Assembly (NCBI RefSeq): GCF_001191005.1 | Contig: NZ_CP012201.1 | Location: forward strand, 3,013,297-3,037,296 | Length of the DNA: 24,000 bases | Source: Massilia sp. NR 4-1 | Lineage (GTDB): Bacteria > Pseudomonadota > Gammaproteobacteria > Burkholderiales > Burkholderiaceae_D | Reading direction: 5' to 3' | Part shown: piece after piece, positions 1 through 24,000 of the stretch | How positions within the stretch are numbered: position 1 is the first letter of the stretch | Layout of the letters: each line of letters starts with the position of its first letter | Program-made: the position numbers and the translations under genes | The notes under the pieces: model-generated | The model's database searches: none | What the model saw: only the letters and a program-made list of their open reading frames with translations | What the model was told of the DNA's origin: nothing

Positions 1-1
1 C

Positions 2-682
2 CTTTCCGCCCCTCGCGCCATCCTCTTCGACCTGGACGGCACCCTGGCCGACACCGCGCCCGACCTGGCCGCCGCCATCAATCTGCTGCGCAGCAAGCGC
101 GGCCTGGCGCCGACGCCGTATGACGTGCTGCGCCCGACCGCCTCGGCCGGCGCGCGCGGCATGATCGGCGCCTCCTTCGGCCTGGCACCCGGCGACGCCG
201 GCTTCGAGGAATTGCGCGTCGGCTTCCTGGCCAATTACGAAGCCGCCATCGCCGTGCACAGCACCCTCTTCCCGGGCGTGAGCGAGCTGCTGGACGGCAT
301 CCAAAGCGCCGGCCTGAGCTGGGGCATCGTCACCAATAAGGCGGCCCGCTTCACCGAACCGCTGGTGCCGCTGATCGGCCTGCACCAGGCCGGCTGCGTG
401 GTCTCGGGCGACACCACCGCGCATGCCAAGCCGCATCCGGCGCCGCTGCTGGAAGCGGCCGCGCGCCTGCAGCTGGCGCCGGAACAATGCTGGTACGTGG
501 GCGACGATCTGCGCGACATCCAGGCCGGACGCGCCGCCGGCATGGCCACCGTTGCCTGCCAATGGGGCTATTGCGGCGCCAGCGAACCGTCGAGCTGGGG
601 CGCCGACCACCTACTGCCCACGCCGGACGCCTTGCTGGCCCTGATCCGCGCCACCGTTGCGGCGGCGCCGCTAGCCGCCTGA
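2..682 (+). CDS. gph: HAD-superfamily phosphoglycolate phosphatase-like hydrolase; 5' end lies upstream of the window
   Basis: The frame is open from base 2 (LSAPRAILFDLDGTLADT...). HAD motif I DLDGT, motif II IVTNK, conserved Lys in HAKPHP and motif IV VGDDLRD are present. TGA stop at 680-682. Codon usage is GC-rich like the flanks. Confidence 0.8.
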   Translation, partial: LSAPRAILFDLDGTLADTAPDLAAAINLLRSKRGLAPTPYDVLRPTASAGARGMIGASFGLAPGDAGFEELRVGFLANYEAAIAVHSTLFPGVSELLDGIQSAGLSWGIVTNKAARFTEPLVPLIGLHQAGCVVSGDTTAHAKPHPAPLLEAAARLQLAPEQCWYVGDDLRDIQAGRAAGMATVACQWGYCGASEPSSWGADHLLPTPDALLALIRATVAAAPLAA

Positions 683-709
683 TAACAAGTATTTTTATGC
701 AACATCAAG

Positions 710-739
710 TTGCCATATGGCAATCAACAGGCGTACTAT
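710..739 (+). promoter_or_regulatory. Putative sigma70 promoter (-35 TTGCCA 710-715, 18-nt spacer, -10 TACTAT 734-739) overlapped by a perfect 14-bp palindrome TTGCCATATGGCAA (710-723)
   Basis: Read directly in the AT-rich 683-789 spacer upstream of the 790 ORF. The palindrome is perfectly self-complementary. The hexamers match consensus 5/6 and 4/6. Confidence 0.35.
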
Positions 740-789
740 ACGGATATTAGAGTCAATACGTAGTATTACCGAATAGTCCGGAGAACAGT

Positions 790-1749
790 ATGTCGAGCGA
801 TGACGCAGCGGAGCTAGCACTGCCACGAAGTAGTGCTCCGCAGGTATGGGATGCCACGGTCAGCGAAACCAGCTTTTACTGGTATGACCTGATCAACGAT
901 CCCAAGGTGCCGGATTTCCACGACCCGATCGGGCGCTACCAGCGGCGCATGCAGTTCGCGCTGGACGCGACGATGGAAAAGCGCCTGATGTTCATGCTGG
1001 TGGCCCGTCCGCGCCTGCGCTTCGATCCCAAGCGCAGCACCAGCTGGGGCTTTTTCTCCCTGAAGCTGACCATTCCCATCCTGATCGGCGGCGAAGAACG
1101 CAAAAGCACGATCACGGTCGAACTGAAGACCCCGTTTGAAGCCACGTTCAAAAAACCCCTGATCCAGCTGTACGACAAATACATCACCCTGAACTGGGGT
1201 TCGATGACGGAAACCTTCACCATCCACGACCTGATGCAGCGCCACGACACCGGCCTGCACTATCCGAGCAAGGTGCAATACGTCGGCCAGACGCGCGACC
1301 CGGCCGGCCGCCTGGCCAAGGGCCGGCTGATGGCCGTCAGCAATCTGTGCGACAGCAACGCCGCGGACTACGACACCCTGCTGCTGGTGCAAAACTTCAA
1401 TGTCGCGGTCGATACCGAGGCCAAGGAATTCGCCGAGCAAGCCTCGCAGCGCAGCCAGATGGATGTGCTGGAAGCGGCGCTGATCCGCTATTTCGAAGGC
1501 GCCGACGCGCGCAGCCCCCAGGAACACCGGCTGCGGCGCGAACGCCTGCGCAGCCTGCACGAAGCCTATATGATCGACCGCCTGACCATCGACCTCGGCT
1601 TCAAGGAAGCCAACGACTTCTATGATCTGGAATCGGTCGAAGTGGAAAAATCCCGGCGCCACCTGTTCGCCTGCAGCTTCAACGAAGGCCTGGTCGCGGT
1701 CGAGCGCCTGCCCGAGCAAGGACGTCCCCTGGTCAGCCTGGAAGCGTAA
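790..1749 (+). CDS. Hypothetical protein, 319 aa, no family recognised
   Basis: Long ORF with host-like GC-rich third positions. GGAG at 780-783 lies 6 nt upstream of the ATG. The long ORF on the opposite strand (814-1845) looks like a GC shadow ORF. Confidence 0.6.
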   Translation: MSSDDAAELALPRSSAPQVWDATVSETSFYWYDLINDPKVPDFHDPIGRYQRRMQFALDATMEKRLMFMLVARPRLRFDPKRSTSWGFFSLKLTIPILIGGEERKSTITVELKTPFEATFKKPLIQLYDKYITLNWGSMTETFTIHDLMQRHDTGLHYPSKVQYVGQTRDPAGRLAKGRLMAVSNLCDSNAADYDTLLLVQNFNVAVDTEAKEFAEQASQRSQMDVLEAALIRYFEGADARSPQEHRLRRERLRSLHEAYMIDRLTIDLGFKEANDFYDLESVEVEKSRRHLFACSFNEGLVAVERLPEQGRPLVSLEA

Positions 1750-1782
1750 GCGCCGCAAGGTGCACACTGTTGCGGAATCGGT

Positions 1783-1788
1783 TACAAT
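1783..1788 (+). promoter_or_regulatory. Putative -10 element (TACAAT) of the ssrA promoter
   Basis: TACAAT ends 12 nt before the mature tmRNA 5' end at 1800. I found no convincing -35 at 17-bp spacing. Confidence 0.35.
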
Positions 1789-1799
1789 GAAGATTCTGT

Positions 1800-2160
1800 G
1801 GGGACGACCTGGCTTCGACGTGGGTTGCAAAGCAGAACAGGGCATACCGAGGGCTGGTTACCTCGTAAATACACCCAGAAACAAACTAACTGCAAACGAT
1901 AACTCGTACGCACTGGCAGCCTAAGGGCTGTTAGCTCCTCAACGCTTCTTCCCTGGGGCGGGCCGTTAAAAGCTGAGGAGTCATTTACAGGGAATCGCGC
2001 TGCTACGGGTCACTTGGATCAGCGCTAAATTTAAGGTGAATCGCCAGTACAAAGCGTGCACATTCGCGTTGTGCTGGTTAAATTAAAAGATAGTGCTAAG
2101 TATGTAGAACTGTCTGTAGAGTGCTTGCGGACGCGGGTTCGATTCCCGCCGTCTCCACCA
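1800..2160 (+). ncRNA. ssrA: tmRNA (transfer-messenger RNA, SsrA)
   Basis: The 5' GGGGACG pairs with the 3' CGUCUCC to form an acceptor stem with the G3:U alanine identity pair. T-arm is GCGGGTTCGATTCCCGC and the 3' end is CCA at 2158-2160. The internal tag frame encodes ANDNSYALAA followed by TAA. Confidence 0.95.
1892..1924 (+). other. tmRNA proteolysis-tag reading frame (A)NDNSYALAA plus TAA stop
   Basis: GCA AAC GAT AAC TCG TAC GCA CTG GCA GCC TAA read directly. The YALAA C-terminus is the canonical ClpXP/SspB-type tag ending. Confidence 0.9.
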
Positions 2161-2194
2161 AGAATTCTTTTGAAATCAAGTAGTTAGAAATTCG

Positions 2195-2267
2195 AAGGCT
2201 GTCAATTTTGGGGTCGGATGGGGCTGATTAAGCTTCAGAATGACAACAAAATGACAGCCTTTTTTTC
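2195..2267 (+). terminator. Possible ssrA terminator: 10-bp stem (AAGGCTGTCA / TGACAGCCTT) with an unusually long 47-nt loop, followed by a T-run
   Basis: Arms at 2195-2204 and 2252-2261 are perfectly complementary, and the T-run extends to about 2266. The long loop is atypical for an intrinsic terminator. Confidence 0.35.
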
Positions 2268-2547
2268 TTGCCGATCACCGTAGCGACGTCGTTTACATTT
2301 ATCCCCGCTGCGCGTGCTCGCAGGATGCGTCCTACTCAGATAGCGTACACGCTTCCTCGGATGGGTACACAACCCGAAGTGATCACTCCACTCACGGGCA
2401 ATAGTGATTGTCGAGTCTGGAGTAGCCGGTTATGATACGGGTGCAAACTTTTTGCTCCATTTCAATAGATACAAACAGTTTTCCAACATCTTCGAGACCT
2501 TCGGAGTTTTTGCTATTCGAGCTGGCGAAAAAGGTTACAGGTTAAAT

Positions 2548-3906
2548 ATGGTAAAAATAAATAAGAAAAATCAGAGCACTAAACCAACTTTTATCGATGT
2601 ATTTGCTGGATGTGGTGGACTGAGCCTTGGACTAATGAAGTCTGGCTGGAATGGATTATTTGCAGTTGAGCACGATGCGAATGCATTCAAGACATTGCAG
2701 CATAATCTCATCGACAAAAAAGGCCCGTATCAATTTAGCTGGCCGGACTGGCTGCCTCGAACTCCTCATAGCGCAATAGATATATTGCAAAATTACATTA
2801 AGAACTTCGAAGTCTTAGAAGATAAGGTCGATATGCTCGTTGGGGGGCCCCCATGCCAAGGTTTTTCAATGGCAGGACGGCGCGACCCGAACGATCCTCG
2901 CAATAAACTTGTAGAGGCATACTTTGGTTTGGTGAATATGGTAAAGCCACGAATCGTTCTTATCGAGAATGTAAAGGGTATAACGCTCGATTTTGACGAA
3001 AAGAAGGAAGAAGGCGAAGAGCCCGGTAAGATAAATTATGCAAAAAAAATAATAAAAGAATTATCTGAAAATTATACTGTATCCTCTAAGCTAATTGATA
3101 CGTCCCAATTTGGTGTTCCTCAAAAGCGCCATCGATTCTTTATCGTTGCGGTAAGGAAAGACGTCGCGAAGAGTTTTCACCATGATCCGATTAAGCTGAT
3201 TGAAAGTGAGCGACTCTCATTTTTGAGGTCAAAAGATATCGTCAACGTTCCGATTTCGGCAAAAAGTGCGATTTCTGATTTGACAATAGAGCGCTGTGGT
3301 AAGGCAAAAAGCCGTGACAGTGAAGGCTTTGAGGAAATTCGATACGAGGGACCGCTGACTTCATATCAAAAGTTAATGAATTCAGGGAATGTGGAAAACC
3401 CTTCAGATACTCGTTTGGCTCGGCATAAAAAAGAAATCAGGGCTCGATTCAAGAAAATCATGAAGATCTGTCAAGATAGCGGAAGGCTGAATGTCTCGCT
3501 ATCGGCGGAAGTTCGTGCAAGTTTCGGGTTAAAAAAATGCGCAATCAGAGTAATGGACCCAGATAGTCCTTCCCCGACCATTACAAGTATGCCTGATGAC
3601 TTAATTCATTTTAGCGAGGCTCGCACGCTAACGGTTCGAGAAAATGCTCGTATTCAAAGCTTTCCGGACTGGTTTGAATTTAAGGGGAAATATACATCAG
3701 GAGGAGAACGTCGCAAAAGGGAGGTACCACGATTCACTCAAGTAGCAAATGCGGTACCTCCGCTAATGGCAGAGGCTATCGGAGCTACGCTTTTGAATTA
3801 CTACTTTTCATCTAAACTGCCTTTGCAGTCAACGAAGAAAAAATCTGCTCAAATGCCTCTTGCTTCTCAAGCAAAGCTAGCCGTAAATCACGCATCTCCT
3901 CACTAG
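2548..3906 (+). CDS. dcm: DNA (cytosine-5)-methyltransferase, Dcm/type II family, 452 aa from ATG 2548
   Basis: All canonical C5-MTase motifs are present. Motif I is FIDVFAGCGGLSLG. Motif IV is GGPPCQGFS, with the catalytic Cys codon at 2854-2856. Motif VI is ENVKG and motif VIII is QKRHRFFIVA. Motif IX is TLTVRENARIQSFPD and motif X is QVANAVPP. ATG 2548 is preferred over the GTG at 2404 because conserved motif I starts about 14 aa after it and an AGG lies about 6 nt upstream. Confidence 0.9.
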   Translation: MVKINKKNQSTKPTFIDVFAGCGGLSLGLMKSGWNGLFAVEHDANAFKTLQHNLIDKKGPYQFSWPDWLPRTPHSAIDILQNYIKNFEVLEDKVDMLVGGPPCQGFSMAGRRDPNDPRNKLVEAYFGLVNMVKPRIVLIENVKGITLDFDEKKEEGEEPGKINYAKKIIKELSENYTVSSKLIDTSQFGVPQKRHRFFIVAVRKDVAKSFHHDPIKLIESERLSFLRSKDIVNVPISAKSAISDLTIERCGKAKSRDSEGFEEIRYEGPLTSYQKLMNSGNVENPSDTRLARHKKEIRARFKKIMKICQDSGRLNVSLSAEVRASFGLKKCAIRVMDPDSPSPTITSMPDDLIHFSEARTLTVRENARIQSFPDWFEFKGKYTSGGERRKREVPRFTQVANAVPPLMAEAIGATLLNYYFSSKLPLQSTKKKSAQMPLASQAKLAVNHASPH

Positions 3907-4732
3907 TAAACTCCTCTCCTTTTTTGTTAAGGAGTTTCCTAGAAAACCCTTCTATCTCTACGCGGATATGTGCCAAATCATTTCGTTTTGGCATTATTTT
4001 TTCGGCGTACTCTAGCATGACCTTGTCCTGCTCATCGTAACCACCTACCAGCCTTAATGCCTTGCGTAGTAAATGCAACCGATCCGCACTTGTGTATACC
4101 AAATGCTTTTCGAATAATTGCGAAATATGGTTAATTTTCTGAAGTTCTTCCACGTTTTCATCAAACGCGTTTTTTATTTTCGCTACCTTTTCTAAAATCT
4201 TTTTAATTACTTCTTGCTGAGTTTTTGCATCACTGTTTTCGAAGATATGTAGCAAACTATCATTTACATAGTGGTCAATATCGCTGGTTGCTCCCATGAC
4301 AAGACCTCTTGAATGATCGATGTCAAGAACCTTCTTTACCAGAGACTGGAAAACTCCGTCAGCAGTATCCGGCAAATCATCTCTGCTAGATAAATATACA
4401 CCACTCACATCTGCGGCTTTTAGATATTCACGTAAATTATTTGCTTGTGCGGAATAAAATATGACGTCTTTATATGGCAGTGTCCGGCGTACTTCTTTTA
4501 ATCCCTCGTCACCATTTGGCCCGTTGTCCAAATTGTAATCCATCAGGATAAGATCGATATGGTCGGAAAATACGTTATCAGTAATGTAATTTTTAGCCTC
4601 TTCGACTGAGATGGCAAATTGAACCTTTAGGCGAAACCCTTCTGACCGAATAAGTCGCTCTAACTTCTCCTTTTGGGCTTGCACACTCTGTTGCAAGTCC
4701 TCAACCCATAGAATGTTAAAGTCTAGTCTCAT
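3812..4732 (-). CDS. Response-regulator receiver (REC) domain fused to a C-terminal helical domain with a HEPN-like Rx4H motif (RNDLAH); no DNA-binding output recognised
   Basis: REC features: N-terminal ILWVED acidic pair (E11/D12), phospho-acceptor context LILMDYNL (D65), and VIFYSAQ (S93). The C-terminal domain has KRNDLAH (R250..H255, codons 3985-3968), the RN-x-x-A-H form typical of HEPN RNases. AGGA lies 8 nt upstream of the ATG. The ATG overlaps the upstream stop as ATGA. Confidence 0.75.
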   Translation of the reverse strand: MRLDFNILWVEDLQQSVQAQKEKLERLIRSEGFRLKVQFAISVEEAKNYITDNVFSDHIDLILMDYNLDNGPNGDEGLKEVRRTLPYKDVIFYSAQANNLREYLKAADVSGVYLSSRDDLPDTADGVFQSLVKKVLDIDHSRGLVMGATSDIDHYVNDSLLHIFENSDAKTQQEVIKKILEKVAKIKNAFDENVEELQKINHISQLFEKHLVYTSADRLHLLRKALRLVGGYDEQDKVMLEYAEKIMPKRNDLAHIRVEIEGFSRKLLNKKGEEFTSEEMRDLRLALLEKQEAFEQIFSSLTAKAV

Positions 4733-7101
4733 TTTGAAATCCTAATTAAAAAGTGTGCACCCCGCCCGTTCTCACCGCTTGAGACGTCTATAGAGCCATT
4801 CATTTCGCCAAGAACGTGCTTAACATGATACAAGCCGAGCCCTGATCCATCGGTGGTAGAAAAGCCTTTTTCAAAAACTCTATCAAGCTGTTCAATCTTG
4901 TTATTAAATCCTTTTCCATCATCAAACACTTCTATGTGCAGGCCATCTTTATTAGGGTGGCTAATTTTGAACGTCATCGTTCCAGCACGGGCTTTTTTCG
5001 CGTTTGCAACAAGATTATCTATAACAACCGAAATGTCGATAGGTTTGAATTTTTGAACAAATTGTTTCCCATCATTTTCTACTTTAATCTCCATAGGGCC
5101 ATGGAGAAAATCACGAACCACTCCCTCTATATATTGCTCAATGTAACTACCAACGTCTGCTTCAATTTTTTCCGACGCCAATCTAAAATTGGCTTTGGTG
5201 GCAAACTTGGAAACTCCCATAATGCGCTTATTTATTAGCGCAACTCGCTCAAGAGCGTTAACAACTTCTTCGGTAGAAACCGTTTCTTTCCCAGCAATTC
5301 GCACCAAGAAATTCTCTATCTGCTGATTGATATCTACAGAGTAAATTGTTACCTGATGATGAAGATTAAGAATCGTATCGGTGTCTAACGTAGAAATTGA
5401 AGCGAGAAAGAGATTACGTTTCTTTTCTTCCGCTAATTGTTCTTTTACCGTTGCTGACGCATGTTCCGCTGCACGTGCCCGCTCTAATGCCGCTTCTTTA
5501 GCAGTGCGTTCCTCATCAGCTTGACGTCTTGCAGCCTCTTCAGATCGTCGCAATTCGTCAAATTTTCGTTCTGCCGACTCAATATTCTGAAAAAGCTCGG
5601 CATCCTTAGTTTTTTCTGCAATTGACCTTAGGCTTGCCAACGAGCCTTCAAACTGCGACGACCGTTCGTCTAAAATATTGATTAATTTCTTGCTGTACTC
5701 AAGTAGTTCAATCTCGTCACTATCAACAAGTTTGGCGACTGCAGTTGCTACCCGCGCTCTACCTGGGTCCGTCAACAATCTAGATATATCGCTTGTATTC
5801 TTATCTTCCTTGTCGATGAAAGTAACGGGGACTACATAGCGCTCCAGTCGCTTCAAACAATGCTCATGAAAGCATTTCTTTAATTGAGCTACCGCTAGTG
5901 TCTCAATAAGACCAGTATCTCGGCTGGAAGACTCATGAAAATCGTCATCGGCTCCTGAAACATCAATCCGACCGATTACATCTCGCGTTCCTAAGAAACG
6001 TGCATAGCCCTGCTGCTTACGCCGATCCATTCCAAACCAATCATCGCCTTCTTCGCCAATTGGAAAGACTCGAAAGCCATTTCTAAATAGAAAAACTGCA
6101 CCGAATTGAACGGAAGGGACTCCCATGCGGCGCGAAAATGTCAGCTTTGCCGATTGATTAAGGAAGAAAATTTGACAACGGAACCCGGACCGAAAAAGTA
6201 ATGGATATTCATTGGGCTCGCGAATTCTGTAGATTAGCTCACTTCGATCAGTCAGTGAGCTTTCAATAAAGTTTCCACTTGGGTCAATTCGAACATCGAT
6301 GAAGGTAGTTTTTTCTTGCAGCGTAGAAAAGATGAAATTTCCTACGGGACCATTTGCAACCGAGTTAGGGGAAATCTCAAATTCTTTTCGTTCTGAGTTC
6401 GTGATTTCAATTTGGTCTTGACGTAACTCTGAAGGAGCGTGAACTACAATGTTGAAACCATCGGCTTCGGCTCCGAAGGGGTTTATCAATTTCGCGAGCG
6501 CAGATTTGAGCCGCAGAATTGAATCTCTATCCCATTCCCGACGAGTGTTCTCAATAGTCAGGACAGTGCCATGCGATCGTGTCGCTATGCCTTCCGGTAA
6601 TTCGAAATTGTCTAACTCTGCAGAGTAAGCAACTTCGATATTTTCGAAGCGCTCCTTATGGTCGCGATCGAAGAGATTCCAGTCGACAACCAACAAATGC
6701 ACCGGCTTTTGATCTTCAGTTTGGTGCCGGGTCTGAAGTTTGACTATTTGACCCAGACGGTCGGAGGAGAAACGACCAATTCCCTTACTGCCTGCGTAGT
6801 GGTGACGCTCCGCGATATCATCGCGAAACCCGCCCAACCTCGTCTGGCCACGCTTTGATGAGTAAGCAACAAACAACCACTTATTGCGAATATCATCGTA
6901 GGTCATTCCTATACCGTTGTCGGCCACTACAATGGTGCTATTGCCAAAGTAAAGATCGACCTGACTGGCATCGGCATCGAACGAATTTTTGACAAGCTCA
7001 AAAATTGCGACCTCATCATCCGTGATGAGATCGCTACCTAGCACGCTCTTGAGCCCACTACTTACGTCAAAGTGCAGGTCAGGGGCCTCGTCATTTGTCA
7101 T
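4729..7101 (-). CDS. 790-aa dual-GHKL protein: N-terminal MutL/MORC/Hsp90-clade ATPase, central domain, coiled coil, and C-terminal histidine-kinase catalytic module
   Basis: N-terminal Bergerat motifs are ELVKNSFDADA (E35/N39/D42), VADNGIGM (D61) and GSKGIGRF. A charged heptad-like stretch (about residues 500-565) reads ERKFDELRRSEEAARRQADEERTAKEAALERARAAE. The candidate H-box is ILNLHHQV (H581/H582, codons 5361-5356). HK N-box is VIDNLVANAKKA, G1 is VFDDGKGF and G2 is DGSGLGLY. Codon usage is AT-rich like the island. Confidence 0.8.
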   Translation of the reverse strand: MTNDEAPDLHFDVSSGLKSVLGSDLITDDEVAIFELVKNSFDADASQVDLYFGNSTIVVADNGIGMTYDDIRNKWLFVAYSSKRGQTRLGGFRDDIAERHHYAGSKGIGRFSSDRLGQIVKLQTRHQTEDQKPVHLLVVDWNLFDRDHKERFENIEVAYSAELDNFELPEGIATRSHGTVLTIENTRREWDRDSILRLKSALAKLINPFGAEADGFNIVVHAPSELRQDQIEITNSERKEFEISPNSVANGPVGNFIFSTLQEKTTFIDVRIDPSGNFIESSLTDRSELIYRIREPNEYPLLFRSGFRCQIFFLNQSAKLTFSRRMGVPSVQFGAVFLFRNGFRVFPIGEEGDDWFGMDRRKQQGYARFLGTRDVIGRIDVSGADDDFHESSSRDTGLIETLAVAQLKKCFHEHCLKRLERYVVPVTFIDKEDKNTSDISRLLTDPGRARVATAVAKLVDSDEIELLEYSKKLINILDERSSQFEGSLASLRSIAEKTKDAELFQNIESAERKFDELRRSEEAARRQADEERTAKEAALERARAAEHASATVKEQLAEEKKRNLFLASISTLDTDTILNLHHQVTIYSVDINQQIENFLVRIAGKETVSTEEVVNALERVALINKRIMGVSKFATKANFRLASEKIEADVGSYIEQYIEGVVRDFLHGPMEIKVENDGKQFVQKFKPIDISVVIDNLVANAKKARAGTMTFKISHPNKDGLHIEVFDDGKGFNNKIEQLDRVFEKGFSTTDGSGLGLYHVKHVLGEMNGSIDVSSGENGRGAHFLIRISK

Positions 7102-7150
7102 AGGATTCCAGTGCTGAAGTTGGTTACTGGTAACAATTTATCAAAGAAGC

Positions 7151-7156
7151 ATTATA
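7151..7156 (-). promoter_or_regulatory. Possible -10 (TATAAT on the minus strand) for the kinase/receiver operon
   Basis: A perfect TATAAT lies about 45 nt upstream of the ATG at 7101, but I found no good -35 at 16-18 bp spacing. Confidence 0.25.
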
Positions 7157-7183
7157 TTCCAGGTTGCAAGCAGTTGTGGCACT

Positions 7184-7584
7184 TTAAGTGATAAAGTGGT
7201 TCTCTTTTAGCAATTTTTCTTGTTGCGCAATCAATCCTTTGCTACATCCAACTAGCTCCATAATTTCGCTTCAGCTGGACACACCTGCTTTTAAATGCTT
7301 TTGAATCAAAAGATTCCGTTCATGGTTCGGCTTTCGTCCTTGATATTTTCCTGCGCTTTGTGCTTTTCGGACTCCTTGCGCAACTCGTTCCCGCCTAGTT
7401 AAGTAATCTTTTCTTGCAACAGCTGCTAGCATACCTAACATCATTCCATTCAAGGCAGTGAATACACTTGATGTAAATTCATCATGTTTGATCATCGCCC
7501 AGGACGTAGGAAGATCTAATGCTACAACTCTGATGGATTTTTCTGCCAGGTGACTTTTTAAAAGATTCCAATCGAATTCTTTAA
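7184..7584 (-). pseudogene. Serine recombinase (resolvase/invertase family) relic, C-terminal portion, with an in-frame TGA before the HTH
   Basis: The minus-strand frame reads ...KEFDWNLLKSHLAEKSIRVVALDLPTSWAMIKHDEF...MMLGMLAAVARKDYLTRRERVAQGVRKAQSAGKYQGRKP...KAGVSS. A TGA follows at 7273-7271. The same frame then continues SEIMELVGCSKGLIAQQEKLLKENHFIT to a TAA at 7186-7184, which looks like the resolvase C-terminal HTH. The 5' side is cut by the IS at about 7585. Confidence 0.7.
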
Positions 7585-8797
7585 GGAAGCGCTGATTTAA
7601 TCGTCGCCCCGTGCCTGCAACTCTGCGTCAAGCTGCCACAATGTCGGCTTACTAACTGCGAGACCAGTTCATGCAATCGAGCTTTTCCGACGCCGAGTAC
7701 GCCAGCAAGAAGAAGCCTACGCGGCGTGACCGTTTCCTGGCCGAGATCGAGGCCGCCACGCCGTGGCCGGCGCTGGTGGCGGCGATCCTGCCTTACTATC
7801 CCAAGGGCGATGGCCGTGGCCGCCCACCAATCGGCCTGGAGCGCATGCTGCGCATGTACATTGCCCAGCAGTGCTTCGGCCTTTCGGACGAGGGCGTCGA
7901 AGATGCCATCTACGACAGCCAGGCGATTCGCGGCTTTGTCGGCATCGATCTGACGCACGAATCGGCGCCTGACGCGACCACGCTGCTGAAGTTCCGGCGC
8001 TTGCTGGAGAAGAACAATTTGACCCGGCGCATCTTCAACGAAATCAACGGCCACCTGGCCAGCAAAGGCCTGACGATGCGCGAAGGCACCATCGTGGACG
8101 CCACCTTGATCGCCGCGCCGCCATCGACCAAGAACGCGATGGCGAGCGCGATCCGGAAATGCACCAATCGAAGAAAGGCAATGACTGGCACTTCGGCATG
8201 AAGGCGCACGTCGGTGTGGACGTGGCCAGTGGCCTGGTGCACAGCGTTGTGGGCACCGCTGGCAATGTGGCCGACGTGACGCAGGCGCATGCGCTGCTGC
8301 ACGGCGGCGAGGTGATCGCGATGGGCGATGCGGGCTATCAGGGCGTGGCCAAGCGGCCCGAGAATGCTGGCTCGGCCGTCGTGTGGCCCCCCCCCATGCG
8401 CCCCGGCTTGCGTAAGACGCTCAAGAAGGACAAGCTTGGCCGCGCCACCGAAAGGCTGGAACAAACTAAGGCCAGCGTGCGCGCCAAGGTCGAGCACTGC
8501 TTCCACGTTGTCAAATGCCTGTTCCGCCATCGCAAGACCCGTTATCGTGGACTGGCCAAAAATGCGGCGCAGCTGTTCTCCTTATTCGCGCTGGCCAATC
8601 TGGTGCTGGCACGCAGATTCCTCGGCAGCGCTCACACCCAAGTTGCATCCCGAGTTTGAAAAAGCGGCAAAGGCCATGTTGAAAACAGGCTTTTTCGCTC
8701 TGCAGCCAGTCATGTTTCCTGATTTTGATATCGCTGCGCCGACGTGGCTCTCACAGCGGCCCTGCTGGCGTCGGAAACTGAATTGTTCAGCGGCTCC
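7585..8797 (+). mobile_element. IS5-family insertion sequence, about 1.2 kb and GC-rich, with imperfect terminal inverted repeats
   Basis: The left end is GGAAGCGCTGATTTAATC. The reverse complement of the right end is GGAGCCGCTGAACAATTC. The flanking tetranucleotides TTAA (7581-7584) and CTAG (8798-8801) both fit the YTAR target preference of IS5-group elements but are not identical. The internal DDE transposase is IS5-like. Confidence 0.75.
7671..8659 (+). pseudogene. IS5-family DDE transposase, disrupted by a 1-nt frameshift near 8135
   Basis: Frame 1 reads ...TIVDATLIAAPPSTKN, then drifts. The next frame continues (R)DGERDPEMHQSKKGNDWHFGMKAHVGVD...GDAGYQG...RAKVEHCFHVVK...RYRGLAKN, which gives the DDE signature of the IS5 group. 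Joining the two frames needs one extra C in AAC-(C)GC-GAT at about 8135. Confidence 0.8.
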
Positions 8798-8801
8798 CTA
8801 G

Positions 8802-8889
8802 CTTCGTGATTAACATCGTTTGAATCAATAACAATCTTGCCGTCTTTCGTTTGCTCAAGCCATTTATTTATTGCAATGGAGTTATTCAT
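8802..8889 (-). pseudogene. N-terminal fragment of the IS-split recombinase relic (MNNSIAINKWLEQTKDGKIVIDSNDVNHE)
   Basis: Removing the IS plus one 4-bp flank (1217 bp) joins this frame in phase to the 7584 fragment. The pattern KDGKIVIDSNDV resembles the gD-x-lvV-x-x-lDR strand of resolvases but with degenerate residues. A stop lies 4 codons upstream of the ATG, so the catalytic-Ser N-terminus is absent. No Shine-Dalgarno sequence is seen. Confidence 0.4.
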
Positions 8890-8920
8890 AAATATATATC
8901 ACTGAACCAGTCCAGAAACC

Positions 8921-9044
8921 TGGGGGCACCACGATTTAAGATAGTCGAGATGCGCCACCGCGACAGTTGGGGGACGCATGAACTGCGCCACTTTGACAGT
9001 CAAAAAATGGCGCAGTTTATCGAACCGCGCCACAATTGCGCCAC
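8921..9044. repeat. Cluster of short repeats: four direct GCGCCAC copies and one inverted copy, a 17-bp direct repeat pair, two TGGGGG copies, and a nested 37-bp palindrome (8981-9017)
   Basis: GCGCCAC occurs at 8952, 8985, 9027 and 9038, with an inverted GGCGCA at 9009-9014. TGCGCCACCGCGACAGT (8951-8967) matches TGCGCCACTTTGACAGT (8984-9000) at 14/17 positions. AACTGCGCCA (8981-8990) pairs with TGGCGCAGTT (9008-9017), enclosing TTTGAC-A-GTCAAA (8992-9004). Confidence 0.7.
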
Positions 9045-9071
9045 CTGGAATGCAAACGACACAAGCAATCG

Positions 9072-9521
9072 TTAATCCACCACGTTCAACTTCACCTGTG
9101 CCCCATCCGGCAAATCCTGCATCTGCCGCGCCACATCGCCCGACAGGCGGATCAGCTCATGCAAAGGCGCGCTTGCCAGATTCTCCGCCTTATACTCCCC
9201 ACCAAGCACGCCCGGGATTTTCAGGCAGTACTTGCGGCCCTCGGTCAACGGTCCGCAATGCTCGCGCGCGATCTTGGTCAAGCCGGCCATATGCCAGTCC
9301 TGCAAAAAGTCCTGATCGGCCGACAGCACGTCGAGCGCCTGGCGGTCGGACGCCACCACCGCGCAGCTGCATTCTTCCGGCATCAGCCGCCAATAGCGGC
9401 CCTGGACATCCTTGATGATCAGATTGCCGAAATCATTTTCCCCCACCACCTCCAGCGCCTGCAGTCCCGCCCAGCCCCAGCTTTCGTTCAACTCTTTGAT
9501 GATATCCATACGTCCTGCCAT
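9072..9521 (-). CDS. DUF1851-like (Tdi1 C-terminal-like) domain protein, 149 aa
   Basis: The pattern GNLIIKDVQGRYWRL ... CGPLTEGRKYCLKIPGVLGGEYKAENL...LHELIRL resembles the DUF1851 signature (GPL..dE.YGF.P...LGG....NL). Codon usage is GC-rich and host-like. The family call is from memory only. Confidence 0.5.
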   Translation of the reverse strand: MAGRMDIIKELNESWGWAGLQALEVVGENDFGNLIIKDVQGRYWRLMPEECSCAVVASDRQALDVLSADQDFLQDWHMAGLTKIAREHCGPLTEGRKYCLKIPGVLGGEYKAENLASAPLHELIRLSGDVARQMQDLPDGAQVKLNVVD

Positions 9522-9593
9522 CTCTCTTTCTTGGCGGCGCCATCGCGCCGGCTGATAAAATTACCGTTCAGAAATTATTTTACTGCCTATCCC

Positions 9594-10391
9594 ATGAAAC
9601 GATTGCTCCACTGCCTTTTGCTCACCCTGCTTGGCGCCAGCTATCTCGCCTCGGCTGGCGAACTGGAAGAATATGCCCGCGCCGCCAACCGTCTGGCCAC
9701 GCTGAGCCAAGTCGCCCAGCAGGAGGGCAAGACGCCACCGCGTATCACGGAAGGCGAAGGCAAAGAGCTGATCGCCCTGCTGTCCAACCGGCAGCGCTTC
9801 CTCGATTCCCGCAGCGTTGCGCCAGGCGAGCTCAATGAACTCAGCTTATTGTGCGGCGAAATGACCAAGGCCATGATGAACTACATGATGTTCGATCTGC
9901 AGCGCATCGACCGCAGCAATAAGGATCCGGCAGCCTTGTCCGCTGCCGTGGCGGCCGCGGCGCGGGAGAACATCCAGCGCTATCAGGATGAAATAGCGCT
10001 GCTGATGCCCATGCCGGTCCTATGCATGGGCAAGCAGCTCCCCTTGTTGGAACAATTCCTCACAACCCTGAAGCCGGAGGAGATCACCGAAACGCGGCAA
10101 CGGGGCATCGCGATGACGCAAAACGGCCTGCTCAACAGCATGCTCGGCGCCCTGACCGGCATTGGCGATCCAAGCGTGCGCGAAGAGAATCAGCTCAAGA
10201 TGCTGAATGTGCTGGCCGAGGTCGCACCAGTGTACGCGGCGGCACTGCCACTCAACAACCGTTCCTACATCACCGCCCTGGCCCGCACGGCTTTGCTCAA
10301 TAGCCCCCCCGCCTTCACCGACGCCCTGCTGCGCATCCTCGCGGCCATGGAAAACATGGAGTGCACGGGGCTGTGCAGCCGCACTTCATAA
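9594..10391 (+). CDS. Hypothetical exported protein, 265 aa, with a Sec-type signal peptide
   Basis: MKRLLHCLLLTLLGASYLASAG is a typical signal sequence. The upstream part of the 9036 ORF overlaps the 9072-9521 gene on the other strand and is discounted. Confidence 0.6.
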   Translation: MKRLLHCLLLTLLGASYLASAGELEEYARAANRLATLSQVAQQEGKTPPRITEGEGKELIALLSNRQRFLDSRSVAPGELNELSLLCGEMTKAMMNYMMFDLQRIDRSNKDPAALSAAVAAAARENIQRYQDEIALLMPMPVLCMGKQLPLLEQFLTTLKPEEITETRQRGIAMTQNGLLNSMLGALTGIGDPSVREENQLKMLNVLAEVAPVYAAALPLNNRSYITALARTALLNSPPAFTDALLRILAAMENMECTGLCSRTS

Positions 10392-10431
10392 TCGGCCAGC
10401 TTAAGCTGAATTAAGAATCGTCGTACCGGCT

Positions 10432-10461
10432 TTGAGTCATGCAAAAATCCCATGCTAGAAT
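10432..10461 (+). promoter_or_regulatory. Possible sigma70 promoter (TTGAGT, 18-nt spacer, TAGAAT) ahead of the DUF2946 gene
   Basis: Hexamers read directly. The -10 lies only about 10 nt from the ATG at 10471, so the mRNA would be almost leaderless, which lowers confidence. Confidence 0.25.
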
Positions 10462-10470
10462 CGGCCGCGT

Positions 10471-10854
10471 ATGAATATGAACGGAACAATACGACGCTGC
10501 GCCGCCTGGCTCGCCTTCATGGCGATCCTCTTCGCCGCGCTCGTGCCTTCCGTTTCGCGCGCCATGGCGCCGGCTGGCGACAGCGGCTGGACCGAAATCT
10601 GCACCATGCAGGGCGCCAAATTCGTCAAGATCGGCGGCGATAGCGGCCAGCCATCCGGCGACAGCGCTCAGCATCTGGAACATTGCCCCTTCTGCTTCAC
10701 CCAGCACGACACCGTGGGCTTGCCGCCTACGCCAGCGCTCACTCTGCATCTCGCGGCCGGCAACGCGATTTACCCTCCCCTCTTCTACCAGGCGCCACGC
10801 CGCCTCTTCATCTGGTCCGCCGCGCAGTCACGCGCACCACCGGCCCATTCCTGA
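10471..10854 (+). CDS. DUF2946-family small exported protein (HCPFC motif)
   Basis: N-terminal hydrophobic signal/anchor (CAAWLAFMAILFAALVPSVSRAMA) and the characteristic LEHCPFC motif. It sits immediately upstream of a TonB-dependent receptor, as is common for this family. Confidence 0.65.
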   Translation: MNMNGTIRRCAAWLAFMAILFAALVPSVSRAMAPAGDSGWTEICTMQGAKFVKIGGDSGQPSGDSAQHLEHCPFCFTQHDTVGLPPTPALTLHLAAGNAIYPPLFYQAPRRLFIWSAAQSRAPPAHS

Positions 10855-10972
10855 TCCCGCAGCACCCGTCTGACCTGCATTGAAGCAGGCTGTTTGCGCG
10901 CGCGCCTTGCCGTCCGGGCCATGCCCTGCGCCGCACCGCGCCAAGTACGCCATTAGAAGAAGAAAGCACATC

Positions 10973-13090
10973 ATGAACTACCGCCCTAGCGCCATCTGCC
11001 TCGCCCTGCTGTCCGCCTTCTCCGCCAACGCCTTGGGCGCCGACGAAACACCCGGCATGGAAATTGTCGTCGTCAGCGGCTCGCGCGCCGTCACCAAATT
11101 GTCCGAAACGCCAAGCGCCATCGGCATCGTCAGCGGCCGCGAGATGGAGCGCGACAAGCCCAAGACCATGGGCGATATCCTCAACCGCGTCGCCGGCGTG
11201 CACTGGAATGACCTGGGCAATGAGCAGCACAGCATGGCGATCCGCCAGCCCATCGGCACCGGCTCGGTGTACCAGTATCTGGAAGACGGCATTCCTATCC
11301 GCCCGCTGGGCGTGTTCAACCACAATTCGCTGAACGAGATGAATATCGCCGGCAGCGACAGCGTGGAAGTGGTGAAAGGGCCGGCCTCCTCGCTGTACGG
11401 CAGCAATGCCGTGGGCGGCGCCATCAATGCGCTGACCGCCGCCCCTTCACGCACGCCGTATGCGCGCATCGGCGCGCGGCATGAAGGCGTGTCCGGCTTT
11501 ACGCGCTACGACACGGCGGCCAGCAATACCTGGGGCGATTTCGGTCTGCGCTTCTCGCATTACAGCTCACGCCGCACTTCAAATAACTGGCAGGAGTACA
11601 GCTACGGCGACAAGGATTCCTTCACCCTGCGCGCCGACTATGCGCTGGGCAATGCCGGCATCGTGCGCGCCACCCTGGTGCGCACCGATCTGGATGCGGC
11701 CATGCCGGGCAGCCTGTTCGAAAACGACTATCAGAACAATCCCGGCAAGAGTCTGAACACCTTCACCTACCGCAAGGACAAGACCACGCGCGGCACCGTG
11801 GCCTGGGAAGGCGATACCACGCCAGGCGGCACCACCACTGTCACCCTCTTCACGCGCCGCAACGACCATGGCCAGATCCCGAGCTACACCATCGGCAGTT
11901 GCGCCGGCAGCATCTGCAAGGGCACGCTGAACAACAGCCACGTCGATTCGCGCGGTCTGGACGTGAAGCATCTGCAGGAATTCGCCTGGCTGAATTCGCG
12001 CCTGGTCACGGGCATCTACATCGACCGCAGCGACAATCCCTACTACAGCGACAATCTGCGCATCGTGCGCGATCCGACCAGCGGCCGTTATCTGAGCTAC
12101 ACCCGCGTCAACGACAGCCAGCCGCAAGGCGTACGCGATTACCAGGCCGACATCGACAACACCGCCTTCTTCGCGCAATGGGAAGCGTCGCCGCTGCCCA
12201 AGCTGCGCGTGGTGGCGGGCGGCCGCTCCGACCGCATCCGCTATGACTTCCGCAACAATCTCTCGCCGCAGGGCAGCGCCAACTACGGCGCGCCGAACGA
12301 GAGCCGCAGCTTCTCGCGCTTCAGCCCCAAGCTGGGCGCCAGCTATGTGCTGGGTGCGGACGCCAATGCGTATGCGAATATCAGCGAAGGCTTCACGCCG
12401 CCGGAGGTGAGCCAGATGTATGGCAAGACCGGCATTCCCGACCTGCAGCCCGCCACCTACCGCAGCGTGGAAGTGGGCCTGCGCCTGGCCTTCCTCGACC
12501 GCAAGCTGCGCCTGGACTCCTCGCTCTACCGGCTGGTGGGACGCGACACCATCGTCAGCTACACCATCACGCCGGGCAATAGCGAAAACCGCAATGCCGG
12601 ACGCACGCGCAGCCAGGGTTTGGAGCTGGGCCTGAACTACGACAACGGCCCGCTCGACGCGCGCTTCAGCACCGCCATCGCCAGCCATCGCTATGAGCGC
12701 TATCGCGTCTCCGCCACCCAGGACTTCAGCGGCAAGGACATGCCGCAGGCGCCGCGCGATATGACCAGCGCCGAAGTCGGCTACAAGCCGATACCGGACC
12801 TGCGCATTGCGCTGGAAGCCGTGCACCAGGGCGCCTACTGGATGGACAATGCCAACACCGTGCGCTATCCCGGCCACGCGCTCTTCCACCTGCGCGCCGC
12901 CTACCGCTTCATGCAGGGCTGGGAAGCCTGGGTCCATGTGCGCAACCTGGGCGACAAGCACTACTCCGATTCCGCCTCCAGCTCCTACTCCGGCGTTGGC
13001 GCCTACTCGCCCAACACCCAGAACCAGTACACGCCCGGCGCGCCGCGCAGCGTGATGCTGGGCCTGTCCTACACCTTCGGCGGCAAGTAA
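10973..13090 (+). CDS. TonB-dependent outer-membrane receptor
   Basis: Signal peptide MNYRPSAICLALLSAFSANALGA. Plug motifs are EIVVVSGSR, ETPSAIGIVSG, VEVVKGPASSLYGSNAVGGAIN. The rest is a long beta-barrel region. ATG 10973 is preferred over the upstream in-frame start at 10880. Confidence 0.85.
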   Translation: MNYRPSAICLALLSAFSANALGADETPGMEIVVVSGSRAVTKLSETPSAIGIVSGREMERDKPKTMGDILNRVAGVHWNDLGNEQHSMAIRQPIGTGSVYQYLEDGIPIRPLGVFNHNSLNEMNIAGSDSVEVVKGPASSLYGSNAVGGAINALTAAPSRTPYARIGARHEGVSGFTRYDTAASNTWGDFGLRFSHYSSRRTSNNWQEYSYGDKDSFTLRADYALGNAGIVRATLVRTDLDAAMPGSLFENDYQNNPGKSLNTFTYRKDKTTRGTVAWEGDTTPGGTTTVTLFTRRNDHGQIPSYTIGSCAGSICKGTLNNSHVDSRGLDVKHLQEFAWLNSRLVTGIYIDRSDNPYYSDNLRIVRDPTSGRYLSYTRVNDSQPQGVRDYQADIDNTAFFAQWEASPLPKLRVVAGGRSDRIRYDFRNNLSPQGSANYGAPNESRSFSRFSPKLGASYVLGADANAYANISEGFTPPEVSQMYGKTGIPDLQPATYRSVEVGLRLAFLDRKLRLDSSLYRLVGRDTIVSYTITPGNSENRNAGRTRSQGLELGLNYDNGPLDARFSTAIASHRYERYRVSATQDFSGKDMPQAPRDMTSAEVGYKPIPDLRIALEAVHQGAYWMDNANTVRYPGHALFHLRAAYRFMQGWEAWVHVRNLGDKHYSDSASSSYSGVGAYSPNTQNQYTPGAPRSVMLGLSYTFGGK

Positions 13091-13106
13091 ACGAGGGAGA
13101 TGGGAG

Positions 13107-13129
13107 GGCTGCCGCCAGGTGCGGCAGCC
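13107..13129. terminator. GC-rich hairpin between convergent genes (GGCTGCCGC-caggt-GCGGCAGCC)
   Basis: Perfect 9-bp stem with a 5-nt loop, located between stops at 13090 (+) and 13142 (-). There is no clear U-tract on either side. Confidence 0.5.
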
Positions 13130-13141
13130 GGGGGGATGTGC

Positions 13142-13837
13142 TTACAGTGCCACTGCGGAAGCGCGGCGGCGGCGGGCGAAGCCGGCAACCAGCAGGCCGG
13201 TGGCGATCAGCAGCAGGGAGCTGGGTTCAGGTACTTTGGCGCTCAGCGACACATTGTCGATGGCCAGGCCGGCCATGCCGGTCCAGCTCTGCGGAATGTA
13301 GTTGGAGAAGCGCAGGGTCAGGTTTTCGCCCTGATGCGAGGCCAGCAAGGCGCTGACATTGATGCTGCGCGCATCCCAAGCCGTGCTGCTGTCGTTGGCG
13401 ACGTCGTAGCTGAACACATTGCCCAGCAGCGTCGTGCCTTGCAGGATATCGACCTTGAAGCTGCGCGCCTGGCCGGAATAGCTCGCCACGATGGAGTCGC
13501 TCCAGGACAGGGTGGCTTCCTTCAGGCCTTGCGGCACGAAGAAAGTCTGCGCCAGCGTGTAATTGGTCTTGGCCGTGCCATCGTTCATGACGTAGGCGGC
13601 ATAGCTGCCATCAAACGGATTGCCGACCGTAGCGCAGCCGGTGGCGCTGCCCGTCCTGGCCACATTCCAGTCACGGCCGGCGCTGGCGCAGGTGCCGGTG
13701 CTGCCCAGGCCCGAGGTGGTCCAGCCATTCAGATTGCCCGTCTCAAAACTGCCATTGCTCAGAAGCTGGATCGGACCAGCTTGTACCGCACCTGCCGACA
13801 TCATTGCCGCAACAACAGCAAACTTTACGAATTTCAT
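13142..13837 (-). CDS. PEP-CTERM sorting-domain exported protein
   Basis: Signal peptide MKFVKFAVVAAMMSAGAVQA. C-terminal VPEPSSLLLIATGLLVAGFARRRR is the PEP-CTERM/exosortase sorting signal. Confidence 0.85.
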   Translation of the reverse strand: MKFVKFAVVAAMMSAGAVQAGPIQLLSNGSFETGNLNGWTTSGLGSTGTCASAGRDWNVARTGSATGCATVGNPFDGSYAAYVMNDGTAKTNYTLAQTFFVPQGLKEATLSWSDSIVASYSGQARSFKVDILQGTTLLGNVFSYDVANDSSTAWDARSINVSALLASHQGENLTLRFSNYIPQSWTGMAGLAIDNVSLSAKVPEPSSLLLIATGLLVAGFARRRRASAVAL

Positions 13838-13967
13838 TGTTACTTACCCTTATGCAATTTTCAAAGAAAGCTTGCATAAAGCAAGTTATATGCCATATCC
13901 GTAAGTTATTGATTTTAAAGAAGGTCGATTTCACAGCATTCACCGAGTGTAAAGAAATCCGACACTT

Positions 13968-15140
13968 TTACGCCCGCGCAGCGCGGCTCACCCGTCCCAA
14001 CAGGAAAGGCATGCTGAACAGATACAGCGCCGCGCCGCCCAACCAGACGGCGCCCGGGAACGTGGCACGCGACATGAAATACAGGGTGCTGATGCCGACC
14101 GGCCCGATAATCGTCGCCAGGCTGGCGATGCTGGCCAGCACGCCCTGCAAGCGCCCCTGCTGTTCCGAATCGGTGCCGGCCGACATCAGCGACTGCAGCA
14201 CAGGCGCGCCGATGCCGCCCACGCAGAACACCGGCAGCAGCAGGAAGGCGACCCAGCCCTCGGTTGCCCAGGCGATCGCCGCATAGGCCAGCGCATCGGC
14301 CGTAATCCCGATCAGCAGGGTGCGCCGCTCGCCGTAGCGCTCGGACAGCGGTCCGGCCACGAAAGCCTGGGCCACGGCATGGAACACGCCAAAGCCCGCC
14401 AGCGAGATGCCGATGGTCAGGGAACTCCAGGCAAACTTGTCCTCGCCGTACATGACCCAGACCGTGCCGGCCACCTCGCCCACCAGCGCCAGCACGAAAT
14501 ACACCACCATCAGCGGCAGCAGGGCCGGAAAGCTCAGCGCCCAGCGCAGCGGCGCCAGCGGATTCAAGGGCACCGGTACCGCTTGCGGCGTGCGCGATTC
14601 GCGCATCACGAAGAAGGCCACGACCAGGTTCAGCGCGTCCAGCGCGGCGGCGGCCAGGAAAGGCGCGCGCACCCAGTACTCGCCCAGCAGGCCGCCAATC
14701 ACGGGACCGATGATAAAGCCGACGCCAAAGCAGGCGTTCAACTGGCCGAAACGGCGGCTGCGCTGGTTCTCCGGCGTGACGTCGGCGATATAGGCCGAGG
14801 CCACGGCCAGACTGGCGCCGGTGATGCCGGCGATGGCGCGGCCGAGGAAGAGCAGCGACAGCGAGGGCGCCAGCGCCAGCAGCACGTAATCGATCATCGA
14901 GCCGGCCAGGGACATCAGCAGTACCGGCCGCCGCCCGATGCGGTCGCTCAGCGCGCCCAGGATCGGCGAGAAAATGAACTGCATCAGCGCGTACAGGCCG
15001 GTAAATGCGCCGAAACGCCAGCCCAGTTCGGCAGTGTGGCCCACATCGCGCATCAGTTGCGGAACGATGGGCATGGTCAGCCCGATACCGGCGGCGCTGA
15101 TCACCACCGAACCCATGACTGCGTAAAGTCCTTTGTTCAT
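13968..15140 (-). CDS. tetA: MFS efflux transporter of the TetA (tetracycline/H+ antiporter) family
   Basis: Strong resemblance to TetA class proteins: GIGLTMPIVPQLMRDVGH, YALMQFIFSPILGALSDRIGRRPVLL, GRAIAGITGASLAVASAYIADVT, GFIIGPVIGGLLG. It is divergent from a TetR(tetracycline)-type repressor. Confidence 0.8.
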   Translation of the reverse strand: MNKGLYAVMGSVVISAAGIGLTMPIVPQLMRDVGHTAELGWRFGAFTGLYALMQFIFSPILGALSDRIGRRPVLLMSLAGSMIDYVLLALAPSLSLLFLGRAIAGITGASLAVASAYIADVTPENQRSRRFGQLNACFGVGFIIGPVIGGLLGEYWVRAPFLAAAALDALNLVVAFFVMRESRTPQAVPVPLNPLAPLRWALSFPALLPLMVVYFVLALVGEVAGTVWVMYGEDKFAWSSLTIGISLAGFGVFHAVAQAFVAGPLSERYGERRTLLIGITADALAYAAIAWATEGWVAFLLLPVFCVGGIGAPVLQSLMSAGTDSEQQGRLQGVLASIASLATIIGPVGISTLYFMSRATFPGAVWLGGAALYLFSMPFLLGRVSRAARA

Positions 15141-15149
15141 ATCTCGCTC

Positions 15150-15188
15150 AATTTATCATCGATAAATTAAATTATAAGTGATAAAGTT
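15150..15188. promoter_or_regulatory. Two tandem tetO-like operators in the tetA/tetR divergent promoter region
   Basis: O1 AATTTATCATCGATAAATT (15150-15168) has 8-bp perfect arms and matches Tn10 tetO1 ACTCTATCATTGATAGAGT at about 14/19 positions. O2 AATTATAAGTGATAAAGTT (15170-15188) is a weaker half-palindrome with the AGTGATA core. Confidence 0.6.
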
Positions 15189-15223
15189 TGGTCATAAAAA
15201 GAATTTTTTCGGGATCGGAAAAC

Positions 15224-15811
15224 ATGAAAGTAGAACGCAAGCAGATTGTGGCGGCCGCGCTCGATTTGCTGAACGAAGTCGGCGTCGACAAGCTGTCCAC
15301 CCGCCTGCTGGCCGAACGCCTGGGCGTGCAGCAGCCGGCACTGTACTGGCACTTCAAGAATAAGCGCGCCTTGCTGGACGCAATGAATCTGGAAATCATG
15401 GAGCGCGCCCATCAGCGCACCCTACCGCAAGCGGGCGAAGACTGGCGCAGCTTCCTCGGCGAAAATGCGCGCAGCTTCCGCCGCGCCCTGCTCGACTATC
15501 GCGACGGCGCGCGCCTGCACGCGGGCAGCGAGCCGGTGCCCGACACCCTGCCCGCGCTCGATGCGCAGCTGCGTTTCCTCTGCGAGACTGGCATGGAAAT
15601 GGGAGCCGCCATCGATCTGCTGGTTACGATATCCCATTATGTGGTGGGTTGCGTGCTGGAAGAGCAGGCCGACCATCCCGATCCCACCACGCTCGATGAA
15701 AGTGTGCTCGCCTATCCACAGCTCGCCGCAGCGATGCAGCGCTATCGCCAGCGCAGCCCCGACCAGCACTTCGAAGCCGGCCTCGCCCTCATCCTCAACG
15801 GCGCCGCTTAA
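15224..15811 (+). CDS. tetR: Tetracycline-repressor-type TetR family regulator
   Basis: ALDLLNEVGVDKLSTRLLAERLGVQQPALYWHFKNKRALLDAM closely parallels the TetR(B/D) HTH region. The downstream block DGARLHAGS...LRFLCE...VVGCVLEEQ parallels the inducer-binding core. ATG 15224 is preferred over 15188. Confidence 0.85.
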   Translation: MKVERKQIVAAALDLLNEVGVDKLSTRLLAERLGVQQPALYWHFKNKRALLDAMNLEIMERAHQRTLPQAGEDWRSFLGENARSFRRALLDYRDGARLHAGSEPVPDTLPALDAQLRFLCETGMEMGAAIDLLVTISHYVVGCVLEEQADHPDPTTLDESVLAYPQLAAAMQRYRQRSPDQHFEAGLALILNGAA

Positions 15812-16251
15812 GCCTTCACTTTTCGCACCACGGTATCCTCCGGCTTGAGCGCGCTGCCGTCGCGGCGGCGTAAGGCAAGCTGGGGGACGGGCTTGCCGCT
15901 TTCGATTTCAAGCAGGCTTGAACGGGCCTCGCCCTTGGCGTACAAATGCTGCTCGCCCCATTGGCGCAGGCCCACCACCACGGTGAACAGATCGCGCCCC
16001 CTGGCCGTCAGCAGGTATTCCTGATAGGCCGTGCCATCCGAGGCCGGGGCCACTTCCAGCACGCCGGCCTCCACCAGTTTTTGCAGGCGGTCGCTGAGGA
16101 TATTGCGCGCAATGCCCAGGTTGCGCTGAAATTCGCCGAAGCGGCGGATGCCGTCGAACGCGTCGCGCACAATCAGCAGGGACCAGCGGTCCCCGATCAG
16201 ATCCAGCGTGCGCGCCACCGGACAGAACTCCTCCTGTTTTTGCTTGCCCAT
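15808..16251 (-). CDS. HxlR-family winged-helix transcriptional regulator
   Basis: CPVARTLDLIGDRWSLLIVRDAFDGIRRFGEFQRNLGIARNILSDRLQKLVEAGVL is the HxlR signature. Its stop overlaps the tetR stop within TTAA (15808-15811). Confidence 0.85.
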   Translation of the reverse strand: MGKQKQEEFCPVARTLDLIGDRWSLLIVRDAFDGIRRFGEFQRNLGIARNILSDRLQKLVEAGVLEVAPASDGTAYQEYLLTARGRDLFTVVVGLRQWGEQHLYAKGEARSSLLEIESGKPVPQLALRRRDGSALKPEDTVVRKVKA

Positions 16252-16341
16252 ATCTTTCCCATGGTTTTTGGTTGCATTTTAAAACCACATTCCCTATGCT
16301 TCAACTAGTTTTGATTTGCAACCACACTAAGGAAGCCATCC

Positions 16342-17553
16342 ATGCCCGCCCTGCCCCGCAGCCTAGTCCTGCTATTTGCCACCGCCGCCGCGCTCAGCGT
16401 GGCGAATGTGTATTACGCCCAGCCCCTGCTGGATGCCTTTGCCGCCGATTTCAGTTTCAGCCATGCGAATGTGGGCCTGGTGGTGACGGCCACGCAAGCC
16501 GGCTGCGCGCTGGCCCTGCTGCTGCTCGTGCCGCTCGGCGATCTGCTCGACCGCAAGCGCCTGACCATGGCCCAGCTGCTGGCCCTCTGCCTGACCCTGC
16601 TGGCACTGGGCTGCGCCACCTCGCCTACCCTGCTCCTGCTCGGCATGCTGGGCGCGGGACTGCTCGGCACCGCCATGACCCAGGGACTGATCAGCTATGC
16701 CGCCAGTTTGGCCGCTCCCACGCAGCGGGGCCAGGTGGTCGGCACGGTGCAGGCCGGCGTGATGCTGGGCCTGCTGCTGGCGCGCGTGCTGTCCGGCGCC
16801 GTGGCCGATGTGGCGGGCTGGCGCGCCGTGTATTTTCTGTCGGCCGTGCTCAGCGCGATCATGCTGCTGGCCTTGCGCCGCGTCCTGCCTGCGCCGCACC
16901 TGGCTGCCGCAGCCAGCGGCGACGGCGCGCCACGCCTGCGCTATGGACAGCTGCTGCTGTCGATGTTCACGCTGCTGAAAAACGAGCGCACCCTGCAGGT
17001 GCGCGGCATGCTGGGCCTGCTGCTCTTCGCCGCCCTGAACATTTTCTGGAGCGCCCTGGTGCTGCTGCTGAGCGCCCCGCCCTATGCCCTGTCGCACACG
17101 GCCATCGGCGCTTTCGGCCTGATCGGTGCGGCGGGTGCGCTGGGCGCGGCGCGCGCCGGTGCGCTGGCCGACCGGGGACTGGGCCAGCGCACCAGTGGCG
17201 GCGCCCTGCTGCTGATGCTGGCCGCTTGGCTGCCGCTGGCCTGGGGCGCGCAATCGCTGGCGGCCCTGGTCCTCGGCATCATCCTGCTCGACCTGGCCGC
17301 GCAAGCCCTGCATGTAACCAACCAGAGCATGATCCTGAGCGGGAACAGCCAGGCGCACAGCCGGCTGATCGGCGGCTATATGCTGTTCTACGCCGCCGGC
17401 AGCGGTGCGGGCGCCATCGCCACCACCAGCATCCATGCGGCGTATGGCTGGAGCGGCGTGTGCATGCTGGGCGCGGCCGTCAGCTTGGCCGCGCTGGTCT
17501 TTTGGCGCGCGACTTTACCAAGAGTTAAGGCTGTCTGCGAGGCAATTTCCTAA
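16342..17553 (+). CDS. MFS transporter, divergent from the HxlR regulator
   Basis: Twelve-helix-like hydrophobic pattern, the MFS loop motif PLGDLLDRKRL, and AAGGAAG as Shine-Dalgarno upstream of the ATG. Alternative-frame ORFs on both strands are GC shadow ORFs. Confidence 0.8.
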   Translation: MPALPRSLVLLFATAAALSVANVYYAQPLLDAFAADFSFSHANVGLVVTATQAGCALALLLLVPLGDLLDRKRLTMAQLLALCLTLLALGCATSPTLLLLGMLGAGLLGTAMTQGLISYAASLAAPTQRGQVVGTVQAGVMLGLLLARVLSGAVADVAGWRAVYFLSAVLSAIMLLALRRVLPAPHLAAAASGDGAPRLRYGQLLLSMFTLLKNERTLQVRGMLGLLLFAALNIFWSALVLLLSAPPYALSHTAIGAFGLIGAAGALGAARAGALADRGLGQRTSGGALLLMLAAWLPLAWGAQSLAALVLGIILLDLAAQALHVTNQSMILSGNSQAHSRLIGGYMLFYAAGSGAGAIATTSIHAAYGWSGVCMLGAAVSLAALVFWRATLPRVKAVCEAIS

Positions 17554-17605
17554 TATTTCTCATCGAAATTGCATCATTTACTTGCAACAAGGTAGTCATT
17601 CCAGG

Positions 17606-17633
17606 GATAATTTGATGCTAATGATTCTCATTT
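17606..17633. promoter_or_regulatory. Fur-box-like sequence upstream of the siderophore receptor
   Basis: GATAATTTGATGCTAATGATTCTCATTT contains GCTAATGATTCTCATTTAA, which matches the GATAATGATAATCATTATC consensus at roughly 13/19 positions. It lies 70-100 bp upstream of ATG 17703. Confidence 0.55.
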
Positions 17634-17702
17634 AAAAAATAAAGCCAGCCAAAGTCCTGCGTGGACGACCGTAGCCAGCTTCCACCACGACAGGACAAGC
17701 CC

Positions 17703-19790
17703 ATGAAGAAAACGCCGCTGGCGCTGATGATCGCCCTCGCCCTCCAGCAATTCCCCGCCCACGCCGACAGCAATGACCAGGCCATGCCGACCGTCACCGT
17801 CGGCGCAGTCAAGGAAACGCCGTACAACCCGGTCAGCGCCACCAGCGCCACCAAGATCGACGCCCCGCTGCGCGATATTCCGCAAACGGTGAACGTGGTG
17901 CCGCAAACCCTGTTGCGCGACCAGGGCGCGCACTCGATGCAGGACGCGATGAAGGCGGTGCCGGGCATCGGCCTGTCGCACGGCGACGGCCAGCGCGACC
18001 AGATCACCATCCGCGGCTTCAGCGCCCTGGGCGACCAGTTCATCGACGGCATGCGCGACGACGCCATGTACTTCCGCGACCTGTCCAATGTGGAGCAGAT
18101 CGAAGTGCTGAAAGGCCCGGCCTCCGTGCTGTACGGCCGCGGCTCTTCCGGCGGTCTGGTCAACCGCATCACCAAGAAGCCCGGCATCGACAAGACCGAA
18201 GTCAGCCTGACCATCGGCAGCTGGAGCCAGAAACGCGGCGAAATCGACCTGGCCCGCAACTTCGACGACCAGGGCGTCGCCTTCCGCGTCACCGGCGCCA
18301 AGGAAGACGCCAACAGCTTCCGCGACCAGCAATTCCTCAAGCGCGAGGCGTTCTCGCCCTCCGTGCTGTTCAAGCTGACGCCGGACACCACCCTGCTGCT
18401 GCAAGCCGAATACATTGCCGACCGCCGCGTGACCGACTTCGGCATCCCAGCCTATAAAGACCGCGCGGTCGATGTCGATCCATCCACCTACTACGGCGCC
18501 GCCAATGCGCGCGACTTCGACTACAGCCAGTCGCGCGTGACCTCCTTCGGCATGGTGCTGAACCACCGCATCAACGACACACTGACGCTGCGCAACGCGC
18601 TGCGCCAGTATGACTACAAGCTCGACCGCAACAACACCCTGGTCGGCTCGGTCAATGAAGCGGCGAAGACCGCCTCGCTCAACCGCAGCAATGTGAAGCG
18701 CGCCGAAGACGGCATTTTCAACCAGACCGAACTGGTGCAGAAAGCCGTGATCGGCGGTATGCCGCACCAGATCCTCTACGGCGTGGAATTCGGCAAGCAG
18801 AACAAGGACCAGCTGTTCCGCAGCCAGAACAATGTCGCCACCGTCGACCTGTTCCATCCCGTCGCGCCGAAGCTGCCCTTCACCGTGACGGCCGCGCCAT
18901 CGACCGACAACCTCGGCATCCTGACCGTCTCCAGCGCCTACGTGCAGGACCTGGCCACGCTGACGCCGGAATGGAAAGCCCTGGTCGGCGCCCGCTTCGA
19001 CAAATTCAAGCAGGAAACCGAAGAGCGCCGCGCCGGCCAGGCCAACCTGAGCCGCACCGACCGCGCCTGGAGCCCGCGCGCCGGCCTGGTCTACCAGCCG
19101 CGCCAGGACCAGTCCTACTACCTCTCCTACAGCAAATCCTTCCAGCCTTCGGCCGAAAGCCTGCCGCTGGCCGCGAACGCCGCCAATATCGAGCCGGAAG
19201 AAACCAGCAACAAGGAAATCGGCGCCAAGTTCGACTTCTTCGGCGGCCGCGCCTCGGCCACCGCCTCGCTGTACCAGCTCGAACGCAGCAATATCAAGTC
19301 CACCGACCCGGTCAGCAACAAGCTGATCCCGATCGGCACGCAAAAGACCAATGGCCTGGAACTGAGCTTCACCGGCGACCTGGGCCAAGGCTGGCAAGTC
19401 TTCGGCGGCTACGCCTATATGGATGCGGAAGTGAGCAAATCGATCGCCAAGGATGACGGCCAATTCGTACAAGGCAAACGCCCCACGCTGACGCCGAAAC
19501 AAAGCATGAACCTGTGGGTCAGCAAAGCCCTCGGTGGCGGCTTCAGCGCCGGCGCCGGCGTCAACTACGTGGCCGACCGCTTCGCCAATCCCGGCAACAC
19601 CGTCACCCTGCCCAGCTACGTGACGGCCGACGCCATGCTGTCCTACCGCGTGCGCGGCCTTGACCTGCAACTGAACATCAACAACCTGTTCGACCGCAAC
19701 TACATCGCCGCCGGCCACGGCAGCAGCAAACTGCTGAACCTGCCAGGCGCACCCCGCAATGTGCAGCTGACTGCCCGCTACAACTTCTAA
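17703..19790 (+). CDS. TonB-dependent siderophore receptor
   Basis: Signal peptide MKKTPLALMIALALQQFPAHA. Plug motifs are DIPQTVNVVPQ, ITIRGF, IEVLKGPASVLYGRGSSGGLVN. The C-terminus TARYNF ends in the usual terminal Phe. Confidence 0.9.
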   Translation: MKKTPLALMIALALQQFPAHADSNDQAMPTVTVGAVKETPYNPVSATSATKIDAPLRDIPQTVNVVPQTLLRDQGAHSMQDAMKAVPGIGLSHGDGQRDQITIRGFSALGDQFIDGMRDDAMYFRDLSNVEQIEVLKGPASVLYGRGSSGGLVNRITKKPGIDKTEVSLTIGSWSQKRGEIDLARNFDDQGVAFRVTGAKEDANSFRDQQFLKREAFSPSVLFKLTPDTTLLLQAEYIADRRVTDFGIPAYKDRAVDVDPSTYYGAANARDFDYSQSRVTSFGMVLNHRINDTLTLRNALRQYDYKLDRNNTLVGSVNEAAKTASLNRSNVKRAEDGIFNQTELVQKAVIGGMPHQILYGVEFGKQNKDQLFRSQNNVATVDLFHPVAPKLPFTVTAAPSTDNLGILTVSSAYVQDLATLTPEWKALVGARFDKFKQETEERRAGQANLSRTDRAWSPRAGLVYQPRQDQSYYLSYSKSFQPSAESLPLAANAANIEPEETSNKEIGAKFDFFGGRASATASLYQLERSNIKSTDPVSNKLIPIGTQKTNGLELSFTGDLGQGWQVFGGYAYMDAEVSKSIAKDDGQFVQGKRPTLTPKQSMNLWVSKALGGGFSAGAGVNYVADRFANPGNTVTLPSYVTADAMLSYRVRGLDLQLNINNLFDRNYIAAGHGSSKLLNLPGAPRNVQLTARYNF

Positions 19791-19798
19791 GCTTTGCG

Positions 19799-19874
19799 CC
19801 AAATCAAAAAATGTCCACCTTGCTGTCTCAGGCGGGGCCGTCGAGGCAGCAAGATCGGACATTGTTTGATTTGG
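19799..19874. repeat. 76-nt near-perfect extended hairpin / inverted repeat just after the receptor gene
   Basis: The outer arms are CCAAATCAAAAAATGTCC (19799-19816) and GGACATTGTTTGATTTGG (19857-19874), with 1 mismatch in 18. The inner arms are CTTGCTGTCTC (19819-19829) and GAGGCAGCAAG (19843-19853), with one G:U-compatible mismatch. The loop is 13 nt. No T-run follows. Confidence 0.7.
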
Positions 19875-19947
19875 ATCAACGGGAGCGCCTTGGTGGGTTT
19901 GCGCGGTTTCGTGCCAGAATGGGTGTTTGCCAACTGTGGAGCTGCTG

Positions 19948-20247
19948 ATGATTTACGAGATTGCCGAGATTCAGATCAAACCTGATGTCCACGCTGACTT
20001 TGAGGCGGCGGTGCGCGAAGCTGTGCCGCTGTTCCGACGGTCGCCGGGGTGCTTGTCGATGCGGCTGGAACGCATCATCGAACGGCAGGATACCTACCAC
20101 CTCGTAATCGGCTGGGAGACTCTGGAACATCACACTGTGCAGTTCCGCAGCAGTGAGACGTTCACCGCTTGGCGCACGCTGGTCGGCCCCTTCTTTGCCG
20201 CACCGCCCAGAGTCGAACATACACAGAATGCCTTGAACGGCTTCTGA
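19948..20247 (+). CDS. Antibiotic-biosynthesis-monooxygenase (ABM/Dabb fold) family protein
   Basis: MIYEIAEIQIKPDVHADFEAAV...GWETLEHHTVQFRSSETFTAWR is the typical ABM pattern. GGAG lies 6 nt upstream of ATG 19948. Confidence 0.7.
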   Translation: MIYEIAEIQIKPDVHADFEAAVREAVPLFRRSPGCLSMRLERIIERQDTYHLVIGWETLEHHTVQFRSSETFTAWRTLVGPFFAAPPRVEHTQNALNGF

Positions 20248-20254
20248 TCGAAAC

Positions 20255-20277
20255 AACGGGGCCTTGCGCCCCGTTTT
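20255..20277. terminator. Rho-independent terminator hairpin (AACGGGGC-cttgc-GCCCCGTT followed by TT), between convergent genes
   Basis: Perfect 8-bp stem and 5-nt loop, with a T-run on the plus strand. It sits between stops at 20247 (+) and 20290 (-). Confidence 0.7.
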
Positions 20278-20289
20278 CACTTCATTTCC

Positions 20290-20532
20290 TCAATGCTTCA
20301 TGCGCACCAGCGCCAGTCCCAGGAGGATCGTGGCAAGGATGGCCACCGGACTGGGCTCCGGTACGCGCTCTTCAGGAATGCTGGCACGCTCCGGCTTTTG
20401 CACAGGCGTCTCCTTGCTTGCGGCACTTTCCACTAAGCCATTGCTCACCGGCAGACTGCTTGCAGGCTCGCCTCCGGCCAACACCGGCGTAGATGCCAGC
20501 AAGGCCAGCACCAGCAACAATTCCTTGACCAT
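20290..20532 (-). CDS. Small PEP-CTERM sorting-domain protein, 80 aa
   Basis: Signal peptide MVKELLLVLALLASTPVLAG. C-terminal VPEPSPVAILATILLGLALVRMKH. GGAAGG lies 7 nt upstream of ATG 20532. Confidence 0.7.
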   Translation of the reverse strand: MVKELLLVLALLASTPVLAGGEPASSLPVSNGLVESAASKETPVQKPERASIPEERVPEPSPVAILATILLGLALVRMKH

Positions 20533-20688
20533 AAATTGCCTTCCATACCAAACACCTTTGCAACCATACAACTAAAATTTATATATGTAAACTATTTATC
20601 CTTAGACGGAATTGGCACGTAGATAGCTCAATGGAAACGGACCATGCTTTTACGACTAAGCGCGCATAATGGTGGAAAGGAGGAATTT

Positions 20689-20991
20689 ATGGCAAAAACT
20701 ATCCATCGCAACTTCAAGGAAATCGCGGATGCGGAGCAAGCGCGGGCCGCGCTGCTGAATGCCGGCTGGCGCGCGGCGGCTGTGCAAATGAACCGGCACG
20801 AGGCGCGGCCGGCCGATACGTCGACCAGTGCCGTGCGCAATCTCTTCGATTCGCTGACGCCCGATGCGGCCGACGATACCGATCAGCCCTTAAGCAGTCC
20901 TGCCGCCCTGCTCAGCGTCGATGTCGACGACGAGGTTCACCGCGAGCAGGCGGACGCCATCATGCGCCACTACGGCGCCAGCGAAGCCTAA
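20689..20991 (+). CDS. Hypothetical protein, 100 aa
   Basis: A strong Shine-Dalgarno AAGGAGG lies 7 nt upstream of ATG 20689. No family recognised. Confidence 0.5.
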   Translation: MAKTIHRNFKEIADAEQARAALLNAGWRAAAVQMNRHEARPADTSTSAVRNLFDSLTPDAADDTDQPLSSPAALLSVDVDDEVHREQADAIMRHYGASEA

Positions 20992-20997
20992 GCGCAT

Positions 20998-22188
20998 TCA
21001 GGAAGCGGTGTGGTGAAACACCTGCCGCAAGTAGGCGAGGAAGGTCTCGTCCTTGCACAGGGTCTTGCCCGGCGAGTCCGACAGCTTGGCCACCGACTGC
21101 CCATTGCAGCGGATGAGCTTCATGACGATATTCAGCGGCGTCAGTCCCACATCATTGGTCAGATGGGTGCCGATGCCGAAGCCCGTCATGATGCGGTTGG
21201 CAAAATGCCGGTATAGGCTGAAGGCAGTGTCGAAATCCAGGCCGTCGGAGAACACCAGGCGCTTGGTGTTCGAATCGATGCGCAGCGCGGCGTAGTGGGC
21301 GATGGCCTTCTCGCCCCACAGCACGGGGTCGCCCGAATCGTGGCGCAGGCCGTCGAACAGCTTGGCGAAATAGAGGTCGAAGTCGTCGAGGAAGGCGTCC
21401 ATGCCCACCACGTCGGTCAGGGCGATGCCGAGGTCGCCGCGGTATTCCTGCACCCAATCCTCCAGCGCCGCTTTCTGGAAGTCGCGCAGGCGCACGCCGA
21501 AAGCCTGGAAGGACTGGATGTATTCGTGCGCCATGGTCCCGATCGGGAACAGGCCGAATTTCTTGGCCAGATAGACATTCGACGTCCCCTTGAAGAAGCG
21601 CGGCGCTTCGGCCGCCAGCGTCTGCACCACTTCATCGTGCCAGGCGGCCGAGAAGCGGCGGCGCAGGCCGAAGTCGGAGAACTCAAACGGGTGGCGCAGT
21701 CCCGGCAGATTGCCGAATTCCTTCAGTGCGCGCAGCTTGTCGTGCAGGCGCGCGCGGCCCTCCTCCAGCGCCGACTCTGCGTCGAAACGGCGGAAGTACA
21801 GCTCATTGACGATGTAGAGCACAAAGATTTCGAAGCCCATCACGTGCACCTGCGGGCCGGCGGCGTGGATCACCAGGCGCTCGCCGTCGGTTTCGACCGT
21901 GATGAACTTGCGCTGGAAGCGGAACACCGTGAGGAAGTCGACGAAGTCGCTCTTCATATAGCGCAAGGAGCGCAGATAGGCCAGCTCGTCCTCGCTGAAG
22001 GACATCGCGCACAGATGGTCGAGCTGCTCCTCGACCTCCTCCTTCAGCTGGGCCAGCGGGAAGACCGGCTTATTGCGGCAGACGAATTCGTATTCGGTAT
22101 GCGAATTCGGCTGGCTATGCAGCAGCGCCTGCCACATGGTGAATTTATACAGGTCGGTTTCCAGCAGGCTGCGGACGACGGGGATCAT
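20998..22188 (-). CDS. pncB: Nicotinate phosphoribosyltransferase
   Basis: The N-terminus [14 protein letters not shown] is the PncB hallmark, and the length of 396 aa is typical. The long opposite-strand ORF 21295-22206 is a shadow ORF. Confidence 0.9.
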
Positions 22189-22239
22189 GCGGCGGTTCTC
22201 CAGTAAGGGGATGGCATAGAGGCCATTTGAAGTGGTCTC

Positions 22240-23100
22240 TTAGCGGCCGGCGTTGGCCAGCAGCTCCTGCAGCACATCACCCGATTGCGCCAGCTGCGCT
22301 CCGCGCTCCTGCATCGCCTGCAGGAAGCCGTGCTGCTGCTGTTCGAAGCCGGCCACGGGACTCATGCAGTCGGTGATCAGCACCAGGCGCGCGGGGTCGA
22401 TATTGTCGGCGATATGCTCGGTGGTGGCCTTGACGCAGTGGCTGCTCGCCTCGCCCGCGATATACACGCGGTCGGCCTGGGCCAGGCTGGCGATCAGGCT
22501 GCGGTTCAGCTGCGTATCGGGATCGGCATCGTCCGGCACCTCGGCCATCACGGCGGAATAGTGCTCGGTCCACGGGTTGGAACCCTTGGCGATCTTGGTC
22601 ACCACGCCCAGCGCCGCGTCTTCCCAGCGGTTATAGGCGGCGCGCACATCTTCGTGCACATTGTGGCCCCAGGAACCGATCTCGCAATGCACGGGCCAGA
22701 CCATCAGGCGGTAGCGGCCATGCGCTTCCAGCTGCTCCAGGTAGGACAGCACGCGCGGCAAGGCTGCCCGGTCGCGCGGCAGGAAGCGCGCGGCGCGCAC
22801 GTCGGCGGCGGATATTTCAGTGAAGGGCGCCACAGCCGCGCCATCGGCCGCGTACCAGAAGGTCGGATGGGCGATATCGTAGCGGTGGTGGGAATCGAGG
22901 GTGACACTGATCTCGCTCAGGCCATGGCGGCCACGGTTGATCAGGCCCGCCAGGCGCAGCATGTCCTGATGGGCGCCGCGCACCGGCAAAGCCGGCGCGT
23001 GCGGGGTGCGCGTGGCCGGGTTTTCGGGACGATAACTGTCCGGCAGGTCGCAGAAATCGTTCTGCGGATCGATGACGAGAAGGTGCAGCTGGCGTTTCAT
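22240..23100 (-). CDS. Isochorismatase-family cysteine hydrolase, nicotinamidase-like
   Basis: The Asp-Lys-Cys triad context is present: LLVIDPQNDF, VTKIAKG, GEASSHCV. It lies directly upstream of pncB on the same strand, which fits NAD salvage. Confidence 0.7.
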   Translation of the reverse strand: MKRQLHLLVIDPQNDFCDLPDSYRPENPATRTPHAPALPVRGAHQDMLRLAGLINRGRHGLSEISVTLDSHHRYDIAHPTFWYAADGAAVAPFTEISAADVRAARFLPRDRAALPRVLSYLEQLEAHGRYRLMVWPVHCEIGSWGHNVHEDVRAAYNRWEDAALGVVTKIAKGSNPWTEHYSAVMAEVPDDADPDTQLNRSLIASLAQADRVYIAGEASSHCVKATTEHIADNIDPARLVLITDCMSPVAGFEQQQHGFLQAMQERGAQLAQSGDVLQELLANAGR

Positions 23101-23159
23101 TGCGGGACTCCGTGGCGCGCTTGGTATCCAGCATGATACCGGCTGCCACGGAATCTATC

Positions 23160-23182
23160 AAAAAACGGCCGCCGCCGCGGCC
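23160..23182 (-). terminator. Rho-independent terminator of azoR (GGCCGC-GGCG-GCGGCC then TTTTTT on the minus strand)
   Basis: 6-bp GC stem (23167-23172 / 23177-23182) and 4-nt loop. An A6 run at 23160-23165 on the plus strand is a U-tract for the minus-strand transcript. It lies 8 nt past the azoR stop. Confidence 0.7.
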
Positions 23183-23189
23183 TTAAGTC

Positions 23190-23804
23190 TCAGGCGGCCA
23201 GCAGCTGCTCGATGGTCTGGCGGCCTTTGGCCACGGTGTCGGCCACCGCCTGCTCGCCGCCGGCCACGCCTTCGGCCTGGATAAAGCGGATATCGCTCAT
23301 GCCGAGGAAGCCCAGCGCCGCGCGCAGATAGGTACTGAGGAAGTCGAAGCCGCTGCCAGGCCCCTCGCTGTACACGCCGCCGCTGGCGGTGAACACATAC
23401 ACCTTCTTGCCCTGCACCAGGCCCACCGGACCGTTCTCGGTGTATTTGAAAGTGAGGCCGGCGCGCGCGATATGGTCGATCCAGGCTTTCAGCGTGGAGG
23501 AAATCGAGAAGTTGTACATCGGCGCGCCGATCACGATCACATCGGCGGCGAACAGCTCGGCCACCAGCGCATCGGAGGTTTTGACCACGGCCGCCTGCTC
23601 CGCGTTGCGCTGCTCCGGCGCGGTGAAGAAGGCGCCCATCATTTCCTCGCTCAGATGGGGCACGGGCTGCGCCGCCAGGTCGCGCTCGACGATGCTGTCG
23701 CCCGGATTGGCGGCGCGCCATTTGGCGATGAACTCGGCCGACAACTGGCGCGACAGGGAACCGGAACTACGCACGCTGCTATTGATATACAGTACATTTG
23801 CCAC
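23190..23804 (-). CDS. azoR: FMN-dependent NADH-azoreductase
   Basis: MANVLYINSSVRSSGSLSRQL...DVIVIGAPMYNFSISSTLKAWIDHIARAG is the AzoR/AcpD family signature. Confidence 0.85.
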   Translation of the reverse strand: MANVLYINSSVRSSGSLSRQLSAEFIAKWRAANPGDSIVERDLAAQPVPHLSEEMMGAFFTAPEQRNAEQAAVVKTSDALVAELFAADVIVIGAPMYNFSISSTLKAWIDHIARAGLTFKYTENGPVGLVQGKKVYVFTASGGVYSEGPGSGFDFLSTYLRAALGFLGMSDIRFIQAEGVAGGEQAVADTVAKGRQTIEQLLAA

Positions 23805-23904
23805 GATGAACTCCTGACGGGGTGGGGATTGCGTTCATCTTAGTTCGCGTTTAGTATCGAGAAAACCAGTTTTATCTGAATCAAATTAATCGATTTTCTT
23901 GATA

Positions 23905-24000
23905 TATGCGCGATCCCGGCCTGCCTTCCCTCGAACAATTACGCGTGTTTACCGCCGTGATCGACCATGGCGGCTTCGCCCATGCGGCGCGCGCCCTGCA
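23905..24000 (+). CDS. LysR-family transcriptional regulator, N-terminal HTH only; 3' end beyond the window
   Basis: MRDPGLPSLEQLRVFTAVIDHGGFAHAARAL is the typical LysR N-terminal HTH. It is divergent from azoR. Confidence 0.7.

Follow-up and report, generated by a model that had tools for sequence, protein, structure and literature searches.

The window (the whole stretch of DNA analysed, 24,000 nucleotides of Massilia sp. NR 4-1) carries a three-gene module that very probably serves defence or addiction. With moderate confidence, the locus is explained here as a mobile restriction-modification-like system in which a phosphorelay replaces the nuclease and a HEPN-like RNase forms the output. 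The genes encode a Dcm-type methylase (2548-3906, plus strand, 452 aa), a receiver protein (3812-4732, minus strand, 306 aa) and a kinase (4729-7101, minus strand, 790 aa). The stop codon of the kinase gene overlaps the start codon of the receiver gene as ATGA (4729-4732, minus strand; ...ATT TCA AAA TGA / ATG AGA CTA GAC...), an arrangement of translational coupling that recurs in 28 of 61 related loci. A sequence-only reading had reported these genes with their coordinates, the coupling and the motifs of all three proteins, and each of these was found again in the sequence.

Sensor kinase

Judged by its domain matches, the kinase is soluble and joins a paraMORC/MutL-type GHKL domain to a histidine-kinase transmitter. 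The N-terminal GHKL ATPase (aa 21-221; 6439-7041, minus strand) matches Pfam HATPase_c_3 (aa 30-161, 1.7e-22), and its Bergerat motifs (E35, N39, D61xGxG65 and G104xxGxG109) are invariant in 64 of 64 sequences; a match of the N-terminal 200 aa to the N-terminus of the BbrUII/HgiDII restriction-enzyme family (NCBIfam NF050001, 5e-20) is a sign of restriction-like ancestry. The middle domain (aa 250-470; 5692-6354, minus strand) is conserved better than the rest of the kinase by block identities and column counts, with 70-81% identity between phyla and invariant residues N341, R344, G349, D354, R361 and E420; it has no match in Pfam or the PDB, and is possibly an S5 transducer by analogy with paraMORCs. 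A charged coiled-coil linker (aa ~480-565) and a DHp-like region with the H-box LNLH581H582Q (5044-5664, minus strand) directly precede the catalytic domain. H582 (codon 5356-5358), which is invariant in all 64 kinases (H581 is found in 62), is likely the phospho-acceptor. The histidine-kinase catalytic (CA) GHKL domain (aa 687-788; 4738-5043, minus strand) matches HATPase_c (4e-22) as well as ZraS, EnvZ and PhoR, and its N box (N696/N700), G1 box (D727xGxG731), F box (F743) and G2 box (G752xGxG756) are invariant among the 64 kinases.

Receiver and putative HEPN output domain

The receiver (REC) domain (aa 1-133; 4334-4732, minus strand) matches Response_reg at 7.8e-6, which falls under the Pfam gathering score, and is modelled by AlphaFold2 as a (beta-alpha)5 fold (pLDDT 86.7) with which Foldseek retrieves solved receiver domains at 1e-5 to 6e-7. 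It possesses the acidic pair E11-D12, the phospho-acceptor D65 (codon 4538-4540, in LILMD65YNL), S94 and the basic R117, and D65 is invariant across 37 diverse receiver sequences with identity down to 22%. An HTH or other DNA-binding domain was found neither by Pfam, nor in the 37 members, nor in the predicted structure. The two-gene kinase/receiver phosphorelay architecture proposed earlier, with a receiver free of DNA-binding output, is upheld by these predictions, the putative catalytic residues being invariant family-wide.

The C-terminal part of the receiver protein is probably a HEPN RNase domain, as suggested by its conserved residues and predicted structure. It is all-helical (aa 138-306; 3815-4321, minus strand; AlphaFold2 pLDDT 87.8), with four core helices, of which 2 and 3 are separated by an insert, a beta hairpin after helix 3, and R250-N-D-L-A-H255 of the KRNDLAH sequence (3968-3985) at the end of helix 3, a predicted topology that agrees in motif and insert placement with the HEPN definition (PMC3710099). 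No feature of the domain is better conserved than the Rx4H motif: all 37 sequences have R250 and H255 of RNxxAH, and at least 90% have N251. An arginine and a histidine that never vary, at precisely the HEPN spacing and position and with an asparagine that almost never varies behind the arginine, would be difficult to account for in a scaffold. Further invariant residues in or near the domain are D137, R142, G143 and R284. Weak matches to HEPN_MAE_28990, RiboL-PSP or LA2681 occur in 9 of the 37 members, and PF18735 is recorded for members of a sister clade, all Pfam HEPN matches lying under the curated thresholds. Foldseek with the output-domain model returned nothing below E 0.2 from the PDB and BFVD, a PDB sequence-profile search gave no HEPN protein among its weak matches (best E 0.013, an unrelated fusion protein), and the family consensus sequences had no convincing match to HEPN families. 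Thus, of the REC-HEPN effector predicted earlier, the receiver agrees with solved structures and the HEPN part agrees in motif, topology and weak Pfam matches, but not in fold or profile searches. Among the best 150 of 426 matching clusters, the domain sits behind a receiver in nearly every full-length protein, the remainder being short fragments.

Dcm methylase and conservation of the three-gene unit

The product of the 2548-3906 gene is a C5 cytosine DNA methyltransferase of the Dcm type (Pfam DNA_methylase, 1.8e-53; PADLOC MTase_II, 2.1e-81; TIGR00675, 8e-43), with the motifs FxGxG (F19-G24), PPC103Q, E140-N-V, QxRxR and NAVPP. An alternative longer reading frame begins at GTG 2404; homology starts only at ATG 2548. 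The 3' ends of the methylase and receiver genes overlap by 95 nt (3812-3906) because the methylase reading frame of the window has a non-conserved C-terminal extension of about 30 aa, homologues aligning only up to residue ~421-424.

Related loci were compared from about a dozen phyla, 63 of which contain the whole kinase and 1 kb or more of downstream sequence. The receiver gene directly follows the kinase in 61 of the 63, starting 0-54 nt downstream, and a Dcm homologue abuts the pair in 59 (43 convergent, as in the window, and 16 co-directional upstream). When all flanking reading frames of 78 loci were clustered, only the kinase, Dcm, the receiver and Vsr recurred, Vsr (16 loci) being the one neighbour besides the three module genes to do so; the related loci share no conserved nuclease gene next to the module, and no stand-alone buffer receiver is present in the 78. 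The methylase is a conserved third partner of the module: its link to the operon, guessed at earlier, is stronger than supposed, and the label of orphan that it was given does not hold. Comparison of target-recognition domains gave 18-33% identity between different methylase groups (versus 43-64%). No kinase region co-varies with this domain, the kinases being equally similar in every 50-aa block, so that the kinase seems not to read the methylase sequence itself.

The output domain has been broken by two independent IS insertions (L031 and L051), and loci with a broken kinase or receiver keep an intact Dcm, which is the asymmetry expected of restriction-modification systems. Together, the insertions and the one-sided decay suggest that the output is toxic.

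Mobility and genomic context

The module is a horizontally mobile, self-contained cassette. Copies adjoin TniQ/TniB/Mu-type transposase genes or an integrase, and a relative is found on six IMG/VR viral contigs. In Yersinia enterocolitica, a homologous module of the sister clade (kinase 31% identical, E 1e-115; receiver 29%, E 1e-23) lies between Phage_GPA and Phage_portal, the slot known as the P2 gpA-gpQ defence hotspot, of which the cargo is overwhelmingly anti-phage (PMC9122126). The immediate flanks of the window's own clade give no clear defence-island signal, being heterogeneous, with just 2-3 type I restriction-modification matches among ~135 genes. The sister clade additionally has, between its receiver and Dcm genes, a gene for a HAD_PNKP polynucleotide 3'-phosphatase (L057, L058, L083 and Yersinia L081/82/87), a linkage that suggests RNA as the target. 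Phage T4 counters PrrC by its polynucleotide kinase-phosphatase and ligase, the former of which is echoed by this PNKP-type phosphatase.

Relationship to known systems

The claim that the combination is new is partly sustained: PADLOC assigns no named system to the locus, and the module lies outside the definition of Detocs, having no DtcB and no TPR sensor. Novelty was overstated because the class was described in 2021 (PMC8011034) and the related Ambrosia was validated in 2025 (10.1101/2025.09.30.679545). The general architecture, in which a kinase with HATPase_c_3, DHp and HATPase_c domains accompanies an atypical receiver and a C5-methylase, was described bioinformatically by Bellieny-Rabelo et al. 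(PMC8011034), who proposed that HEF_HK originated from paraMORCs; the window's version of this class is unnamed. The HEF_HK/Response_reg_2 pairs share with the window a soluble kinase with N-terminal HATPase_c_3, a DHp-like H-box and C-terminal HATPase_c, an adjacent atypical receiver (in those pairs without a known output domain), strong linkage to DNA_methylase, and frequent Vsr. They differ in that the window's kinase family has no PF19191 match (own scans and precomputed Pfam of 120 homologues), no more than 5 of 37 receivers match PF19192, at best with 3e-3, and the H-box is HHQ rather than H-E/D. In the 2021 description the effector domain was not identified and regulation was proposed, and the Rx4H domain, the PNKP linkage and the prophage-hotspot location are absent from it.

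Ambrosia, an experimentally validated anti-phage system, likewise unites in a single cassette a DNA methylase, an HSP90/histidine-kinase-like ATPase and a receiver protein, and its acceptor aspartate is essential (D60A; 10.1101/2025.09.30.679545). On plasmid P2 of Deinococcus gobiensis, a locus of Ambrosia-like gene content encodes a kinase 27% identical to that of the window over aa 7-435. Ambrosia has five genes; among their products are an XRE regulator, an N6-adenine methylase, a receiver whose output is a wHTH, and a type IV HNH nuclease as a protein of its own. The window instead has a C5 methylase, neither XRE nor HNH, and a receiver that carries a HEPN-like domain. In Ambrosia, phage DNA is not protected by methylation, and the relay seems to work at the level of transcription (10.1101/2025.09.30.679545). 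The paraMORC restriction systems, including BbrUII/HgiDII (PMC2292703, PMC3710099), also have an N-terminal paraMORC GHKL module beside Dcm and Vsr, and paraMORC-Ymh(HEPN) fusions in restriction-modification neighbourhoods were predicted to act like PrrC (PMC3710099); in those systems the nuclease or HEPN domain is fused straight to the ATPase, whereas in the window a histidine-kinase transmitter and a separate receiver stand between sensor and effector. PrrC-EcoprrI and RloC (PMC3710099) similarly tie a HEPN RNase to a restriction-modification system, but PrrC stays latent while bound directly to a type I enzyme until a phage peptide activates it, and no kinase, receiver or C5 methylase takes part.

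Proposed mechanism and alternatives

In the proposed mechanism, the Dcm methylase would mark host DNA and double as an antidote, and the sensor would be a paraMORC-type GHKL module of the BbrUII/HgiDII type with its C-terminal nuclease swapped for a histidine-kinase transmitter. The trigger would most likely be unmethylated or foreign DNA, sensed by the kinase alone or together with the methylase, or alternatively the loss of methylation. The triggered kinase would autophosphorylate at H582 and pass the phosphate to D65 of its co-translated receiver; phosphorylated receivers would dimerise, bringing together two HEPN-like domains of which the paired R250/N251/H255 sites could cleave RNA, leading to growth arrest or abortive infection, and loss of the module could cause post-segregational killing by the same activity. 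Detocs (10.1101/2023.01.24.525353) and Ambrosia (10.1101/2025.09.30.679545) are precedents for a His-Asp relay that drives an anti-phage effector, and in both the mutation of the acceptor aspartate abolishes defence.

The kinase-receiver pair might instead be a two-component system with a regulatory role, acting on DNA methylation or on an unlinked restriction-modification system. The output domain would then be non-catalytic and would bind protein or RNA, regulating for instance Dcm activity or the convergent transcript. The analogous HEF_HK/Response_reg_2 pairs were taken for regulators of restriction-modification by their describers (PMC8011034), the Ambrosia relay seems to control transcription (10.1101/2025.09.30.679545), the enzymatic fold is unconfirmed by Foldseek or the PDB profile search, and in two Bacteroidota loci (L053/L054) the partner of the kinase consists of a receiver alone and lies beside a complete HpaII restriction-modification system, so that the relay there must act on another protein. 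Yet no DNA-binding domain is present, no adjoining nuclease gene is conserved that could be regulated, invariant R250 and H255 with near-invariant N251 in HEPN spacing and position fit a scaffold poorly, and the PNKP linkage and IS insertions suggest a damaging activity; a purely regulatory role appears unlikely.

A selfish addiction cassette alone, with the methylase as antidote, a kinase-receiver pair that kills any cell from which the element has been lost, and no anti-phage role, would suit a self-contained module found in unrelated genomic sites, transposons and prophages, with decay of the toxin side, retention of the methylase and no enrichment of known defence genes in its flanks. This explanation is improbable: addiction is compatible with defence, since classical restriction-modification systems do both, the sister clade occupies a hotspot of anti-phage cargo (PMC9122126), and one locus (L001) retains an intact kinase and receiver, with Vsr but, over 10 kb, no Dcm. 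That the module is a Detocs subtype (Rousset et al. 2023; 10.1101/2023.01.24.525353) of two genes with a HEPN effector is very improbable. Detocs shares the logic of a His-Asp phosphorelay from a soluble kinase to a response regulator of which the DNA-binding domain is replaced by a toxic effector, with abortive infection as the outcome, and its effectors themselves vary (PNP, REase, TOPRIM or TM, against HEPN-like in the window). But both its definition and its detection require three genes, one of them for the stand-alone receiver DtcB; its DtcA kinase has a TPR sensor where the window has a paraMORC GHKL domain, no buffer receiver occurs in the 78 loci, and Dcm is an obligate partner of the module.

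Borders of the island

The module lies in an island of 41-46% GC (~2200-7500) between flanks of 60-66%. Its left edge is the tmRNA gene (1800-2160, plus strand; tag peptide DNSYALAA; ARAGORN; Rfam RF00023, 217 bits), which is outside the module: in nine related loci that were checked, no tmRNA lies beside the module, and the adjacency is peculiar to the Massilia window. At the right border (7271-8659), where GC returns to ~60%, a 74-aa C-terminal resolvase remnant (7271-7495, minus strand; weak Resolvase match, 0.063) and an IS5-type transposase split into two overlapping reading frames (7671-8201 and 8159-8659, plus strand; DUF772, 2e-21; DDE_Tnp_1, 1.7e-24) are likewise outside the module.

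Three-gene module and its conservation

The reading that fits the locus best is a phosphorelay module of three genes, coupled to a methylase and probably ending in a HEPN RNase. Its genes encode a C5 cytosine methylase (Dcm, 2548-3906, + strand; Pfam DNA_methylase, 1.8e-53), a 306-aa receiver protein (3812-4732, - strand; an ORF with a sub-threshold Response_reg match at the N-terminus) and a 790-aa kinase (4729-7101, - strand; HATPase_c_3 at aa 30-161 and HATPase_c at aa 687-788). These are exactly the three long genes of a low-GC block, in which GC is 41-46% (~2200-7500) against 60-66% in the surrounding DNA. A sequence-only reading had described such an island, with translational coupling of kinase and receiver; all three ORFs were found inside the block, the kinase stop and receiver start do share the sequence ATGA (4729-4732), and every motif that had been quoted is present.

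One genome was scanned for each species, giving 78 loci, and clustering of all their ORFs left only four recurrent genes: the kinase (69 loci), Dcm (66), the receiver (at least 57) and a 140-170-aa gene for Vsr (16; PF03852, 5.5e-31), the remaining flanking ORFs being different in each locus. Synteny was counted in the 63 loci in which the kinase is complete and is followed by 1 kb or more of sequence. In 61 of them the receiver gene begins 0-54 nt past the kinase, overlapping the kinase stop codon in 28 of the 61, and Dcm is either convergent and directly past the receiver gene, as in the window (43 loci), or co-directional and directly upstream of the kinase (16 loci). The proposed check on the neighbours of kinase homologues thus came out in favour of a conserved linkage, the description of the methylase as an orphan has to be abandoned, and the three genes are one module.

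Relatives of the kinase number in the thousands, and the best 120 are full-length, 66-90% identical and spread over Proteobacteria, Acidobacteria, Ignavibacteria and others; because identity across phyla is still 66-73%, the conservation suggests a universal ligand. The receiver protein has 906 relatives on the same contigs as kinase relatives. The nearest genomic relative, in Janthinobacterium sp. RB2P8 (kinase 90%, receiver 88% and methylase 83% identical), occupies another genomic site than in the window. No close homologues were found in PLSDB plasmids and phage genomes, which contain only distant paraMORC-kinase relatives.

Sensor kinase and methylase

Residues 1-200 of the kinase are a paraMORC/MutL-type GHKL ATPase, with the N-terminus of BbrUII/HgiDII (NF050001, 5e-20) as its best curated match; the BbrUII/HgiDII family consists of restriction enzymes of the ATPase-nuclease type. 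The Bergerat motifs (E35, N39, D61xGxG and G104xxGxG) are invariant in 64 kinase sequences, and the Dcm and Vsr context is likewise that of paraMORC proteins. Eukaryotic MORC ATPases probably have a bacterial relative in this sensor. The middle domain (aa 250-470) is the best-conserved kinase region, 70-81% identical between phyla; it has no Pfam or PDB match and, by comparison with paraMORC proteins, may be an S5 transducer (PMC2292703). A charged coiled-coil segment follows, and then the H-box LNLHHQ, in which H582 shows no variation (64/64) and H581 almost none (62/64). As in two-component kinases, this DHp-type histidine lies directly upstream of a CA domain (HATPase_c, 4e-22) whose N, G1, F and G2 boxes (N696, D727xGxG, F743 and G752xGxG) do not vary. 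No Pfam DHp family matched the kinase, including HEF_HK (PF19191), and the DHp assignment was therefore made from position and conservation.

The methylase has all catalytic motifs. Its target-recognition region is 18-33% identical to those of the co-directional group and 43-64% identical to those of the convergent group, and yet the kinases paired with either kind of methylase are equally similar to the kinase of the window in every 50-aa block; a kinase specificity domain co-varying with the methylase recognition domain was looked for, and no signal was found. Since kinase similarity is independent of the methylase recognition region, the kinase seems to lack a matched sequence reader, and the methylation state, if it is sensed, is probably read through the methylase, much as Mod serves Res in type III systems, or sequence-independently. 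In the Ambrosia system, which also combines a methylase with an HATPase kinase, methylation did not protect phage DNA (10.1101/2025.09.30.679545). Both observations count against the sensing of methylation.

Receiver protein and its output domain

The AlphaFold2 model of the receiver protein, built on a 71-sequence alignment (pLDDT 86.7), consists of a (beta-alpha)5 receiver (aa 1-133) and a helical domain (aa 138-305), and Foldseek with the full-length model retrieved solved receiver domains only, which match its first half. The first half has the acidic pair E11-D12, the acceptor D65, S94 and R/K117 expected of a receiver, and scores 26.5 with Pfam Response_reg, for which the gathering score is 30.2. 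Residues that do not vary in 37 sequences, some as low as 22% in identity, are W9, G32, F33, D65, G74, F92, Y93, G111, D137, R142, G143, R250, H255 and R284. Weak matches to cREC_REC (PF20274), the receiver variant linked to cyclic-phosphate RNA-processing systems, occur in 10 of the 37 receiver domains, and weak matches to Response_reg_2 in five.

By definition, a HEPN domain has a four-helix up-down core whose third helix ends in an Rx4-6H motif, the arginine being followed by a polar residue, and in which an insert separates helices 2 and 3 (PMC3710099). The motif is present in the output domain, with R250 and H255 invariant and N251 at least 90% conserved across the 37 sequences. Modelled alone (AlphaFold2, pLDDT 87.8), the domain has helices H1 (2-36) and H2 (40-69), an insert (74-100), H3 (104-124) ending in R250-N-D-L-A-H255, a beta hairpin, and H4 (148-174), a predicted topology that agrees with the definition. 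Nine of the 37 members have sub-threshold matches to HEPN_MAE_28990, HEPN_RiboL-PSP or HEPN_LA2681, no other output-domain family being recurrent among them, and RiboL-PSP-HEPN is on record for several proteins of a sister clade, which comprises more distant relatives of the module. The HEPN effector proposed from the sequence is thus favoured by its motif, its predicted topology and these weak Pfam matches, but not by direct comparisons: Foldseek with the output-domain model found no structural neighbour in PDB and BFVD, a sequence profile found no HEPN protein among PDB sequences, and family consensus sequences gave noise and no HEPN in Pfam.

An output-domain profile matched 426 clusters among 1.84 billion representatives. 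In the best 150 of these, nearly every full-length protein is receiver-fused and belongs to the same family, and the rest are short fragments; consequently these 150 offer no sequence bridge to HEPN, and the domain appears, from these matches, to be confined to the receiver-fused architecture. An HPt domain was considered for the helical bundle and rejected, there being no HxxKG-type motif and the conserved histidine lying in an R-N-x3-H context. On balance the output domain is fairly probably HEPN, and the output is likely an effector rather than DNA-binding.

Relatives on mobile elements

In the sister clade, the kinase can be aligned from end to end at 31% identity (E 1e-115), and the receiver is 29% identical through the RNxLAH motif. 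A gene for a HAD_PNKP polynucleotide 3'-phosphatase of 147-152 aa lies between the receiver and Dcm genes (in coordinates local to each locus, L057:13352-13810, L058:13355-13813, L083:5582-6040, L081/L082:6977-7420 and L087:5976-6419), the hosts being Dongiaceae and Deltaproteobacteria MAGs, an unassigned contig, Yersinia pseudotuberculosis and Y. enterocolitica. Polynucleotide 3'-phosphatases heal the ends left by metal-independent RNases, and for this reason the linkage fits an RNA-cleaving effector; the enzyme may serve either in RNA-end healing or as an aspartyl-phosphate phosphatase that buffers the relay.

The four-gene sister module of Y. enterocolitica (L087:8-9281) lies in a P2-like prophage between Phage_GPA and Phage_portal/terminase genes, which is its gpA-gpQ defence hotspot, a site known for anti-phage cargo (PMC9122126). 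Its receiver bears the UniRef name 'Prophage encoded two-component system response regulator', and a near-identity megablast of the module against complete E. coli genomes gave no match. Other copies adjoin TniQ/TniB/Mu-type transposase genes or an integrase, and a relative is present on six viral contigs in IMG/VR. The expectation that homologues would lie among defence genes therefore holds for the Y. enterocolitica copy of the sister clade, in its prophage hotspot, but not clearly for the clade of the window, in which defence-gene enrichment of the immediate flanks is weak or none: the ~135 flanking genes include a few resolvases, transposases and type I restriction-modification genes and many housekeeping genes, and their heterogeneity leaves no clear defence-island signal.

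Several copies are decaying. The output-domain half of the receiver gene is interrupted by IS transposases of two different families (L031:12866-13975 and L051:13002-14051, the receiver gene continuing beyond the IS in the latter), and the kinase or receiver is frameshifted in three more loci (L047, L069 and L073). Dcm is intact in L031, L051, L069 and L073, and L047 ends before the position of Dcm. Such asymmetry of decay, with the methylase or antidote kept, is shown by restriction-modification and toxin-antidote pairs. The reverse situation, with kinase and receiver intact (83% and 85% identity) but Dcm missing within 10 kb, was seen once only, in an uncultured Massilia MAG (L001:12364-13859), where Vsr is adjacent and a 1843-aa ORF with a TrwB-like segment comes next.

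More distant cassettes differ in what follows the sensor. In two Bacteroidota, Mongoliibacter (L053:7655-12612) and Flagellimonas (L054), an M.HpaII-like methylase, the HpaII endonuclease (PF09561, 1.9e-138) and a 747-aa paraMORC-kinase are encoded in a row; in Mongoliibacter a 127-aa receiver-only protein with no fused output overlaps the kinase stop, and in this variant a classical type II system stands beside the relay. The Campylobacter jejuni conjugative plasmid p15597A-2 (L079:3965-8418) encodes a 732-aa kinase, a 340-aa response regulator whose C-terminal domain has no Pfam match and is unrelated to that of the window, and a dcm in convergent orientation; vapD and a recombinase are its neighbours, and 27 Campylobacter plasmids were matched. 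Plasmid P2 of Deinococcus gobiensis (L080:1901-7514) carries an HTH (XRE) regulator, an Eco57I-type N6 methylase, a paraMORC-kinase, a 215-aa receiver and an HNH endonuclease, the same gene content as Ambrosia. Because the plasmid cassettes differ in output, output modules have been swapped around a constant core of methylase, paraMORC-kinase and receiver. Output swapping round a constant core is typical of defence systems. A role in defence, in addiction or in both is very likely for the module.

Comparison with known systems

Detocs combines a TPR-type kinase (DtcA), a stand-alone buffer receiver (DtcB) and a receiver-effector (DtcC) (10.1101/2023.01.24.525353). The module of the window can be ruled out as a member, as had been anticipated, for no stand-alone receiver gene is recurrent in the 78 loci and the N-terminus of the kinase is HATPase_c_3 of the paraMORC type, not TPR; downstream of the sensor, it probably works like Detocs. 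A closer likeness, in both architecture and methylase linkage, is to the HEF_HK/Response_reg_2 pairs of Bellieny-Rabelo et al. 2021, who described, by comparative genomics, a HATPase_c_3-DHp-HATPase_c kinase accompanied by an atypical receiver, a C5 methylase and Vsr, suggested that it is regulatory, and identified no output domain (PMC8011034). Membership of those families was rejected on the Pfam models: PF19191 is never matched by the kinase family of the window, and the best of the five weak PF19192 matches among 37 receivers is 3e-3. Being composed of proteins outside both Pfam families, the module is regarded as a sister family. Ambrosia, in which a cassette with a methylase, HATPase kinase and receiver was demonstrated experimentally to defend against phages and to need the acceptor aspartate, has five genes (XRE, N6 methylase, HATPase kinase, REC-wHTH and HNH nuclease) (10.1101/2025.09.30.679545), whereas the window has only Dcm, the kinase and the REC-HEPN-like protein, and neither XRE nor HNH genes are recurrent in the flanks.

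A type II restriction-modification system pairs its methylase with a cognate DNA endonuclease; the module has the methylase, but its proteins gave no match to a nuclease domain, and BbrUII/HgiDII-type enzymes have only the N-terminal ATPase in common with the kinase. Fusions of paraMORC with HEPN (Ymh) in restriction-modification neighbourhoods were predicted by Aravind and colleagues to be PrrC-like (PMC3710099), and by analogy the module of the window would be the same idea with a phosphorelay inserted. PADLOC-DB v2.0.0, which covers named and candidate systems, assigned no system to the locus; its models matched the kinase as REase_II (1.4e-7, in the GHKL part), the receiver as PDC-M62B (4e-4) and PDC-M60B (2.8e-3), and the methylase as generic MTase_II. 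Novelty, as it was claimed, is thus partial: PADLOC has no name for the locus and a search of the accessible literature found no published description of a paraMORC kinase paired with a receiver-HEPN effector, but the architectural class had already been described in 2021 (PMC8011034).

Possible function

We infer a His-to-Asp phosphotransfer, an RNase activity, a trigger and a protective role of methylation. A widespread immune system that performs restriction without DNA cleavage is a tentative proposal, to which we give somewhat less than an even chance. Cytosine methylation would be the self mark; the MORC-like GHKL clamp would read the methylation state, perhaps by way of the methylase itself in the manner of Res and Mod; and the decision would be passed along the His-Asp phosphorelay to the HEPN RNase, leading to cell shutdown. 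If true, two-component immune pathways gated by methylation would have their first example here. An epigenetic self-mark would be joined to an abortive response that targets RNA, and restriction-modification logic would be tied to toxin-type effectors via reversible phosphorylation. Eukaryotic MORC ATPases are connected to DNA methylation by a mechanism that is still unclear, and the module would offer a precedent, from prokaryotes, for MORC ATPases that sense and signal the methylation state of DNA. With it there would be a third wiring of a phosphorelay into immunity, beside the TPR sensor and ATP nucleosidase effector of Detocs (10.1101/2023.01.24.525353) and the transcriptional control of an HNH nuclease in Ambrosia (10.1101/2025.09.30.679545). 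A family of at least 426 clusters at 50% identity is missed by current defence annotation (PADLOC), and copies in Yersinia prophages and analogous cassettes on Campylobacter conjugative plasmids give it practical value. Three genes with obvious point mutants (H582, D65, R250/H255 and C103) provide a clean experimental handle.

Borders of the island

The tmRNA gene to the left of the module (1800-2160, + strand; ARAGORN; Rfam, 217 bits) is a peculiarity of the window alone among the loci compared. An att-like repeat of the tmRNA 3' end was looked for in the window and none was found; there is no integrase in the island, and promoter and terminator scans gave no more sites than shuffled sequence. 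The right edge of the low-GC block is marked by a 74-aa C-terminal remnant of a resolvase (7271-7495, - strand) and by an IS5-type transposase in two overlapping ORFs, a DUF772 part and a DDE_Tnp_1 part (7671-8659, + strand), the split being due either to a programmed frameshift or to decay into a pseudogene. The methylase ORF extends about 30 codons beyond the end point of its homologues, which accounts for its 95-nt overlap (3812-3906) with the convergent 3' end of the receiver gene; in relatives, the stop codons of the two genes nearly abut. A 319-aa ORF of host-like GC (790-1749, + strand), which has the tmRNA on one side and a gene for a HAD-type phosphatase on the other, has no match in Pfam, NCBIfam or PADLOC. 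Just outside the island, a 149-aa ORF (9072-9521, - strand) contains T6SS immunity protein Tdi1's C-terminal domain (3.9e-13).

What the first reader, a model, noticed from the sequence alone, without database searches (positions are those of the whole stretch)
4729..7101. One polypeptide carries two Bergerat-fold ATPases from different GHKL clades
- **N-terminus:** the motifs are ELVKNSFDADA, VADNGIGM and GSKGIGRF. That is the EL-x-NS-x-DA form used by MutL, MORC and Hsp90, not the histidine-kinase N-box.
- **C-terminus:** it has a histidine-kinase N-box (DNLVANAKKA), G1 (DDGKGF) and G2 (GSGLGLY).
- **Between them:** about 250 residues of unknown fold include NGFRVFPIGEEGDDWFGMDRRKQQGY. A highly charged coiled coil follows (residues about 500-565), then a helix with a His pair (ILNLH581H582QV) that could be the phospho-acceptor.
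- **Topology:** no transmembrane segment or classical periplasmic or PAS sensor is visible, so the MutL/MORC-like module is the only candidate input domain.

In MutL/MORC proteins, ATP-driven dimerisation or clamping controls downstream activity. Coupling that to autophosphorylation would be an unusual signalling architecture.
Basis: partly seen in the sequence, partly recalled or inferred. Interest (0 to 1): 0.75.

Follow-up and report, generated by a model that had tools for sequence, protein, structure and literature searches.

The report
Methylase-linked double-ATPase kinase defence cassette
The gene really does encode a soluble histidine kinase whose input module is a second, MutL/Hsp90-type ATPase, but this design was already described in 2021 and a relative was shown to defend against phage in 2025; the apparently new part is that here it sits in a mobile three-gene cassette with a cytosine methylase and a response regulator fused to a probable HEPN RNase.

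Summary
ORF 4729-7101, on the minus strand, encodes a 790-aa protein with HATPase_c_3 at residues 30-161 (E = 1.7e-22) and HATPase_c at residues 687-788 (E = 4e-22). It has no transmembrane segment. Both ATP sites are invariant in relatives down to 29% identity. H582 is invariant and H581 is not, so H582 is the likely phospho-acceptor.

The kinase gene overlaps by 4 bp a 306-aa response regulator: a receiver domain (D65 invariant) plus a helical domain with an invariant RNxxxH motif, HEPN-like topology and recurrent weak hits to seven HEPN-type Pfam families. A C5 cytosine methylase is adjacent in 22 of 24 informative loci, in four gene orders. The cassette (42.9% GC against about 63% in the flanks) lies beside the tmRNA gene and recurs in many phyla, in a Tn7-like element, on predicted proviral contigs and, as the kinase-RR pair alone, in a conjugative element.

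The architecture is not new. Bellieny-Rabelo et al. (2021) described HATPase_c_3+HEF_HK+HATPase_c kinases linked to receiver-like proteins and C5 methylases. Ambrosia (2025) showed that a 27%-identical homologue, AbrB, is needed for phage defence. This lineage fits neither family, and its fused REC-HEPN output appears undescribed. It is most likely an R-M-like abortive-infection module.

The parts
1800..2160 (+). tmRNA (ssrA) gene. It marks the left edge of the low-GC island and is context rather than part of the cassette.
   Evidence: ARAGORN; Rfam RF00023, 217 bits. GC falls from 63.8% in the left flank to 42.9% in the cassette, starting directly downstream of the tmRNA.
2548..3906 (+). C5 cytosine DNA methyltransferase (Dcm-type, 452 aa from ATG 2548; the mechanical ORF starts at GTG 2404). 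It converges on the RR gene and the 3' ends overlap by 95 bp.
   Evidence: Pfam DNA_methylase E = 2.6e-53; TIGR00675 dcm E = 1.2e-42; PADLOC MTase_II E = 3e-81. Motifs I FAGCGG, IV PPCQ, VI ENV and VIII QKRHR are intact. Homology to other cassettes begins at 2528.
3812..4732 (-). Response regulator, 306 aa: receiver domain plus a probable HEPN RNase domain. Its start overlaps the kinase stop (ATGA).
   Evidence: It is directly downstream of the kinase in all 24 distinct loci with sequence available there.
4379..4732 (-). Receiver (REC) domain, aa 1-118. The phospho-acceptor D65 is encoded at 4538-4540.
   Evidence: Pfam Response_reg E = 7.8e-6 in the query, below the gathering score, and matched in 46 of 56 divergent members. 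The AF2 model shows a (beta-alpha)5 fold. Foldseek matches receiver domains at about 3-4 A over about 130 residues. D12 and D65 are invariant, position 94 is S or T in 17/17, and position 117 is R or K in 16/17.
3815..4375 (-). HEPN-like helical effector domain, aa 120-306. The R250-N-D-L-A-H255 motif is encoded at 3968-3985.
   Evidence: R250, N251, H255, R142 and G143 are invariant down to 20% identity. The motif lies at the end of helix 233-253, before the loop and hairpin leading to the last helix, matching the HEPN description in PMC3710099. Sub-threshold hits fall on seven HEPN-type Pfam families and on PADLOC Csx1 in 9 of 27 members.
4729..7101 (-). Soluble double-GHKL sensor histidine kinase, 790 aa.
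6487..7026 (-). N-terminal MutL/Hsp90/HgiDII-type GHKL ATPase head, aa 26-205. E35 is at 6997-6999 and N39 at 6985-6987.
   Evidence: HATPase_c_3 E = 1.7e-22. The BbrUII/HgiDII head matches at E = 5e-20 over aa 21-221. E35, N39, D42, D61, G63, G65, G104, K106, G107, G109 and R110 are invariant in 18/18 sequences. It aligns to Ambrosia AbrB aa 9-213 at 27% identity, E = 2e-18.
5902..6459 (-). Alpha/beta middle domain, aa 215-400, carrying the motif NGFRVxPxGE..DD...RRKxQG. It may be a transducer-like domain.
   Evidence: AF2 secondary structure. N341, F343, R344, P347, G349, D354, R361, K362 and G365 are nearly invariant. There is no Pfam or PDB sequence match. Foldseek alignments to Hsp90/GRP94/SMCHD1 span 480-540 columns but with low TM-scores.
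5395..5601 (-). Long charged helix (coiled coil), aa 501-569, linking the head to the transmitter.
   Evidence: AF2 models a helix at 501-569. Residues 500-569 are 44% D/E/K/R.
5218..5382 (-). DHp-like helical hairpin, aa 574-628. The candidate phospho-acceptor H582 is encoded at 5356-5358.
   Evidence: Helices at 582-602 and 610-628. Foldseek aligns about 245 columns to DHp+CA cores. H582 is invariant in 18/18 and H581 is variable. No HisKA or HEF_HK Pfam hit was found.
4735..5166 (-). Histidine-kinase catalytic ATP-binding (CA) domain, aa 646-789. N700 is at 5002-5004.
   Evidence: HATPase_c E = 4e-22. PDB hits to ZraS, EnvZ, SrrB and PrrB. N696, N700, F743, G752, G754 and G756 are invariant in 18/18; D727, G729 and G731 in 17/18.
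7271..7600 (-). Truncated serine-recombinase remnant upstream of the kinase gene, inside the low-GC island.
   Evidence: Translation. Only weak matches to the C-terminal regions of Tn3 resolvase and Bin3 invertase, E about 0.5.
7671..8659 (+). IS5-family transposase in two overlapping ORFs, marking the right edge of the island. Its GC content is host-like.
   Evidence: DUF772 E = 2.2e-21 and DDE_Tnp_1 E = 1.7e-24. NCBIfam IS5 transposase E = 1.3e-40. GC 63.3%.

Best explanation
Window 2548-7101 is a horizontally mobile three-gene defence cassette that combines restriction-modification logic with a His-Asp phosphorelay. It has three components:
1. an active-looking C5 cytosine methylase;
2. a cytoplasmic sensor kinase whose input is a MutL/Hsp90/HgiDII-type GHKL ATPase head plus a conserved middle domain, joined by a coiled coil to an atypical DHp (H582) and a classical CA domain;
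3. a response regulator whose output is a HEPN-type RNase rather than a DNA-binding domain.

Proposed mechanism: an infection cue switches the ATP-dependent state of the head. The cue may be foreign DNA lacking the cassette's methylation, but this is the weakest step. The change passes along the coiled coil, so the CA domain phosphorylates H582. The phosphoryl group moves to D65 of the regulator. Receiver dimerisation then assembles or unmasks the R250/H255 HEPN site. RNA cleavage arrests the cell or blocks the invader. The same wiring would make the cassette addictive if the methylase were lost.

Shown: domain identities, conservation of all catalytic residues, strict kinase-RR adjacency, methylase linkage, mobility, and the need for a homologous kinase in Ambrosia defence. 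Inferred: the nature of the signal, the phosphotransfer, RNase activity and the phenotype.
For: - Both GHKL domains are significant, and both catalytic residue sets are invariant down to 29% identity, as is H582.
- By fold, the protein splits into an Hsp90/SMCHD1-like half and a DHp+CA core.
- The RR gene overlaps the kinase stop by 4 bp and lies directly downstream of the kinase in all 24 distinct loci with sequence available there. One further locus appears to encode a fusion.
- The RR has a confident REC fold with invariant D12 and D65 and no DNA-binding domain.
- Its C-domain has an invariant RNxxxH at the end of the third core helix. The most recurrent weak profile hits are HEPN families: MAE_28990, RiboL-PSP and LA2681, Swt1 and Apea, DUF4145 at 3.6e-4 and HepT-like at 2.9e-3, and Csx1 in 9/27 members.
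- A C5 methylase is adjacent in 22 of 24 informative loci, in four different gene orders. The loci were retrieved through the kinase or RR, not through the methylase. Its catalytic motifs are intact.
- Mobility: GC is 42.9% against about 63%, next to the tmRNA gene. Homology to the nearest relative is confined to 2528-7165. The cassette is Tn7-like cargo with Vsr, and 13 IMG/VR contigs carry relatives of the kinase, most with the RR and methylase. Kinase identity stays at 66% or more across Proteobacteria and Ignavibacteriales. The kinase-RR pair alone sits in a conjugative element.
- Precedents: AbrB N40A and AbrC D60A abolish Ambrosia defence. Detocs shows a kinase-to-REC-effector defence. 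HEPN domains fused directly to paraMORC ATPases occur in R-M neighbourhoods.
Against: - No experiment exists for this lineage.
- Every HEPN profile hit is below the Pfam gathering score, and no PDB sequence or fold match isolates the C-domain.
- The DHp has no Pfam match, lacks the acidic residue after the His, and is modelled with pLDDT below 50 at residues 568-592.
- The cassette matches no PADLOC 2.0 model convincingly.
- Two loci have the pair without a recognisable methylase, so the methylase may not be obligatory.
- In Ambrosia, methylation by AbrA did not protect phage. That argues against a simple 'unmethylated DNA is the trigger' model for this class.
- A related E. coli pair is listed in DefensePredictor only as a predicted novel defence gene and carries no DS system name.
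Confidence: 0.55

Rival explanations
1. A regulatory two-component system that controls expression or activity of the neighbouring methylase or R-M genes. This was proposed for HEF_HK/Response_reg_2 pairs in 2021 and for Ambrosia's AbrB-AbrC in 2025.
For: Both earlier papers favour a regulatory role. AbrC was described as carrying a wHTH, and Ambrosia genes are induced on infection. The methylase linkage here is compatible with this reading.
Against: The RR has no detectable DNA-binding domain. Its 185-aa C-domain has an invariant RNxxxH motif and HEPN-like hits instead. There is no separate nuclease gene in the cassette for it to regulate. The RR shows no similarity to AbrC.
Confidence: 0.1
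2. Primarily a post-segregational-killing (addiction) module that stabilises the mobile element. Loss of the methylase leaves the genome unmodified, which activates the kinase and the RNase toxin. Phage defence would be incidental or absent.
For: Methylase linkage is tight, with overlapping 3' ends. The cassette is carried on a Tn7-like element and proviral contigs, and the kinase-RR pair on a conjugative element. R-M systems are known to act as addiction modules, as discussed in PMC8011034.
Against: This model shares all its molecular steps with the best explanation, so the two are not exclusive. Two loci keep the pair without a recognisable methylase, which is hard to reconcile with methylation being the only safeguard.
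Confidence: 0.15
3. The N-terminal GHKL head senses nucleotide pools or a phage protein, or acts as a chaperone-like clamp. It does not sense DNA. The methylase would be a separate, co-travelling defence gene.
For: The 2021 paper speculated about NTP sensing. Structural hits are to Hsp90/GRP94 as much as to DNA-acting GHKLs. AbrA methylation did not protect phage from Ambrosia.
Against: The closest sequence relatives of the head are restriction-enzyme heads (BbrUII/HgiDII, E = 5e-20; PADLOC REase_II) and MutL. Methylase linkage survives four gene rearrangements, which argues for functional coupling.
Confidence: 0.15
4. The RR C-terminal domain is not a nuclease. It would be a helical protein-interaction or oligomerisation module that acts on an unlinked target.
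For: All HEPN profile hits are sub-threshold. No structural or PDB match was obtained for the domain alone. Its most conserved stretch, aa 131-150, is modelled with low confidence.
Against: The invariant residues reduce to R142, G143, R250, N251 and H255 across 20-30% identity, a pattern typical of an active site. Seven different HEPN-type Pfam families and PADLOC Csx1 recur as hits, while no other fold family recurs. The motif position matches the HEPN definition.
Confidence: 0.2

Closest known systems
HEF_HK / Response_reg_2 two-component-like systems (Bellieny-Rabelo, Pretorius and Moleleki, Genome Biol Evol 2021, PMC8011034)
   Same: A soluble kinase with an N-terminal HATPase_c_3, a central H-box hairpin and a C-terminal HATPase_c. 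It is tightly linked to a receiver-like gene (91.6% in that study) and enriched for adjacent C5 cytosine methylases. The authors proposed descent from paraMORCs and the GHKL head as sensor.
   Different: The window's kinase does not hit PF19191. Its invariant His is followed by Q, H or L rather than E or D. Its partner hits PF00072 rather than PF19192 and carries a HEPN-like domain, whereas the Response_reg_2 proteins had no other known domain. The 2021 paper proposed regulation of R-M systems and does not mention HEPN.
Ambrosia (AbrR-AbrA-AbrB-AbrC-AbrD), bioRxiv 10.1101/2025.09.30.679545
   Same: It combines an R-M-type methylase with a double-GHKL kinase and a receiver protein. AbrB (747 aa) carries HATPase_c_3 and HATPase_c. 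Its head is 27% identical to query aa 8-214 (E = 2e-18) and it shares the middle-domain motif by eye. AbrB N40A (equivalent to N39) and AbrC D60A abolish phage defence.
   Different: Ambrosia uses an N6-adenine methylase, an XRE regulator, a 209-aa REC protein said to have a wHTH, and a separate HNH nuclease. It is interpreted as transcriptional control. The window has a C5 methylase, no XRE, no HNH, and an RR unrelated to AbrC with a fused HEPN-like domain.
Detocs (DtcA-DtcB-DtcC), bioRxiv 10.1101/2023.01.24.525353
   Same: A defensive two-component system in which phosphotransfer from a soluble kinase activates a receiver-fused enzymatic effector rather than a transcription factor. The effector domain is swappable.
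   Different: DtcA senses through TPR repeats rather than a GHKL head. Detocs has a buffer receiver protein, DtcB. Its usual effector is a PNP ATP nucleosidase. No methylase is involved.
paraMORC / GHKL-headed restriction enzymes (Iyer, Abhiman and Aravind 2008, PMC2292703; NCBIfam BbrUII/HgiDII family) and paraMORC-HEPN (Ymh) fusions (PMC3710099)
   Same: An N-terminal MutL/MORC-type GHKL ATPase operating in R-M neighbourhoods. In the Ymh proteins a HEPN domain is fused directly to the C-terminus of a paraMORC ATPase, which those authors proposed to be analogous to PrrC/RloC.
   Different: Here the GHKL head and the HEPN-like domain are on separate proteins connected by a His-Asp phosphorelay. 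No nuclease domain is fused to the head. The BbrUII/HgiDII profile matches only positions 13-199 of 659, at 71.6 bits against a cutoff of 550.
HEPN RNase effectors and toxins (HepT, RiboL-PSP, MAE_28990, Csx1/Csm6, Abi families)
   Same: An Rx4-6H motif with N after the R, located at the end of core helix 3 of a helical bundle. These families occur in defence, R-M and mobile-element contexts.
   Different: None of the papers read or searched here describes a HEPN family fused to a receiver domain and regulated by phosphorylation. Known regulators are cyclic oligoadenylates, antitoxins or crRNA (my own knowledge).

Membership tests
GHKL superfamily, MutL/MORC/Hsp90-type (N-terminal module) | Bergerat-fold motifs: ExxxNxxD (catalytic Glu and Mg-binding Asn), DxGxG, and a Gly-rich ATP lid | tested here: met
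   HATPase_c_3 E = 1.7e-22. E35, N39, D42, D61, G63, G65, G104, K106, G107 and G109 are invariant in 18/18 sequences.
GHKL superfamily, MutL/MORC/Hsp90-type (N-terminal module) | A following transducer / S5-fold domain that supplies a basic residue to the gamma-phosphate | tested here: inconclusive
Class I histidine kinase transmitter (DHp + CA) | CA domain with N, G1, F and G2 boxes | tested here: met
   HATPase_c E = 4e-22. N696, N700, F743, G752, G754 and G756 are invariant in 18/18; D727, G729 and G731 in 17/18. PDB hits to ZraS and EnvZ.
Class I histidine kinase transmitter (DHp + CA) | DHp helical hairpin with a conserved phospho-acceptor His | tested here: met
   The model has a hairpin at 582-628. 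About 245 columns align to DHp+CA structures with TMt 0.55-0.62. H582 is invariant in 18/18. Caveats: pLDDT is below 50 at 568-592, and no HisKA-type Pfam hit was found.
Class I histidine kinase transmitter (DHp + CA) | ATP-dependent autophosphorylation on His and phosphotransfer to Asp | not testable with these tools
   Biochemical assay needed.
HEF_HK / Response_reg_2 system (PMC8011034) | HATPase_c_3 + central H-box + HATPase_c architecture in a soluble protein | tested here: met
HEF_HK / Response_reg_2 system (PMC8011034) | HEF_HK domain (PF19191), with the core His followed by an acidic residue | tested here: not met
   PF19191 did not hit at E up to 10 on aa 480-690, nor on the full length or relatives. 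H582 is followed by Q, H or L.
HEF_HK / Response_reg_2 system (PMC8011034) | Adjacent partner carrying Response_reg_2 (PF19192) | tested here: not met
   The partner hits PF00072 (46 of 56 members) and cREC_REC (5 of 56), and PF19192 is not among the families reported.
HEF_HK / Response_reg_2 system (PMC8011034) | Linkage to C5 cytosine methylase genes | tested here: met
   22 of 24 informative loci (Pfam calls in 33-35, 79, 81).
Ambrosia (AbrRABCD) | AbrB-type double-GHKL kinase | tested here: met
   27% identity over the head, E = 2e-18. AbrB is annotated with HATPase_c_3 and HATPase_c. This is distant homology, not orthology.
Ambrosia (AbrRABCD) | N6-adenine methylase AbrA, XRE regulator AbrR, REC-wHTH AbrC and HNH nuclease AbrD | tested here: not met
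   The window has a C5 methylase. The cassette holds only three genes, with no XRE or HNH gene. The RR is unrelated to AbrC. True Ambrosia-like gene order was seen instead on a Deinococcus plasmid.
Detocs | TPR-containing kinase DtcA, stand-alone buffer receiver DtcB, and REC-PNP effector DtcC | tested here: not met
   No TPR or PNP domain and no third receiver gene. Only the logic of a kinase feeding a REC-fused effector is shared.
Response regulator receiver domain (RR N-terminal half) | (beta-alpha)5 fold with an acidic pocket, a phospho-acceptor Asp at the end of beta3, Ser/Thr at the end of beta4 and Lys after beta5 | tested here: met
   AF2 fold and Foldseek receiver hits. D/E11, D12 and D65 are conserved and position 94 is S or T in 17/17. 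Position 117 is R or K in 16/17, mostly R rather than the canonical Lys. The Pfam score in the query, 26.5 bits, is below the cutoff of 30.2.
HEPN superfamily (RR C-terminal half) | Rx4-6H motif, usually with a polar residue after R, at the end of core helix 3 | tested here: met
   R250-N-D-L-A-H255 is invariant in 17/17 sequences down to 20% identity. It lies at the end of helix 233-253, matching the description in PMC3710099.
HEPN superfamily (RR C-terminal half) | Significant profile or structural match to a HEPN family | tested here: inconclusive
   Only sub-threshold hits were obtained, but they recur on seven HEPN-type Pfam families (best E-values 5.8e-4 and 3.6e-4) and on PADLOC Csx1 in 9/27 members. 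Several span nearly the whole domain. No PDB sequence match. The fold search was swamped by receiver hits.
HEPN superfamily (RR C-terminal half) | Metal-independent endoribonuclease activity | not testable with these tools
   Biochemical assay needed.
BbrUII/HgiDII-type GHKL restriction enzymes | Full-length match including the C-terminal nuclease part | tested here: not met
   Only profile positions 13-199 of 659 match, at 71.6 bits against a cutoff of 550.

The most novel reading that the evidence does not exclude
This lineage may be a restriction-modification system whose 'restriction' arm has been replaced by signal transduction. A MORC/Hsp90-like ATPase clamp would read the cytosine-methylation status of incoming DNA and report it through a His-Asp phosphorelay (H582 to D65). 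That would switch on a receiver-fused HEPN RNase. It would be the first phosphorylation-gated HEPN nuclease and a direct link from DNA self/non-self discrimination to an RNA-targeting abortive response.
Probability: 0.3. Interest if true: 0.75.

Novelty: new variant of a known kind. Interest (0 to 1): 0.45.

Why it matters
The double-ATPase kinase is not a discovery in itself, because the architecture was published in 2021 and a homologue was shown to be needed for phage defence in 2025. This lineage is useful because it is the simplest form of the idea. It has three genes, no transcription factor and no separate nuclease, and the output enzyme is fused directly to the receiver. That makes the open question for the whole class directly testable: what does a MutL/Hsp90-type ATPase head sense, and how does it gate a histidine kinase? 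The assay would have a biochemical read-out (phosphorylation-dependent RNase activity) instead of a transcriptional one.

If the HEPN assignment holds, phosphorylation would join cyclic oligonucleotides, antitoxins and guide RNAs as a way of controlling HEPN nucleases. It would also give annotators a reason to stop labelling about 900 sequence clusters (at 90% identity; roughly 480 at 50%) as 'hypothetical protein' or 'CheY-like'.

Tried and rejected
- Fusion or assembly artefact: rejected. More than 120 full-length homologues carry both domains, and divergent relatives keep the architecture.
- Membership of the 2021 HEF_HK/Response_reg_2 families: tested and not met.
- Identity with Ambrosia: rejected. 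Only the kinase is distantly homologous, and the methylase type, RR and nuclease all differ.
- Classical transcription-regulating two-component system: disfavoured because the RR has no DNA-binding domain.
- Structural test of the RR C-domain: the BFVD Foldseek search returned only receiver-domain matches.
- PDB sequence and profile searches gave nothing useful for the full RR, the C-domain profile, the most divergent RR or the kinase middle domain.
- Relaxed Pfam scans of the kinase middle and DHp regions gave nothing.
- The profile search of 1.84 billion representatives with the C-domain found 481 relatives. The 150 listed were all the same family, so it gave no bridge to named HEPN families.
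- Island-border (att-like) direct repeats: none convincing.
- Promoter and terminator scan: no more sites than in shuffled sequence.
- The gene upstream of the kinase in L013 was tested as a possible methylase: no Pfam support.

Full report
**1. The observation**

The interval 4729-7101 is a single ORF on the minus strand (ATG start, 790 aa). Pfam assigns HATPase_c_3 to residues 30-161 (E = 1.7e-22) and HATPase_c to residues 687-788 (E = 4e-22), both far above their gathering scores.

NCBIfam and PDB sequence searches separate the two modules. The N-terminal part matches the head of BbrUII/HgiDII restriction enzymes (E = 5e-20, profile positions 13-199 of 659 only), MutL, HtpG and sacsin. The C-terminal part matches ZraS, DcuS, PhoR and EnvZ. 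PADLOC sees only a partial type II REase head.

An AlphaFold2 model built on 32 homologues (pLDDT 70.7) gives this domain map:

| Residues | Element |
|---|---|
| about 26-205 | GHKL head |
| 215-400 | alpha/beta middle domain |
| 401-500 | helical region |
| 501-569 | long charged helix |
| 582-628 | helical hairpin |
| 646-789 | CA domain |

Foldseek against PDB returns two classes of hit for this one chain. Hsp90/GRP94 and the SMCHD1 ATPase module align over 480-540 columns. Classical DHp+CA cores (WalK/YycG, HK853, EnvZ chimeras, ZraS) align over about 245 columns, with target-normalised TM-scores of 0.55-0.62. There is no hydrophobic segment (maximum Kyte-Doolittle 19-residue mean 0.94) and no PAS or other sensor domain.

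The protein is not an artefact. More than 120 full-length homologues at 66-90% identity carry both domains, from Alpha-, Beta-, Gamma- and Deltaproteobacteria and from Ignavibacteriales.

**2. Residue conservation**

I aligned 18 kinases spanning 29-100% identity to the query.
- The full N-terminal ATPase set is invariant: E35, N39, D42, D61, G63, G65, G104, K106, G107, G109 and R110.
- The C-terminal set is also conserved: N696, N700, F743, G752, G754 and G756 are invariant, and D727, G729 and G731 are conserved in 17/18.
- Both sites therefore look catalytically competent.
- H582 is invariant in 18/18. H581 is replaced by L, M or N, or falls at an alignment gap, in seven sequences. H582 is the phospho-acceptor candidate.
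- H582 is followed by Q, H or L rather than the acidic residue of HisKA-type H-boxes. No DHp Pfam family matches this region.
- The middle domain carries a near-invariant motif, NGFRVxPxGE..DD...RRKxQG, with no match in Pfam or PDB. Whether it is a GHL-type transducer domain is unresolved.

**3. The partner gene**

The kinase stop overlaps the start (ATGA) of a 306-aa ORF at 3812-4732 on the minus strand. Its AlphaFold2 model (pLDDT 85.6) has two parts.

The first is a complete (beta-alpha)5 receiver fold at residues 1-116. Foldseek matches it to receiver domains at about 3-4 A. Pfam Response_reg is sub-threshold in the query (E = 7.8e-6) but is found in 46 of 56 divergent members.

The second is an all-helical domain at residues 120-305. 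In 17 partners down to 20% identity, the invariant residues are D12, D65 (the acceptor position), R142, G143, R250, N251 and H255. Position 94 is always S or T, and position 117 is R or K in 16/17.

R250-N-x-x-x-H255 is an Rx4H motif with Asn after the Arg. In the model it closes helix 233-253, just before a beta-hairpin and the last helix. [quoted passage not shown]

Profile evidence is weak for each hit but consistent overall.
- When the isolated C-domain of 27 members was scanned, the three most recurrent Pfam families were HEPN_MAE_28990 (6 members), HEPN_RiboL-PSP (4 members, best E = 5.8e-4) and HEPN_LA2681 (2 members).
- The alignments cover most of the domain, for example RiboL-PSP profile positions 38-180 of 191.
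- Divergent members add HEPN_Swt1 and HEPN_Apea.
- The most divergent RR hits DUF4145 (E = 3.6e-4) and HepT-like ribonuclease (E = 2.9e-3) across the motif. DUF4145 overlaps a HEPN family in PMC3710099. That HepT is a HEPN toxin is my own knowledge.
- PADLOC gives Csx1 in 9 of 27 members, plus Cas13-ApeA and CARF_HEPN.
- No non-HEPN fold family recurs in this way.
- No PDB match was obtained.

I put the probability that this is a HEPN-type RNase domain at about 0.75.

A profile search of 1.84 billion representatives found 481 relatives of the C-domain. Nearly all are about 305 aa long with the domain at residues 123-305, which is the same REC-plus-domain architecture.

**4. The methylase and the cassette**

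Converging on the RR gene, with a 95-bp 3' overlap, is a C5 cytosine methylase (Pfam E = 2.6e-53). Its motifs I, IV (PPCQ), VI and VIII are intact. The likely start is ATG 2548.

I collected loci through the kinase or RR only, never through the methylase. The sources were GTDB genomes, public assemblies and IMG/VR. I annotated them with family HMMs.

The RR lies directly downstream of the kinase in all 24 distinct loci with sequence available there. One 846-aa ORF appears to fuse the two.

A C5 methylase is adjacent in 22 of 24 informative loci, in four arrangements:

| Arrangement | Loci |
|---|---|
| Convergent, downstream | 12 |
| Co-directional, upstream | 4 |
| Divergent, upstream | 3 |
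| Co-directional, downstream | 3 |

The exceptions are a Massilia conjugative element (L001) and L013. Linkage that survives rearrangement argues for functional coupling.

The cassette is mobile.
- Its GC content is 42.9% against about 63% in the flanks.
- It lies between the tmRNA gene and a recombinase remnant plus an IS5 element.
- Nucleotide homology to the closest relative (Janthinobacterium) is confined to 2528-7165.
- In Methylobacter it travels with a Vsr gene as cargo of a Tn7-like element.
- In Ignavibacteriales it sits next to a WYL gene.
- Thirteen predicted viral or proviral contigs carry relatives of the kinase, most with the RR and a methylase.

**5. How it most likely works**

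Shown:
- a soluble kinase with two intact ATP sites and a conserved His;
- a translationally coupled receiver protein whose output is a conserved, active-site-like HEPN-type domain rather than a DNA-binding domain;
- a linked, intact C5 methylase;
- horizontal mobility.

Inferred: an infection-related cue changes the ATP-dependent conformational or dimerisation state of the MutL/Hsp90/HgiDII-like head. The coiled coil transmits this to the DHp. The CA domain phosphorylates H582, the phosphoryl group passes to D65, and receiver dimerisation activates the HEPN site. RNA cleavage then arrests the infected cell.

The nature of the cue is the weakest step. The head's nearest sequence relatives are restriction-enzyme heads and MutL, and the methylase linkage suggests reading of DNA methylation status. 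Against this, methylation by AbrA did not protect phage from Ambrosia, and two loci lack a recognisable methylase.

A closely related reading is an addiction module triggered by methylase loss. A purely regulatory two-component system, as proposed for related systems, is unlikely here because there is neither a DNA-binding output nor a separate nuclease to regulate.

**6. Comparison with what is known**

*Bellieny-Rabelo et al. 2021 (PMC8011034).* They defined HEF_HK (PF19191) and Response_reg_2 (PF19192). They reported that 174 of 222 HEF_HK proteins have the architecture HATPase_c_3+HEF_HK+HATPase_c, that the kinase and RR-like genes are 91.6% linked, and that C5 methylases are conspicuously adjacent. 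They proposed descent from paraMORCs, with the GHKL head as sensor. The window's proteins fail the family tests: no PF19191 or PF19192 hit, no acidic residue after the His, and PF00072-type receivers. They are therefore a sister lineage.

*Ambrosia (bioRxiv 10.1101/2025.09.30.679545).* This is a validated five-gene Pseudomonas defence system. Its AbrB (747 aa) is annotated with HATPase_c_3 and HATPase_c. AbrB's head aligns to query residues 8-214 at 27% identity (E = 2e-18), which puts AbrB N40 opposite query N39. N40A and AbrC D60A abolish defence. Ambrosia differs in using an N6 methylase, an XRE regulator, a small REC protein unrelated to the window's RR and a separate HNH nuclease. A Deinococcus plasmid shows that same gene order.

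*Other lineages.* They keep the methylase and double-GHKL kinase but change the output (Stenotrophomonas, Acaryochloris, Hymenobacter). DefensePredictor lists an E. coli double-GHKL protein together with a receiver protein as a predicted novel defence gene, and the listing carries no DS system name.

*Detocs.* It provides the functional precedent for a kinase feeding a REC-fused effector in defence.

*The HEPN survey.* It records HEPN domains fused directly to paraMORC ATPases in R-M neighbourhoods. Here the same two modules are connected by a phosphorelay instead.

I found no description of a receiver-fused HEPN domain or of this three-gene cassette in the searchable literature. That search does not cover subscription-only papers.

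**7. Verdict**

The cassette is best filed as a new variant of a known kind: the methylase-linked, double-GHKL two-component defence class. It is distinguished by an atypical DHp and a fused REC-HEPN-like output. Interest is moderate (0.45). The cassette is a compact, testable model for how a GHKL ATPase gates a histidine kinase. If the HEPN call holds, it would be the first phosphorylation-gated HEPN nuclease.

Noticed in passing
window 1800-2160 (+) and 2161-7670: A tmRNA (ssrA) gene directly abuts the 5.5-kb low-GC island that holds the cassette (42.9% GC in the cassette against about 63% in the flanks). tmRNA genes are well-known island integration sites, but no att-like direct repeat of the tmRNA 3' end was found at the far side.
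   Followed up: partly
window 7271-7600 (-): An ORF fragment reads like the C-terminal two-thirds of a serine recombinase (resolvase/invertase) and lacks the N-terminal catalytic part. PDB matches to Tn3 resolvase and Bin3 invertase are weak (E about 0.5). It is possibly the decayed mobility gene of the island.
   Followed up: partly
window 7671-8201 and 8159-8659 (+): An IS5-family transposase is split into two overlapping ORFs (DUF772, then DDE_Tnp_1). Its GC content is host-like (63%). The split could be a frameshifted pseudogene or programmed frameshifting. The element bounds the island on the right.
   Followed up: partly
L012 15-2576 (protein P0359, 846 aa): A single ORF matches the kinase HMM, the receiver domain and the HEPN-like domain. 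It could be a natural kinase-RR fusion (hybrid kinase with an RNase output) or a frameshift artefact. The contig is only 2.7 kb.
   Followed up: partly
L009 7001-16385 (Methylobacter): The cassette carries an extra Vsr (very-short-patch repair) gene between the RR and the methylase, and it lies next to TnsA/TnsB-like/TniB/TniQ genes. It is therefore cargo of a Tn7-like transposon.
   Followed up: partly
L001 3533-17409 (Massilia MAG): The kinase and RR (83-85% identical to the window's) occur without any adjacent methylase, inside a conjugative element (TraG-type coupling protein, LPD7 polyvalent protein, and an 1843-aa ORF). This suggests the methylase is dispensable or supplied in trans.
   Followed up: partly
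L032 (Deinococcus gobiensis plasmid P2) 2901-8514; L033 (Hymenobacter plasmid) 1-11152: The Deinococcus plasmid has an Ambrosia-like gene order (HTH, Eco57I-type methylase, double-GHKL kinase, small REC protein, HNH), although the Ambrosia preprint reports the system across Gammaproteobacteria only. On the Hymenobacter plasmid, a related kinase sits beside a Piwi/pAgo gene and two methylases.
   Followed up: partly
window 4283-4342 (-), RR residues 131-150: The most conserved stretch of the RR C-domain (KKVLDIDHSRGLVMGATSDIDH, with R142 and G143 invariant down to 20% identity) has the lowest AlphaFold confidence in the model (pLDDT about 61-63). It may be a hinge or dimer interface that rearranges on phosphorylation.
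   Followed up: no
BFVD entry A0A8S5LY51 (Myoviridae sp.), hit to the RR model: The top viral structural hit is a 298-aa 'response regulator protein' aligned over 271 columns, which is nearly the full length of the RR rather than just the receiver. It could be a phage- or prophage-borne homologue, or a decoy.
   Followed up: no
window 2404-2547 (+): The mechanical methylase ORF starts at GTG 2404. Homology to other cassettes and a plausible ATG start lie at 2528 and 2548. A terminator-like hairpin at 2490-2506 falls inside the spurious 5' extension.
   Followed up: partly
window 125-682, 10880-13090, 13968-15140: The flanking host genes look ordinary: a HAD-family hydrolase, a TonB-dependent receptor and an MFS transporter. 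The high GC content and the closest cassette relatives (Janthinobacterium, Massilia) suggest an Oxalobacteraceae-like host.
   Followed up: no
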